DNA of 64,000 nucleotides from an uncultured delta proteobacterium. Lineage in GTDB: Bacteria > Desulfobacterota > Syntrophobacteria > BM002. Below, piece after piece: positions 1-64,000 of this stretch. Location of the stretch: positions 64,001-128,000 of the forward strand of contig CAVQGX010000018.1 of assembly GCA_963712115.1 (NCBI GenBank), written 5' to 3'. A program made the translations under genes and the position numbers. The notes beneath the pieces are model-generated. The model worked only from the letters and a program-made list of their open reading frames with translations. It was not told the DNA's origin and searched no databases. Position 1 is the first letter of the stretch. Every line of letters begins with the position of its first letter.

Positions 1-2330
1 CCAGCTTGGGGAAAAGGCGCGAGATGCTGTGGTAAGCTTTGGTCACAGACTGGCGCAGCTGCATACTCACATTGGGCCTGGGGATCCCCTTAGCTTCATT
101 CCAGCGACGCTCAACTTCTTCACTGGAACTTTTAAGATCGATACCCTTGGGAGGGGGTCTTACTGGTGCTTTTTTCCTTTTAAGTAACTCGTCGAGCTTT
201 AGGCCTCCGGGAGGGATCATTTTCGAGATTTGGCCTTTAATGCTGGCCTTCTTTTTCTGGCCTCGCTCAATAGAGATGGCACCGGTTTCACTTCTTAAGA
301 TTTGCTTTCCTTCGCGGAATAATCTCAAGGCGAGATGCCTAACCTTAGTCCAAACGTCATCCAAAGCTTGTTTTAGCTGCTGATTGAAAGTTTGATATTT
401 AGTGTGTCCCTGGCGAATCAAATGCTTACTAACGGTCAACAAGTCAGCATATACCCTGGGTCCTTCCTTCATTTGAGTTGAAAAGGATCCTCGCTCGCTT
501 CGTAGGGATTTGACCACTCGGCCTCGTGCCTCTTCATAGTCTTGCAAGGTTTGCAGGGCATCCCGGTAACCTTTGACCTGCCTTCTATTGAAATCAGGAT
601 AACGCTCTTGGATCTTCGCATTGCGCTCTCGAACACTTTTTAACTGCAGAATGTCAAGGTCCTCTGTCTTTGCTTCAGGAATTTGCGGTGCTGGCCTTTT
701 CCCTTTCGCTAGCCTCAGTTCATCTACACCATAGAGCTCCGGTGACTCTTTGTCTTCAACCAATATGTGCCTGGATTGTGGCCCTATTTCCTCGGTCGGC
801 GCCACGATTACTCCCGGGCCGTCCGGCGTCTCGACTCGATCACCAACAGCGAAAAGTGGCTTTCCCACGGCTTCGGGCTTTGACGCCCTGACAGCTTCCA
901 TTTCGATCTCTGCGGCGTTTTCTAGACCCTCAAGGGTTTCCGGATAAACGGATGGTTCGACGTCAGGTTCAGATTGTTGTTTCTCTGTGGTTTCGCTAGG
1001 TTCTACGTCGATTGCTTCGCCTTCGGCACGTCCCTCCAATATTTCATCTAATTCTTTGCCAACGAAAGGATGGCCCTCTTCGACCTCCCTTTCGAGATCC
1101 TCAACTGTTCTTGCTTCTGGGACTGGCTGCGCTGGCGCTTCAGCTTCAGGTGCTATCGCTTCTGCGCCTCGATGGATAACCAAACCACCACCGGCAGCTA
1201 TGCCGCCCAGGGTGCCGCCGATCGCTCCGGAATAAGCAGCACGTTTGGTTGTTTCCGCAAACTGATCAAAGAATGTCTCGACCTTTTCAACTGCACTTTT
1301 ATCCGGATTCTCCGCGAAGATAGTAGTTGCTGCGTCTGGATATTCCTGAATGAATTCGGTAATGGCCTCACGCCCCATGGCTTCGCCCAGAGCTTTCAGC
1401 TTGCCGATCAGGACCTTTTGCGGCTTCCAGAACTTTAGTGCCCCTTCAAGACCTACCTGCTCGAGCGGGACTTGCATCACAGCATTGGCAAAAGATGATG
1501 CAAAAGCACGCTTGGGATCCACTCCTTGAGATACGAGATTTTCGTACTGGCCACCCATGATCTGAGCGCCGATCATGGACATGCTTGCGATGCTTCCAGC
1601 TCGCCGTGCAATTTGCTCTGCCACTTCTTTGGTGATCTCGCGCCGTGCGAGCTTTGCACCTATCTTCAAGCCTTTTTTGGTCAGGCCGACTGCGGTAAGA
1701 AATGAAGCTATTTGCGTTCCATATTGAGGGGCTGACCTTAATTACGTCCTCCCAAAAGCCAGCTGATTTCCCTTCGTATTCAGGCGAAACTGCCAGTTCA
1801 GGCCGTTCCGCGATCGACTGGACGGCATCTGCCATTCTGTTTGAGCGTTTCTCCTTGAAGTTCCAGATTCATCCATTCAGGGCGATGAGTCATTAAGCCC
1901 CCTCCAGGGCGAGCCCCTGGTGCTAATTCCTCTGCCCATCTCTGCCAGTTCACCGTATGCTCGTAAGTGGTGCTTCAATGCCTTTCAGAGCGCTTCGGGC
2001 AACATCTTTAGTCCCTTGCCAGAGTGCTCCACCGAGTCGGCCAAGGGAATATTCCGGCCATCTTCTTCGGCAGCCACTATTCCTTGCTTGTGGACCTCGC
2101 AAATAGCGAGACAGAAGGCTTTGTTCCTCCTATTCGACTTGAGTCTTCAAGGTCATCTAGCGCTATTTCCGAGCCCAGTGGACTTCAGAATTGATTTTGC
2201 AACCTCTGAGGTAGCTCTAGTCCTGGAGGTTAATTTCAAGATGTCGATCTCAAGAGTAAGCATCCTGATGATCGGTATGGTCCTTTTTGGATTGTTTCTT
2301 TCGTTAACACCCGTAGCCACCTTCTCCCTT
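1..2330 (-). CDS. Large phage internal-virion/DNA-ejection-like protein, frameshifted at its 5' end, runs off the window
   Basis: Manual translation gives a minus frame open from ~1741 to position 1 (SAPQYGTQIASFLTAVGLTKKG...EAITEFIQEYPDAATT...GAIGGTLGGIAAGG...). It is missing from the ORF track because it has no stop in the window. Upstream fragments (1446..1835 ORF and others) join through single-base indels. Function inferred from composition and context. Confidence 0.55.
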
Positions 2331-3006
2331 AACTCCCCATCCCCACTCATCGGTAGCTGTCTTTATCCTACCTTCTTCAACCGGCATTAGACCGAGCAGG
2401 CTCAAGGCAAGATCCAAATAGGGACTGTATTCGGGTTGGGTCCTCAACCATTCTTGAAATGTTGCCGTAAGGCTCTTGTTCTTCGATGCCGCGCTGCATC
2501 TCACCAACTTGCCGCCATTACCTGTGGCAGTTCCAAGGTGGCAAAGCGTTCATAGGCATCGTATTTCTCAGCACCGATCATGCTTTCTTCTGCGCTTCGT
2601 GTCTTTTTAAGATCAAGCTGTGATTTGACCATATCGCTTGAATGTTGAAGGCCCATGCTTGCCATTTTGCGATCCGAGCAGGGATTCTTCTTCTTCCCAT
2701 GCAGGTGCTAAAAATTCGCGTCTTGCACCGAGGAAGTCTTTGACCCGATCTTTCCAGTCTTCAGGGCCGCCGAATTTTAGTCCCCCCAGCTGTTTAAAGG
2801 CTTTTGTTTGCAAAGCACTAGGGCCGCTGGTTCCAGGTAATTTACCGCTCATAAGGTGTTGCACCCTTGCCGATCAAAGGCGTGAGGTAGCCAGCAAACT
2901 CTTTTGACAACTCTCGCTGTTCTTTTGTCCATCGTTTTATGTCTTTGTCGGTTTTGGATTTGCCGTGCTGCTCCTCGTACCAACCTGTTAGACTTCCTCC
3001 GAACAT
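2304..3006 (-). CDS. Frameshifted phage protein, possible DNA pilot/ejection-type
   Basis: SD AAGGAGG followed by ATG at 3006 (MFGGSLTGWYEEQHGK...). Pieces continue through ORFs 2613..2864 and 2304..2507 (QPEYSPYLDLALSLLGLMP) with apparent indels. Confidence 0.4.
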
Positions 3007-3245
3007 GGCTATTCCTCCTTTATTTCTAGGATTTCTCTTGCTTTCGACGAAATGCGTTCTGACATTGGCTTCTCGCCCTTAAGGATTCGAGAAACGAACG
3101 ACTGCGAAACTGCGAAGTTGTGCAAATTTATTGATGCTCATATCCCGACGTTTGAGCTCACTTCTTTAGTTGCTCTGCAGTCACCAGCAAACCCGTCTCT
3201 GGTTTTCGCCGGCAACTTGGTCGTAACTTTCCTCGTTGGTGGCTG

Positions 3246-3819
3246 TCAGCTCTTCACCGGGATCCGGATGCTCTTCTTCCTTTTCTCTCTGGGATTTGCA
3301 AGAAATGCAGCCACGTCTTTTTCGCGGTATGTTAAAAAGTGCGGGTGTAGCTCCTGAACTCGTCCAGTAATCGTCCATTCATTGTCACCCTCGACTATTC
3401 GCTCAGTTAAAGCGCGAAGAATTTCCACCTTCTTTTGGTGTCGGTTTGTTCTGTTGCAGGTGGGCACTGGCCTGGTTTTGCCGTAGCTCGAGTATAGGAA
3501 GAGTAAGGCCGCACTCAAAAATGGACTGGCGCAAGATAGAAATTTGCTGTCGGCATTCCTCAACGTCGGCGTTATCCACCTCGCCTAGAATTTGGGCAGC
3601 CAAAATGTCGGGGAAGGAGAGTTGAGCGGTTTCAAGTTTTTTCTGCATCTCAATCATTTTGTTTTGCACCTGGAAAGTTGCAGCGGCAATTTGGGTCGCT
3701 TTCTCATCAATCTGTTTGACCGCTTGGTCGGCTTTTTGGAATAGTTGGTCGATAATTAATTGCATAGTTTTCCTCTCCTCCCAATCTCTCTGCATTTCGT
3801 TCGTAGTAACATTCGCCAT
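3246..3819 (-). CDS. Coiled-coil hypothetical phage protein, probably one gene split by a frameshift
   Basis: ORF 3403..3819 overlaps 3246..3563; the sequence appears to switch frame near 3440. Confidence 0.5.
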
Positions 3820-3841
3820 CGAGCACTTCTTATGACCTAAA

Positions 3842-4819
3842 TTAAAAATCGATATCTAGCACCTTAGGAAGGCTATCTTCCACATCAGGTATTTGTCCAT
3901 ATAAGGCATTCGTATCCGTCTCCTGGGGCTCGTATTTTTCGTTCATTGATTTTTGCATCTGCTGAAACCTATTCCGGGCAATAGCTTTTACGTATCCGGT
4001 CACGTTTTGCTTGTTAAAAGAGAATTTCTTGTCTGCTGCTCTTTCTAAAGTAACCTCAAGCGCAGCGCACAGGCACTCAGCACAAGTTTCACCGCATAGA
4101 GCTATCAACTCGTTTAAGATCGTCTGTACTCGTCGACTGCTAATGGTTTGGGTTTTGTTCTCAAGTCGGGCTTTATCGAGAAAAGAGATTATTAGCTTTT
4201 GGGTTTTTTCTGATTGCTCACAAAAATCAGGTAGGGAAATGAGAAGACCGTTTAGGTCTTCGAGTTTTCCACAAGATATATTCTTTATAATTTTTTTACA
4301 TTCTTGTTTGTGTCCAGCAACCGTTACCTTACCGTTACTTTCATCGTTACTTTCATCCCCCAACCTTCCTTGATAAGTAGGCCAATTTGCTATGGTTATT
4401 AGCGTAAATGAACCGTTACTTTTAAGGCGTTGTTCGTGAGGCGATTGTGAGTTCATTGTGAGGACGGTCTTTTCGATTACAATCATTCCCTGGGACTCAA
4501 ACCACTTCAGAATGACGCGAATAGTTTTTTTGTTCGGTTTCTTTTTGACATGTCTTTGGTAGTGGCTTACCCCTTCAGCAATCTTATCCATAGAGGTCAG
4601 TACCTGGCCTGTCTTTACAATAACAATGCCTGTTTTCCCCATAGATACTCGGCACCCCTTATGATTCGCCTTCCAAAGCAACCAAGTCCACACACGGTGA
4701 TAAAGTGGGGGCATTCTCCAGACCATAGAGTCCTCTGTTTTTCTCCAACTTTTGACGTAACCTCTATGCATCCTCATCACCTCCAAACCGGGCGGCATAG
4801 AGATCTTGGATTTGCTCAA
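3842..4819 (-). CDS. Phage replication initiator (lambda O/DnaD-like)
   Basis: N-terminal GYVKSWRK...VWTWLLWKANH...KTGQVLTS...FTLITIANWPTYQ pattern of phage replisome organisers; adjacent to DnaB. Confidence 0.75.
   Translation of the reverse strand: MSKSKISMPPGLEVMRMHRGYVKSWRKTEDSMVWRMPPLYHRVWTWLLWKANHKGCRVSMGKTGIVIVKTGQVLTSMDKIAEGVSHYQRHVKKKPNKKTIRVILKWFESQGMIVIEKTVLTMNSQSPHEQRLKSNGSFTLITIANWPTYQGRLGDESNDESNGKVTVAGHKQECKKIIKNISCGKLEDLNGLLISLPDFCEQSEKTQKLIISFLDKARLENKTQTISSRRVQTILNELIALCGETCAECLCAALEVTLERAADKKFSFNKQNVTGYVKAIARNRFQQMQKSMNEKYEPQETDTNALYGQIPDVEDSLPKVLDIDF
4270..4421. other. Putative replication origin inside the initiator gene (iterons plus AT-rich tract)
   Basis: CGTTACYTT repeats at ~4322, 4333, 4346 and 4414; AT-rich stretch at 4273-4305. 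Confidence 0.55.
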
Positions 4820-5033
4820 TCATCTCGTTTTCATCACCATCAAAAGTAATCTGGCCGTTTTCGTCAGCGAGCTCACAGAGAAGTCGAAAGAGCTTGACCC
4901 CTTCTTCACCCATTTCACGGCGAATTCGCTTCACCAGCTTTTTGGGGATTACAACATCACCCTGCAGTTTCTTGATCTGTAATTTACTCATGTGCTCGAT
5001 CTTCAAACCTTGTATATTGAGCTTGCCAAACAA
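4764..5033 (-). CDS. Small hypothetical phage protein
   Basis: ORF overlapping the DnaB stop and initiator start; likely true start near 4991 (MSKLQIKK). Confidence 0.5.
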   Translation of the reverse strand: MFGKLNIQGLKIEHMSKLQIKKLQGDVVIPKKLVKRIRREMGEEGVKLFRLLCELADENGQITFDGDENEMIEQIQDLYAARFGGDEDA

Positions 5034-6363
5034 GGCTAACTGTACCTGTAGGTCCTTTCCGATTTTTCGCTATGTTCACTTCAGCTAGGCCGGCATGTCC
5101 TTTCGTGCATTCGCTTTTTTTGCCCTTGGCACAAAACTGGCAGTAATGTTGGTCTTGATAGAGAAGTAATACCAAGTCTGCATCTTGTTCAATATCCCCA
5201 GATTCACGCAGATCTGAAAGAAGAGGTCGCTTATTTTCTCGAGACTCGCATGAACGATTAAGCTGGCTCAGAAGCAGTACCGGCACTTTTAACTCACGCG
5301 CTAACGCCTTCATGGTTCTGGTCGTTTCCCCTATTTCCAGATACCTCTGTTTTTCTCGCCTGTCCGATCTGATCAATTGCAAGTAATCAATCGTGACCAG
5401 GGCAAGTCCTTTCATCCTCGCCTTTGCTTGACGGGCGAGAAATCGTATCTGTTGAGCGGTTAATGATGGTGAATCGTTGGCAAGGATGGGGAGTTCCGCC
5501 AGGTCGCCGGCTGCGTGCACAAGTCGAGTCCAGTCCTCCGCCTTGAGGTGCCCACTCTGGATCAACTGCGAGGGTATCTTGGCTCGGCTGCTAAGGGATC
5601 TATCGGCCAACGAATCAGCATCCATTTCCAGAGTGAAGATCGCCACGGGGCCTGCTTGCGCAACGTGTTCGGCTATTTGCTGAGCTATGGCGCTTTTGCC
5701 CATGCTCGGACGGCCTGCCAGCACGATAAGATCTCCATCTTGCAAACCGTTAGTCAATTTATTTAAGCCAACAAAAGGAGTAGGAGCGCCGCTTACATAA
5801 TTAGGGTGCTTGGTGCGAGCCTCTATCCGACGGATTCCGTCTTTCACAAGAGTACGCATGTCTGTGAAATGGGTGTTGGTCCCACAATATTCGACGTTTG
5901 TCAGTTCTGACGAAATTCGAGCTATGACCTCTTCGATCGGCTGCTCTTCATCAGTAACCATCTCCATGGCACCATGAAGCAGAGAGATTGTTGATCGTCG
6001 TACTGCTTTCTCCTTGATGATCCTGGCATAGTTTGCGAGTGATTCACTGGTAAGGCTGGGAGTGAGATCCATTAGGTGGGCGATGTAAGAGGCTCCTCCT
6101 ACATCGTCAAGTTTTTTCCTCTCACGCAGAGCATTGTTGAGGCTTACAGAGTCAATCGGTTCGCCTTGGGCGTCTAACCCCAGCATAGTGCTGAATATGA
6201 CACGGTGAGCTCCCCGGTAGAACCATTCTGGCCGGATCTCAACATCAGGGGGAATGGCGCCTGAAAGGAGGATTCCGCCAATCAGTGAAGATTCTGCGTC
6301 AAGATTATGTGGTGGGACTCTCTGCATTGCTTGTTTCCTCGTCGGTCTTGGAGAGACGGTCAA
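4984..6363 (-). CDS. dnaB: Replicative DNA helicase (element-encoded)
   Basis: PPHNLDAESSLIG N-terminus, Walker A GRPSMGKS, IDYLQL, LSQLNR, RPLLSDLRESGDIEQDAD, AKNRKGPTG. Confidence 0.95.
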   Translation of the reverse strand: MTVSPRPTRKQAMQRVPPHNLDAESSLIGGILLSGAIPPDVEIRPEWFYRGAHRVIFSTMLGLDAQGEPIDSVSLNNALRERKKLDDVGGASYIAHLMDLTPSLTSESLANYARIIKEKAVRRSTISLLHGAMEMVTDEEQPIEEVIARISSELTNVEYCGTNTHFTDMRTLVKDGIRRIEARTKHPNYVSGAPTPFVGLNKLTNGLQDGDLIVLAGRPSMGKSAIAQQIAEHVAQAGPVAIFTLEMDADSLADRSLSSRAKIPSQLIQSGHLKAEDWTRLVHAAGDLAELPILANDSPSLTAQQIRFLARQAKARMKGLALVTIDYLQLIRSDRREKQRYLEIGETTRTMKALARELKVPVLLLSQLNRSCESRENKRPLLSDLRESGDIEQDADLVLLLYQDQHYCQFCAKGKKSECTKGHAGLAEVNIAKNRKGPTGTVSLVWQAQYTRFEDRAHE

Positions 6364-6480
6364 TAATCTCGTCGATCTCTCGTAGTTGAGTGTTCACTTC
6401 ATCGCGGAGATCCAATAAAGCCGCACGTTTTCCGCGCCAAAAGTCGATATCGCTCACAGCATTCCCTTCGAGTTAAGGGT

Positions 6481-6729
6481 TTAAAGATCCGAAAGAACGT
6501 CTTCGACAATTGCATCAACCTGGCTGCCGTTCACGCGGAACTTCTCCAGCCATGCATCAATATCGCCATAGGCCACCAGAATGGTTCCCGAAGACAAGCG
6601 GAAGTGGGAGAGCCCATCTTTGAGCCAATCACGGAAGGTGCGGATACTCACGCCAGCATACTTGGCTACCGGACCGATCTTGGCGTATCCACGAAGGTCT
6701 GATGTCCTATCTGTGCACCCCAGATTCAT
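6481..6729 (-). CDS. Excisionase/AlpA-like HTH DNA-binding protein
   Basis: AKIGPVAKYAGVSIRTFRDWLKDGL...IDAWLE, a MerR-type HTH_17 pattern. Confidence 0.7.
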   Translation of the reverse strand: MNLGCTDRTSDLRGYAKIGPVAKYAGVSIRTFRDWLKDGLSHFRLSSGTILVAYGDIDAWLEKFRVNGSQVDAIVEDVLSDL

Positions 6730-6904
6730 TTTGACAATCCTGCCTATTAGCCCAGCCGTGGTCGCGCCAATTTATGCCCTGCTCCTGCAAATGACGCTGG
6801 ACAGCCTGTCGAACTTCCACAGATACTGATGAAAGATTTCGCCTGGCAGCTTCGCGCAACGCCGTCACCAAGCTCTCGTCAGCTTTGACCGAAATAAGTG
6901 CCAT
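6707..6904 (-). CDS. Ribbon-helix-helix (Arc/CopG-like) regulator
   Basis: LISVKADESLVTALREAARRNLSSVSVEVRQAVQRHL; SD TAGGAGG upstream. Confidence 0.65.
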   Translation of the reverse strand: MALISVKADESLVTALREAARRNLSSVSVEVRQAVQRHLQEQGINWRDHGWANRQDCQNESGVHR

Positions 6905-7065
6905 AGTCTTTAGCCTCCTAAAAACATCTGCGCGGTCATTGTGCCTCTTTGGGAAGTTGGTTTGTGCTTGGAACTATCTTAAATTATTTTGAGTATGACG
7001 ATACACCACCACGTCATAGCCTTGCAAAATGGGCAAATTTAAAAAATTTCTGAACAGAGTTGTTT

Positions 7066-7713
7066 CTAAGTGGAAGATTTTTTGGCCGGATCTGGGTGGA
7101 GGCATTCAGATGGTAAGGATCGTGAAACGGCTCGTATCTGATCTCCAAGTTTTTGACCAGACTCCTCATGGTCAATTCTTTCCAAAAAAGCATTGGCAAA
7201 ACGGAAAAAAGGACCCTTATAGTCAGTGCTGTCTGGAGGACGACTCAATCCTGCCTTTTTGCCAGTCGTTAAAACGTAGATCTTAATAAGGTCTTCAATC
7301 AGAGCTTTTAAGGCGATTTTTGGTGCCCCTCTTTTATCATGGGGAAGATTGTCGAGAGCAAAGTCCGCTGCATTTTTGAGACGATGTACGTCCACTTCAA
7401 TTGCCTCCAAATCAGAAACGCTCAATTTCATAGCAGCCCGAGCCGTGGGACTTAACCCCTTGAAGATATCAACTAATTTTTGACTTTGACGACTTACTTT
7501 TCGAAGATCGTCTCTCACAGGAGCAAGGCGTTCTTTGGTATCAAAAGTTTGCTTAGCCGAGAGATACTTGCGTGCAGCGTCATTGAGTTTTTTCTTGAGT
7601 TCAGCAGTATATGGAACTCCGAGCACCTGTGCTATTTTGTTTAGGTCTTTTTTGGTAAAAGGATCATTCGGGTAATCAGTAATCCCAATAAAGCGTGCTC
7701 TTTTTGAAGTCAT
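7066..7713 (-). CDS. Hypothetical protein of the mobile element
   Basis: 215-aa ORF directly downstream of the C4-like RNA; no recognised motif. Confidence 0.6.
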   Translation of the reverse strand: MTSKRARFIGITDYPNDPFTKKDLNKIAQVLGVPYTAELKKKLNDAARKYLSAKQTFDTKERLAPVRDDLRKVSRQSQKLVDIFKGLSPTARAAMKLSVSDLEAIEVDVHRLKNAADFALDNLPHDKRGAPKIALKALIEDLIKIYVLTTGKKAGLSRPPDSTDYKGPFFRFANAFLERIDHEESGQKLGDQIRAVSRSLPSECLHPDPAKKSST

Positions 7714-7742
7714 CGCTGTCCCTTGCGAATTATCCCAGAGGG

Positions 7743-7799
7743 AGTGTGGCCAGGCGCTGGGACTGAGCGCTCTTCGGATCCGGAATCCTAGGCCACACT
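7743..7799 (-). ncRNA. C4/CI-like antisense RNA structure
   Basis: Closing stem AGTGTGGCC/GGCCACACT enclosing CTAGG..CCGAA and an AGCGCT-CAGTCCC-AGCGC hairpin; the loop is complementary to downstream CTGGGA and near-complementary to GGGACAG before the ATG at 7713. Confidence 0.5.
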
Positions 7800-8057
7800 A
7801 TTTTTGTAGCATTTTACCAACCACTTTGCAAAACATGGAAAAAGGTTGCGTATAGGGCGCAAAACAGGTACAATTTTGTCCACCTTTTTAGGGATTGATC
7901 CTTGTGATTTCAATTACTTACGTGATCTGGGTTAAAACCGATGTTTCTTTACTAACCTCAGGTAGCAAAGACGGGAGGGTAAACCAAGGGCAGTCACAAA
8001 CAGAACGTCAATATTCAAGCACAATGTGGCGCAAGGCTTAAGCAACTGTGTTGCTTG

Positions 8058-9175
<1,118 letters not shown>

Positions 9176-9360
9176 TGGCATTAACAACATACAAGGCGCA
9201 GGGTGCACGGCGAATTCATAGAATCCATTAGCCAGTAGCCAGTAGTCAGGAGCTGAAAGGGACTCGTTTCAGTTCTTATCTTGTGAATACTGGATGCTGG
9301 CTCTTTCACCTTATGCCTCGAGCCTTGCACCTTGTGCCCTAGCATGGGGGAGGAGAAAGC

Positions 9361-11628
9361 GTGACCACAAAAGCTGTTATTGAAGGACAACTAAAAAAAG
9401 AGCGGCTTCTCAACCGTATCACCCATCAGCTACACGACGCCAGGGACTTGGATGAGATTTTACTTTATTTAAAAGATGAAATTATTGCCCTTTTTGATGC
9501 AGAAAGAATCACCGTTTACGGTGTTGATACTGAAAAGCGAGAGATTTTTTCCAAAATAAAAGAGGGTGACGAGGTTAAAGAGATCCGGCTAAACCTTGAA
9601 AAGACCAGTGTGGCTGGTCACACTGCGGTTTCCGGTAAGACCTTCAATGTTGCAGATGTCTACGACTCAGATGAACTCAAGAAGCTAGATGCAGATCTCA
9701 AGTTCGATGATCACTGGGATCAGATCAGCGGATTCAAAACCCGGCAGCTACTCTCTGGTCCCATTTTATACAACAAGTATTTGAAAGGGGTACTTGAGGT
9801 AATCAACAAGGTCGGAGGCGATAGATTTTCTCCAGAAGATGAGAAATATATGGGAGAAATATGCAAGGTGTTGGGGCTCGCCTTCCACAACCAGAGCCGC
9901 ATACAAAGACAACCTTCTAAATTTGACTACCTATTAACCCAACAGATTATCAGTGAAGATGATCTCAACAAGGCTATAGCGAAAGCTAGAGAACAAAAAG
10001 GTGACTTGCCCACCGTTCTGGTCCACGATTTCAACGTGTCCAAGAAGGCTCTAGCCAGGTCGTTTGAAGACTACTATGGTGTCCCCTTCGTCTTCTACGA
10101 AGACAGAATCATCATTCCCTCGGAACTGGTCAGGGGTCTCAATCTCGGATATCTGAAAAGGAATTTCTGGGTGCCCATTCAAAAAGAAGACGGCAAAATG
10201 ATAATAGTAATCGATGATCCGCACAACGCTGAACGGGTTAAAGAGATCAAAAATCTCATGCATGCTGAGGAATATGAGTTCAGGGTGGCGCTGAGGGAAG
10301 ACATCCTTAGCTTCATTGACACTGCTCTCGGCGACGAGGCAGAATCCACTTCGGTCAGTACGATTCTCGGCGAGCTCGAGGGTGAACGTGGGTACAGGGA
10401 AGAAGAGGAAGATGAACTATTGAATGAGAGTGATGCGGGTATAGTCCGACTGGCCAACCAGCTCATAAAAGATGCATATGATCAGGGCTCCTCAGACATC
10501 CACATAGAGCCCTACTTCGGCAAGCAGCCCACAGAGATTCGCTTCCGACGGGATGGAGCCTGCTACAAGTACATGGACGTTCCCCACACCCACTCCAGGC
10601 CCTTGGTGAGTCGGGTCAAAATTATGGCTAAACTGGACATTGCCGAAAAGAGGTTGCCACAAAGCGGCAAAATAAAGCTCAAGTATGGCAAGAGGGATGT
10701 GGAACTGCGGGTGGAAGTTACACCTACCGCCGGTGGAAGAGAGGATATTGTCCTCCGGGTCTTGGCTTCTGGAAAGCCACTACCACTTGAGAAGATGGCT
10801 TTTTCAGAGCCAAATCTCAAGAAGCTGACGGATCTCGCTGAGAAACCATATGGAATAATATTGGTGGTTGGCCCGACGGGCTCAGGCAAGACTACTACCT
10901 TACACTCTGTTCTTGGACACATCAACCGCCCAGAAGTGAAGATCTGGACTGCGGAGGACCCGGTTGAGATATCTCAGTATGGCCTACGCCAGGTGCAAAC
11001 CCACGCCAAGATCGGTTACACCTTTGCGGAGGCCATGAGGTCATTCCTTCGAGCCGATCCAGATGTGATTATGGTCGGTGAAATGCGTGACGCGGAAACA
11101 GCTGCCATCGGATTGGAGGCCTCGCTTACTGGTCATTTAGTGCTGAGCACCCTGCACACCAACAGTGCCCCGGAGACTGTGACCCGCCTTATTGACATGG
11201 GGATGAATCCGTTGAATTTTGCCGATGCCTTGCTGGGTATCCTGGCCCAGCGACTGGTAAGGACTATTTGTCCGGAATGCAGAGAGGGTTACCACCCGGA
11301 GAAGCAAGAATTTGACATCTTGGCGCAAGAATATGGCGAAGATCTTTTCGAGGAACTCAACTTGGACTACAAAGACGACCTTCAGCTTTACCGCGGGCGT
11401 GGCTGTCATAATTGTAACGACAGCGGTTATCGGGGAAGAGCTGGCATACACGAGTTGCTTGTAGCCAGTGAAGAAATCAAAGAACTTATCCAGAATAGAG
11501 CCCACATGGAAGAAATTCGCAGGGCAGCTATAAACGAGGGGATGCGTACTCTCAAACAGGATGGAATTCTTAAGGTCTTCCAGGGTTTGACCGATTTTTC
11601 CCAGGTAAGAAGGGTTTGCATTATCTAG
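9361..11628 (+). CDS. GAF-domain PilB/GspE-family secretion ATPase
   Basis: N-terminal GAF (EVINK...FSPEDE), SDIHIEP, Walker A GPTGSGKTT, LRADPDVIMVGEMRD, GHLVLSTLHTNSA, CxxC...CxxC zinc site. Confidence 0.92.
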   Translation: MTTKAVIEGQLKKERLLNRITHQLHDARDLDEILLYLKDEIIALFDAERITVYGVDTEKREIFSKIKEGDEVKEIRLNLEKTSVAGHTAVSGKTFNVADVYDSDELKKLDADLKFDDHWDQISGFKTRQLLSGPILYNKYLKGVLEVINKVGGDRFSPEDEKYMGEICKVLGLAFHNQSRIQRQPSKFDYLLTQQIISEDDLNKAIAKAREQKGDLPTVLVHDFNVSKKALARSFEDYYGVPFVFYEDRIIIPSELVRGLNLGYLKRNFWVPIQKEDGKMIIVIDDPHNAERVKEIKNLMHAEEYEFRVALREDILSFIDTALGDEAESTSVSTILGELEGERGYREEEEDELLNESDAGIVRLANQLIKDAYDQGSSDIHIEPYFGKQPTEIRFRRDGACYKYMDVPHTHSRPLVSRVKIMAKLDIAEKRLPQSGKIKLKYGKRDVELRVEVTPTAGGREDIVLRVLASGKPLPLEKMAFSEPNLKKLTDLAEKPYGIILVVGPTGSGKTTTLHSVLGHINRPEVKIWTAEDPVEISQYGLRQVQTHAKIGYTFAEAMRSFLRADPDVIMVGEMRDAETAAIGLEASLTGHLVLSTLHTNSAPETVTRLIDMGMNPLNFADALLGILAQRLVRTICPECREGYHPEKQEFDILAQEYGEDLFEELNLDYKDDLQLYRGRGCHNCNDSGYRGRAGIHELLVASEEIKELIQNRAHMEEIRRAAINEGMRTLKQDGILKVFQGLTDFSQVRRVCII

Positions 11629-11778
11629 CCGAAACCTGCCCTTTCAAATATTTTCAACCTAACCGGCGTCTCCTTATAGTCAGATGTAACAGGTTATTAT
11701 TTTTACTGGAATTTAAATAGCTAAAATTGTATGTTGGGATATAGCTACATAGCTCAAAATTAAGCAAGGAGGTAGCAG

Positions 11779-12174
11779 ATGATGAGTGGTAAGAAAATTG
11801 TAATCATTGACGACGATCCGGAGATCTGCGATGCCATGAGCGAGATCCTTTCCGAATATGACTACCAGGTATTTACTGCCTTAGATACAAAATCAGGTTA
11901 CCAACTTCTTTTAGAACAAAGACCAGACCTCCTTATTCTGGATATCATGATGGCAACCATGCACGAGGGCTTGGATTTTGCCACCAAGATGAAGGAAAGG
12001 GAGGGGGTATACGGCATGCCCATAATGATAGTCTCAGCCCGGCCACCGGCAGAAAAAGGCTACGGCCGGACCCTAGAAGAAGACCTTGACTGGATACATG
12101 CAGATATTTTCATGGAGAAACCCATCGAGCCGGAAGAGCTCATCCATAATGTTAAAATCCTCTTAAAGGGCTAA
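11779..12174 (+). CDS. Single-domain response regulator
   Basis: IIDDD, LILDIMM, SA, EKP receiver motifs. Confidence 0.9.
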   Translation: MMSGKKIVIIDDDPEICDAMSEILSEYDYQVFTALDTKSGYQLLLEQRPDLLILDIMMATMHEGLDFATKMKEREGVYGMPIMIVSARPPAEKGYGRTLEEDLDWIHADIFMEKPIEPEELIHNVKILLKG

Positions 12175-12269
12175 GTCTGAAAGGCTGTTATTTTTCAGAC
12201 AGTGGTAGTTTTTAACAGAGAAACATGGGGCTCTCACGGGATCGTGTAGCCAGGAGAGAGCTAGGCACG

Positions 12270-14150
12270 ATGAAAATTTTGCTGATTGATAATAACGTGC
12301 AAACCAGGACAGACCTGGAAGTCGCCGTGAAGAAAGACGGATATGATTTTTTTGCCGCTAGTGAAGGTGGTGAGGGGCTGGAGATTTTTATCCGGGAACT
12401 GCCGGATATAGTCGTCTTGGACATGGGCCTGACTGATATAGATGGCATTGCATTAGTGAAGAAGATAAAAGAGCAAAACCCTGATGTTCAAGTCATTGTC
12501 ACTAGTGAAAGCTTTGAACTGGACCTGGCGATTCAGGCGCTGCAATGTGATGTAACCGATTTAGTCAAGAAGCCAATAAGGAAGGAAGCTCTGGCCGCTG
12601 CCCTTCGGCTCTCAGAAGAGAGGCTCTGGAAGAGCAACAAGCTTAAAGAATATGTTGAGAATCTGGAGGGGTTGATCAAGGATACCACTGAAGAGCTGCA
12701 AAAGAGGCACGAACTCGAACACAACCTTATCCAGACCTCAATGGATGGAATCATAGCCAATGACCGCAGGGGCAACATTATAATTTTCAACGAGGGTGCA
12801 GAACGCATTTACGGCTACACTCGTGAGGAAGCGGTCACCAGCTTACATGTGACCCAGCTCTACTCCGAGGGAGTTGCCAGGAAGATCAAGAAGACGATCT
12901 ATGGGCCCGAGTTCGGTGGTCCCGGAAGATTGATCAACTATGAGACGGAAATTCTCACCAAAAGAGGTGAAACTCGTCCCATCTTGCTTTCAGCAACTCT
13001 GCTTTACGAACAAGGCCGAGAGGTGGCTACTGTGGGCTACTTTAAGGACATGCGTGAAGTAAAACGCCTCGAGCGAGAGCTCGTAACGCGCTATGAGTTT
13101 GAACACAATCTTGTCCAGACCTCAATGGATGGAATCATCGCCAATGACCGCAAGGGTAACATTATAATCTTCAATGAGGGTGCAGAGCGCATTTACGGCT
13201 ACACCTCCGATGAAGCTCTCTCGGGAATGAGTGTTACCAAGCTTTATCCCAAGGGTGAGGCCAGGAGGATCAAGAAACTAACTTATAGCGATGACTACGG
13301 CGGCCCCGGTAGGCTGCTCAACTATGAAGCAAAGGCTCTGACCAAGAAGGGCGAGTTGGTTCCAATCCTACTCTCGGCAACTTTCCTTTATGAGGAGGGG
13401 CAGGAGGTAGCCATGGTTGGCTACTTCAAGGACATGCGCCAGGTCAGGCGGTTAGAGGCTGAGCTTATCGAGAGCGAGCGAATGGCCGGCATGGGCCGTG
13501 CCACAGCGGGCATCGCCCATGGAGTTAAAAACATTCTCCACGGCATGAAACTTGGCGCTTTTATGGTGGACAAGGGGTTGGAAAAAGACAAAGCTGACTT
13601 GCTCCGTAAAGGGTGGAACCTGGTAGGCAAGAATATTAATCGCATCTCTCGGATGACTTTGGATATGCTGAGCTATGCTCGTAGTGGCCCACCGGTACGG
13701 CAAAGGTGTTCTTTAAATGATATTGTCAATGAAGTCTGCGAGTTGATGGAGGAAAAAGCTATAAGGCGACAAATCGAACTGATTTGGGATCTGGACCCAT
13801 CAGTGCCTTTGGTTGAGGTAGATGCGGAGGGTATTCATTCCTGCCTCCTGAACCTGGTGACCAATGCCATTGAGGCCTTTCCAGAAACCAGCAGTGGCGG
13901 CCAGATTACCGTGTCCAGCCGAGACGAAGCAGAGACAGGAGTGATTTTGCAGGTCAAAGACACCGGGCGAGGCATGACCAAAGAATTACAGGAGCAGGTT
14001 TTTGAGCATCTTTACAGCACCAAGGGGGCCAGAGGAACAGGTCTGGGGCTGGCCATCACCCAAAAAATAGTTCGCGAACATGGTGGCACCATTCAACTGG
14101 AGTCCGAGCCCAACAAGGGTTCCTGCTTCACCATTCGCCTGCCGAAGTAA
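12270..14150 (+). CDS. Receiver-PAS-PAS histidine kinase
   Basis: N-terminal REC, two near-duplicated PAS domains (QTSMDGIIAND), H-box IAHGVKN, NLVTNA, DTGRG, GTGLGL. Confidence 0.92.
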   Translation: MKILLIDNNVQTRTDLEVAVKKDGYDFFAASEGGEGLEIFIRELPDIVVLDMGLTDIDGIALVKKIKEQNPDVQVIVTSESFELDLAIQALQCDVTDLVKKPIRKEALAAALRLSEERLWKSNKLKEYVENLEGLIKDTTEELQKRHELEHNLIQTSMDGIIANDRRGNIIIFNEGAERIYGYTREEAVTSLHVTQLYSEGVARKIKKTIYGPEFGGPGRLINYETEILTKRGETRPILLSATLLYEQGREVATVGYFKDMREVKRLERELVTRYEFEHNLVQTSMDGIIANDRKGNIIIFNEGAERIYGYTSDEALSGMSVTKLYPKGEARRIKKLTYSDDYGGPGRLLNYEAKALTKKGELVPILLSATFLYEEGQEVAMVGYFKDMRQVRRLEAELIESERMAGMGRATAGIAHGVKNILHGMKLGAFMVDKGLEKDKADLLRKGWNLVGKNINRISRMTLDMLSYARSGPPVRQRCSLNDIVNEVCELMEEKAIRRQIELIWDLDPSVPLVEVDAEGIHSCLLNLVTNAIEAFPETSSGGQITVSSRDEAETGVILQVKDTGRGMTKELQEQVFEHLYSTKGARGTGLGLAITQKIVREHGGTIQLESEPNKGSCFTIRLPK

Positions 14151-14179
14151 GTAATGTATCATTTCACATCTAACTTTTA

Positions 14180-14313
14180 TCATTTGGTCGTTGAAGTCGT
14201 TCGAATCGTTAAACCCGTTGAAATCGTTCAAATCGTTGAAATCGTCAAACATTTCGAAATCCGCAATCTACAATCCAAAATCTAAAATCTCCCCTATACT
14301 CTATGCCCACTGC
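14180..14313. repeat. Degenerate 9-mer and 7-mer tandem array (representative of many intergenic arrays)
   Basis: GTTGAAGTC-GTTCGAATC-GTTAAACCC-GTTGAAATC... then AATCCGC-AATCTAC-AATCCAA-AATCTAA. Similar arrays at ~15600-15860, 16875-17170, 18465-18680, 21895-21965, 23575-23745, 29160-29280, 31845-32000, 33370-33555, 41935-42115, 46065-46285 and 60705-60780. Confidence 0.85.
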
Positions 14314-14805
14314 TCACTTTTTCTTCGGTATATCAAAGGTCCTACCAATAACCCTTTCCGCTGCCCCTACTTGATCTTCTGCAATGACACACATGGAGGA
14401 TGTAATGGTAGTGGCGATGCTGAAAACTGTTATTCCGGCTTGTTCTAGTGCTCCAAAAAGCAGACCGGACGTGCCAGGACGAATGTCAAAATGAGCTCCC
14501 AAGACTCGAATCACCGCTACGGAGCGCCGCAGTTCCAAAGCCTGAGGCTGCATTCTATTAGTAACCTCCTTTAGTTCGGGCTCCAGGCGGGAGAAATCGT
14601 CGTTGGCAATACAGATGATCAAGTCACGGTTAAAATCGCCGGCGCAGCCTTCGAGGACAAATTTTACTGGAACGTTGTGGCGTTCCAGCAGGTCAAAGAG
14701 CGGCCTAGTTGCCCCTGGGCGAGTAGGGAGACGAAGAAAATTAAGCTGGATCAAATCGCGCAGAATTTTGAGGGGAAAGATTTCTAAGGTCTCGGTGACT
14801 CCCAC
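14314..14805 (-). CDS. Stand-alone ACT-domain protein (aspartokinase C-terminus-like)
   Basis: RPGTSGLLFGALEQAGITVFSIATTITSSMCVI ACT pattern. Confidence 0.7.
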   Translation of the reverse strand: MGVTETLEIFPLKILRDLIQLNFLRLPTRPGATRPLFDLLERHNVPVKFVLEGCAGDFNRDLIICIANDDFSRLEPELKEVTNRMQPQALELRRSVAVIRVLGAHFDIRPGTSGLLFGALEQAGITVFSIATTITSSMCVIAEDQVGAAERVIGRTFDIPKKK

Positions 14806-14867
14806 GGTCGTCCCCCTTCTCGACAGAAGGTTCTTCAGTAAGGCTTTGCAGATGGCTCGCTGGCGGG

Positions 14868-15389
14868 TCAGGGTAACTCAAAGGCATCTCCCAGATAGCC
14901 GACCGCCTTCTCCACATCTTCTGTGTTGAGGACGCATGATATCACCGAACTGGCATTGTTAATAGAAAGTATGTATATGCCATTCATTCTGAGAGTGGTG
15001 AGCAGTCGTTCCGTTATCCTGGGACGTTCCTTATGCGGATAAATAGATATCACCTTCACCCGAGGGTGATACATGAAATCTCTGATCCCAAGTGATTTTT
15101 CATTCGTATCCAGTAAATCCAAGGCCTTATCGAGGAATTCAGCGTCGATGCAGAGGCATAGGGAGGTATTTCCAGCGGAGTCTTTATATTTATTGATAAA
15201 GCGTATATTAATGGAGTGTGTTCCCAGTAACTTTAGTACGGTAGCGGAAGAATCGCTATTTTCTCCCGGCAGAAGTAAGGTGACGGAAGCCAGTTCCGGG
15301 CTCTGGAGAATACCGGTGATTCTTATCCTCTCTGGTTTTGGGGCGCCTATACGGCGCATTATTTCGAGAGTTTTACTTTGCCTATCCAT
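14868..15389 (-). CDS. Stand-alone ACT-domain protein
   Basis: LKLLGTHSINIRFI and LRMNGIYILSINNASSVISCVL tandem ACT pattern. Confidence 0.65.
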   Translation of the reverse strand: MDRQSKTLEIMRRIGAPKPERIRITGILQSPELASVTLLLPGENSDSSATVLKLLGTHSINIRFINKYKDSAGNTSLCLCIDAEFLDKALDLLDTNEKSLGIRDFMYHPRVKVISIYPHKERPRITERLLTTLRMNGIYILSINNASSVISCVLNTEDVEKAVGYLGDAFELP

Positions 15390-15861
15390 GGGTAATTTCC
15401 CTAAGGGAAATTAGAGGAAAAAGGAGACCACCAAACTATCATTGGGTCATTTAACGTTGGTCATTTGAGATTAATCATTTATTATTGAGCTCTTAAAAAT
15501 TGTTTTTGCTTTAAAATGGGAGCAAACCCCATCAGTGAATGATAGATGAAGAAGCGTAAAATGACCAGGAGATTTCGCATCTGTCATTCACCGTCCTCGA
15601 GCAAACGGGCAGAATTCGGAGGTCGGAGATCAGAAGTCGGAAGTCAGAGGACAGAATTTTGGATTGCGGATTTAGGATTGCGGATTGCGAATTTGGGATG
15701 TGAGATGTGGGATACGGGATGTGAGATTTCGGATTGCGAAACCGGGAACCCGCCCCAAGGGTGGGAGTCAGAAGGACAATTTCGAAATGTTTGAGGAGTC
15801 TACGATTTCTTCGGTTTCTACGGTTTCTACGATTTGAACGATTTAAACGACTAGATGACAA

Positions 15862-16872
15862 ATGAGAAATGAAGAAATAATAGACTCCACCTACACCATC
15901 CGCCTTCGGGTAATGACCCTCGCCCTTGTGGTGGGTGGTTTATTGATGGCTGTCAAGTTCGTGGCTTACTTTACCACGGGCTCAGCAGCGATTCTTTCCG
16001 ACGCCCTTGAGTCTATTATAAATGTGGTTGCCAGTGGCTTTGTCCTCTACAGCATCTATTTGAGCCATCAGCCTCCTGATAAAACTCATCCCTATGGCCA
16101 CGGTAAGATTGAATACTTTGCAGTTGGTTTCGAGGGAGCACTCATCATCCTGGCGGCCGGGGCTATCCTCTACAAAGCAATCCCCGCTTTTTTCCAGGTA
16201 AGAATGCTGAGCAAGCTGGACTTCGGTATCTTTCTGGTGCTCGGAACTTCAGCTGTAAATCTTGTAATGGGGTTTTTCCTTATCCGCACCGGGCGCAGGA
16301 CCAGGTCCGCTCCTGTGGAAGCGGACGGCAAACACCTGCTCACCGATGTCTTCACCAGTGTGGGGGTGGTGATCGGCTTGGTTTTAGTTAAGGTGACCGG
16401 CTTGAACTGGTGGGATCCTTTAACCGCCTGTGCAGTTGCAGTCAATATAGTCATTACCGGTTGGCACTTGGTGAAACAGTCTTTTGGTAGACTGATGGAT
16501 GAAGCCGATCCAGAATTACTTGGAAGAATTGTTGAGATTTTAAACCAACATCGACACCCTGACTGGATAGATATTCATCAACTGCGGACTCGGCACTACG
16601 GAAATAAAGTTCACTTAGATTTTCACCTCGTTGTCCCACGAAGTCTTGGCCTTCCTGAAGCACACGTGGAGGCCAAAGAAATCGAGGAGAAAATTCTGAG
16701 CTCTCTAGTGGAAGTGGAGGAAGTCATCGTCCACGTGGATCCGTGCGAGGATCCCCTGTGCGAATGGTGTATGCGAGATAAGTGTCAGGATCGAAGCAAA
16801 GATTCTATTGGTGCAGCCGAGCCCTGGCTGGTGGAAAAAGTGGTGATGAAACGGCAGCATCGGGGGGAATGA
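15862..16872 (+). CDS. Cation diffusion facilitator transporter (FieF-like)
   Basis: SAAILSDALES, PPDKTHPYGHGKIE, HLLTD, VIVHVDP. Confidence 0.93.
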   Translation: MRNEEIIDSTYTIRLRVMTLALVVGGLLMAVKFVAYFTTGSAAILSDALESIINVVASGFVLYSIYLSHQPPDKTHPYGHGKIEYFAVGFEGALIILAAGAILYKAIPAFFQVRMLSKLDFGIFLVLGTSAVNLVMGFFLIRTGRRTRSAPVEADGKHLLTDVFTSVGVVIGLVLVKVTGLNWWDPLTACAVAVNIVITGWHLVKQSFGRLMDEADPELLGRIVEILNQHRHPDWIDIHQLRTRHYGNKVHLDFHLVVPRSLGLPEAHVEAKEIEEKILSSLVEVEEVIVHVDPCEDPLCEWCMRDKCQDRSKDSIGAAEPWLVEKVVMKRQHRGE

Positions 16873-17172
16873 ACTAGGCACTAAACAGCTGGCAGCTTGC
16901 AGCGGGCAGCTGGCAGGCAGAGGACAGAGGTCGAGAGGTCGGAAGTCAGAGGTCAGAGGGCAGAAGACAGAGGCAGTTGTTCAAAGTTTAAAGTTCCAAG
17001 TTCAATGCTAAGAGTGAAGGGTTTCCAACGCTTACGGCTCACTGCTTACCGTTTACTGTTAACGAATTGACTAGTCTACCAATTGACTAATTAACTATTT
17101 CAGCGACTTCAACTATTTGACCAAATCGCCCTGAGCCTTGCGCCCTTTGCCTTAGTGAATGAGAAATGAGAA

Positions 17173-18453
17173 ATGACAACGGCGCGGTTGGTTTATGCAG
17201 ATGAATCGGGTCAAATGTATGACCATCCTTATCTGGAGATGGCTGGATCCAGTGGCGGCAGGTGGAGGGAAGTTGAGGACGATATTCTCATACCCCTGCC
17301 CCCGGGTAGTGATCTCTTTCTGCTCCCAGACAGGATGCCGGTAGGTTACGACCGCAAAGAAAAACGATTCATCAAAATTGAGGAGGATCCCCACAACCCC
17401 CAAAGCAAGGTGCAGGCAGTGGCTGCCTTTATGGCGCCTGCACATACGCAAATACTCACTGCTGCTTACCACAGTGAGCAAAACGCTCCGGTTTTACCAC
17501 TATTTAGCTACACTGCCGTGGGCTGGCAGGAGGGCCAGTTCGTGGTGGCTGGCGTCCGCGTAGACCCTTTGGTGCGCCAAGATATCGACCAGTTTGATCT
17601 TGAAAGGCTCGAAAGGAGGGCCAGAAGGGCTCTTGACCTTCAACGCCAAAACCGGCTCATTCAACACCTTGGTACCTGTGCACTTACCTACGGATGCCCG
17701 GCAGCGAGGAATTACTTTTTAGGGCGTTGGGAGGCGCCACTTCCCACCTCCCCCCAGTGTAATTCTTCCTGCCTCGGTTGTATCAGTCTGCAAGAGAGCG
17801 ACTACATATGTGCCTCGCAGGAGCGTATTACCTTTGTCCCCACCCCTGAAGAGATAGCCGAGGTTGCGGTGAGTCATCTGCAGGAGGCTGAAGATCCATT
17901 GGTGAGCTTCGGCCAGGGATGCGAGGGTGAGCCTCTCCTGCAAGGTAAAACTTTGAAGGAAGCGATTAAGCTCATCCGAAGTCAGATTGGGGCCGGCACC
18001 ATTAATCTGAATACCAACGGCAGCCTGCCGCAAACCATTGCTGAACTTCGGGATAACGGTCTAGACAGTATTCGAGTAAGTTTGAACAGTGCCAGGGAAG
18101 TATATTACCAGGCCTATTACAGACCCCGGGGGTACAGTTATTCTGATGTCACAGGTGCCATCCGAGCCATGAAGAGTAGAGACGGCTTTGTATCCATCAA
18201 CCTTTTAACCCTGCCTGGCCTTACCGACGAGGAAGGGGAAGTGGAGGCTATAATTCGACTGATCGATGGAACAGGCATCGACCTGATTCAGATGCGGAAT
18301 CTCAATATTGACCCTGAATGGTATCTGCGGGGAATTGGTTATCGCTCTAGTGGCCGGAGCATTGGTATCCTTGAAATGATGAAGAGGATTCGCCTATCTC
18401 ACCCCCAAGTGAATTTCGGCTATTTCAACCCCTGTCTTAATCCAGGCAAGTAG
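17173..18453 (+). CDS. Radical SAM protein of unknown function
   Basis: CNSSCLGC (CxxxCxxC), SFGQGCEGEP, LNTNGS. Confidence 0.9.
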   Translation: MTTARLVYADESGQMYDHPYLEMAGSSGGRWREVEDDILIPLPPGSDLFLLPDRMPVGYDRKEKRFIKIEEDPHNPQSKVQAVAAFMAPAHTQILTAAYHSEQNAPVLPLFSYTAVGWQEGQFVVAGVRVDPLVRQDIDQFDLERLERRARRALDLQRQNRLIQHLGTCALTYGCPAARNYFLGRWEAPLPTSPQCNSSCLGCISLQESDYICASQERITFVPTPEEIAEVAVSHLQEAEDPLVSFGQGCEGEPLLQGKTLKEAIKLIRSQIGAGTINLNTNGSLPQTIAELRDNGLDSIRVSLNSAREVYYQAYYRPRGYSYSDVTGAIRAMKSRDGFVSINLLTLPGLTDEEGEVEAIIRLIDGTGIDLIQMRNLNIDPEWYLRGIGYRSSGRSIGILEMMKRIRLSHPQVNFGYFNPCLNPGK

Positions 18454-18682
18454 AGATCCACTTGTGGATTGTAGATTTCAGATTGTAGATTTGGTAAGGC
18501 ATAGAGCATAGAGCACGGGGCATAGAGTAAGGAGCCAGGAGTCAGAATCCAGAATTCAGGAGAAAAGCAATCAAAATTAAGTTCCTCTCAACTACTTGCC
18601 ACTGACTACTGGCTACCTCTTTATGGTGCCTAGTGTTTAGTGCTTAGTGCCTAGTGGTTTCTATGCAATCTGCAATCTTAAA

Positions 18683-19450
18683 TCACCTTTTGGAGTCGTT
18701 CAGATAAGACGGTAGATACTCCAGATTGACATTATGCATGGCAGATAGAATGTTTCCGCGGATTTTCCGGTTTTTTCGATAGAGGCTCTGAAGGATCTCC
18801 CTGATTTCCTGGCGTTTGCCGGTGTTCTTCGAAGGACAGGGATTCACTGTTACGGGAAAGCCCAGGCTTTGGTGAAATCGACGGATTGTTGCTGAATCCA
18901 GAAGAGATAAGGGCCGGATAACTGTTATATCACCGCCGAAAAAAGGCTGCCGAGGCAGCATGGTAGATAGCTGGGAGCCATAGAAAATATTTATAAAGAA
19001 AGTCTCAATGAGATCGTCGAGATTGTGACCGAAGGCGATTTTATTGCAGTTCAGTCTGCCGGCCTCTTTGAAAAGTGCGGTGCGGCGGAGCCGAGAACAT
19101 AGGAAACAGGGATTCTCACTGTTTTCTTCGCTGTGGGCTCTGGGGCCAAACTCACTATCAACTATCCGGTGAGAGACACTTAAAGATTCTACCCATTCCT
19201 GCACGGAAGAGTAGTCTTCACCCTCAAAACCCAATTCCACGTGGACCGCAAAGAGCTCGTAGGCAATGGGAATTCGATTCAGTCGATTGTGCAGGAGCCA
19301 CAAGAGAGATGTGCTGTCCACGCCGCCACTTAAGGCCACAAGAATGCGGTCCTCAGCCTCTATTAGGCTGTAGCGTTCAATAGCCTTGCCAACAAGCCGG
19401 CGAACCTTTTTTTCAACGAAGGGAGGTTTAGAACCTGAGTGCTGGGACAT
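18683..19450 (-). CDS. ttcA: tRNA 2-thiocytidine biosynthesis TtcA-family protein
   Basis: PP-loop SGGVDS, CFLCSRLRR, GHNLDD, VIRPL, NPCP. Confidence 0.85.
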   Translation of the reverse strand: MSQHSGSKPPFVEKKVRRLVGKAIERYSLIEAEDRILVALSGGVDSTSLLWLLHNRLNRIPIAYELFAVHVELGFEGEDYSSVQEWVESLSVSHRIVDSEFGPRAHSEENSENPCFLCSRLRRTALFKEAGRLNCNKIAFGHNLDDLIETFFINIFYGSQLSTMLPRQPFFGGDITVIRPLSLLDSATIRRFHQSLGFPVTVNPCPSKNTGKRQEIREILQSLYRKNRKIRGNILSAMHNVNLEYLPSYLNDSKR

Positions 19451-19574
19451 GACTTACAGAACCTCTTCACTCCACTATTCTATCGCTCCATTTGCTGAGC
19501 GAAAAGGAGCTAAGTTCAGGATCGATAATTATTTCATAAGATGGATTGTCAGGCAAACATTTAAGCTTAAGCAG

Positions 19575-19608
19575 CTAGCCCGGATTATTCATGAATTATC
19601 CGGGCTAG
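19575..19608. repeat. Collapsed MITE copy (TIRs only)
   Basis: CTAGCCCGGATTATTCATGAATTATCCGGGCTAG palindrome with the same ends as 20501-20697. Confidence 0.75.
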
Positions 19609-19623
19609 AAGGAGGGTGAGTAC

Positions 19624-20001
19624 ATGAGGGAAATAATTGCCACAGAAAAGGCACCAAAGGCTGTTGGTCCATACTCGCAGGCAGTACGGTTCGCTAATCT
19701 GGTATTTGTCTCCGGACAGATTCCTTTGGATCCTAGGAGCGGCGAAATTGTGGGAGGAGACATAGAGGTTCAGGCCAAGCAGGTTCTTGAAAATCTGAAG
19801 GCCATAGTTGAAGCCAGTGGAATGGGGTTAGAAAACGTATTGAAATGTACCTGCTTTCTGAAAAACATGGAGCATTTCGCCAGATTCAATTCAGTTTATA
19901 ATACCTACTTTGCGAATGTTCTTCCAGCGAGGGAAACTGTAGAAGTCTCTCGGCTCCCGAAGGATGTCTTGGTCGAAATCTCGGCAATTTGTGGGAAATA
20001 G
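19624..20001 (+). CDS. ridA: RidA-family enamine deaminase
   Basis: APKAVGPYSQA, SGQIP, PARETVEV..LPK..LVEI. Confidence 0.93.
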   Translation: MREIIATEKAPKAVGPYSQAVRFANLVFVSGQIPLDPRSGEIVGGDIEVQAKQVLENLKAIVEASGMGLENVLKCTCFLKNMEHFARFNSVYNTYFANVLPARETVEVSRLPKDVLVEISAICGK

Positions 20002-20250
20002 TTAGATCTGGCGGAAGATACGGTGGGCTGAGCGCTAAGCGTTGGGTGCAATTTTGGCGAGATGGCGAGAGTGGTAAAACAACATCTATTGTCCAGAATA
20101 TTCAGCTACTGTCTTTCGTCTCGCCCTGAACCTAAGCCCTGACACCTCACGTCTCGCCATATAGCTATTTGAAAACAAAAAAACGGTGACAGCTTCATAA
20201 ACGTCACCGCTTCAGAATAATACGCAGCAAGAACTGATCAAAAACGATTC

Positions 20251-20412
20251 TCAGGTCTGCTTTTCAAAATCATCTTTGCCAGCACCGCAGATGGGGCAAG
20301 TCCAGTCCTCAGGAAGATCTTCAAACGAGGTTCCAGCGGGAATACCCCCTTCGTCGTCACCTACCGCCGGATCATACACATAACCGCAAACTTGGCAGAC
20401 CCACTTGTCCAT
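20251..20412 (-). CDS. Rubredoxin (below the ORF-track length cutoff)
   Basis: Manual translation [53 protein letters not shown]; SD AGGAGGAGG. Confidence 0.97.
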
Positions 20413-20500
20413 AACCTCCTCCTTTTCCGCCTAATCTTGAGGCTCATCACCCCGGGTAATACATTGCAGAACTACTAATTAAATCACCGAGTGTTACAAT

Positions 20501-20697
20501 CTAGCCAGGATGTTTCATGAATCGCTTACTGCGACCACGGATATGGCCATCCTTCCGTGCGTCCTCGTGTGTTGGGCCCTGCGACGTACCATTTAGGTAC
20601 GCCTCGGGACCAATCCCGCGGTACCGCGGGACGGTTGCCCGGTGGCACGCCCATCTTCGTGGTCTTGTGACACCAATTCATAAAACATCCAGGCTAG
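20501..20697 (+). mobile_element. MITE, ~195 bp
   Basis: TIR CC(A)GGATGTTTCATGAAT...ATTCATAAAACATCC(A)GG flanked by CTAG; homologous copy in opposite orientation at 41105-41297. Confidence 0.8.
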
Positions 20698-20834
20698 GAC
20701 ACTTTACAATTTTTATCTATGATTCGCAACCACCATTTCCCATTTCAAATTTATCATTTATCATTTATTCATTTGGCATGATTAGTTAAAAAGTTGTTAG
20801 GATCCGTCGTTGAATAATAAATGACAAATGCTAG

Positions 20835-21896
20835 ATGATAAATGTAAGGGTAATGGGTAGGCAAGAGTCCATAGTAATAGACGGTGGTTACGGTGAAGGT
20901 GGTGGCCAGATCCTCCGCACCTCTTTGTCTTTGGCCATAATTACAGGGAAGCCTCTCAAGCTGGTGAACATCCGGGGGGGACGCAAGAAGCCAGGTTTGC
21001 GACCTCAACATCTTACAGCGGTTCGGGCTTGCGCATCTTTATGCGGGGCTAAACTTGATGGTGCTAAGTTGGATGCAACAAAACTCACTTTTGCCCCCGG
21101 AATCATTGTCCCAGGCTCCTATGAATTTCATATAGGTACAGCCGGCGCCGCTACCTTGGTGTTGCAAACTATTTTACCACCCCTCTCCATGGCAAACGGC
21201 GAGTCTAGCCTTCTGATAAGTGGTGGGACCCATGTCCCTTGGAGCCCGCCATATCATCATGTAGCGCAGGTACTTATTCCTACCCTAAACCAGCTTGGCT
21301 TCAAGTGCGAAACTCTCCTCAATCGTTGGGGTTGGTATCCAAAGGGAGGAGGGGTAATCCAGGCCAGGGTCAAACCTCACAGCCCTCTAGGGTCGTTCAA
21401 CTTAGATCAACCATTCGAATTGAGACGCATCAGTGGTATTTCAGCCAGCAGCGGGTTACCAGAACACATAAGAGTCCGACAAAAGAATCAGGTGGAGACT
21501 CGTCTGCAGAACGCTGGTATCCAAGGTGAAATCGAATTAATGGATGTACATGCTAGGAATCCGGGGACGCTGGTATTTCTCTGTGTTCACGGAAAGGATT
21601 CTTTAGCGGGTTTTTCTTCTCTGGGAGCTCGTGGCAAACGAGCTGAACTGGTGGCGGACGAGGCCGCTGATGATTTTTTTCATTTCCTGGAGTCAAGAGC
21701 TGCACTTGACCGTCACCTAGCCGACCAGCTTCTAATCTACCTGGCTAGTGCGCCAGGAAAGCAACGATTCACTACATCCAAGGTTACCCAGCATTTGCTA
21801 ACCAACGCTTGGGTCATAGAGAAGTTTCTGCCCGTTAAGTTTGAGATAGAGGGCGGACTTGGTGAACCTGGCACAGTGATCAAGAGAGACGTTTAG
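20835..21896 (+). CDS. rtcA: RNA 3'-terminal phosphate cyclase
   Basis: IDGGYGEGGGQILRT, KPGLRPQHL, GGTHVPWSP, GWYPKGGG, DRHLADQL. Confidence 0.96.
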   Translation: MINVRVMGRQESIVIDGGYGEGGGQILRTSLSLAIITGKPLKLVNIRGGRKKPGLRPQHLTAVRACASLCGAKLDGAKLDATKLTFAPGIIVPGSYEFHIGTAGAATLVLQTILPPLSMANGESSLLISGGTHVPWSPPYHHVAQVLIPTLNQLGFKCETLLNRWGWYPKGGGVIQARVKPHSPLGSFNLDQPFELRRISGISASSGLPEHIRVRQKNQVETRLQNAGIQGEIELMDVHARNPGTLVFLCVHGKDSLAGFSSLGARGKRAELVADEAADDFFHFLESRAALDRHLADQLLIYLASAPGKQRFTTSKVTQHLLTNAWVIEKFLPVKFEIEGGLGEPGTVIKRDV

Positions 21897-22118
21897 CAGA
21901 GGGCATAGAGCATGGAGTCTTGAATATTTATCTTACCCTATGCTCTATGCCCCATGCGCCATGCTGAAAAAATGAACAATGACTGGTGGCAAATTTTGTG
22001 TTAGTCTGATGCGAATTCCCGCGACAATTGCTTACCTTCATTTCCAACACCAAACTCGGTATTCGCTTTCCTCAATAGTGGGAAGTTTACACGTGCCCCA
22101 TTTGGGCGTGGAGGTGAC

Positions 22119-23570
22119 ATGAAACAGCAACAAATGTTCGAGAAAATCCTGGTGGCCAATCGCGGTGAGATTGCCGTGCGGATTATGCGATCGGCACAAG
22201 AGCTACACATCAAGACCGTGGCTATCTACGAGGAGACAGACAAAGACGCTTTTCACATCACCCAGGGAGATGAAGCTATCTGCGTGGGACCAGGTCCTAG
22301 GAAGGACTACCTTAACATTGAAGGCATTATCGAAGCAGCCAGGAAAACCGGGGCTCAGGCCATCCATCCCGGCTATGGTTTTTTAGCAGAAAATCCAGAT
22401 TTTTCCAAAGCCTGCACTGATGCTGGTCTGGTTTTCATCGGCCCGCCTTCCGATGTTATCAGGAATCTGGGAAGCAAAGTAATCGCCCGCCAAATAGCAA
22501 TAGATGCAGGCATACCGGTTATTCCGGCAACAGAGAATCTTTCGCTGGGAGGACAGGGTGAAGAGGAGGCTCTGGCCTTCGCCGCTGAGCAGGGCTACCC
22601 CATAATGATAAAAGCAGTATCAGGGGGTGGGGGCCGTGGCATTCGCAGGGTGGAAGATAAAAAAGGACTGCTGGAAGGGTTAAAACGGTCCCGCTCAGAG
22701 GCCATGATGTCTTTTGGAAACGATGAAATTTATCTTGAGAAATGCCTCCAACGCCCCCAACACATAGAGGTGCAGATTTTGGCGGACCACCATGGCAATG
22801 TGGTTCATATGGGGACCCGCAACTGCTCAATTCAACGTCGCCACCAGAAACTTATTGAGATGGCCCCGGCAGGCCTGAAAAAACAATTAGCCGATGAGAT
22901 CTGCACCGCAGCGGTTAAGATCACTAAAGCTGCGAGCTATCTCAATGCTGGTACAGTCGAATTCCTGGTGGGAGCAGATGGAGAATTCTATTTTCTCGAG
23001 GTGAACACGCGCATTCAGGTTGAGCACACAGTAACCGAAATGGTGACAGGAATTGACTTGGTAAGGGAGCAATTGCTTATCGCCATGGGTGAGCCTATTA
23101 GCTTTTCTCAAGATCAAGTGGTGGAGCGAGGTTATGCAATTGAGCTGAGAATCAATGCAGAGGATCCCAAAAATAATTTTCTCGCAAGCCCTGGATTAGT
23201 GCAGGTCTACCAACCTCCTGGGGGACATGGGGTGCGTTTAGATGGAGCCATATATCAGGGGTATGAGATTCCACGCTATTATGACTCCATGTTGGTAAAA
23301 TTAACCGTCTACGGTTACACCTGGCGAGAAGCGGTGGACCGGTTGGCCCGTGCCCTAAAAGGATTCGTTATACTTGGTGTCAAGACCACTATTCCCTATT
23401 TTCAGAAGATTCTGCAGGAGCCGGATTTCATCCAAATGAAGTTCGATACATCTTACATTGATACCCATCCTCATCTCGTGCAGTATTTGGAAGAGGAAAG
23501 GGAAATGGAGAAAATAGCTCGTCTTATTGCCGAGATCAGCGCCTATGGATTCAACCCACATGCACAGTGA
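22119..23570 (+). CDS. Biotin carboxylase subunit (AccC/PycA-like)
   Basis: KILVANRGEIAVR, IHPGYGFLAEN, GGGGRG, CSIQRRHQK, EVNTRIQVEH. Confidence 0.95.
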   Translation: MKQQQMFEKILVANRGEIAVRIMRSAQELHIKTVAIYEETDKDAFHITQGDEAICVGPGPRKDYLNIEGIIEAARKTGAQAIHPGYGFLAENPDFSKACTDAGLVFIGPPSDVIRNLGSKVIARQIAIDAGIPVIPATENLSLGGQGEEEALAFAAEQGYPIMIKAVSGGGGRGIRRVEDKKGLLEGLKRSRSEAMMSFGNDEIYLEKCLQRPQHIEVQILADHHGNVVHMGTRNCSIQRRHQKLIEMAPAGLKKQLADEICTAAVKITKAASYLNAGTVEFLVGADGEFYFLEVNTRIQVEHTVTEMVTGIDLVREQLLIAMGEPISFSQDQVVERGYAIELRINAEDPKNNFLASPGLVQVYQPPGGHGVRLDGAIYQGYEIPRYYDSMLVKLTVYGYTWREAVDRLARALKGFVILGVKTTIPYFQKILQEPDFIQMKFDTSYIDTHPHLVQYLEEEREMEKIARLIAEISAYGFNPHAQ

Positions 23571-23771
23571 TCAAGCATAGGGCATGGAGCAGAGAGCAGG
23601 GACAACCAGGCGCGGAAGCACGAAATTCGAAATCCTAAGCACTAAACAAATACGAATGTCCAAATCTCAAAATTCCAAAGGATCAGCGATAGAGAAATAG
23701 GTTTTGGAAATTTGAATTTTGAATTTCGGATTTGTTTCGGATTTTACAAGGTTTTCAAATAACAAGTAATT

Positions 23772-25448
23772 GTGGAGACTCAGGAAATGGAAGGGCGAAT
23801 AACCACAGCAATGAGCACCGTGGAAATCCTGGAAGTCTTGCGGAATGCAAAGGGCTATTATCTTTGTAACAACGAAAGAGATGTTTCACAATCTGACTTT
23901 AAGAATCGCTTGATGCCCATGACCACAGTGCGGGTGGCTCCCTACAGGGAGGCAGCAGGGTTTTTTTCCGTGGAGGTAAGTGGGGGTGCTTCAGTACACG
24001 TTGACCTGATGCGGAAACAGGTTAATCCTTTTGAAAGGCTTAGAATTGCCCGAAAGGCCATGCCAAGGACACTACTTCAGGCTGTATGCCGGGGAGCGAG
24101 TTTGTTTGGCTATCGCCATTATCCTGACAATGTCATTAGACTCACGGTGAGAGAGTTTGCTAAATACATTGATGTCTGGCGGGTCTATGATTTTCTCAAT
24201 CATGTCCCCAACATGATGCCAGTTTTCGAGGAAGTCCAACGGACAGGGCGAATACTCATGCCCAGCATCTGTTTCAGTACCGGCAAAGAGCACACTGATG
24301 ATTATTACGTGCAAAAAGTAAAGGAAATCTTGGATGTAACCGGGCCCGATGTGATCATTTCCATAAAGAATCACTCCGGCTTGGGGACACCAAGGCGGAT
24401 TGGTAGGTTGGTAGAGGCAATCCATAAATCCTCTCCTGACGTCATATTGCACTACCACGGATGTAATACTGACGGTAATGATATTGGCCGGATGATCGCT
24501 GCGATTACAGCAGGAGTAAAGATCTGTGATGTGGCAGACCACGGTTTGGGTGCTGTTTACGGCCAGGCCCCTGCACTTACGCTGATCCAGACCCTGGAAG
24601 ACTATGGAAAAGAAGCTGTTGGCATGGATGTCCAGGCTCTGGTGAAATCATCAGATGTCTTACGAAAAGAGCGCAGGATCTATGAGCCCTTTGAGAATGT
24701 CTTCCGCGGGCATGACCCAACTGTGGCTTCCTACAAGCTTACCGGTGGTGCCGCGGGTAGCACCTTCGAGCAGGCAGACAAAGGCGGCTTTCTTGATCGG
24801 ATGCCAGAGATCCTCGAGGAAATGGCTCGAGTGCAGGTAGAACTGGGGAACTGGTGGTCAGTGACACCAGGGTCGCAGATACTCTGGACCACGGCAGTTA
24901 ACAATGTGCTCTACGGTCGCTACGAGAAACCATCTTTGGATCTGAAGAACCTAATCCTCGGCAGGTACGGACCGCTGCCTTTCTACGATCCTCAAGAATG
25001 GATATACTCAAAGGTACTGGAATATCAACGATCCGACGGGAAAAAATGGCACCAGGTTCTTGCCGAAGAAGGAGGAGTGGTGAAACCCCGGGATGTAGAT
25101 TTGGAAAGGGAGCGCGAGAGTTTGGAGACAAAATTAGGACGGCCGGTCTCCAATGAAGATCTGGCTCTTTACTTACTTTATCCCTTCGATGGCAATTCCT
25201 TTCTGAAGTTCGAGGCCCAGTACGGCAAAACTTGGCTTCTGCCGCCGGAGGTGTGGTTCAAACATGGTGGTTTTAAAGATGGCGAGCGCATTACATTTCA
25301 GGATGAAAATGGCAAGCCGCATTATATAGAAATAATCTCAACCCGCCGCGAAGGAGCCACTGTGATTATTTCGCTGCTGGTGGACCACGCCTTTCATACC
25401 CAGAGCGTTACTCTTGAAGGAGGAGGTGCCCGTCCCTCTCCGGCTTGA
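23772..25448 (+). CDS. Pyruvate carboxylase/OAD-alpha-like carboxyltransferase, divergent, without a biotinyl domain
   Basis: ERDVSQS, EVSGGA, PFERLR, VTPGSQI; no AMKM motif. Start uncertain. Confidence 0.8.
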   Translation: METQEMEGRITTAMSTVEILEVLRNAKGYYLCNNERDVSQSDFKNRLMPMTTVRVAPYREAAGFFSVEVSGGASVHVDLMRKQVNPFERLRIARKAMPRTLLQAVCRGASLFGYRHYPDNVIRLTVREFAKYIDVWRVYDFLNHVPNMMPVFEEVQRTGRILMPSICFSTGKEHTDDYYVQKVKEILDVTGPDVIISIKNHSGLGTPRRIGRLVEAIHKSSPDVILHYHGCNTDGNDIGRMIAAITAGVKICDVADHGLGAVYGQAPALTLIQTLEDYGKEAVGMDVQALVKSSDVLRKERRIYEPFENVFRGHDPTVASYKLTGGAAGSTFEQADKGGFLDRMPEILEEMARVQVELGNWWSVTPGSQILWTTAVNNVLYGRYEKPSLDLKNLILGRYGPLPFYDPQEWIYSKVLEYQRSDGKKWHQVLAEEGGVVKPRDVDLERERESLETKLGRPVSNEDLALYLLYPFDGNSFLKFEAQYGKTWLLPPEVWFKHGGFKDGERITFQDENGKPHYIEIISTRREGATVIISLLVDHAFHTQSVTLEGGGARPSPA

Positions 25449-25475
25449 CAGCTAGCAGCAGGCAGGGGGCAGGTA

Positions 25476-25533
25476 ATGAGTCACTTGCCTTCGGCGTCAT
25501 TAGGTCACTACGCTGCGCTGTCATTTATTGTAA
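25476..25533 (+). repeat. ~58-bp dispersed repeat (second copy at 30189-30247)
   Basis: AATGAGTCACTTGCCTTCGGCGTCATTAGGTCACTACGCT(G/C)CGCTGTCATTT(A/G)TTGTAA at both sites. Confidence 0.85.
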
Positions 25534-25659
25534 AAGGTAGAGGCCAGGGGTCGGAAGTCAAAGGTCGGAAGTCAGATTTTTCTGTGGGAGCGGCTTTCCA
25601 GCCGCGATCTGAATTGCGAAATGAGAAATGATTAAATGTGAAATGACGGGGGAGCAGGG

Positions 25660-26028
25660 ATGAAGCGACGAACGGTTTTGTTAAACATTATTTTTACTTG
25701 TGGATTGGCTGTTCTTTTACTGCCTGATGCATGGGCGCAAGACTACGGTCAAATCCGAGCCTTGAAAAACAGGGCAGAGACCGTAAATCAACAAAAGAAT
25801 CATTTTGTCGCTCAGGTATTGCACTCATATAACATACCCTGTCAGGTTACCGCGGAGGGCATTGTTGCTCGGCTGCATATTCAAAATCGCTGGTATGATG
25901 TCAACCAAATTGAGATTGTTCCGGTAACTAGAGAGGTGGAAGGGGGTTACCAGGTCATAGCTCATGAAATATTCTTCTACACAGAAGGTGATATCCTCCA
26001 CTTAGTTTCAGCAGCTACAATCCGTTAA
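25660..26028 (+). CDS. Exported hypothetical protein
   Basis: Signal peptide ending AWA; SD upstream. Confidence 0.75.
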   Translation: MKRRTVLLNIIFTCGLAVLLLPDAWAQDYGQIRALKNRAETVNQQKNHFVAQVLHSYNIPCQVTAEGIVARLHIQNRWYDVNQIEIVPVTREVEGGYQVIAHEIFFYTEGDILHLVSAATIR

Positions 26029-26119
26029 GGACCAGTTTAATTGGCGAATTAGTTCATTAGTCAAATAGTTTGCCATTTGCGATTTAACCATTTAACAAAT
26101 CGATAAATTGACCAACTGC

Positions 26120-28006
26120 CTACTCCTCGCTGTCATCCGCGGGTTCGTCAAAACGAAACTTGATCTCGTAGATCCCGTCTTCCAGACTTTTGTGGATTAC
26201 ATAGCCAGTTTTACGAAATACTCGGAGCATTTTCCGATTGGCTGCCAGGACGTATGCCATGAACCCGGTAACTCCTTTGCTTCGGGCGATTTCGGTCAAA
26301 TAGCAAACCAGGAATGTTCCGATGCCCTTGTGCTGCAATTCCGACCTCACGGCAAAATCTACCTCGGCGAAATTAGATTCTTGATCTAAGATGTAACGTC
26401 CCACCGAGATTATCTTTTCAGAGCCGATATCCCCCACAACACCAATAATGGTCATCTCATTTTCGTAATCGATATTTGCCATGGCCTGGGTGTCTCGATG
26501 GGGAAAAACCCTCATACTCGAAAGAAATCGATAGTAGATGTCTTCATCGGGAAGCGAGTAAAAGAATTCCTGCAGGGCTCTTTCATCGGTAGGCTTAATT
26601 GGACGGAAGAGGACTTCAAAATCAGAGTCGAAAGCCTGGTATCTTTCCCATTCTTCCGGATAGAACTGGCCAAGGGGAGAGGAGATAATTTGGTCGTCGT
26701 ACACATAGCGAATTTGTTTCGCTTGCTCCAGCAGTTGTTCGCGAAATCTCGGATGGGCAATATTAATTAGACTTAACGCCCTTTCCCTGAGAGTTTTGCC
26801 GTGCAGATTGGCAATGCCAAACTCTGTGACCACGTACTGAGCGGAAGCTCTGGTACCAACAACGCCGGCACCGAGACTGAGGTGGGAGACTATCCGAGAC
26901 TTTTTCCCATCGGAGCTGGTGCTCGGCAGCACAATGATGGACTTTCCACCTGGGGACCGTGATGCCCCTACGCTGAACTCCACATATCCTCCAAAGCCGC
27001 TATATACCTTATGCCCCAGGGAGTCAGCGCAGACCTGTCCGGAAAGATCTACCTGCAAAGCTGAATTAATTGCCGTCATTCCATGGTTTTTGCTGATGAT
27101 CTCGGGATGATTGACATAATCGCTTGGATAGAATTCAACTTGGGGATTGTTATGAACGAAATCGAATAGCTTGCGCGTGCCCAGACAAAAACTTGCTATT
27201 ATTTTGTCTTGGTGAATGGACTTTTTCTTACCGGTTATTACGCCTTTTTCTACCAAGGGCAGATAGGCGTCGGTAATCATTTCTGAATGTACACCAAGGT
27301 CTCTCTTGTCTGTCAGATGTGAGAGAACTGCAGTCAAAATGCGACCGATACCTACCTGGATGGTTGAGCCGTCCTCGACCAGTTTAGCCACATATATTGC
27401 CATCCTCTCAGCAATGGCTCGACGCTCAGGTATGGCAATCTCGATGAGTGGTTCGCTGTGCTCAACGATGGCATCCAACTCAGTAACGTGAATAAAACTG
27501 TCACCTAATACTCGAGGCATCCTAGGATTTATCTGTGCCACCACATGACGACCACACTCGACTGCAGCCTTGACCACGTCCACAGAAACCCCCAAGCTAC
27601 AAAATCCGTGCTCGTCTGGAGGAGATACCTGGATAATGGTAAGATCGAGATTGAGCACTCCACTTTTGAAAAGGTTTGGTGCTTGCGAGAGATAAACCGG
27701 GATGTAATCCGCTCGTCCCTCGAACACGGCCTCCCGTAAGGTGTCGGTAACGAAGAAAGTCTTAACCCGGCAGGCACGCAGCAGTCTTTCTTGGATAAAG
27801 GGACTCGGGCCAAAGGCGATGAAGTAGATTATCTCCACATCCACATACTGACCCAGGCGGGAAGCCAAAACCTGCACCAGGTGTTGAGGAGTGCTGCAAC
27901 CGCTACCAATAAATATCCTGCTGCCGTTCTTAAGACAGTGGGCGAGAGCGTCGGAAGCAGTTGTGAGCTTGCTCTGGTAGAGGTGCTGCCAGTTTGCCTT
28001 ATACAT
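26120..28006 (-). CDS. Acetyl-CoA hydrolase/CoA-transferase fused to a C-terminal GNAT domain
   Basis: QVSPPDEHGFCSLG, HSEM, SGFGG, VVTEFG; then RPIKPTDE...AEVDFAV..QHKGIG GNAT. Confidence 0.9.
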   Translation of the reverse strand: MYKANWQHLYQSKLTTASDALAHCLKNGSRIFIGSGCSTPQHLVQVLASRLGQYVDVEIIYFIAFGPSPFIQERLLRACRVKTFFVTDTLREAVFEGRADYIPVYLSQAPNLFKSGVLNLDLTIIQVSPPDEHGFCSLGVSVDVVKAAVECGRHVVAQINPRMPRVLGDSFIHVTELDAIVEHSEPLIEIAIPERRAIAERMAIYVAKLVEDGSTIQVGIGRILTAVLSHLTDKRDLGVHSEMITDAYLPLVEKGVITGKKKSIHQDKIIASFCLGTRKLFDFVHNNPQVEFYPSDYVNHPEIISKNHGMTAINSALQVDLSGQVCADSLGHKVYSGFGGYVEFSVGASRSPGGKSIIVLPSTSSDGKKSRIVSHLSLGAGVVGTRASAQYVVTEFGIANLHGKTLRERALSLINIAHPRFREQLLEQAKQIRYVYDDQIISSPLGQFYPEEWERYQAFDSDFEVLFRPIKPTDERALQEFFYSLPDEDIYYRFLSSMRVFPHRDTQAMANIDYENEMTIIGVVGDIGSEKIISVGRYILDQESNFAEVDFAVRSELQHKGIGTFLVCYLTEIARSKGVTGFMAYVLAANRKMLRVFRKTGYVIHKSLEDGIYEIKFRFDEPADDSEE

Positions 28007-28221
28007 CTCTTGCTTTACCTATCCATTAAAGTAAATTGTCTTCACCCATTGAAACTGAAATTGAATAGACTCGTTCACGGGATTATATGGTTGGTTACAA
28101 TACTGTTCAAGGGGTAGTTGATCAAAGGTTTCTCTTGACAACTATAGAGGCTCAATTTTTAATGAAAAAACTTTGCCTAGCCCAGATATTTCCGCTTTTT
28201 TGATGCAAAGGAGGATAATTT

Positions 28222-29157
28222 ATGAGTAGCCGAGGACTGGTTTTCCTTTTTCCTGGACAAGGGTCACAATATGTTGGCATGGGAAAAGCCTTCTATGACG
28301 AGTATCAAGAAGTCCGGGACCTCTTTTCCCGGGCCAACAAGGTCCTCGAGATGGACGTGGAACAGCTCTGCTTCGAGGGCCCGGAAGATGAACTGCTGCT
28401 CACCCATAATGTCCAACCTGCAATCACCCTGATAAACATGGCATGCTCAATGGTTCTCACGCTGCAAGGCGTGGAGGCTGCAGCAGCAGCCGGTCATAGT
28501 CTTGGAGAATACAGTGCCATTCATCTGGCTGGAATTATCGATGAAAGAACTGTGCTGGAGTTGGTGCGACTCAGGGGCCAGCTTATGCAGAAAGCAGCAG
28601 ATGAGCAACCAGGCGCTATGGCAGCTATTCTTAATCTGCCTGCGGAAAAGATTGATGAGGTTTGTGAGAGCTGTGACATTGAGATGGCCAATTATAACTC
28701 TCCGGGGCAAATAATTGTGAGCGGTGTCGAAGAAAGTGTTATTCGGGCAATGGAGATCTGCTCCGATGCTGGGGCGAAAAGATGTGTGCGGTTGAATGTG
28801 AGCGGTCCATGGCATAGTCGGTGTATGGTAACGGCCAGGGAGAAGTTTGAGCCTGAATTGGCGCAGTACATATTCCAGGATCCAATAATCCCCGTTGTGG
28901 CTAATGTGGATGGTGCCTACGTGCGAGACGGTAATAGTGCCAGAGAAAATCTTGCCCAGCAATTATGCGCCCCTGTTCTCTGGCAGCAATCAATTGAAAG
29001 GTTGATCAACGACGGGCATCAAAGGTTTGTTGAAGTTGGGCCCAAAAAGGTGCTAAGAGGCCTAATGCGGCAGATTGACCGCAATGTGGAGGTCTATAAC
29101 GTGGAGGATCCAGAGAGTCTGGAGGCATTTCTGAAAGCAGTGAGGGGAGAAGAGTAA
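28222..29157 (+). CDS. fabD: Malonyl-CoA:ACP transacylase
   Basis: FLFPGQGSQ, GHSLGE, RGQLMQ, VSGPWHS, EVGP. Confidence 0.93.
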   Translation: MSSRGLVFLFPGQGSQYVGMGKAFYDEYQEVRDLFSRANKVLEMDVEQLCFEGPEDELLLTHNVQPAITLINMACSMVLTLQGVEAAAAAGHSLGEYSAIHLAGIIDERTVLELVRLRGQLMQKAADEQPGAMAAILNLPAEKIDEVCESCDIEMANYNSPGQIIVSGVEESVIRAMEICSDAGAKRCVRLNVSGPWHSRCMVTAREKFEPELAQYIFQDPIIPVVANVDGAYVRDGNSARENLAQQLCAPVLWQQSIERLINDGHQRFVEVGPKKVLRGLMRQIDRNVEVYNVEDPESLEAFLKAVRGEE

Positions 29158-29356
29158 TCGGTCAGAGGACAGAAGACAGAAGACAGAAGGCAGCAGGCAG
29201 TCCAACTAGGCACTAGACACTATGCACTAAGCACTAACTCAATGAGAGAATAGCCCTGCGCCCTGAGCCTTATGCCTGGATGCTCACCGTTGAATGTTTT
29301 GGCTATTCGATCTGTTCTACGATTCGAGCTGGAAAGACTAGAGGAGGAAGATTAGC

Positions 29357-30178
29357 ATGAAGGACCAGCTTAATAAGGTAAACGAGAGTGTGGCTTTTCT
29401 CGAAAGAGAGACCGAACTTCGCCCACACATAGCCGTTGTGCTCGGGACTGGCCTGGGCGGGCTAGCCGATAAAATTGAAGCTGCTGCCGTGATTCCATAC
29501 AAGAACATACCAAATTTTCCCATTTCAACAGTATTAAGCCACGAGGGTCGTTTAATATTTGGCTCGTTGGGGGGTAAAACGATGGCGGCAATGCAGGGCC
29601 GTTTTCACTTTTACGAAGGCTACGAACCAAAGGAGATCACTTTTCCTATCCGGGTCATGGCGGCTATGGGGATAAAGACCTTGCTCATCTCTAATGCTGC
29701 TGGTGGACTTGATCTTTCTTTCCAGGCTGGTGACCTCATGCTCATAAGCGATCATATAAATCTCACCGGTCAAAATCCGCTGCGAGGCGATAACGTAGAT
29801 GAGTGGGGACCACGTTTCCCTGATATGACCGCACCGTACAATCGGGGACTCATTAACCTGGCTCGAAAGGCGGCAAAGGACCTGGACATCAAAATCCATA
29901 AGGGTGTTTACGTTGGTGTTCCAGGTCCGAGTATGGAAACCGCGGCAGAAACCCGTTTTCTTCGAATAATCGGGGCTGATGCTGTGGGAATGTCCACCAT
30001 CCCAGAGGTTATTGTTGCCGTACACGCAGGTCTCAGAGTTCTTGGGTTGTCAGTGATCACCAATGTGAATGATCCAGACAACTACCAGCCGGCTCCCCTT
30101 GAGCAGGTCATTGCCACGGCAAAAGGGGCGGAACCAAAGCTGGTGAGGTTGGTGGAGGAGATTCTTAGGCGGGTTTAG
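29357..30178 (+). CDS. Purine nucleoside phosphorylase (trimeric type; possibly methylthioinosine phosphorylase)
   Basis: VLGTGLG, QGRFHFYEG, SNAAGG, GPSMETAAE, VGMSTIPE. Confidence 0.93.
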   Translation: MKDQLNKVNESVAFLERETELRPHIAVVLGTGLGGLADKIEAAAVIPYKNIPNFPISTVLSHEGRLIFGSLGGKTMAAMQGRFHFYEGYEPKEITFPIRVMAAMGIKTLLISNAAGGLDLSFQAGDLMLISDHINLTGQNPLRGDNVDEWGPRFPDMTAPYNRGLINLARKAAKDLDIKIHKGVYVGVPGPSMETAAETRFLRIIGADAVGMSTIPEVIVAVHAGLRVLGLSVITNVNDPDNYQPAPLEQVIATAKGAEPKLVRLVEEILRRV

Positions 30179-30188
30179 GCGGGCAGGC

Positions 30189-30247
30189 AATGAGTCACTT
30201 GCCTTCGGCGTCATTAGGTCACTACGCTCCGCTGTCATTTGTTGTAA
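30189..30247 (+). repeat. ~58-bp dispersed repeat, second copy
   Basis: Nearly identical to 25476-25533. Confidence 0.85.
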
Positions 30248-30479
30248 TAGGTAGAAGAAAGAGGAGAGTCTAACTAGGGACTATGCACTTGGCACCCAAG
30301 AGTGATTACACTTCGCGCATGTGCGCTTCTTTGTCACTTGGGCTGCGCCCGTCATTAGGCCTGACGGCCGTCATTGGGGGGGGTGTGTCATCACAATGAA
30401 TGACAATAAATGACAGCTAAGCGTAATGACGGCGAAGCCACATGACCTGATGGTATTTTCTAGAGCGGAGCCGAATAAT

Positions 30480-31811
30480 ATGAGGAACGCCGGAGAAAAC
30501 AGGACTCGGGTAGATTTAGTCATACACAATGCCAAGGTTCTTACCCTCAACGATTCGGATGATATCCTTAATCCGGGAGCTGTTGCCATCCGTAATGACG
30601 AAATAGTGTGGGTTGGCCCCGAAGACTCATGGCCCGGCCAATTTGAGCCGGGGGAGCGGCTGAATATGGCCGGCGGTTTGATAATGCCGGGTTTGATAAA
30701 CGCGCACACCCACGCTGCCATGACCTGTTTTCGAGGCCTGGCCGATGACCTGCCTCTTTCTGTGTGGCTGAATGAACACATTTTTCCTGCCGAGAGAAAG
30801 ATTAATGGGGAATTGGTCTACAAGGGAACTCTTCTGGCTTGTGCGGAAATGATTTTGAGCGGAACCACAACTTTCTGCGACATGTACTTATTTGAAGACC
30901 AAGTGGCGAAAGCTGCCCATGAAGCCGGCATGAGGGCCCTAGTAGGAGAAGTCCTTTACGACTTCCCATCTCCCAATTACGGACCGCCGGAAAATGGTTT
31001 ATCTTTCACCAAGGAACTGATTAATACCTGGGAAAAGGACCCCCTGGTCTCAGTTGCTGTAGAGCCCCACGCGGTTTACACGTGCTCTCCCGACTTGCTA
31101 AGAGCTTGTCATGACATAGCACTGGAATACGGGGTTCCCATGATTATCCACCTTGCGGAGTCGCAGGATGAAGTAGATCAGGTTAAGAACCTATACCGAA
31201 AGTCACCAGTAATGCACCTGGAAAAGCTGGGGCTTCTGGGGCCGCACCTTGTTGCCGACCACTGTGTTGTCCTTGAAGTTGAGGAGATGGACTTACTTGC
31301 CGAGAGAGGTGTAAAAGTTGTCCATAATCCCGAGAGTAATATGAAACTGGCTTCTGGTGTTGCACCAGCGGTTGAACTATTGGCTCGCGGTGTTGCAATG
31401 GGCCTGGGAACAGATGGCTGTGCCAGTAACAATAACTTGGACATGTTGGCGGAAATGGACACCGCCGCCAAACTACACAAGGTTTACAGACTTGATCCCA
31501 CTGTTATGGAGGCCAGGACGGTTACGCACTTAGCCGTCAGAGGAGGCTCCAGAGTCTTGGGTGTGGAAGACAAAGTGGGTTGCCTCGAGCCTGGCAAAAA
31601 GGCTGACATCATTGGTTTGGACCTGGATAAGCCCCACCTGACTCCACTTTATAATATATATTCTCATGTTGTTTACGCAGCATCCGCCGCTGACGTTACA
31701 CTGAGCATTATTAATGGCCGGGTAGTGATGCGAAATCGTGAATTACTCACCTTGGATGTGGAACGGGTCATGGCTGAGGTTCGAGCTATCGCGAAGCAGA
31801 TTAAGTCCTAG
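30480..31811 (+). CDS. MTA/SAH deaminase-like amidohydrolase (paralog 1)
   Basis: NAHTH, IHLAE, HNPESNMKLASG, GTDGCASNN. Start uncertain (30426 or 30480). Confidence 0.9.
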   Translation: MRNAGENRTRVDLVIHNAKVLTLNDSDDILNPGAVAIRNDEIVWVGPEDSWPGQFEPGERLNMAGGLIMPGLINAHTHAAMTCFRGLADDLPLSVWLNEHIFPAERKINGELVYKGTLLACAEMILSGTTTFCDMYLFEDQVAKAAHEAGMRALVGEVLYDFPSPNYGPPENGLSFTKELINTWEKDPLVSVAVEPHAVYTCSPDLLRACHDIALEYGVPMIIHLAESQDEVDQVKNLYRKSPVMHLEKLGLLGPHLVADHCVVLEVEEMDLLAERGVKVVHNPESNMKLASGVAPAVELLARGVAMGLGTDGCASNNNLDMLAEMDTAAKLHKVYRLDPTVMEARTVTHLAVRGGSRVLGVEDKVGCLEPGKKADIIGLDLDKPHLTPLYNIYSHVVYAASAADVTLSIINGRVVMRNRELLTLDVERVMAEVRAIAKQIKS

Positions 31812-32020
31812 CGCAAAGCGGTTCATCAAGCATGCAGCGGGCAGCAGAAGTCAGATGAGCAGAGGGCAGAGGACAGAGAGAAGATTTTAGATTGTAGATT
31901 GCGGATTTCGAATTTCGAATTTCGAAATTATTGAACTGCGATTTGAATGCTTTTTTCGATTTCAACGACTTGAACGACTTGCAACGCTTCTGAACGATCA
32001 ACTGAATTGCTAGAGCCCAG

Positions 32021-33370
32021 ATGATGAAGCAGGACAAAGAGAACAAAACCAGGGCAGACTTACTTGTCACCGCAGACTATGTTCTGACCTTCAACCAAAA
32101 AAAGGCTGTTGTGGAAAAGGGCGCTGTAGCCATTAAGGGAGATCGTATTGCGGCCATTGGAGAAATTTCGAGTGTTGAGGAAAAAATCGAAGCAAAAGAG
32201 GTTTTAGACGCAGCCGGGTGTCTAATTATGCCTGGACTTATAAATCTGCACACCCATGCGGCCATGACTTGCTTCAGGGGTTTAGCTGATGACCTGCCAC
32301 TTCAGGAGTGGCTCCATGAACATATTTTCCCTGCCGAGGCAGCTTATATCACCGAAGAGACAGTATACTGGGCTACCTCACTTGCTGCGGTGGAGATGAT
32401 CAAAAGTGGAACTACCACCTTTTGTGACGGTTACTTCTACGAGGACGGTGCTGCCAGGGCGGTAGCTACCAGCGGTATCCGGGCGATTGTCGGCCAGGGG
32501 GTGGTAGATTTTCCCGCCCCCGGAGTTCCCGACCCTCGGATAAACGTGAAAGCGGCTGAGGCTTTCGTCTTAAGATGGCAAAACAAGTTGCCACGCCTCA
32601 TTCCAAGTATTTTTTGCCATTCGGCCTACACCTGCTCACCTGAGACCTTGCTTGCAGCCAAGGCGATTTGTGCTGAGCATAAGACCCTTTTCCAAATTCA
32701 CCTGGCGGAAAATCAGGCCGAGTTGGAAGAAACGCAGCGGCGTTATGGAAAGCGGCCTGTGGAGCATCTTCTGACACTGGGGCTTCTTGATGCGGATACC
32801 CTCTGCCATCATGCGGTGAGGGTAAATGAGGAGGAGATAGAGTTGCTGGCCCAGAGCGGTGTGGGGATTTCACATAATCCCGAGAGCAATATGAAGCTGG
32901 CCTCAGGTGTAGCACCCCTGCCGAAAATGCTCACCGCAGGAGTAAAAGTCGGCTTGGGAACTGATGGCTGCGCCAGTAACAATGACTTGGACCTGTTTCA
33001 AGAAATGGACACGGCTGCAAAGCTTCACAAGGTCCACCAGGGTGATCCGTCACTGAGTTCGGCTGTCCAAATTGTCGAGATGGTGACTAAGGGTGGGGCT
33101 GCTGCTTTGGGGATGGCTGACATTCTTGGTTCACTAGAACCCGGAAAAAAAGCGGACCTGATTACCATCGACCTCAACCAGCCACATCTAACTCCAATGT
33201 ACGAGCCTTGTTCCCACCTGGTTTACGCGGCAAGAGGGGCTGATGTACGTGATGTGATTATTGACGGTCGAATGGTTATGCGCCAAAGGCAGCTTGTAGA
33301 TATTGATGAACAGGAAATCATGGCAAAGGTGAGGGAGATAGCGGATAATATTCGCGGAGGGCAGCCATGA
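32021..33370 (+). CDS. MTA/SAH deaminase-like amidohydrolase (paralog 2)
   Basis: NLHTH, IHLAE, HNPESNMKLASG, GTDGCASNN. Confidence 0.9.
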   Translation: MMKQDKENKTRADLLVTADYVLTFNQKKAVVEKGAVAIKGDRIAAIGEISSVEEKIEAKEVLDAAGCLIMPGLINLHTHAAMTCFRGLADDLPLQEWLHEHIFPAEAAYITEETVYWATSLAAVEMIKSGTTTFCDGYFYEDGAARAVATSGIRAIVGQGVVDFPAPGVPDPRINVKAAEAFVLRWQNKLPRLIPSIFCHSAYTCSPETLLAAKAICAEHKTLFQIHLAENQAELEETQRRYGKRPVEHLLTLGLLDADTLCHHAVRVNEEEIELLAQSGVGISHNPESNMKLASGVAPLPKMLTAGVKVGLGTDGCASNNDLDLFQEMDTAAKLHKVHQGDPSLSSAVQIVEMVTKGGAAALGMADILGSLEPGKKADLITIDLNQPHLTPMYEPCSHLVYAARGADVRDVIIDGRMVMRQRQLVDIDEQEIMAKVREIADNIRGGQP

Positions 33371-33571
33371 GTCAGAGGTCAGAAGTCGGAGGTCATCAGG
33401 CAGTGTCGTTATCCGTTATTAGTTATTTGTTATTCTGGAGATCTGTCAGCTATAAGCTGCCTTGACGATCTCAACGATTTGAACGACTTGGACGACATGC
33501 AACGATTTGACTAATTGACTAATTAACGCTATGCGCTCTGCGCCTTGCGCTATGCGACCCGGAGGATAGGC

Positions 33572-34507
33572 ATGCAAATTCTTATTTCTGGATCTTTGGC
33601 CTACGATCGAATAATGGATTTCCCTGGAAAGTTCTCTGACCACATCCTAGCCGATAAAATCCACATATTGAACGTTTGCTTCGTGGTTAATGGCTTAGCC
33701 GAGAAATTTGGCGGCACAGCGGGAAATATCGCTTATACTTTGGCTCTGTTGGGAGAACGGCCACTTATTCTGGCTACAGCCGGGAACGATTTTGGCAAAT
33801 ACGAAGACTGGATGCGGCAGCATGATCTTCCTCTAGAGGGAATTCGCCTCATTCCCGAGGAATTGACCGCTGGAGCTTACATCACCACTGATATGGCGGA
33901 CAACCAGATAACCGGGTTCAATCCCGGGGCAATGAAGTATCCTTCCCTCTATGAGGTCGACCATGCCAAGCTCCTGGATAAACTTGCCATCGTGGCTCCT
34001 GGGAATGTTGAAGACATGGTTAACTACAGCCTGAGTTACAAAGAACATAACATCCCCTATATCTTTGATCCGGGTCAGCAGATTACTTCCCTTTCGGCTG
34101 ATCAGTTGACTGAGATAGTTAGCGGCTCAAAGCTGCTTATTGCCAACGACTATGAGCTGGAGCTGATTATGCAGAAGACGGGCCTGACAAAGGACGAACT
34201 CCTTAAGAGGACTGAGGTGATAATTTCGACTCTCGGCGAAAATGGTTCGCTTATCATAACGGTTCAAGGTGAAACAAGAATTGGCGTGGCCAAACCCTCC
34301 AAGGTTCTGGATCCCACCGGGGCCGGCGACGCCTACCGAGCCGGCTTAATCAAGGGCTTGGTCCTGGGAGAAGAGATTTTTGCTGCCGCCCGCATGGGAG
34401 CCACTTGCGCTAGTTATGCGGTTGAATGCCAGGGCACTCAGGAGCATGCATTCACACAAGAGGAGTTTTGGAGCCGTTATAGGTCCAATTTTGCTCAAAG
34501 CGAATAG
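33572..34507 (+). CDS. PfkB-family (adenosine-kinase-like) kinase
   Basis: SGSLAYD, FGGTAGNIA, FDPGQQ, DPTGAGDAYRAG; SD GGAGG before the ATG at 33572. Confidence 0.92.
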   Translation: MQILISGSLAYDRIMDFPGKFSDHILADKIHILNVCFVVNGLAEKFGGTAGNIAYTLALLGERPLILATAGNDFGKYEDWMRQHDLPLEGIRLIPEELTAGAYITTDMADNQITGFNPGAMKYPSLYEVDHAKLLDKLAIVAPGNVEDMVNYSLSYKEHNIPYIFDPGQQITSLSADQLTEIVSGSKLLIANDYELELIMQKTGLTKDELLKRTEVIISTLGENGSLIITVQGETRIGVAKPSKVLDPTGAGDAYRAGLIKGLVLGEEIFAAARMGATCASYAVECQGTQEHAFTQEEFWSRYRSNFAQSE

Positions 34508-34570
34508 GAGTGTTTGACAATACCTGGGCTAGATCTTAGGTTTTGATCCTCTAATTGAAAAGAGGTTTTT

Positions 34571-35086
34571 ATGTTGAAAGCATTAGCTAGGATTTTGAAA
34601 GTGCTCAATTCTGAAACTGATCCCAGCCAGATAAGTTTGGCCTTTTGTCTGGCGTTAATTACCGGGTTCACTCCCCTTTGGAGTCTCCACAATCTGATTG
34701 TCGTTCTTTTGGCTCTTATCATTCGGGTCAATCTTTCAACTTTTATTGTAGGCACAGTCGTTCTATCCGGGGTGGCTTACCTTTTGGACCCAATTTTCAG
34801 CTGGATAGGGGTGATCGTCCTGACTGCCGGCCCTTTCGAGTCCCTTTGGACCGCCCTCTATAATATTCCCCTCTTTCGTTTAGCGAAATTCAACAACTCA
34901 ATCGTTATGGGAAGCCTGTTGGTTTCGCTGGCCCTCTTTTTACCCACTTTAATTTTGACGAACTTGGCCATAGGTCGCTACCGTGAGCACGTTCTGCAGT
35001 GGGTGCGGAAAAGTCGTGTTGTGGAAGCACTGACGGCTACCCGCTTCTACTCCCTCTACGAATCAGTATCGGGATGGGGGAGGTGA
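34571..35086 (+). CDS. TIGR03546-family membrane protein
   Basis: LNSETDPSQISLAF, FNNSIVMGS; paired with the following gene. Confidence 0.8.
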   Translation: MLKALARILKVLNSETDPSQISLAFCLALITGFTPLWSLHNLIVVLLALIIRVNLSTFIVGTVVLSGVAYLLDPIFSWIGVIVLTAGPFESLWTALYNIPLFRLAKFNNSIVMGSLLVSLALFLPTLILTNLAIGRYREHVLQWVRKSRVVEALTATRFYSLYESVSGWGR

Positions 35087-35089
35087 GCC

Positions 35090-37810
35090 ATGAGGAGATG
35101 GATCCGCTGGCAGGGGCTTGTCGCTTTCATCGTTGTTGTTGTGAGCATTTCTCTTCTGTGGTTTGTCTTTGCTGATATGGCAGCAGAGAAGATTATCGAG
35201 GGTGCAGGCACGCGAATTGTCGGCGCAAAAGTGGAGTTGGATGAGGCGGATGTCCAGCTTTTTCCCTTAGGTATCACTCTCAGAGGATTGCAGGTTACCA
35301 ACCCACACGAGCCGATGAGCAATGCTGTTGAAATCGCCCGCATTGCCGGCCTCTTTGACTCCATTGAATTGCTCCGCCGCAAGGCGATCATCGAAGAGAT
35401 GAGCATGGAAGGCGTGCGGTTTAACACGGTTCGCAAGAGTTCCGGGGCTATAAGAGGCCGCAGCACAGCGGAGAAGTCAGAAAAGATATCCCTGAAAAGA
35501 ATACTGGGTACCGACCTGCCATCATTCGTTCTGCCCAAAGCAGAGGAAATCCTGGCGAAGGAACAGCTGCAATCTGTAGAGCTGGCAAAAGCGCTCCAGG
35601 CAGAAATAAAAGGTGAACAAGAAAAGTGGACAAAGGAGCTTGCCGAACTTCCAGGTGAAGAGAGAATAAAAGAGTACGAGGATAGGATAGAAAAGCTCAA
35701 AGAGATGAGAAAAGGCGGGCCCGAGGCCATTTTGAGCGCTGCAGCCGAGTTCAAAAAACTCAAAGAAGATATAGAATTTGACCTGAATAAATTGAAAAAG
35801 GCGGAGCAGGATTTTAACTCAACCATGAATTTATTTAAGGAGCGGCTGGCTCAGGCACAGCGTGCTCCCGTTGATGATGCTAAACGCTTAGCGTCCAAAT
35901 ATAGTCTTGATTCTAAGGGCCTGGCAAACCTGACTCGCCTACTCTTTGGACCGCGGATCGCCACCTGGCTGGAGCGGGGGCTTAGTTGGCATCAGCGACT
36001 TGAGCCTTTGTATGAGAGGGTCAAGAAAGAGCATGGTGGTGATGCTGAAGTGGTCAAACCCTTACGTGGTAAAGGACTTGAGGTTCGCTTTAGAGAGTAC
36101 AAACCCCTGCCCGATTTTCTTATCCGTAAAGTCAAGGCCTCAGTGTCTACCCAAGGGGGAGACATGGAGGGCAGGATTGAAAATATAACCCCTGACCAGG
36201 ATATCCTGGGAAAACCGCTTACCTTTTTGTTCTCAGGGGTAAAGCTAAGTCTTCTGCAGTCGTTCCGGGTGGATGGAACGCTTGATCATGTGTCTCGACT
36301 CACAGCCAGCGACAGGATCAATCTGAAATTGCGAGGCTATCAAGCTCAGCAACTGACCCTCACCGAAAGCGGTGCTTTCTCCGTGAAGCTGGCAAAAGGG
36401 CTTGCAGACCTTGACCTGAGTTCGATCGTTAGCAACGGTGCCATTGATGCCGATTTTTCCGCGGCCCTGAAATCAGCGAAACTGGAGGTTAATACCCCGG
36501 GAGAATCAGGCCCAGTGGTCAGAGCAATCAGCTCAGCCCTGGCGGGTGTGTCCAGCTTTTCTTTAGACGCTGAGGTGAGTGGAAACCTTGATGATTACAC
36601 GATGAAGCTCTCCTCTGACCTAGACAGGATATTGAAGGCCAGTGTAAGTGCACAGCTCGAAAGCCAGATTGCCAAGTTAGAACAAGAGCTGAGGGCAGAT
36701 ATTTCTGAAAGATTGAGTGGTCCAATTGAGCAAGCGAAACGCAGCCTTGGAGATTTTGCCCCCCTTGGTGATGAACTGGAAAAACGACTTCAAGATTTCA
36801 TCTCACTGCAAAAGGAGGCCCTTTTTAAGACAACCATCAGGCGGCCTGCCAATGCCATGATAACCATTGGCTTTTCATCCCACCACGTCGAAGCACTACC
36901 GTTTATTCACCGCCAGATGGAGGGACACCAGGTTATCGTCCTCGAAGAGCCTCCTTCTCCCAACTTCCCCGGAATGTTAAAGGGCACCATTTCCATCGAT
37001 AATTACATAATGGAACTTGATTCTGGTTTCCCGGAGTTCGGCCGTCAAATGTGCCTTCTGCTGAGGGAACTTCACCGAGGAGGAAAACTCATTATCCAGG
37101 TGGAGCCTTATCTTGAAAGGCTTTTGCAGATTCATGAGCTTTTGGCATCCGGAAAGACCGCGGAGGAAATAAGCCGGAGGCCTGAATTCTGGGAAGTCTA
37201 TGAGGCTGAAAAAAGGGCAACTGGTGCCCTTATTTCCTACTATTCAGTTAGCACAGCTGGCGCTTTTTCAGCTGTGGTGGAAGCGGTCAAGGTCTTCGCC
37301 CGGGCGGATGCTCTTCGTCTCACCTTGAGAGAGCGGTTACGGGCAAAGGCTATCGGTTCCCTGTACAGGCCAGGCGAGACTATGTATGTGGAGGCCGGTT
37401 ACATACACTACCCTATCTACCGCTACTTGCGCCAAGAGATCGGCAAGGGGCCAGAGATCAAGGTAGTCTACCTTCTGGCCCCAGTGATTAAGAAGCTAAA
37501 GGGAAAAAGGCGCAATATGGGACCTGGAGATATTCTGACGCTCCACTACGTTTTCCATAACAATGTCAAAGAAGAGACGGCAGATCTTCTTGCTGCCCGC
37601 AGTCTGATTTACATAAAATTGATTGAAAAGGAGGAACTTCTTCCAGGAAAGTCCGGAGCCCCTCATATTGAGGATGAGATCGAGGTCAACAGGCTGGTGG
37701 ATCGACTGGATTTCAATCAGTGTGGGGAGCTTTTCCAGCGAATCCGTTTGTCAAAGCGGCAACAGGCAGTTGAAATGGCCCAGGAGTATATGAAAAAAAC
37801 TAGGCACTAA
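35090..37810 (+). CDS. TIGR03545-family protein (first ~580 aa) in frame with a second hypothetical protein (from ~36857)
   Basis: RWIRWQGL N-terminal anchor, GAKVEL, PDFLIRK; C-terminal part begins MITIGFSSHH and looks like a separate protein. Confidence 0.7.
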   Translation: MRRWIRWQGLVAFIVVVVSISLLWFVFADMAAEKIIEGAGTRIVGAKVELDEADVQLFPLGITLRGLQVTNPHEPMSNAVEIARIAGLFDSIELLRRKAIIEEMSMEGVRFNTVRKSSGAIRGRSTAEKSEKISLKRILGTDLPSFVLPKAEEILAKEQLQSVELAKALQAEIKGEQEKWTKELAELPGEERIKEYEDRIEKLKEMRKGGPEAILSAAAEFKKLKEDIEFDLNKLKKAEQDFNSTMNLFKERLAQAQRAPVDDAKRLASKYSLDSKGLANLTRLLFGPRIATWLERGLSWHQRLEPLYERVKKEHGGDAEVVKPLRGKGLEVRFREYKPLPDFLIRKVKASVSTQGGDMEGRIENITPDQDILGKPLTFLFSGVKLSLLQSFRVDGTLDHVSRLTASDRINLKLRGYQAQQLTLTESGAFSVKLAKGLADLDLSSIVSNGAIDADFSAALKSAKLEVNTPGESGPVVRAISSALAGVSSFSLDAEVSGNLDDYTMKLSSDLDRILKASVSAQLESQIAKLEQELRADISERLSGPIEQAKRSLGDFAPLGDELEKRLQDFISLQKEALFKTTIRRPANAMITIGFSSHHVEALPFIHRQMEGHQVIVLEEPPSPNFPGMLKGTISIDNYIMELDSGFPEFGRQMCLLLRELHRGGKLIIQVEPYLERLLQIHELLASGKTAEEISRRPEFWEVYEAEKRATGALISYYSVSTAGAFSAVVEAVKVFARADALRLTLRERLRAKAIGSLYRPGETMYVEAGYIHYPIYRYLRQEIGKGPEIKVVYLLAPVIKKLKGKRRNMGPGDILTLHYVFHNNVKEETADLLAARSLIYIKLIEKEELLPGKSGAPHIEDEIEVNRLVDRLDFNQCGELFQRIRLSKRQQAVEMAQEYMKKTRH

Positions 37811-37904
37811 GCACTAGACACTAGGCACCGAGGATGGCATTATGGGCTTCTCTCGTCTCGCTCGTCTCGCCCGCCCTCCCTTCTCGCAGTCTTACATTTT
37901 CCAA

Positions 37905-37932
37905 TTGACAGACACGAACTCTGTGGTAAAGT
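37905..37932 (+). promoter_or_regulatory. Sigma70-type promoter
   Basis: TTGACA-16 nt-TAAAGT with an extended TG. Confidence 0.55.
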
Positions 37933-37934
37933 AG

Positions 37935-38019
37935 CCGGTGAGTGGAGTTTCTATGCTCCACTCGGTGCCCCTCGCCCCCACCAGCCATCCGCGCTCGGTT
38001 TGGTGGGGGCATTTTTTTT
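37935..38019 (+). ncRNA. Candidate small RNA ending in an intrinsic terminator
   Basis: Hairpin GAGTGGAG/CTCCACTC, C-rich linker, then GCCCCCACCA/TGGTGGGGGC stem followed by a T tract. Confidence 0.45.
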
Positions 38020-38020
38020 A

Positions 38021-38212
38021 CTATTCAGCGCTCGAGTAGGTTCGCGTCCTCTCCAAACCGGGAATAACATAGTAAACCGGATCTCCTCTCCACAGCGAGA
38101 AGTAAGGTAGTCCGTCCTGATACCTCTCCAGGTCCTTGCATGAGTCAGCACATTGGTTTTTGCTCTCCTCAACGCGTTCGCATTCCAGGCAAGGGCTTCT
38201 GTCTTCTTCCAT
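38021..38212 (-). CDS. Small Cys-rich protein (CxxC...C...C)
   Basis: 63 aa; SD GGGGAGG; upstream sigma54 promoter. Confidence 0.7.
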   Translation of the reverse strand: MEEDRSPCLECERVEESKNQCADSCKDLERYQDGLPYFSLWRGDPVYYVIPGLERTRTYSSAE

Positions 38213-38278
38213 GATCCACCTCCCCGATGCAAAACGTCCAATTCAATTTGAAGCAAAAACAAATTTTTAACTTTGTCA

Positions 38279-38294
38279 TGCAGGGGAAGTGCCA
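38279..38294 (-). promoter_or_regulatory. Sigma54 promoter (-24/-12)
   Basis: Minus strand TGGCACTTCCCCTGCA (GG-N10-GC); TGGC/GCCA inverted motifs at ~38370-38410 as possible UAS. Confidence 0.65.
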
Positions 38295-38488
38295 AAAAAT
38301 CCATAAATACAAAAAAATTTGTAAATTCAGTGCATTATTCTCAGGCAGATCTACTAGGGTGCTCTCTTTGCTTGCCAAAACTGGCCATAAGGCCAAAAAA
38401 CACTTTGGCAAAAGACCAAATAGCTAGCTTCCAGTGATTTCCTAGCCAAACGAGCCAAGAAATTTTGGGATAAATGTATTTCTATCCC

Positions 38489-38517
38489 CTGGATTCCCGC
38501 TTTCGCGGGAATGACGC
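38489..38517. repeat. REP-like palindrome ATTCCC-N8-GGGAAT
   Basis: CTGGATTCCCGCTTTCGCGGGAATGAC; related GTCATCCCC...GGGGAT copy ~20 bp downstream. Confidence 0.7.
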
Positions 38518-38832
38518 CATTATAGTCTAGCCCGTCATCCCCATGCAGGCGGGGATATGGGTAGTGGCAAGACATCATAAGCAAAGTTATTGAGGATAAA
38601 CATCCATAACATGATCCTGTGATTAGTTTCTTTGTCAGTTCAAGAGGACAATATTTAGTCACAAATGACAAAATGTGGCGGTGATGGCATCAAAATATAG
38701 TGACACCATAAATGGCGTGTACTATTGACTTTTCACCTTTTGATGATCAATATAACTGTGGTTTACAGGGATGTATTGGTTTATACTTTTATGACTACAC
38801 GACTCTGCAAGTAGTATGTGTAGAGATAAATA

Positions 38833-41107
38833 GTGCAGAAGCTGTCAATTGTTTTTAAAGAGCTAAGGATTTGTGAGATGAAGCGATATTTTGAACGTTG
38901 GCTTGCTTTTTTTTTGAGCTGTATAGCTTTGCATATTTTGATGTATACAAGTGTTTTTGCGGGAGTTACTAACACCTGGCCCGGGGCTGAAGGCGGAACC
39001 GTCCAGGCCTTAGCAATTGATCCAAGTGTCAATACGACACTTTACGCCGGCACCAAATTTGGCGGGGTGTACAAGAGCACGACCAGCGCCGCTAGCTGGA
39101 CTGCCGTCAACAATGGTTTGACCAATTTCAATGTCCAAGCCCTGGCTATCAACCCTAACCCACCGAGTACTCTCTATGCTGGTACAGCCGGTGGCGGGGT
39201 GTTCAAGAGCACTGATAGTGGCGCCACCTGGAAGTTGCTGACGATAGCACCGGTGACTTGACCGAACTCAATGTACAGGCTCTGGCTATTCGATACCCTC
39301 TGACCCCGTCTACGCTTTACGCCGGGACTGGCGGTGGTGGGGTGTTCACGAGTACTAATAGTGGTGGCACTTGGACAGCTGTAAACAGCTGGTTTGACCA
39401 ACATCTCAATGTACAGGCTCTGGCTATTGATCCTCGACCCCATCTACCCTTTACGCCGGGACTGGCGGTGGTGGGGTGTTCACCAGTACTAATAGTGGTG
39501 GCACTTGGACAGCTGTTAACGGGGTAGCTCCTAATGACCTGACCGATCTCAATGTACAGGCTCTGGCTATTAACCCTCCGAGACAGCATACTACCCTTTA
39601 CGCCGGGACTGGCGGTGGTGGGGTGTTCACCAGCACTAATAGTGGTGGCAGCTTGGACAGCTGTTAACGGGTTAGCTCCTAATGACCTGACCGATCTCAA
39701 TGTACAGGCTCTGGCTATTAACCCCCAGACCCCGACTAGTACTTTACGCCGGTACTAACGGTGGTGGGGTATTCAGATCTCAGGATGGCGGTAGCACCTG
39801 GGCACTTAGGAGCGCCGGCTTACCAGGGATATCTATAAGTGTTCCTGTGGATGTGAGAGCACTTGTTAATTGATCCCGATTTCCCAACTACGCTTTACGC
39901 TGGATTGGATTCAGGCGGAGTTTACAAAACCTCGAATAGTGCAACCAATTGGTCTTCGAGCAACACCGGTCTTACCGCTTCGAGAACGCAAGCTCTGGTC
40001 GTCAATCCAGCCTCTACAAATACAATTTATGTGGGAACGGATTCCAGAGGAGTATTCAGGAGTACTAATGGAGGTCAGGATTTCTCTCCCAGAAATCAGG
40101 GCATGCAAAATGACAACGTACAAGCCCTTAGCCATTGATTTTGGCAGCCCCAACATCCTTTATGCTGGCACGAGAGCAAGAGGAGTGTTGCAGAGTACAA
40201 ATGGTGGCAATACCTGGAGTACGGTTAACATCAGCGCCTATGCCCACCAATGCTAACGTTCAGGCCATCGCCATTGAGCCTAATGACAGCGTACCGATTT
40301 ATGCTGGTACAAATGGTGATGGAGTGTTTAAAAGCCCGGCGAGCACACCCCCTAATTGGTCTGATATCAGTGACGGCAACCTGACTAACACTTCCAATGT
40401 ACAGGCTTTGGCCATAGATCCGAGCTCTACAAATACGTTTACGCTGGCACTCAAAGTGGCGGGGTCTTCAAAAGCGAAGATGCTGGTGACAGTTGGATCC
40501 CAAAGGATCAACGCGGCTTGGGGCCAATTTGAATGTTCAGGCCCTTGCCATTGATCCTGATATCACCGGGACTATTTATGCAGGCACAAATGGGGGTGGG
40601 GTATTCAAGAGTACGGATGGCGGAACTAGTTGGTCTGACAGCAATGACGCCAACCTGACCAACACTTCTAATGTGCAGACTCTTGCCATCGATTCTGTCG
40701 ACACCGATATCATTTATGCCGGCACGGACGCGGCAGTCTTATTCATAAGCACTGATGGCGGTGCTAACTGGTCTGCTATTGGTGGCTCCATTTCCGGCGC
40801 CAATGTTCTGTCGCTGGCCGTAGATCCTGACACCACTACCACACTTTATGCGGGCACTGCGGGTGAAGGGTTTTTCAAGCTCACTGAGAGGGGAGAACCC
40901 AGCGGCAGTGGCGGCGGCGGTGGTGGGGGTTGTTTTATTGAATCAGCGGCCTATGGTTCTCCTATGAGCCGACAGGTTCAACTGGGTCACCTGGTGGCCA
41001 CTATTCTTATTATTTTCGTTTCTATTATGATTATGACTATTGCTTTGTTGTATCTCTTGAGAAGACTGCAATTGTGTGGGCTTGTTTTTGAAGAGAAGAA
41101 GCCATAA
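38833..41107 (+). pseudogene. BNR/beta-propeller repeat surface protein with CFI-box-CTERM tail, multiply frameshifted
   Basis: Repeated NVQALAIDP...TLYAGTxGGGVFKST across ORFs 38833-41107 in changing frames; ends GGGGGGGCFIESAAYGSPM plus a TM helix. May reflect sequencing indels. Confidence 0.8.
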
Positions 41108-41297
41108 CCCGGATATTTCATGAATTGTCGTCGGGAGACCGTGAAGATGGACGGGCCACCGGGCAACCGCCCGCAGTACCGCGAGATTGGACCCGAGGCG
41201 TACTTGAATAGTACGTCGCAGGGTCCGACAACCGAGGACGCCCGGAAGGACGGTCATATCCACGGGCGCAGCAGGCGATTCATGAAATATCCGGGTG
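41105..41297 (-). mobile_element. MITE, second full copy
   Basis: ACCCGGATATTTCATGAAT...ATTCATGAAATATCCGGGT; reverse complement aligns along its length with 20501-20697. Confidence 0.8.
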
Positions 41298-41311
41298 AAA
41301 GGAGGGTTCCC

Positions 41312-41887
41312 ATGGAATGTCCATTTTGCGGCGAAAGTAACACCGGAGTTATCGACTCCCGGCCAACTAAAGATAACAGCTCCATTCGGCGGCGTCGCCA
41401 ATGTCTGGCCTGTGCCGGCAGATTCACCACTTATGAAGCCACTCCCAACCAGTTGATGCTCCTCTTGATGAAAACCCACGGGGGCAAGGGTGGGAGCATA
41501 AAGAGTTCCGATGCAGTGCTGTCATTTATGTCAGAAGCCCTGAAGGGCTTGTCTGTAGAGTGCGAGAGACTCATCGGGGGGGTGGCCAAGTTCGAGCCAG
41601 CCAAGAGGGTTGAAAGAAAGACTAGGGCCAAAGCCAAAAAAAAGGCTCCGGTCAAAAAGAAGGTTCCGGCCAAAAAAACTGTTGCCCCCAGGCGGAAAAG
41701 GGCCAAGAAACTGAGTGACACAGACAAGGTACTGCGGGTAATAAGAGGTCACAAAAAGGGCGTAGATATCCCCAAATTAAAGAAAAAGACGGGTTTCGCC
41801 GACAACAAGGTTAGAGCAATCGTCTACAGGGCGAGTAAAGAAGGAAAAATCAAGAGGCTAGGCAGAGGGGTTTATGGCTCCAATTAG
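41312..41887 (+). CDS. NrdR-type zinc ribbon fused to a Lys-rich linker and winged-helix domain
   Basis: [32 protein letters not shown]; no ATP-cone; C-terminal DKVLRVIR...KKTGF...[20 protein letters not shown]; the ORF-track upstream extension lies in the MITE. Confidence 0.8.
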
Positions 41888-42160
41888 GGGCATATTATTG
41901 CACCTAAACTGATCTGAACTGGTAATTAGAAGGTTGAAATCCCAAATCCCAAGCACGAAATTCCAAACAAATTCAAATTACCAAAGCACAAAATGCTAAA
42001 CCAAAAGAACGCGCTAGCGAATAGCATTGGATAGCATGTGAGCGAGTCTAGTTTTGAACATTTGATATTTGAAATTTGGATTTGTTTCGGATTTAGATAT
42101 TCGATATTAGGATTTGCTGGAGACAAATTTGCTGTTTGTTGTTTCCCTTAGAAGATAATC

Positions 42161-43945
42161 TTAGAAGATAACTCTGACCCCTCCCAGATCTTTGATGGAA
42201 AAGTTGTGCTTCTCCTCAGGGGCACCGATAAAGATATTATTTGCAGGCACTCCAAATTCCTTGGACACTGCATCTATAATCTCTGGACCAAATTTACCCT
42301 CCCGCGCTACAAACTTTATTCTCAACATGGGGTAGATTTCCTCTAACGCCTCCAGGCTGCGTTTAACTGCCTCTTCTTCACTTTGTCCAGGATTTGAATA
42401 AAGATGGAAAACCACCACCGAGCGGCTTGATTCGTTGTGAACGATGTATTCGAAGGCATCGTGTAGGCGACGTAAATTACCTCCTCTGGTAAAGAGCACA
42501 ACTCGTTGCTCGGTTAAACCGGTTATCAGGTCTATAATAATCGTCCGCCAGACCAAGAACCTGCCCATAAGATTATTTAGTACCTGCAAGATGGTTCTAT
42601 AAAGCGGAATGCGCAGATACATGAGGACAACCAAGCACACCGTGGGGATAAAGTACTGCAGAAAGTAGAGCAAATTTCTGCGGTCAATAAAGACATTGCC
42701 AGCTATACCTAAACTGGTCGCCAGAATGGCCACCAATATTGTGAGCCAGCCAGCGCGGTAAGTGCGTTTCAGCTCTTTGCGTCTGGTCTTGAGCAAAATA
42801 TCGCCGATACCGAAAAGGGTCATGACTCCGAGAAAGGAGATGGTGTAAACGCCGGCCAGTGAAAGCAAGCTTCCCTTGGTAACCAAGAGAATGGAGGAGC
42901 ATAGGAGAAAGAAAGTGATAATGATGCGGTGGCTGGTATTTCTCCGGCTTTTTTTCAAGAAGAATTGAGGCAAACACTGATCCAGGGCCATCCGGTGCAC
43001 CAGTCCGGTAACTCCCACAAAGCTTGTTAAAACCGCACCCGAGAGCACCAGGGTGGCATCCACCACAATTATTATTTTGAAGGTCTGGCCAGCCATTAAA
43101 TGTGCCATTTCAGACAACAAATAATCTTTGTGACCAACAATTTCGGCTAAGGGCAGGAGGTTTAAGGAAAGGATAGAGGTAATAGGGTTAAATATGGCTA
43201 CTGCAATAAGCATGTTTCGCAGGGTCTTGCGAAAGACGCCTACATCCTGCTCCTCAACGAAGTTGGCCGAGCTCTCAAAACCACTTATCCCCAGTAAAGC
43301 TGCTGAAAAACCCAGGGAAAGGGCTATGAGAAGGTCTTTACCTACAGGGAGGGTGCTGAGGTTTGCCTTGAGTATGTGGAAGTCAGTGGGCAATTTGATG
43401 AAGCCGAGGAGGCAGAAGGCTGCCAGGGTCGACATGTGGAAGATGAAGATGGTAAGGGCCACTACAGCGGATTCGGTAATGCCGATGATGGCCAAGGTGG
43501 CGAATATTGCAAGAATAATAATGGTAACTTCCATGACACCCAAGCCGGGGAATATGGTGTGAAGGTATTCGGCAGCCGTTTTGGATGAGATTACTGCTGT
43601 GGCGATGTAGGAGAGAATAGTCATACATGCTGCCAGAGCTGCAGCGAATTTGGAAGTGCAGTTGAGCAGGCAGTTGTAGGTGCCTCCGTTCAAGGGGAGG
43701 GCTTCTACAACCTCGGTATAGACCTTTTTGTAGAGGTAGAGGACCCCAACAACCATGAGCAGCACCAGTGGAGCCAAAACGCCCGCGTAGACAGCGGCAA
43801 TGGCAGATACATAGAGACAGGAAGATGTGATGTCATTACCGCATATTCCTGTGGCCAGCCACTGGTTCAGTCTCTTGTGGGGCGCAGTTCCGGCGAAGAG
43901 CTCTGTTGGGGTTGAAGGGGATGCGGTCTTTTTATTGTTTTCCAA
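42161..43945 (-). CDS. APC-family amino acid permease
   Basis: ATGICGNDITSSCLY, LPLNGGTY, SGFESSANFVEE, many TM helices, C-terminal soluble domain. Confidence 0.9.
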   Translation of the reverse strand: MENNKKTASPSTPTELFAGTAPHKRLNQWLATGICGNDITSSCLYVSAIAAVYAGVLAPLVLLMVVGVLYLYKKVYTEVVEALPLNGGTYNCLLNCTSKFAAALAACMTILSYIATAVISSKTAAEYLHTIFPGLGVMEVTIIILAIFATLAIIGITESAVVALTIFIFHMSTLAAFCLLGFIKLPTDFHILKANLSTLPVGKDLLIALSLGFSAALLGISGFESSANFVEEQDVGVFRKTLRNMLIAVAIFNPITSILSLNLLPLAEIVGHKDYLLSEMAHLMAGQTFKIIIVVDATLVLSGAVLTSFVGVTGLVHRMALDQCLPQFFLKKSRRNTSHRIIITFFLLCSSILLVTKGSLLSLAGVYTISFLGVMTLFGIGDILLKTRRKELKRTYRAGWLTILVAILATSLGIAGNVFIDRRNLLYFLQYFIPTVCLVVLMYLRIPLYRTILQVLNNLMGRFLVWRTIIIDLITGLTEQRVVLFTRGGNLRRLHDAFEYIVHNESSRSVVVFHLYSNPGQSEEEAVKRSLEALEEIYPMLRIKFVAREGKFGPEIIDAVSKEFGVPANNIFIGAPEEKHNFSIKDLGGVRVIF

Positions 43946-44312
43946 AATCCGTATTGTTCTCCCTGGGAAATGAATAGATTACACGGGCAAATATCTTATA
44001 GTAACTAATCTCGTCTGTCTAGCACCTGGGGCTATAATGCTGAGCTGTATATTAACTATCTAAAATAATTTAACTTTACTTAATAACATTATAAAGACTT
44101 CGTCTGATTTCTTGAGGCAATCAGCAAACAAGAAAAGTACTTATAACCCATATCAAACCAGAGATCAAAGCCGGGTTATATGCAACCCATGTCCTCTGCT
44201 GCCATCAACTGCTCTGCATTTTGCAATTATTCTATTGTAATTTAAAGGTGTTATGGGTTAGGGTTAGACTGTAATCAGACCAAGACTTCAAATCAGGGGC
44301 TGAAGGCACACA

Positions 44313-46061
44313 ATGAGATTACCAGAAGGCCTTCAGATAACCAACTTGCTTAAGAGATGGCGGCTTGAGGAGCACCTCACTCTGTATCTCCTTGCCATTG
44401 CTGTGGGCATACTGGGTGGCTATGGAGCCATTCTGTTCCGGCTACTAATAAAAGGTTTTCAGTTAATATTCTACCAAAACAGTAGCGACTTTCTTTCCTT
44501 TGCCCACAAAGTCCCATTTTATTTGAAAGTTCTTATCCCAGCCATAGGGGGATTGCTTGTAGGGCTCATCGTCCGCTGGGGTACTGAAAAGGCAAGGGGT
44601 CACGGAGTCCCGGAACTCATCGAGGCCGTGGTTCTCAGGGGGGGAAGGATTTCCTGGCGGACGGCTGCAGCGAGGGTGTCTGCCGCGGCTGTCACTATAG
44701 GTTCAGGCGGATCCGTGGGTCGAGAGGGGCCGATCATACATATAGGTTCATTCTTAGGTTCTGCCGTGGCCCAACTTATGCGCTTGACCAGGGACAGGGA
44801 ACGTATTTTGATGAGCTGTGGCGCTGCAGCGGGAATAAGCGCTACCTTTCATGCCCCCATTGCCGGCATGCTCTTTGCCGTAGAGGTGCTTCTGGGAGAC
44901 TTTTCCCTGGGGACTTTCTCTCCAATAATTCTGGCCTCTGTCACGGCGGCAGTGATTTCCGGCTTTCATTTGGGAGACTTTCCAGCCTTTATAGCACCTT
45001 CTTTCCAAATAGTTTCTTTCTGGGAATATGCTCTCTATCCCCTGCTAGGTATTTTGTGTGGTCTGGTAGCAGTGGGGTTTACCACAAGTCTATATTTCTG
45101 CGAGGATCGCTTCAGTAATCTACCCGTGCCTGCCTGGGTGAGACCCGCTATAGGTGGCATGTTGTTAGGTTCCATGTTGCTGGTAATACCGGAGGTTTTT
45201 GGTGTGGGGTACGGCGCAATAAATAATGCCCTGATGAACAAAATGTCCCTCGCTCTAATGGGAGCTCTTATCTTTGGCAAAATCTTGGCAACCTCTGTTA
45301 GCCTGGGGTCAGGATCGACCGGCGGCATCCTGGCACCTTCCCTTTTTGTTGGTGTCATGACCGGCGGGACCTTCGGCTGGTTGGTAGGAGAAGTGTTGCC
45401 AGAGCTTTCTGCAGTAAGTAACTATGCTCTGGTCGGCATGGGTGCGCTATTGGCTGGCACTACTCATGCGCCGGTGACAGCGATCCTGCTGATTTTTGAA
45501 CTGTCAGGCAGCTATCACATTGTTCTGCCTCTGTTGATGGCTTGTATCCTCAGCACTATAACCGCCTCATTATTGAAGCGCGGGTCCATCTATAGTCTCA
45601 AGCTTTTGCGGCGGGGAGTTGAAATTTCCCATGGGCGAGAGCAAACGATCCTAAAAACCATTACGGTAAGAGATGTTATGGTTAGCGATGTTAAAAGCGT
45701 ACTGGAGTCTGCTCCAATGGTAAAGGTGGTGGACCTCTTCAGAAAATTTAATTTATCTTGCCTCTCAGTGGTAAACCACAAGGGTGAGCTGCTGGGGATG
45801 ATATCCTTCCATGATATCGCAGGTGCCGCTTCAGAGGAGGAGATGTCACATCTGCTCATAGCCAGAGATATGGCTGACACAGAGGTTGACACGGTAGTTC
45901 CCACTGACACCCTTGATAAGGTTCTGGAGAAAATGGAGGCGGAAAAGGTGGGCCAGCTGCCTGTGGTGGCAGAGGACGGCTCAGGAAAACTCATGGGGTT
46001 AGTGGTGGAGAGAGACGTGGTTAATGCTTACGAGAGTGAGTTGCGACTGCGATGGTTATGA
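44313..46061 (+). CDS. CLC chloride channel/antiporter with CBS domains (1)
   Basis: GHGVPE, GREGP, GGILAPSL, C-terminal CBS pair. Confidence 0.93.
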   Translation: MRLPEGLQITNLLKRWRLEEHLTLYLLAIAVGILGGYGAILFRLLIKGFQLIFYQNSSDFLSFAHKVPFYLKVLIPAIGGLLVGLIVRWGTEKARGHGVPELIEAVVLRGGRISWRTAAARVSAAAVTIGSGGSVGREGPIIHIGSFLGSAVAQLMRLTRDRERILMSCGAAAGISATFHAPIAGMLFAVEVLLGDFSLGTFSPIILASVTAAVISGFHLGDFPAFIAPSFQIVSFWEYALYPLLGILCGLVAVGFTTSLYFCEDRFSNLPVPAWVRPAIGGMLLGSMLLVIPEVFGVGYGAINNALMNKMSLALMGALIFGKILATSVSLGSGSTGGILAPSLFVGVMTGGTFGWLVGEVLPELSAVSNYALVGMGALLAGTTHAPVTAILLIFELSGSYHIVLPLLMACILSTITASLLKRGSIYSLKLLRRGVEISHGREQTILKTITVRDVMVSDVKSVLESAPMVKVVDLFRKFNLSCLSVVNHKGELLGMISFHDIAGAASEEEMSHLLIARDMADTEVDTVVPTDTLDKVLEKMEAEKVGQLPVVAEDGSGKLMGLVVERDVVNAYESELRLRWL

Positions 46062-46293
46062 AAAGGCAGCTGGCAGCGGACAGCCTGCAGCAGGCAGCGA
46101 TAGGACAGGGGACAGAAGTCGGAAGTCAGAGGTCGGAGGTCGGAAGACAGAGGACAGATTTTTCTGATGGGTGCAGCTTTCCCCGCCCGCCTCGCCTGAG
46201 CGCGCCTCAGGCGGACGATGGCTGGCAGGCAGCCGCTATCATGAAAGACAAAGCTGGCAGCTGAAGGCTGATAGCTGAAAGCTCAAAAAACAA

Positions 46294-47397
46294 ATGACCG
46301 ATTACCGCGACATATTGGACAGCATAGACCGAGGTATTGTCACCCTAGATCTTCAGGGTAAGATTACCTCCTGTAACCGAGCCCTGGAAGAAATACTGGA
46401 AGTGGAGGCAAAGACGATTGTCGGTCATTCTCTGGAAGAGGCCTTTAGAAGGGAAGATCCTTTTTACCAGTTGTTGCAAGAATCTATTCAAGAAGAACCA
46501 CTTCTCCAGGACAGGGACCTGGCTTATACCAGCAAAAAAGGCAGGATCAAACCGCTGCGGGTTACAGCCTTTCCCCTCAAGAAGAAAACAGGAGAAAGGG
46601 TAGGGGGAATTTTGCTGGTAAAAGACATGACCGAAATTCGCAAGTTGGAAGAGAGAGTCCAGCGGGCCTCAAGGCTTGCAGCCTTGGGTCAACTGACCCA
46701 GCGACTTGTCCATGAAATTCGCAACCCACTGAGCGCTATGGATATCAATCTCCAGCTCCTACAGGAACGTCTGGGGTCCCGCAGCGAGGATCCTGAGATT
46801 GGCAGGTATTTGGAGATTATAAGTACGGAAACTAGGAGGCTCAATGAAGTACTGCGTAACGCCCAGGTTTTCTCCAAGCCAGAATCGCCGGATCTGGAGA
46901 CAGTTGACCTTCACCAGATAATTGACCAGGTGTTATTCCTCATAAAGGAAGAAGCGTTTCGCAAAAAAATTGAGATCTCCGAGAGCTTGCGGGCCAAGCA
47001 TAATATGGTCAAGGCTGACCCTGATCAGATGAAGCAGGTTTTCCTCAACCTTTTCAAGAACAGCATCGAGGCGATGAGCGAGGGTGGTAAATTCGAGGTG
47101 CTTTCAAGAAATGATGTCCAGGGCAAAATCATTGGAGTAGAACTGGTGGATACGGGGAGCGGCATCCCCATGGCCAACCTGCAGCGCGTCTTTGACCCGT
47201 ACTTTACAACCAAGAAAAAAGGCACCGGTCTAGGGCTCAGTATTGTCCACAATATTATTGCCCAGCATGGCGGAACCATTGATGTAACCAGCTGGCTGGG
47301 CGAGGGGACGATTTTTAGCATAATACTGCCCCTTGCGTCAGGTGAGAAAGAAAACAATGGAGATGCAAAGACCAAGAATCCTGATCGTAGACGATGA
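46294..47397 (+). CDS. Cytoplasmic PAS histidine kinase
   Basis: PAS, HEIRNPL, NLFKNS, DTGSG, GTGLGL; no TM segment seen. Confidence 0.93.
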   Translation: MTDYRDILDSIDRGIVTLDLQGKITSCNRALEEILEVEAKTIVGHSLEEAFRREDPFYQLLQESIQEEPLLQDRDLAYTSKKGRIKPLRVTAFPLKKKTGERVGGILLVKDMTEIRKLEERVQRASRLAALGQLTQRLVHEIRNPLSAMDINLQLLQERLGSRSEDPEIGRYLEIISTETRRLNEVLRNAQVFSKPESPDLETVDLHQIIDQVLFLIKEEAFRKKIEISESLRAKHNMVKADPDQMKQVFLNLFKNSIEAMSEGGKFEVLSRNDVQGKIIGVELVDTGSGIPMANLQRVFDPYFTTKKKGTGLGLSIVHNIIAQHGGTIDVTSWLGEGTIFSIILPLASGEKENNGDAKTKNPDRRR

Positions 47398-48715
47398 GCC
47401 CAACATACGCCAAGGTCTTGCAGAGGCCCTCGACGATCAGGGCTATGAGATTGAACAGGCCGCGAGCGGTGAGGCCGCCTTGGAAATTATCAGGTTGAAG
47501 CCCTTTGACCTCGTGCTGATTGATCTGGTCATGGAGGAGATGGACGGCATAGAGGTCTTGCGGGAGATCAATAAGGAATGGCCTCAGACTGAGGTGGTGA
47601 TCATCACTGCCCACGGTACCATTGAAACGGCGGTTAAGGCTCTCAAGGAGGGTGCATACGATTATCTTACTAAGCCGATTAATGTGAAACGGTTCCGCTC
47701 CTATATACACAACATCCTGCGAGCCCAAGAGTTACAGGAGGAAAATAGGCGGCTAAGAGAACAACTTCGTACTGAGCAAGACTACAGCCAGATCATCGGC
47801 CGAAGTGAAAAGCTTCTTACCATGCTGGAGATGATAGACCAACTGGCGCCAACTGATGTCACCATTCTTATCGAAGGGGAGAGCGGCACTGGTAAAGAGC
47901 TCGTGGCCCATGCCATCCACCAGAAGAGCGGGAGAGGGCAAAAGCCTTTCATCTCGGTTAACTGTGGCGCCTTGCCCAGAGAACTTATCGGTAGTGAACT
48001 CTTTGGCCACGAGAAAGGCGCTTTTACCGGAGCGTCGCAACAGAAACAAGGGAGATTCGAACTGGCTGACCGTGGTACACTTTTTTTGGATGAAATAGCT
48101 GAAATGAACCTGGAAGTCCAGGTGACATTATTGAGGATCTTAGAAGAAGGCCGATTTCGTCGGGTCGGAGGCACCCGCGAAGTCAAGGTGAATGTAAGGG
48201 TGATTGCCGCTACCAACAAGAGTCTCAAAGAGCAGGTCAAAGGAGGTAGATTCAGAGAAGATCTCTTCTATCGGTTGAACGTAGTGCGCATGAGTCTTCC
48301 ACCCTTGCGTGAGAGACAAGAGGATATTGAACCCCTGGCGCAGCACTTCTTGGACACTTTCTCAGCCAAGTACCACAAGTCCAATCTCAAGTTTGCCTCA
48401 GAGTTAAGCGAAAGACTGGCCCACTATCAATGGCCGGGAAATATCCGGGAGTTGAAGAACTGCATCGAGCGGGCCGTAATTCTGACACGCGAACCGGTAA
48501 TTGGGCTGGATCTGCTTCCCGAAAGGCTACAGCGAGAATCTGACCTGCCGACAAGGGCAGGAGTTTCTGTGGGCCTGTCCCTGGCTGAGATGGAGAGGGA
48601 AATGATTAGCCAGACCTTGGAGCACACAGGAGGCCACCGGAAACGCACAGCCGAGATTCTGGGAATAAGCGAAAGGGATCTGTATTACAAACTTAAGAAA
48701 TATCAGCTCAAATAG
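47357..48715 (+). CDS. Sigma54-dependent NtrC-family response regulator
   Basis: REC, GESGTGKE, GAFTGA, LFLDEI, WPGNIREL, C-terminal HTH. Confidence 0.95.
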   Translation: MEMQRPRILIVDDEPNIRQGLAEALDDQGYEIEQAASGEAALEIIRLKPFDLVLIDLVMEEMDGIEVLREINKEWPQTEVVIITAHGTIETAVKALKEGAYDYLTKPINVKRFRSYIHNILRAQELQEENRRLREQLRTEQDYSQIIGRSEKLLTMLEMIDQLAPTDVTILIEGESGTGKELVAHAIHQKSGRGQKPFISVNCGALPRELIGSELFGHEKGAFTGASQQKQGRFELADRGTLFLDEIAEMNLEVQVTLLRILEEGRFRRVGGTREVKVNVRVIAATNKSLKEQVKGGRFREDLFYRLNVVRMSLPPLRERQEDIEPLAQHFLDTFSAKYHKSNLKFASELSERLAHYQWPGNIRELKNCIERAVILTREPVIGLDLLPERLQRESDLPTRAGVSVGLSLAEMEREMISQTLEHTGGHRKRTAEILGISERDLYYKLKKYQLK

Positions 48716-48910
48716 TAATTAAATTGAGGGATTAAGGGATTAGAGTATTAAGAAATTAAGATAAGAATTTTGGTCGGCAATCTAGGAAATATTCATTTTT
48801 TTAATTCCTACATTTAGACATTTTAGCTCACTTTAGACAATTTAGGCATTTAAGATACGTAGGGTGGGCACTGCCCAGCGGATTCTTCAAAGCCACAAAG
48901 GGTGATTCTT

Positions 48911-49128
48911 CTGCAAAGTTTGCATAAGCCGAAAGATGCTGATATAACAGTATAAATAAAACCATTACCCCGATCTTCTCAAGCTGACAGAGTGTAAAAT
49001 CTGCAAAAGTTGCAGATTATTATTTTTTTGTCTGTCTTCTCTATGCATAAGCTAGGCTTTTAAGTAATTGAAATTGTTAAATTAAGTCTCCAGTATAAAA
49101 TAATGTCTTCCTTGGCATCGTCCTTGCT
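48911..49128 (+). promoter_or_regulatory. Sigma54 promoter with UAS and IHF-like site
   Basis: TGCA-N5-TGCA at 48912-48924 and within AATCTGCAAAAGTTGCAGATT at 48998-49018; TAAGTAATTGAAA at 49061-49073; TGGCATCGTCCTTGCT at 49113-49128. Confidence 0.8.
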
Positions 49129-49180
49129 ACAGTGAACTGTGGACTATTTAGGGCAATTTCTGTACTGGAAGGAGAAGATT

Positions 49181-49717
49181 ATGCAGCTTGGACAATTCCT
49201 GGACAAGAAACACGTGATTCTGGACATTCAGAACCTAGAGGGGCTTGATTGTCTGGAGGAGATCCTTGAGCGAGTTGCCACGGAGGGCTACTTGCGCAAC
49301 AAGATGAAAGCTCTCGACGAGTTGGTTGAACGAGAGCAACTAGCCACCACTGCTATCGGAGGCGGTATGGCCATTCCTCATGTGTTCACCGACGAAGCCC
49401 GACGCCCTCTCATGATCATGGCAAGATCGGTGGAAGGGGTGGCCTTCGAGTCGTTGGATGGCAAACCTGTAAATATTATCTTCGTGGCTATGGCTCCGCG
49501 GAAGGACAAGGAACTATTCATTAATATTCTCTACCATCTGGTTCGTTTCCTGAAAGTCAAAGAGAACTTCCAAGACATTATGGAAGCGAAGGACATCGAT
49601 GCTGTGCTGGAGGTCATTGCCCGGGCAAAGGACAACCTGTTGTCTGAGAAACTGAAGCGATTGGTCAAGGATGAGGTCTATCCTTACCGTGTACCCGGAA
49701 CTGGTATTTCAGGTTAA
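49181..49717 (+). CDS. PTS EIIA (Ntr/Fru-type) domain protein
   Basis: EREQLATTAIGGGMAIPH, FESLDGKPV; SD AAGGAG before the ATG at 49181. Confidence 0.88.
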   Translation: MQLGQFLDKKHVILDIQNLEGLDCLEEILERVATEGYLRNKMKALDELVEREQLATTAIGGGMAIPHVFTDEARRPLMIMARSVEGVAFESLDGKPVNIIFVAMAPRKDKELFINILYHLVRFLKVKENFQDIMEAKDIDAVLEVIARAKDNLLSEKLKRLVKDEVYPYRVPGTGISG

Positions 49718-49758
49718 AACTGAGCTACGAGATCTGCTAGTTAGAAGAGGATCGACTG

Positions 49759-51540
49759 TTGATGAAGCCTTCGGCCAAAGATGAAATCGTCCGCTCTCTT
49801 AGAAATCAGTTGCTCGACTTCTTTCGTCGTTACAAGCTGAGCGATCAAACCTTTCTGATCATTGTCGCGGTGATAGTAGGGTTTTTGGGCGGCCTTGGAA
49901 GCATCTTTTTTGAGAAGCTTATCGAATTAGGCCAACATTTCTTTTTTGAGATTGTTCCCCACATAGTTGGAAACCCCAAATGGCTCATAATTCTGATTCC
50001 CGCCTTCGGAGCGGTATTTCTCGCTCCCCTCATCTACTTTTTTCCGGTTGAAGCCAAAAGTGATGGCGTTCCGGCAACCATGGAAGCTGTAGCTCTAAAG
50101 GGCGGCATCATTAAGGTGCGTACCTTCTGCACCAGGATGCTCGCCTCTGCCATTACCCTCGGGTCGGGCGGCTCAGCAGGTAAGGAAGGCCCCATCATTC
50201 AGATCGGCGCATCGATAGGCTCCGCAGTTGGCCAGTTCTTCAAAGTTTCCGGAGAGAGGATGAGGGTGATGGTGGGCTGCGGTGCCGCGGCTGGCCTTGC
50301 CGCCATATTCAACGCACCCATTGCCGGAGTGCTTTTTGCGCTAGAGGTGGTGCTCGGAGAATTCAGCGTGCATAGCTTCAGCCCCATTGTCATCTCATCG
50401 GTGGTGGCAACTGCTGTCAGCCGGGCTTGGCTGGTAGAAGGTGCTGCCCTGAAACTCCCACCCTACCAGCTGTTCAGCTACTGGGAGATTGGTTTCTATG
50501 CGCTCCTCGGCATCGCTGCCGGTGTAGTCTCTGTGTGCTTTACCAAGGCCTTGCATAAGGTTGAAGAACTGTTTCATCGTCATGCTCCGGTCAAGAGCCA
50601 TTGGCAACCAATACTGGGCGGCTTGGTAGTGGGAATGATCGGTTTCTTTTTTCCTCATATTCTCGGTTGTTCATATGCACCTATCACCGAGGCTATTCAG
50701 GGTAATTTTCTGTGGAACACCTTGCTGGCCTTGCTCGTACTCAAAATAATTGCTACCGCTTTTACTCTTGGTTCCGGAGGCTCTGGCGGCATCCTCTACC
50801 CATGCCTTTTCATGGGTGCTACGCTCGGAGGTATTTTGGGTTACGCATTTAATCTTCTGGCACCCGGAATCGCCCCCTCAGCAGGTGGTTATGCCCTGGT
50901 TGGCATGGGAGCCGTGCTAGGAGCCGCGGTCCAAGCACCCATGGCCGCCATCATGATGGGCTTCGAATTAACTGGAAGTTATACCGTTATCCTCCCACTA
51001 ATGACTGCCTGCGTTTTGGCCACAGTGGTTCACCGCAGAATTATGCGTCACTCAATCTACACGCAAGCTCTGGTGGATCGTGGCATCGACATCTCGGCCG
51101 CCCGGGAGATGGGGGTGCTTACCATTCTTACCGTGGCTGATGTGATGAGTCGCGAGGTGCCGAAGATTCCCAGTAACCTGCCTTATAACGAGGTGGTGCG
51201 TCTTTGCCTCACAGGGCAGGGCAATTATCTCTACACCACCGACGAGGAGGACAACCTGGAAGGAGTCATCTCATTTCAGGACATAAAAGAATTCATCTAC
51301 GATGATCAACTCAACGGGCTGGTTTTTGCCGGGGATCTGGCCAATCGCGATGTGGTGTACGTTACCCCGGACGAGACTCTGGCTTCTTCCCTGAACAAGT
51401 TCAGTTACATTGATATGGAGGAGCTCCCAGTGGTGGGTGAAGATGACGGTTTCCGTCGGCTACTGGGAATCATCACCCGAAGCGAGCTGATGAAGATTTA
51501 CCGAAAAGAAATGCTAAAACGCGTTATGATTGAATCTTAG
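49759..51540 (+). CDS. CLC chloride channel/antiporter with CBS domains (2)
   Basis: SDGVPA, GKEGP, GGILYPCL, CBS pair. Confidence 0.93.
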   Translation: MMKPSAKDEIVRSLRNQLLDFFRRYKLSDQTFLIIVAVIVGFLGGLGSIFFEKLIELGQHFFFEIVPHIVGNPKWLIILIPAFGAVFLAPLIYFFPVEAKSDGVPATMEAVALKGGIIKVRTFCTRMLASAITLGSGGSAGKEGPIIQIGASIGSAVGQFFKVSGERMRVMVGCGAAAGLAAIFNAPIAGVLFALEVVLGEFSVHSFSPIVISSVVATAVSRAWLVEGAALKLPPYQLFSYWEIGFYALLGIAAGVVSVCFTKALHKVEELFHRHAPVKSHWQPILGGLVVGMIGFFFPHILGCSYAPITEAIQGNFLWNTLLALLVLKIIATAFTLGSGGSGGILYPCLFMGATLGGILGYAFNLLAPGIAPSAGGYALVGMGAVLGAAVQAPMAAIMMGFELTGSYTVILPLMTACVLATVVHRRIMRHSIYTQALVDRGIDISAAREMGVLTILTVADVMSREVPKIPSNLPYNEVVRLCLTGQGNYLYTTDEEDNLEGVISFQDIKEFIYDDQLNGLVFAGDLANRDVVYVTPDETLASSLNKFSYIDMEELPVVGEDDGFRRLLGIITRSELMKIYRKEMLKRVMIES

Positions 51541-51577
51541 ACGCAATACTAAATCCCACCATCCCTAGCTTAACCCA

Positions 51578-51655
51578 AAATTCACCCATTGCTGGTTTGA
51601 CCACATATGGGTAGTTTTACCCAGTTTTGGTCAAGGCATGAAATGGGTAAAAATT
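51578..51655. promoter_or_regulatory. Nested imperfect inverted repeat
   Basis: ACCCATT..TTGACCA..TGGGTA-GTTT-TACCCA..TGGTCAA..AATGGGT. Confidence 0.5.
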
Positions 51656-51981
51656 TTTGTTTACTACACCTCCGGAAAAGGTAGTCTCCTTTTGCATCCA
51701 TTCTTTTTCCTTGCATCCATTGCGCTAATTATATAGATTAACAAGAAATACTCCTTTTCAGGCGCGCGCATGATGTTGTATTCCCCGGAGATGCCAGTGC
51801 AGAGATAAGTTTGTCTTGCAGCGAGAGTTACCGTTCGCAATTCATCTTCGCGTACAGTTCAGCCAGTTGTTGGCTGTACAGATGGAAAACTGGTACTCCG
51901 AAGGCGCAATACTTTCCCTTAATCAACCTTGGATTTAAGCAAAAATTCTTGGAATAAACCCGCAAGCGCAGTGGAGAAAAC

Positions 51982-53034
51982 ATGGAGTGGGAAAGAATTA
52001 TCTTGATGGTGCTCGGCATTATCGTACTGTGCTCCTTTTTCCCCTTTTCAGTTATTTCCTTCCATAAGTACAGATTGCCCAAGAAGCGCCGCGAGTATGA
52101 ACGCATACGAAGGATTTTGGGCAAGGACAAAGATACCGGCGAGGAAGAAACATTACAGGAGCTCGTTCAAGAGGAGTACAAAGGCAGAGATTACATCCTG
52201 CCGGTATGTTTTGTTACGTTGTTTTGCGCTCTCGGGTTCTGGGTTCTTTTCTCGGACATACCACCCATAATTTTGACTGGAATTTCAGCCGGCGAGTTCG
52301 GCGATACGAGTTCAGGCGCGTTGCCCTATACCCACCTTAGTCTGGTGGCCATGGGTATGGCAATTCTCGGCAGCTATGTCTGGTCAATCCAGTATATCGC
52401 CAGGCGACTTATCAATCTGGACCTATCGCCCGGGGCATATTACAGCATGGGGACGCGCATTATTTTTGCTACATTTGTCTCCCTGACTTTTCACCACTTC
52501 ATTCAGTCAATGTATCCCGAGGCCAGGAAGGAAATGATTGAACTACTGCCTGTTATTGCATTTTTCACTGGCGTATTCCCCCAAAGTGCCACGCAATACA
52601 TCCAGGAAAAACTGCTTGTGTTCAAAAAGTTGGGAAAAGGGGCACATGAGCTGTCCTTGGAGATGATCGAGGGAATGAACTTGTTCCACAGAGTGCGACT
52701 GTCCGAGGTGGGCATCGACAATGCGCAAAATCTCGCTGAGGCTAATTTAGAGGAACTGATTCGGAAAACATCTTTTAACCCCCGACTGCTACTTGATTGG
52801 ATCGCCCAGGCCAAGCTGTATGTAATTGTCAAGGATCAGATCAGCAGCCTGCGGAGGGTGGGCGTCAGAACAGTCCTGGACTTTCAAGCAGCCGGGGCAG
52901 AAAACGGGCTTTCAACCCTGGCCCAGCTATCTGAGATGTCCCAAGAGCAGCTAGCTACCGTGCACCGGGTGATCAGCGAAGATCCAGACGTGGATACCAT
53001 AGCCAGAGCGCGGAAAAATCTGAGTGAAAGTTGA
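51982..53034 (+). CDS. Uncharacterised multi-pass membrane protein with C-terminal HhH-like (DUF4332-like) domain
   Basis: About 5 hydrophobic segments, then LEMIEGM..HRVRLSEVGIDNAQNLAEAN..LRRVGVRT. Confidence 0.7.
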   Translation: MEWERIILMVLGIIVLCSFFPFSVISFHKYRLPKKRREYERIRRILGKDKDTGEEETLQELVQEEYKGRDYILPVCFVTLFCALGFWVLFSDIPPIILTGISAGEFGDTSSGALPYTHLSLVAMGMAILGSYVWSIQYIARRLINLDLSPGAYYSMGTRIIFATFVSLTFHHFIQSMYPEARKEMIELLPVIAFFTGVFPQSATQYIQEKLLVFKKLGKGAHELSLEMIEGMNLFHRVRLSEVGIDNAQNLAEANLEELIRKTSFNPRLLLDWIAQAKLYVIVKDQISSLRRVGVRTVLDFQAAGAENGLSTLAQLSEMSQEQLATVHRVISEDPDVDTIARARKNLSES

Positions 53035-53068
53035 GGCTGGAGAACGCTCCGCGCTAAAGGAGGCAAAG

Positions 53069-54364
53069 ATGCTAATATTTATTAGCGATTTGCATTTCAT
53101 CGATGGTACAGCCGGTGAACATAATGTTCCAACTGATGCTTTCAAGATTTTTTTTGAGGATATTGCCGGAACGGTAGACTGGTTAAGCCGCGATGGTCGC
53201 AAGATAGAAGAGATTAAACTTATTTTTTTGGGTGATACGTTCGATTTATTGAGAACAGAGATGTGGTTTGACTATCCAGAGACTGAACGGCCTTGGGGAA
53301 ATAACGAGGCAAAAATCGAGATGAACGGCAACACCATATTTGACGCTATTATCAATAAAAATCAAGCTACCTTTGAATTGTTGAGCGGTCAATTGAAAGA
53401 TGAATTCGGTCTTCCGGTTGAGCCGGAGAGAATTTACCTTCCTGGTAACCACGACCGGTTATGCAACAAATATCAAAGCTTGCGTGACAAGGTGTGCAAA
53501 AGTATGGGTATACCTCTTCGCACAACACCCTTTGACCACCATTTTCAGGACGTGGAGTATGCTGTCTTTGCAAGGCATGGTCACGAATATGACAAATTCA
53601 ACTATGAAGGAAGCATTTCTTATGATTACCAAGATTACATGAGAGTACCAATTGGTGATCCAATTACCACCGAGCTGGTGGCAAAGCTGCCGTGGAAGAT
53701 CATGCAGAACAAAAAGATCAAAAAGTTGCCGAAAAAAGAGCGAGAAACATTAAGAAGAAATTTTCAAGACATAGAAAACGTAAGACCCTTCTCGGCTGTG
53801 ATTGAATGGCTCCTGTATCAGGTCAAAAAGAGCCTCAGATTGAAAGATGTCATTGAAGACTCGGTTGATGAAGTCATAGAAGAATTTGAGCGACTAAAAT
53901 TCGTAAACCAGTGGTACAAACATCATGACAAGTGGAACGATTTCTTGGATGAGGCAGACAGAATCCAATCTGTGTTGTTTCTCCTTAAGAAATTTAAGGT
54001 CTTCCCTATGGAAAAACTAATCCCTTACTTGGCGAGGGTGAACAGTCGTTTTGCCGAAGATGACAATCTCAAAGCAGCAGCAGATGAATATGCGCATCTG
54101 GATAATCAGATAAGATACATAGTATACGGGCACACCCACGAGGCCAAACAGGTGGCCATACGAGTCAGAGAAGACCCTAGAGAACCTAAAGAACAAGTGT
54201 ATCTGAACACTGGCACTTGGCGGACAAGATACTACAAGACTACGGAGGGTTTGGGTTTTATAGGTTGGAAAAATCTCTCCTACGTTTCTTTCTTCAAAAA
54301 AGAAGAAAGGCGGACAGATGTTCCCATTTTTGAAACGTGGACGGGAACTTTGAAGAAAGTATGA
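53069..54364 (+). CDS. Calcineurin-like metallophosphoesterase
   Basis: All five motifs: SDLH, GDTFD, PGNHD, HGH, GHTH; SD AAGGAGG before the ATG at 53069. Confidence 0.88.
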   Translation: MLIFISDLHFIDGTAGEHNVPTDAFKIFFEDIAGTVDWLSRDGRKIEEIKLIFLGDTFDLLRTEMWFDYPETERPWGNNEAKIEMNGNTIFDAIINKNQATFELLSGQLKDEFGLPVEPERIYLPGNHDRLCNKYQSLRDKVCKSMGIPLRTTPFDHHFQDVEYAVFARHGHEYDKFNYEGSISYDYQDYMRVPIGDPITTELVAKLPWKIMQNKKIKKLPKKERETLRRNFQDIENVRPFSAVIEWLLYQVKKSLRLKDVIEDSVDEVIEEFERLKFVNQWYKHHDKWNDFLDEADRIQSVLFLLKKFKVFPMEKLIPYLARVNSRFAEDDNLKAAADEYAHLDNQIRYIVYGHTHEAKQVAIRVREDPREPKEQVYLNTGTWRTRYYKTTEGLGFIGWKNLSYVSFFKKEERRTDVPIFETWTGTLKKV

Positions 54365-54444
54365 GCCCAAAATTACCACACCACAAGCAAACATTCGAAG
54401 AAAACTTGATGTAAAACAAGTTCTATGCAGGAGTGGAGGACTCT

Positions 54445-56232
54445 ATGCCTGTTACAGCAGACATAGTTATGTGGGGGATACGGGCGGGTATCAGGTTGGC
54501 CCAACAGGGCAGACAGGCCTATGTTGAAGTCACCATAAACCGGGAGTTGACCTTACCTTTGCCCAACTACAATCCGAAGGTGTCTGTGGGCACCGCCGAG
54601 GGATATTTCAGCGGTGCCGGAAAGAGGCGCCTTAAAGAGAATGCCAGGCTCAAGGAGCTCTACGAGATCTCCATGTCTGTGGACCGGCAGCTAAAGGAGA
54701 AAGAGAAAAAAGAGTTCATTGAACTCTATGTCGATTTTAAACGCGAGGAAGAGATCAAATCGGGTGTGATCACTGGTGACGAGCTAGGCCTCTCCACAGA
54801 GGCCCTCCTCTCCCTGGTAACCGTTCGCCAGTGGGCAGCCAAAAAGACTCCTTTCGCTTCCGTCTACCAAAGAATTATTGGCACACTCATCGACATCGGC
54901 GTAGATTATTTCGCCAACACCCCCGGGGCCATTGAGGAAAAATCATCATCAGGGAGGGTGATTAAGGGATTCCTGCAATCCATAGATGAGCTCAATTTTG
55001 CTGAAGAAAAAGTTGATCAACTGGCTAAGAACTTGTTCATTGCGACCTTAGAGACCATTGAGGAAAATCCAGACCTGCTGGGCGGGGACGAAAAGACCGA
55101 GCAACTGGTGGAGGCGGTTGCTAAGGGCTTGATCAGGGATGCTCGAAAACTCACTGAAGATCTGGCCAGCCGAGATCTTGCCAAGCAGGAAAGGATTCAC
55201 GACTGGGCAAATCTGGTTTTCCGAAGTCTGTTGAGCAATGCAGGACACATGGTGCTCGCCAATCCCAGCACCTACCTGTCCGTAGACGACACTGCGGCTC
55301 AAGCCTTAATTGCTGCCGTAGGAACATCTGTTCTCGACACTATTATCACGGAAGACTCTATAGATCTCTCTGGGCTCTTGAGCCGGGAGGGACTGGACGC
55401 AGTCATGAGCGCAGCCCTCTTCACCCTGGCCGAGAATCCCTCTATAATGGGTGTAGATCACCAGGGACTGAGGAAGCTCCTCTCTCAAATCGCCCAGGAT
55501 CTTGCCCAATCATCGCTCCTGCTGAACCCAGACATCATTCCTGAAATGATGCGACTGATTCTTGAAAGAACTGCAGCTCATGCTGATCTCCTCTGGCCAG
55601 ATGAATTCCGGCAACCCGACAAGCACCTGCTGATAACCGCCTCTCGAGAACTTCTCAACCAGCTGGCAAAACCTCCGGCCCCAGGGGATACTTGGAAACC
55701 GAATCTTACCAAGAGCCAGATTCTTGGCATAGTTGAAACAGTCTTGGATGAAGTAGTCCAAAATCCTGAATGGCTGGTGAAAGCATCTGAGAGTGAGAAT
55801 GTTATTTTGGCGGATGTGGTCGAATCTGTTATGGCGGTATTACGAAAAGTACCGGCTAACCGGCTGAGCGGTGAAACAGGTGTGGAGGTGCTGAAATCTG
55901 CAATCAAGGCGGTGGCCCTGAGAAAAGATTTTGTTGAGAAAATAACTGTGGATGGAGCTCAGCAACGAGCGATTTCGGCTGCCCTTGAGAGGTTGATAGA
56001 TGCGTGTCTAACAGATGGGGTAGATCCGCAAGCCCGATGGACTCTGGCCAGGGGTGAGGTATTCAGCCTGATTGCCGAAACCGCCCTAACCAAACTGGCA
56101 GAAACGGGGATATCGGAAACGAACCTCGGCACAGTGGAAAAGTTCATCCGGGAAACCGCCGAGGATCTCGCCTCGGGAAGACCCTGGGAGCTGCAGCGGT
56201 TGATTGAAAAGATCAACAGTTTAGCTGTTTGA
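54445..56232 (+). CDS. Large alpha-helical hypothetical protein
   Basis: ~595-aa Leu/Ala/Glu-rich ORF, SD GGAGG; no catalytic motif recognised. Confidence 0.75.
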   Translation: MPVTADIVMWGIRAGIRLAQQGRQAYVEVTINRELTLPLPNYNPKVSVGTAEGYFSGAGKRRLKENARLKELYEISMSVDRQLKEKEKKEFIELYVDFKREEEIKSGVITGDELGLSTEALLSLVTVRQWAAKKTPFASVYQRIIGTLIDIGVDYFANTPGAIEEKSSSGRVIKGFLQSIDELNFAEEKVDQLAKNLFIATLETIEENPDLLGGDEKTEQLVEAVAKGLIRDARKLTEDLASRDLAKQERIHDWANLVFRSLLSNAGHMVLANPSTYLSVDDTAAQALIAAVGTSVLDTIITEDSIDLSGLLSREGLDAVMSAALFTLAENPSIMGVDHQGLRKLLSQIAQDLAQSSLLLNPDIIPEMMRLILERTAAHADLLWPDEFRQPDKHLLITASRELLNQLAKPPAPGDTWKPNLTKSQILGIVETVLDEVVQNPEWLVKASESENVILADVVESVMAVLRKVPANRLSGETGVEVLKSAIKAVALRKDFVEKITVDGAQQRAISAALERLIDACLTDGVDPQARWTLARGEVFSLIAETALTKLAETGISETNLGTVEKFIRETAEDLASGRPWELQRLIEKINSLAV

Positions 56233-56255
56233 TCTTTTAAAAGGAGGCCAGGTCA

Positions 56256-57062
56256 ATGATTTTCTATTTGCCATTGAAGTCGAAGAGCAAGGTTTTTGTT
56301 CTCCTTTTGGTATGGATCGCCATAGCGGCGTGTGTATCTCACGTAAAGGAACTGCGGGAAGCTCAGAGTCAATTTAGCCAGGCAGCGTCCTTGGAAAATG
56401 AGCTCCAAATTGATATGGAAGCCGGCGATGCCATTGCCATGAGCACTATGGTAACGAGCTCCTACCGACAAACGGTGAAGATACTTTCGGATCTACTCGA
56501 TAGCAAAAGACAACCATTGCAGGAAGACGGCCTCCTCGGAACCGCCTATACCCTGAAGGCGTATGCTGAATGGAGACTGGGTGATTACGAAACGGCGGTT
56601 GCCACATCGTCAGCGGCTTTGGAGGCAAAACTGTTTCCCCGCGACCTGGCCTTGATCACGGCTCTCCGAGGTCTCATAAAGAATGATCAGGCGTACTATC
56701 ACATGCAAGAAAAGGACTACGCCTACAGGGATATCAAAATACTTCTCGAGGAAGCCCTGGAGGATATCACGAAGGGTCTGGCAACAGCCGGTAAAGAGGA
56801 GAATATTCGTATCTACCTCCTCTTATCTGAACTCATCGTTTTGAAAAACTGGACCGACCTTCGAGGTGAGCCGCGAAAGTTTGCCCGGGAGATTCCAACA
56901 AATTTTAGTAAACCGGCTGAAATTTCAGCTTGGTGCAGAAGTGCTCAACCGGTGTGGGCCATGTTCCAGGAGGAAGTGAAGAGGCTCAGGCCGGATGAGG
57001 CCCCGGCATTGATCCAAGACTGGAGCAGGAAACTCGCTGTGAAGGAGACATGTTCGAATTAG
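56256..57062 (+). CDS. Putative lipoprotein, TPR-like helical
   Basis: Lipobox-like IAAC after a hydrophobic stretch; AYTLKAYAEWRLGDYETA TPR-like segment. Confidence 0.7.
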   Translation: MIFYLPLKSKSKVFVLLLVWIAIAACVSHVKELREAQSQFSQAASLENELQIDMEAGDAIAMSTMVTSSYRQTVKILSDLLDSKRQPLQEDGLLGTAYTLKAYAEWRLGDYETAVATSSAALEAKLFPRDLALITALRGLIKNDQAYYHMQEKDYAYRDIKILLEEALEDITKGLATAGKEENIRIYLLLSELIVLKNWTDLRGEPRKFAREIPTNFSKPAEISAWCRSAQPVWAMFQEEVKRLRPDEAPALIQDWSRKLAVKETCSN

Positions 57063-57154
57063 AGGAAATTATAATTTGTGGCAGAAGAGACACGCGGCAA
57101 CTACTCTGTTCAGAACAGTAAAGCTCTTGGATAAACAAATAGGGGAGAAAAAAG

Positions 57155-58147
57155 ATGCCGAAAAAAGCCGATGCCGTCTTTGAAGGTGGTGGGGTGAAGG
57201 GTATCGGGCTGGTAGGAGCAGTAGCTGAAATTGAGAAGGCAGGGTACGTTTTTGAAAACCTGGCGGGAACGTCAGCCGGCGCCATTGTATCTTCACTTCT
57301 TGCAGTGGGTTACAGTGCAGGGGAAATTAAAAAAGAGCTTGAACAGCTCAACTACAACGACTTCAAAGACGAGGGCTTTTTGGATAAGCTTGGCTTCTTC
57401 GGCAAGAGCTTGAGCATTGGCTTTGAGTATGGGATCTACGAGGGGGAGATCTTTGAAAACTGGCTCGAGGGATTACTGGTGGCTAAAGGGAAGACCACCT
57501 TTGGGCAGATAAAGACGAAGTACAAGGAAGACAAGTATAAATACAAATTTCAGGCTATCGCAGCCGATATTACCGATAGGCGACTCCTTGTCCTTCCTAA
57601 CGATTTGAAGTTATTTGGCATTAATCCCGATGAATTCAGCATCTCCCGCGCGGTGAGGATGAGTATGAGCATTCCCTTTTTCTTTGAACCAGTGGAGTTT
57701 CGAGACCCCAGCGGCAGAAAACATTTCATTGTGGATGGTGGACTTTTGAGCAACTATCCAATTTGGCTCTTGGATGACGGCACAGGCGATCCGCCCTGGC
57801 CCACCTTCGGGTTCAAACTCATGGAACCGGACAAGAGAGAATTAAAGGAAGCCAAGAGAAATCCCATTAACAACCCTATAAGCTTTCTCAAGGCTATTGT
57901 GGGGACTATGTTAGACGCCCACGACAACTACCATATCTCTAAGTCAAAGGGCGACTTCGACAGGACAATTGGTATACCAACAATAGTAACGGTTAATGGT
58001 ACCGAGAAAGAAATAGGAACCACAGACTTCAACATAACTCAGGAAGAAAGCCAGGCGCTGTTTGAGAACGGGGTGAAAGCTGCCCAGCAATTTCTCAAGA
58101 AATGGGATTTTGAAAAGTGGAAGAAGAAATACAGGCGGAAGAAGTAA
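57155..58147 (+). CDS. Patatin-like phospholipase
   Basis: GGGVKG oxyanion loop, GTSAG nucleophile, SMSIPFFF, VDGG. Confidence 0.95.
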   Translation: MPKKADAVFEGGGVKGIGLVGAVAEIEKAGYVFENLAGTSAGAIVSSLLAVGYSAGEIKKELEQLNYNDFKDEGFLDKLGFFGKSLSIGFEYGIYEGEIFENWLEGLLVAKGKTTFGQIKTKYKEDKYKYKFQAIAADITDRRLLVLPNDLKLFGINPDEFSISRAVRMSMSIPFFFEPVEFRDPSGRKHFIVDGGLLSNYPIWLLDDGTGDPPWPTFGFKLMEPDKRELKEAKRNPINNPISFLKAIVGTMLDAHDNYHISKSKGDFDRTIGIPTIVTVNGTEKEIGTTDFNITQEESQALFENGVKAAQQFLKKWDFEKWKKKYRRKK

Positions 58148-58156
58148 AGACTAATG

Positions 58157-58211
58157 CTAGCCCGGATGTTTCATGGTCTCGCGACAGCAATTCATGAAAC
58201 ATCCGGGCTAA
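58157..58211. repeat. Internally deleted MITE copy
   Basis: CTAGCCCGGATGTTTCATGG...ATTCATGAAACATCCGGGCTAA. Confidence 0.75.
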
Positions 58212-58241
58212 ATCAGCTCAAAAATACGACCAATTGCTTCT

Positions 58242-58667
58242 TTAGCAGTTGTCAACGTAGTGGACACCGCGAAGATTAGGAATTGTTTTGAGGCCAACTA
58301 TCGGTTTGCCGATCTTAAGGCCGTGGCCGATCTCTGACAGGGTGCCGGCGCCGCCAGACACTGCCACCAGGCCGTCGGCGGTGTGAGCTATGATAACATT
58401 TCGAGCCTGACCCATGTCCGTGGCGACTGGTATCTTGATGTATGGATTAGCACTATTGCATGAAGGCCCTGGTAATATGCCAACCGTGAGACCGCCAGCC
58501 ATGGATGCGCCTTTGGCGGCGGCTTCCATGACTCCACCCAAACCACCGCAAACTAGGATTGCACCTCTTTTGGCAATCTCTTCACCAACCTCCAGAGCAA
58601 GTTGATAAATGGAGCTCTCACACTGTCCAGCACCGATAACTGCAATAATTGGTGGAGACTGGCTCAT
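58242..58667 (-). CDS. TIGR00725-family (LOG/DprA-like Rossmann) protein
   Basis: CGGLGGVMEAAAKGA, TVGILP, ARNVII, GTLSEI. A probable 1-nt insertion near the 3' end truncates ...TAKEAIGRIFELI. Confidence 0.85.
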   Translation of the reverse strand: MSQSPPIIAVIGAGQCESSIYQLALEVGEEIAKRGAILVCGGLGGVMEAAAKGASMAGGLTVGILPGPSCNSANPYIKIPVATDMGQARNVIIAHTADGLVAVSGGAGTLSEIGHGLKIGKPIVGLKTIPNLRGVHYVDNC

Positions 58668-58673
58668 GAGAAC

Positions 58674-59315
58674 TTACTCCTTCCAGCCGTGCGTGCCCAG
58701 TAAATTGACAAAGCGGCAACCACCCAGATCAATTTTGGTAATTCCTTCCTTTACTCGGACAATTTTCATAAGCGCTTGAGTGTACCGATCTCCCACGGGG
58801 ACGACCAGCCTTCCCCCCATAGCCAGTTGGTCCACTAGAGGTTGCGGAACGTCCGGAGACCCTGCAGTTACCATGATTGCATCAAAAGGTGCTTCCTCCT
58901 TCAGGCCGAGAGTACCGTCCCCCACCTTAAGGACCACGTTGAAGTACCCTAGATCGTCCAGGATGCGCTGCGCCCTGGCTGATAGGGTGCGGATGCGTTC
59001 AATGGAATAGATTTTCTCAGCGAGTTCTGCTAGGATTGCCGTCTGGTAGCCAGAGCCCGTGCCGATTTCCAAGACCCTCTCTTGTCCCTGCAGTTCCAGG
59101 GCTTCCGTCATCAGTGCAACCATGTAGGGCTGGGAGATCGTTTGTTTCTCGCCAATGGGAAGGGGATGATCATTGTAGGCTTGGCTGACGAGAGCTTCTT
59201 CGACGAAACGGTGGCGGGGAACTTTTCGCATAGTGTCCAGAACGCGGGCATCTTTAATGCCACGGCTGATAAGCTGGCTTTCCACCATGCGGTTGCGAGC
59301 TGTGGCATACTCCAT
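58674..59315 (-). CDS. pcm: Protein-L-isoaspartate O-methyltransferase
   Basis: [38 protein letters not shown]. Confidence 0.96.
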
Positions 59316-59364
59316 CTAACCCTCCCCACGGGTCAAACTGCCCGTGGATTAAGGTAGATTAGCC

Positions 59365-59865
59365 ATGGACCATTTGTCAACGCAAAATCCCAGTAAAGTA
59401 AAGGAAGATAACACCCATTTTGGTTACAGTCTCCGACTGCTGCTCTTTATTCTGATGACCATGGTCATTTTCCTGGTTCACTGTACCAAGCCAATGACGC
59501 ACAAGGAGGTAATGGTAACCAATCGGCCGGAGAAGAAGGTCTTCAAGATGAAGCCTGATGTGGTCAGAGAGGCGGTAGAGAGGGCGCTGGAGAAGAAGAA
59601 GTTCATCCTAGCGGCAAAGCAAAGCAATGAACTGCACCTTGAAACAGAGTGGCTGGAAGACGAGGGTTACAGAAGCAGGGTAGTGGCGGACATCGAACCG
59701 CTGTCCCGGAGCAAAACCCAGCTTACCCTAATGGTGTATCTCGAACAAAAACTCGTATTCAAGGACGAATGGAAACCAATGGATGAAATAGGAGAGGACA
59801 CCTACAAGATTTTGATGGGTGACATCGAGATGGAGTGCTATCGTGTCCTTTACGACCGTACGTAA
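59365..59865 (+). CDS. Putative lipoprotein
   Basis: Hydrophobic stretch ending LVHC; LETEW motif reminiscent of BamC-like domains. Confidence 0.6.
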   Translation: MDHLSTQNPSKVKEDNTHFGYSLRLLLFILMTMVIFLVHCTKPMTHKEVMVTNRPEKKVFKMKPDVVREAVERALEKKKFILAAKQSNELHLETEWLEDEGYRSRVVADIEPLSRSKTQLTLMVYLEQKLVFKDEWKPMDEIGEDTYKILMGDIEMECYRVLYDRT

Positions 59866-60667
59866 AGCCATTATACCAGCCGCTGGCTTGGGCACGAGAG
59901 TGAGGGCAATTACTGGAGACTTGCCAAAAGAGCTTCTGACCGTGGCGGCGAAGCCCCTAATCGTCCATGCCATAGAGGGTTTGGCTACTAGCGGTGTTCG
60001 CCAGATAGCTGTGGTCATCAGCCCAGCCAAAGAGAGTATCCGCCAATTTCTCCTGGGAAACCCACCCGAATTCCTTGCCCCCCTGTTGGATGCTCATTTG
60101 AGAGTTCTCTTTAAAGCCTGCAAGTTCAGCTTTTTTGTTCAGCCCGAACCAAGCGGCTTGGCAGACGCGGTAAGTCTTTGCCGGGAATTTATAGGCAACG
60201 AGCCCTTTGCTTTAATTATGCCGGATAACATTTTGCTCGATGGCCTTCCGGTGGTGAGCCAAATGATACCCTTTTTTTCAAGCGAAGGTCGAGACATGTT
60301 AGGGGCCATTGGCTTAAGAATGGAAGAAGCCTCTCGTTTTGGCAATGTGGGCATCCTTGAGACAGAAATTATTCCTGGTAGGAGCCCAAGATTTAGGAAG
60401 GTCTCTGGCTTCTCTGACAAGACGGGCGACCCTCTGAGTATCCCTCCCGGACAAAAGCTGCTCAAGAATTTCGGTGGCAGCATATTCCTGCCGCACTTTT
60501 TTGATTACATCGAACAATGTCGCCCTAATGCTCAAAATGAACTGGACGATGTTCCAGTTATCCAGGCCATCCTCAGGGATCAGGGATTAGATGTAGTAGT
60601 ACTTGAGGGAAATGGCTTTGACGTGGGAAATCCTGCGGGATATTGGGCAGCAAATCTCCATATCTAA
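59819..60667 (+). CDS. Sugar-phosphate nucleotidyltransferase (GalU-like)
   Basis: KAIIPAAGLGTR, LPKELL, QPEPSGLADAV, DVGNPAGY. Start uncertain. Confidence 0.88.
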   Translation: MTSRWSAIVSFTTVRKAIIPAAGLGTRVRAITGDLPKELLTVAAKPLIVHAIEGLATSGVRQIAVVISPAKESIRQFLLGNPPEFLAPLLDAHLRVLFKACKFSFFVQPEPSGLADAVSLCREFIGNEPFALIMPDNILLDGLPVVSQMIPFFSSEGRDMLGAIGLRMEEASRFGNVGILETEIIPGRSPRFRKVSGFSDKTGDPLSIPPGQKLLKNFGGSIFLPHFFDYIEQCRPNAQNELDDVPVIQAILRDQGLDVVVLEGNGFDVGNPAGYWAANLHI

Positions 60668-60918
60668 AGCAAACAGCCGCAGCGACTAGGATGGTAGGGG
60701 CAAAGCCCAGCATGGCGCAAAGCGCATGGCGTCAATTTGTCAATTAGTTAATTAGTAAAATTGTTGGAATCGTTCAAGTCTTTGACATCGCCGCTGAAAG
60801 CCACTCTCACAGTAGAATCTCTCCTCTTTACTCTGAGTTCTGCCCCCCTTGCGGTCGAATTACTCTGCCCTTTGCAGCAAGCTAACGGCTGAGCGCTGGT
60901 AGCTGAAAACTTTCCTGC

Positions 60919-62961
60919 CTAAAGCATATTGACCAATTCTGCATATTCGAGCCAAAGGGATTCCAGAGGATGGAGTCTTCTGTTGGTCTCTTTTTCGACC
61001 TCGGAAACTCCTAGACGCTTCAGGGCTAGTTGGCGGAGTTTTAATCGATAATAGGTGCCGAAAAACATTGGCCCTGCCGAGGTGACCAAAAAGGGAGAGA
61101 ACCTCTCGGGCTGTTCCACTCCCCCAGAGAAGGGTGCCACCTGGGTGCCTTGATAGAGAAATGGGAGGTTGTCTTTCCAGGAGGAGTCGTACTGCTCCGG
61201 GCCGAGGAATTCTGCTGGTCTTTGAGCTAGCAAAAAATCGAAAGCTATCGGATTGTGCACTTGCGTCAAAGGGCGCAGGGCAAAAAGGTTGATCTTAGAA
61301 GAGTTGTCAAGGATTGTCTCAAGATTAGATGGGGAGGAATCTCTTTCACTGGCAAAAACACCCAGTCCTAAAAAAGGATAGCTTTCACGCCAACGGTCGA
61401 TTGCCAGCTGCAGACTTGGCTGTGATGCTCTGGAAGTATCGTCGATAAACAAAAACAAAGGGGTGTGGTCGAATCGATGGATCAGCTTCACCAGGTAAGG
61501 TAGATAGTCGAGGTCCTGGTCGCGTTTGGATGAAATGAAGAACTTGTCAACAATGGGCAAAACTAAGTACTCCAACCGGTTGCTGCTGAGCCACTCCTGG
61601 CCGGTCCTGATGAGAGCCCAAAGCAAGCTCAATTTTTCAGAGTGATTTTTCTTTTTCTTGCGGTACCAGGAAAGTGTCTGGTCCACTTGGTGGCGAGCGG
61701 CTGTGGGCGGGACAAAAGTAATGGCCAATCCTTTTCCCTCAGTCAACCTTTGATGGTCGCCAGACTGGAGTATTTCCTTCGCTTGGCCCATGAGTTGCTC
61801 CCATTCGCCGAGAGGTAACCCGTTCAAAAGGAGGCTAACCCTCAAGGTCCAAAGTCTGTGGAGAATTTGCGGCCTAACCAACCTTTTTCCCCAGAGGCCA
61901 AAGAGGTCTTCAGCTTGTTCTCTTAAGGAATGACCGAGGGGGAATGGAGAAGACCTTTCTCTGTCGGAAAGCTCTACAATAAAATCCCTCCTGAGAGCCT
62001 GGACCCTTTGAGAAAATTGGACTGCAGCCTCGGCAGAAATCTGATGGGTGAAGGAGGGAGCGCCCCAGCCGGAGGCAGCTCCTAGACTGGCGTTGTGCAG
62101 GGTGATCACCACCCGTTTAGACCTCCGGCTCACCTCCATAGCCAAACGAAAGACCTCAGAGAGCTCCTTTACCTGATAGGAGATCAATTTCTCCAAAAAA
62201 GCGGTTTCCACCTGACTGCGCTGACCCCAAGAGTGGATACGGAGATTTTTATCCAATACCCTTTTCTCACTGGAATAGAGGTTCACTCTTGAACAGGATG
62301 CAAGGTCTTCAACAGATGTCATCTTGGCCCAATGTCTGAGGGACCCCATGGGAGTGAGTCGGTTGCTTGCGGCAAGGGCCTCAGAGATTTCTCCGGGGGA
62401 AAGAGTCTCTTTTTCAAGAAAGCGCTTTCTCAAACCAGACTTAAGAGGGTAGGAAAGGCGCCGGACCAATAGGGACAAAAGAGATCTGCGTGAAGCACTG
62501 GGTAAAGGACCGGAGAGAAGGCTTGACTCCAAAGGCCAAGCAGATGAAGACCGCTTGAGCACGACCTCCAAAAGGGTGGCAAGGGGACGGCAGTCTTGAG
62601 GATTCTCCATACAAGAAATCAATTCCGCCACTGCCTGGCGCACTGAACTGTGCTCATACCATTTTAAAGGTAACCAGTCAGGCAGCCAGCGGAGCAGTCG
62701 GAGAAAATGGTTCAACTCATCTTCGACAGGAGGGCTGAAGATCAGTACCCTAGCTGCCTGGCGCACCTCCGGGCAGTTGTCAACCAAGCCCCTGGCAAGA
62801 CAAACGAGACCTTCTCGGCTTGATTGATTATTTGAAGAGAAAAGACGACGGGCACCATTGACAAGATGGGGAGCAGTGTTCTGCAGGACTCTCAAGAAAG
62901 GGCGAAGGGGCTCTGGATCATTAAATTTCCAGATTTCCATGGGAGTTATCTCCGCCAGCAA
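60919..62961 (-). CDS. Large hypothetical protein
   Basis: 680-aa ORF; no family recognised. Confidence 0.7.
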   Translation of the reverse strand: MLAEITPMEIWKFNDPEPLRPFLRVLQNTAPHLVNGARRLFSSNNQSSREGLVCLARGLVDNCPEVRQAARVLIFSPPVEDELNHFLRLLRWLPDWLPLKWYEHSSVRQAVAELISCMENPQDCRPLATLLEVVLKRSSSAWPLESSLLSGPLPSASRRSLLSLLVRRLSYPLKSGLRKRFLEKETLSPGEISEALAASNRLTPMGSLRHWAKMTSVEDLASCSRVNLYSSEKRVLDKNLRIHSWGQRSQVETAFLEKLISYQVKELSEVFRLAMEVSRRSKRVVITLHNASLGAASGWGAPSFTHQISAEAAVQFSQRVQALRRDFIVELSDRERSSPFPLGHSLREQAEDLFGLWGKRLVRPQILHRLWTLRVSLLLNGLPLGEWEQLMGQAKEILQSGDHQRLTEGKGLAITFVPPTAARHQVDQTLSWYRKKKKNHSEKLSLLWALIRTGQEWLSSNRLEYLVLPIVDKFFISSKRDQDLDYLPYLVKLIHRFDHTPLFLFIDDTSRASQPSLQLAIDRWRESYPFLGLGVFASERDSSPSNLETILDNSSKINLFALRPLTQVHNPIAFDFLLAQRPAEFLGPEQYDSSWKDNLPFLYQGTQVAPFSGGVEQPERFSPFLVTSAGPMFFGTYYRLKLRQLALKRLGVSEVEKETNRRLHPLESLWLEYAELVNML

Positions 62962-63152
62962 CTTTACATAACTGGAAAGAAGATTATATTAGAAGGATAT
63001 TGGCTGATTGGCAAGGGGAACAGCGAAGGAGGAACTTTGAGGATAGCTAAGTGTCTAACTGCTGATAAGAAGCTAGGTCTAAAGTTTACCAGTCGCTAGG
63101 ACGAAAGAAAACTTTCAGAGGGGATAATTTTATAGTTTGGAAAGGAGAGGAT

Positions 63153-64000
63153 ATGGCAATGAATATCTCAAAAACCGGCCATCTCAAGCAGTACGGGAGA
63201 GGCCTTTTTCTAATTGCTATGGTGGCCTTGTTATTCTTATCTATGGGGCCAACTTTCAGCACGGGGGCAGAGACGGGGGTGCAACCCTACCCAAACGCCC
63301 CTGCTTCGTTCACGGAACTGGTGAAACGAGTCGGACCCGAAGTGGTGAACATCTCCACCACCAAGGTCATCAAAAGAGGGCCGATGCCAAGGCAGTTCGG
63401 CAACGAAGGACCCTGGAGAGACTTTTTTGGGGATGATTTTTTTGAACGTTTTTTTGGGCAGATGCCCAGGGAGCGTAAACAGCGTAGTCTGGGTTCAGGG
63501 GTTATCATAGATCCCCAAAAGGGTTACATTCTCACCAACAACCATGTTATATCCGGTGCCGACGAAATCACAGTTCGTCTAGATGATGGCAAAGAGTACA
63601 ATGCTGATGTGGTGGGCAGAGATCCAAAGACAGACCTGGCTTTGATACGAACCAAAGTTGCCCTGAATGTCGAGGTTGGGGCACCATTGGGAGACTCTGA
63701 CAAAGTCGAGATTGGCGAGTGGGTTATGGCCATCGGTAACCCCTTTGGGCTCGAGCGTACAGTGACTGTAGGTATTCTGAGTGCCAAGGGCAGGGTCATT
63801 GGAGCCGGGCCTTACGATGATTTTCTCCAGACTGACGCAGCGATCAATCCCGGCAACAGCGGTGGTCCCCTATTTAACATGAAAGGTGAAGTCATAGGAA
63901 TCAACACAGCAATCGTAGCCAGTGGCCAGGGTATTGGTTTCGCCATTCCCATCAACATGGCCAAAGAGTTGCTGCCCCAATTGGAAAAGGGCAAGGTCAC
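63153..64000 (+). CDS. DegP/HtrA (protease Do) serine protease, truncated by the window end
   Basis: Manual translation: signal peptide, [36 protein letters not shown]. Confidence 0.95.

Follow-up and report, generated by a model that had tools for sequence, protein, structure and literature searches.

The cluster of genes A to E in the 64,000-nt window, by which we mean the whole stretch of DNA analysed here, is best explained as a set of separable modules that came together in this lineage at a chromosomal site of variable content, with C and D as the conserved core and D as the obligate partner of C. The five co-oriented genes described in the initial annotation are real, all of them being plus-strand ORFs (Table 1) with gaps of 34 nt (A/B; an 11-nt overlap if B begins at its GTG), 68 nt (B/C), 23 nt (C/D) and 92 nt (D/E). 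For B the ATG, which is also used in relatives, is the more likely start. The idea of five genes forming one conserved unit did not hold, as A-B-C-D-E was found together in nothing that we searched and C-D, which is widespread, was the only constant pair.

Table 1: Features of the cluster and its borders (window coordinates).
Feature	Position	Strand	Length	Remarks
Intergenic region 5' of A	51541-51981		441 nt	partly conserved in G002, G007
A	51982-53034	+	350 aa	ORF list
B	53069-54364	+	431 aa	ATG start; alternative GTG 53024 (446 aa); ORF list
C	54433-56232	+	599 aa	ORF list
D	56256-57062	+	268 aa	ORF list
E	57155-58147	+	330 aa	ORF list
MITE copy, collapsed	58158-58210		53 nt	between convergent E and LOG

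C and D belong to unnamed families, and no Pfam, NCBIfam or PADLOC family covers either of them. C, whose family comprises 794 representative clusters, is all-alpha (structure model with pLDDT 71 and pTM 0.48) and has no Pfam domain. The structure comparison that had been proposed for this protein returned only generic or designed helical repeats, and the modelled fold is a generic solenoid. Its N-terminal ~140 aa contain an invariant LPLPN(Y/F)N loop. In the C-terminal module of ~290 aa, of which longer family members have up to five copies, neither polar nor catalytic residues are conserved; it has the appearance of a binding platform. C has no signal peptide, with only six codons of open frame upstream of its start.

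D is indeed a lipoprotein, as had been proposed. It carries a signal peptide, and its lipobox Cys26 is shared by all 14 homologues that were aligned. The motif LREAQ..FN.AA..EN is conserved as well, and the clade of the window shows an extra conserved Cys pair. The AF2 model of D (pLDDT 92.7, pTM 0.84) resembles YfgM (VIA Z 13.5, rmsd 3.3, 165 aligned), SprE (Z 13.2) and PilF (11.9), scores that are typical of TPR proteins in general; all Pfam TPR matches are sub-threshold, and profile matches to BamD and others have E > 0.001. With the scaffolds YfgM, BamD, PilF/PilW, TadD and SprE it shares a TPR-like helical build, being a lipoprotein whose groove is predicted to hold a loop of its partner, but its sequence has no family match at threshold and the partner C has no export signal. 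NlpI is another periplasmic TPR lipoprotein/anchor scaffold.

In 31 of 35 evaluable related loci D follows C (five near-duplicate pairs included, leaving about 26 of 30 distinct loci), and the stop of C and the start of D are separated by a few bases or the genes overlap. Fusions of the C family to D, B, E, F (a 3-TM protein, see below) or the family labelled P were not found. The modelled C-D complex scored 0.89, compared with 0.00 for the best control. Among solved complexes 116 of 157 attained the mark applied to this score, as did 2 of 215 mismatched pairs; these counts hold only roughly for C-D because it was modelled with our own alignments. Three runs share at least 94% of the contacts with a partner pLDDT of at least 88. 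The predicted interface combines the invariant residues 41-44 of C with 14 of the 26 invariant positions of D, among them 11 of the 13 that are occupied by polar residues or tyrosine, and the LPLPN(Y/F)N loop is predicted to sit in the concave groove of D. A role of the lipoprotein in immunity to the phospholipase, as put forward in the initial annotation, fits poorly, since D accompanies C with or without a lipase and is a predicted binder of C.

The enzymes next to C-D are exchangeable, as counted in lineages with 43-60% C identity. Directly 5' of C we found a B-type phosphoesterase in 5 of 40 evaluable loci and F in another five of the 40, while the slot after D is occupied by a patatin (3/18; E in L010, L020 and L024, and also on the short contig L022), a C25-like (clan-CD-like) peptidase (4/18) or F (1/18). 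None of these is present in 30 of 40 upstream and 10 of 18 downstream slots. Further neighbours are a DUF900 lipase and a PhoD phosphatase in L008, Amidase_3 and a divergent phosphoesterase in L009, L010 and L024, and a CDP-alcohol phosphatidyltransferase 1.3 kb from E in L010. Signal peptides were found in none of the swappable enzymes. All four of B-C-D-E recur on a single metagenome contig (L020, 86-89% identity), with an alpha-amylase fragment and not A upstream, and a divergent phosphoesterase-F-C-D-E set is present in another family of the same class. In divergent GC-rich loci the neighbours of C-D are transporters, purD, dehydrogenases and LexA, and no enzyme recurs there. In one genome of the genus (G004) B is directly followed by E without C-D; as B and E occur without C-D and C-D without B or E, neither needs the other.

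A is a lineage-specific neighbour that joins the cluster only within the genus and lies outside the conserved module. It is missing from all 65 related C loci that were scanned, while 5 of the 17 other same-genus genomes have it but no close C; B adjoins it in G002, G007 and G016, and distant homologues stand alone. This membrane protein has at least two strong hydrophobic segments, with TM-like stretches at 6-24 and 72-90, and a double HhH/DUF4332-like C-terminal region, with matches to HhH, DUF4332 and RAD51D_N all below the Pfam cut-offs.

Within the genus the interval from a ClC channel gene to LOG/PCMT carries at least six different gene sets between conserved flanks. Besides A-B-C-D-E these are A-B followed by a Csx23-like protein of 141 aa and a 108-aa protein, with or without E; lipoprotein-phosphoesterase-amidase-lipoprotein-102 aa-F-E; a 263-aa protein with a patatin; PLD (G004); and others. 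In G010 a 32-aa remnant of D adjoins E, and the 263- and 264-aa proteins are 91% identical, yet their adjoining patatins share only 30% identity. The Csx23-like protein, which has an N-terminal hydrophobic helix and fills the C-D slot in G002, G006, G007 and G016, matches the PADLOC Csx23 model over nearly its full length (5e-10 and 2e-9). Csx23 is described as a cA4-binding membrane effector of type III CRISPR systems; the Csx23-like protein is absent from the window and not similar to D. The proposed MITE at the downstream border was confirmed as a perfect 18-nt inverted repeat (58158-58175/58193-58210), whose arm is present in 142 copies in the genome (70 forward, 72 reverse, at most one mismatch; none for the reversed control), often paired ~166 nt apart. 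Contigs of relatives skip the element with an empty-site joint 58155->58207, next to many loose ends, and in G002 homology to the window restarts at 58209.

This raises the question whether recombination merely gathered A, B, C-D and E, as independent genes or modules with no joint function, at a site that would be prone to rearrangement and flanked by repeats. The many contents of the site within one genus, the abundant border MITE and the occurrence of each part without the others would agree with this, as would the size of the families, since those of A (172 clusters), B (2019 clusters) and the patatins are large and independent. We nevertheless regard it as improbable, because B-C-D, C-D-E and F-C-D recur tightly spaced on the same strand at 43-60% C identity, in G011 and G018 F directly precedes even C-like genes that are only very distantly related, and the set of phosphoesterase, amidase, F and patatin recurs in two families of the class.

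Both enzymes have intact catalytic motifs, as had been read from the sequence. E matches Pfam Patatin with 109.7 bits (cut-off 27.7; 2.6e-31) and shows GGGVKG at position 11, GTSAG with Ser40 and DGG with Asp194; its best PDB match is PlpD (3.4e-10). It shares the patatin fold signature (oxyanion GGG, GxSxG with Ser40 and DGG with Asp194) with CapV of CBASS, PlpD, VipD and ExoU, but is only 330 aa long, without a secretion or targeting domain, and no signal peptide or sensor domain was found in it. PADLOC phospholipase effector models gave 4.7e-10, whereas the NCBIfam CBASS_lipase and anti-phage phospholipase models remained far below their cut-offs (27.6 vs 200 and 36 vs 400), and unlike in CBASS no CD-NTase or other cyclase is located near E. 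B is a marginal match to Pfam Metallophos (22.6 bits, cut-off 21.5), with the five blocks SDLH, GD, GNHD, H172 and GHTH invariant in eight aligned relatives and no predicted signal peptide. A helical insert of ~180 aa between motifs IV and V gives it an LpxH-like layout; in LpxH the lipid-binding cap sits between the same motifs. The JGI pipeline labels the B family 'LpxH', and the metallophosphoesterase core with its five motifs links B to LpxH and to lipid-active metallophosphoesterases such as PlcP. No curated NCBIfam LpxH model matched B, no significant match came from a profile search of the PDB (E 0.9 for LpxH 5b49), and its 431 aa are nearly twice the 248 aa of the chain in 5b49.

The two options named in the initial annotation, conflict and lipid remodelling, remain the two leading readings. 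We tentatively prefer a conflict-type module, in which swappable signal-less hydrolases work with an envelope-anchored C-D scaffold. From the constancy of C-D, the predicted binding, the swappable enzymes, the patchy distribution and the variable site we infer that C-D acts as a scaffold, that it is tied to the enzymes and that the function is one of conflict. Anchored in the envelope, C-D would then serve as scaffold or regulator and hold or gate the signal-less hydrolases of the adjoining genes, here B (LpxH-like phosphoesterase) and E (patatin), and once triggered the ensemble would attack the membrane and envelope lipids in a defence, abortive-infection-like or antagonistic manner. Several results count against such a function. 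A domain search of the five ORFs confirmed that the cluster has no cyclase, NTPase or secretion gene, and neither a sensor NTPase nor a nuclease was found in it. PADLOC matched no system, as had been expected, with no model matching B, C, D or F and E alone giving weak CBASS-lipase-type matches. Cas10 was not detected by TIGR02577 or TIGR02578 in the genomes with the Csx23-like gene, and relatives of C were found neither in IMG/VR contigs nor in PLSDB plasmids. The topology is also in conflict, as D has a canonical lipoprotein signal and C is signal-less, and the occurrence of B with E and of C-D apart from each other weighs against the reading as well. The supposed enrichment in defence islands did not appear in a rough test: 11 of 130 neighbours of C-D at 16 loci match PADLOC at 1e-6, mostly generic ABC ATPases, methyltransferases, a RecD-like helicase, LuxR and class III cyclases, with at most four defence-like.

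A close rival that we consider somewhat unlikely is envelope or lipid maintenance. B, cleaving lipid-linked pyrophosphate or phosphodiester bonds, and E, hydrolysing acyl esters, would serve to remodel or recycle the membrane lipids of stressed or nutrient-limited cells, with C-D(-F) as an envelope-associated structural or regulatory complex that happens to be co-regulated with them. Every recurrent enzyme (patatin, LpxH-like, DUF900 lipase, PhoD, Amidase_3, PLD) acts on envelope components and fits envelope turnover, which also counts against conflict; the phosphatidyltransferase near E in L010, the YfgM-, BamD- and PilF-like fold of D, the housekeeping genes around C-D in many lineages and the missing defence enrichment point in the same direction. 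Compared with another family of the class, E is 77-79% identical and C only 45-49%, and this unusual conservation would also suit a housekeeping enzyme. A precedent is PlcP, described as a metallophosphoesterase acting as a lipid-remodelling phospholipase C (Wei et al. 2018, cited in PMC9239053). Maintenance is harder to reconcile with the very patchy distribution, as 3 of 301 genomes in the phylum have C (a close C occurs in none of 17 other same-genus genomes) and B is present in 6 and E in 9 of these 17; with 6 of 17, B is not an essential lipid A enzyme. The differing site content between species of one genus, the length of B and its lack of a curated LpxH match, and the signal-less clan-CD-like peptidase in the patatin slot, which hardly fits lipid metabolism, also speak against maintenance.

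The opposed topologies of exported D and signal-less C would be resolved by a lysis-type release similar to type 10 secretion, where a membrane protein (F, or A in the window) would act with a signal-less amidase and lipoproteins to bring C and the signal-less hydrolases across the inner membrane, and C would then dock on the periplasmic lipoprotein D. Holin-endolysin-spanin cassettes are documented to release signal-less proteins (PMC4259817, PMC10847048), and next to the same patatin the relatives have genes for a signal-less Amidase_3, the 3-TM F and either one or two lipoproteins. This explanation is the least probable of those considered, as F and A have no Pfam similarity to known holins, D with its 268 aa and TPR-like build is unlike the small o-spanins and most C-D loci have no peptidoglycan hydrolase; that the queries used found neither F nor an amidase of this type in the genome of the window (94% complete) weighs little. 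Lipase- or amidase-type enzymes adjoining lipoprotein genes are also known from the T6SS pairs Tle-Tli and Tae-Tai, and a weak match to a Tle3 domain was obtained for the DUF900 neighbour in L008. In contrast to these, the genome yielded no sheath gene (VipB), the enzymes have no PAAR, VgrG or MIX-type domains, and D co-varies with C and not with a lipase.

Two smaller claims on the surrounding DNA were only partly right. The heptamer arrays are absent from the cluster, but this is not specific to it, since TRF period-7 arrays reach 46287 and none is present in 46288-64000, flanking core genes included. The "symmetric element" upstream of A, given as the second border besides the MITE, is a weak inverted repeat of 12 nt with 92% identity at 51615-51652.

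The five-gene cluster of the window appeared as a one-off curiosity, and a comparison of 65 loci, in which all stop-to-stop frames were scanned with HMMs of the window proteins and their neighbours, now gives a defined two-gene core together with a catalogue of alternative partners. The genes encode a membrane protein (A), an LpxH-like metallophosphoesterase (B), an all-alpha protein (C), a TPR lipoprotein (D) and a patatin (E), and the five plus-strand genes of the initial annotation were all found as ORFs at precisely the coordinates listed in the table; for B, the relatives start at an ATG. D lies directly 3' of C in 31 of 35 evaluable loci (five near-duplicate pairs among the 35), the exceptions being L044, L064 and the long repeat-bearing L059 and L061. 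The slot just 5' of C, evaluable in 40 loci, is occupied by a B-type phosphoesterase in five, by the 3-TM protein F in another five and by neither in 30. Just 3' of D (18 evaluable loci) we found a C25-like, that is clan-CD-like, peptidase in four, an E-type patatin in three, F in one and none of these in ten, and the short contig L022 carries an additional E-type patatin after D outside the 18. F proteins are helical, contain three hydrophobic segments and share a conserved end, LPLGW...SFGAPFW.D; in two genomes (G011 and G018) F also immediately precedes C-like genes that are very distant. As further partners, L008 shows a DUF900 lipase together with PhoD in split form, and L009, L010 and L024 show Amidase_3 with a divergent phosphoesterase. 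In GC-rich loci (C identity 35-39%) the pair is found amid ABC permeases, purD, dehydrogenases and LexA/SRAP, and no enzyme recurs there. A was found in none of the 65 C loci; the closest contig, L020, shows B-C-D-E at 86-89% identity with an alpha-amylase fragment in A's place. A belongs to a broad family of 172 clusters; its distant homologues stand alone, and its plasmid homologues (27-30% identity) are surrounded by unrelated genes.

Coordinates of the cluster genes and nearby elements in the window, and composition of the variable site and related loci in other genomes (G, genomes; L, loci or contigs of relatives)
Feature	Position	Strand	Length or content
A	51982-53034	+	350 aa
B	53024-54364	+	446 aa from GTG; 431 aa from ATG at 53069
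C	54433-56232	+	599 aa
D	56256-57062	+	268 aa
E	57155-58147	+	330 aa
MITE copy after E	58158-58210		collapsed 53-nt form
Further MITE-family sites in window	19576-19607; 20502-20696; 41105-41122
Short period-7 tandem arrays, numerous	within 15661-46287 (e.g. 16886-17005, 29163-29236, 46115-46287)		intergenic
Long tandem repeats	12717-13438; 39254-39775		periods 384 and 134-281 nt, 75-89% matches
ClC-type channel paralogues	44313-46058; 49759-51540
Uncharacterised ORF	60919-62961	-	680 aa
Variable site, G000 (window)			A-B-C-D-E
Variable site, G002	L080 11005-11778 (141/108-aa pair)		A-B-141 aa-108 aa, E absent
Variable site, G007	L081 7608-8383 (141/117-aa pair)		A-B-141 aa-117 aa-E
Variable site, G006 and G016			141-aa + 108-aa cassette as in G002, then E
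Variable site, G008 and G013	L110 5968-11680 (G008); L108 1178-6345 (G013)		lipoprotein-phosphoesterase (306-311 aa)-Amidase_3-lipoprotein-102 aa-F-E
Variable site, G005	L112 1120-2938		263-aa protein + E-like patatin
Variable site, G014	L111 1320-3180		HhH-GPD protein, 264-aa protein, patatin 30% identical to E
Variable site, G010			32-aa remnant of D C-terminus, 5' of E
Variable site, G004			PLD
G004, another contig			amidase, 485-aa lipoprotein, then B directly followed by E
G012	L126 6838-8099 (B)		split B and E, 5 kb between
PhoD-like gene after D, Ca. Scalindua MAG	L008 11178-12717		two overlapping ORFs
Long C forms without D	L059 8013-11357; L061 3555-6893; L057 3379-6453		1026-1120 aa, three tandem modules

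C was modelled as an all-alpha protein (AF2 pLDDT 71, pTM 0.48). Its invariant positions hold Pro, Gly, Trp, Phe and Leu and no polar residue that looks catalytic, and a Pfam search of C found no domain. The Foldseek comparison suggested in the initial annotation for this 599-aa protein was run and yielded generic helical-repeat matches only, with nothing in the PDB at E <= 0.001 and TAL effectors or designed repeats at TM 0.1-0.2. In a wide VIA search designed helical repeats reached a top Z of 8.6 (rmsd 5.1, 212 aligned), a value for the predicted fold that is in the range expected of any helical repeat. An atlas search gave a top score of 0.81 for C, to a 'hypothetical', and of 0.94 for F, to unnamed clusters. 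Long members of the C family, up to 1637 aa, consist of one N-terminal region and up to five tandem C-terminal modules of about 290 aa; no informative Pfam domain was found in 30 of these long proteins, and among 188 representatives there is no fusion of C to domains of D, F, B, E or the neighbour family P. In the long forms without D, C is immediately preceded by a GNAT acetyltransferase gene, and a gene resembling class III cyclases is close by. For D, the proposed lipoprotein nature was borne out by a signal peptide followed by a lipobox (...IAIAA directly before C26) whose Cys is invariant in 14 homologues and seen across loci, and by this canonical signal D is predicted to be lipid-modified and exported; in the window's clade it has two extra conserved cysteines, which are frequent in exported proteins. 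The predicted fold of D is a superhelix of TPR-like helical hairpins (AF2 pLDDT 92.7; VIA list filled by TPR chains at Z 10.7-13.5) with Pfam TPR matches under the cut-off, and its resemblance to periplasmic TPR scaffolds is no greater than that of any TPR protein. No named family includes the TPR lipoprotein D, and C and F are unnamed as well.

A complex of C and D was predicted with a score of 0.89 (runs 0.88, 0.89 and 0.90) versus 0.00 for the best control, with at least 94% of the contacts common to the runs and a partner pLDDT of at least 88. In calibration 116 of 157 solved complexes attained this score mark, as did 2 of 215 mismatched pairs; these counts are only rough because our own alignments were used. 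The predicted interface comprises C residues 27-63 and 80-138, and the invariant L41-P42-L43-P44 loop of C, disordered in the monomer model, is positioned against the conserved groove of D (D144, Y187, N198 and others). The model supports, without proving, that C binds D, and it offers a concrete interface open to testing, in which the LPLPN loop fits into the groove of a TPR protein. The model also creates a topological paradox, as D carries a canonical lipoprotein export signal and its predicted partner C lacks one; the open frame ahead of the start of C is just six codons long. A lysis-type release or export route is the sole reading that accounts for an exported D and a signal-less C, and we consider it improbable. 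The holin and peptidoglycan hydrolase of a type 10 secretion/lysis cassette were not found together here, Pfam assigns none of the five window proteins a domain of a peptidoglycan hydrolase, and Amidase_3 occurs only in related loci. There is likewise only a slim chance that F-C-D is an undescribed, widespread envelope apparatus, in which signal-less C would cross the inner membrane by an unrecognised route and dock on the periplasmic TPR lipoprotein, whose groove would take up the invariant LPLPN loop, and in which C may carry signal-less hydrolases across on its repeatable helical modules. If true, lipases, phosphoesterases, peptidases and amidases would be delivered to the envelope, or displayed in it, in a new manner.

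C, D and F form 'dark' families of considerable size, for which Pfam, NCBIfam and PADLOC have no model. For C, 41 clusters came from a word-indexed search, and a profile searched against 1.84 billion representatives retrieved 794 at E <= 0.001, 352 of them at <= 1e-30; the best named relative is a Ca. Scalindua MAG. An anammox-like genome, which this relative could suggest, was rejected as a reading, and HZS_alpha was not found. Among 41 related genomes high similarity to C is restricted to the window's own genome and to all three genomes from one genus that belongs to a different family within the class, with weak relatives in three further ones, and in a phylum sample C was found in 3 of 301 genomes. 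No relatives of C were found in viral contigs or in plasmids.

Within the genus the flanks of the cluster are syntenic (NtrC-like regulator, PTS IIA-like protein and ClC channel on one side, LOG-like protein and PCMT on the other), and the interval between them varies in content. Among 17 other genomes of the genus A is present in five, B in six, E in nine and a close C in none, from which it follows that B and E persist without C-D, that C-D exists elsewhere without B and E, and that A is a genus-level addition. In the seven-gene set of G008 and G013 the Amidase_3 protein is signal-less, the second lipoprotein has 224 aa, the 102-aa protein is helical, the F member has three TM segments and the patatin shares 88% identity with E; the amidase shares 53% with one found beside phosphoesterase-F-C-D-E in another family of the class. 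The domain-less 264-aa protein of G014 and 263-aa protein of G005 are 91% identical and their adjoining patatins only 30% identical to each other; judged by these identities the partner protein is retained and the lipase swapped. The slot of C-D is taken in G002, G006, G007 and G016 by a 141-aa protein that matches PADLOC Csx23 (5e-10, 2e-9), and this gene is regarded as an orphan because Cas10 was not found in these genomes; Cas10 was not found in the window's genome either. The 108/117-aa partner of the 141-aa protein is helical with a hydrophobic tail. That the cluster reflects juxtaposition only, at a recombination-prone site, is in our view rather unlikely.

Both enzymes have intact catalytic motifs, as had been claimed initially. 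E scores 109.7 bits against Pfam patatin PF01734 (cut-off 27.7) and possesses GGGVKG at 11 (oxyanion loop), GTSAG at 38 (Ser40) and DGG at 194 (Asp194). It is strongly conserved, with 77-79% identity versus 45-49% for C. In a CBASS system CapV acts with a cyclase (CD-NTase), but none is present among the five window proteins, and E scores 27.6 bits with the NCBIfam CBASS_lipase model, for which the cut-off is 200. Because of the missing cyclase and scores far under the cut-offs we regard E as a bona fide patatin and not as CBASS CapV. B exceeds the cut-off of Pfam PF00149 (Metallophos) marginally (22.6 vs 21.5) and contains all five metallophosphoesterase motifs, with D7/H9, D56, N127/H128, H172 and H355/H357 invariant in eight sequences and a helical insert of about 180 aa separating motifs IV and V. 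Its layout resembles that of LpxH, but the searches did not place it in that family: it has no match to the curated LpxH models of NCBIfam (only PdeM is listed, E 0.0017), a profile search against the PDB gave no significant solved structure (LpxH 5b49 at E 0.9), and 'LpxH' is a JGI automatic label of a family of 2019 clusters. The nearest named relatives of B are Nitrospirota and Thermodesulfobacteriota MAGs; its single plasmid match is an unannotated record, around which the C, D, E, F and P profiles had no hit. The B of G012 is broken into two frames and likely a pseudogene. No signal peptide or hydrophobic segment was found in B, C, E, the amidases, the DUF900 lipase or the peptidase. Every enzyme class at these loci would suit a role in envelope and lipid turnover, which we hold to be somewhat unlikely; if correct, a new envelope complex would be linked with both a patatin and an LpxH-like enzyme.

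The reading that we rank first, and only tentatively, is that the C-D/hydrolase locus is a conflict-type system, as the recurring elements show the modular logic of such systems. These elements are the tightly coupled C-D pair, which stays constant, in many cases a multi-pass membrane protein (F, here A), a set of signal-less hydrolases that changes, and a patchy occurrence in which cassettes are exchanged at a fixed site. C-D could serve the hydrolases as a scaffold or gate anchored in the envelope. The kind already known to which we assign the locus is that of hydrolase effectors with a non-enzymatic partner module, and every step beyond the binding of C to D is one that we infer. If a scaffold with swappable hydrolases is true, this would be a defence or antagonism architecture without the usual NTPase or cyclase sensor. 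The evidence against the conflict reading is substantial, since the cluster contains no sensor enzyme, the PADLOC models miss B, C, D and F, C is missing from viral contigs and plasmids, C-D and B/E are mutually dispensable and E is strongly conserved. As anticipated in the initial annotation, no PADLOC 2.0 system was matched by all its components; A, C and D had no hit, B was at chance level (E 0.014), and only E matched, to generic phospholipase effector models, NCBIfam and PADLOC together contributing weak phospholipase-effector matches only. Of the C-D neighbours, 11 of 130 had a PADLOC match (raw count), most of them generic and at most four plausible, which may also count against a conflict system. 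The T6SS sheath gene VipB (PF05943) was not found in the window's genome, which is 94% complete, with a positive E. coli control, and this argues against an effector-immunity pair of the Tle/Tli type. A literature search found no published description of this gene combination in the text it covered; for DUF4332 it gave one paper on an unrelated subject, and the passages of PMC13069673 that it covered mention patatin solely for a CBASS variant. The HhH/DUF4332 matches of A itself are below the Pfam threshold.

The MITE proposed as the 3' boundary represents a MITE family in collapsed form, and contigs of relatives show the empty site without the insertion. Its 18-nt terminal inverted repeats have 142 arm copies in the genome versus none for the reversed control, and the arms are often paired with about 166 nt between them. 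From the 'symmetric element' upstream a repeat remains, weak and 12 nt in length, and the absence of heptamer arrays is not a special trait of the cluster, as none are listed throughout 46288-64000. In scans, promoter-like and terminator-like sites were at chance level (5 vs 8.4 and 10 vs 7.4 expected). Among Logan contigs, which derive from relatives of this strain, the A/B junction is bridged by RNA-library contigs in two studies (X1 record 2, X4 record 20), no RNA contig bridges B/C, C/D or D/E, and C-D is almost uncovered. The 680-aa ORF has no Pfam or PADLOC match; G002 and G007 carry it in syntenic position with 72-76% identity. The two ClC-type paralogues are 38-39% identical with 3.7 kb between them, and the second, which has CBS domains, borders the variable site. 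The long tandem repeats in the window probably represent repeated protein domains.
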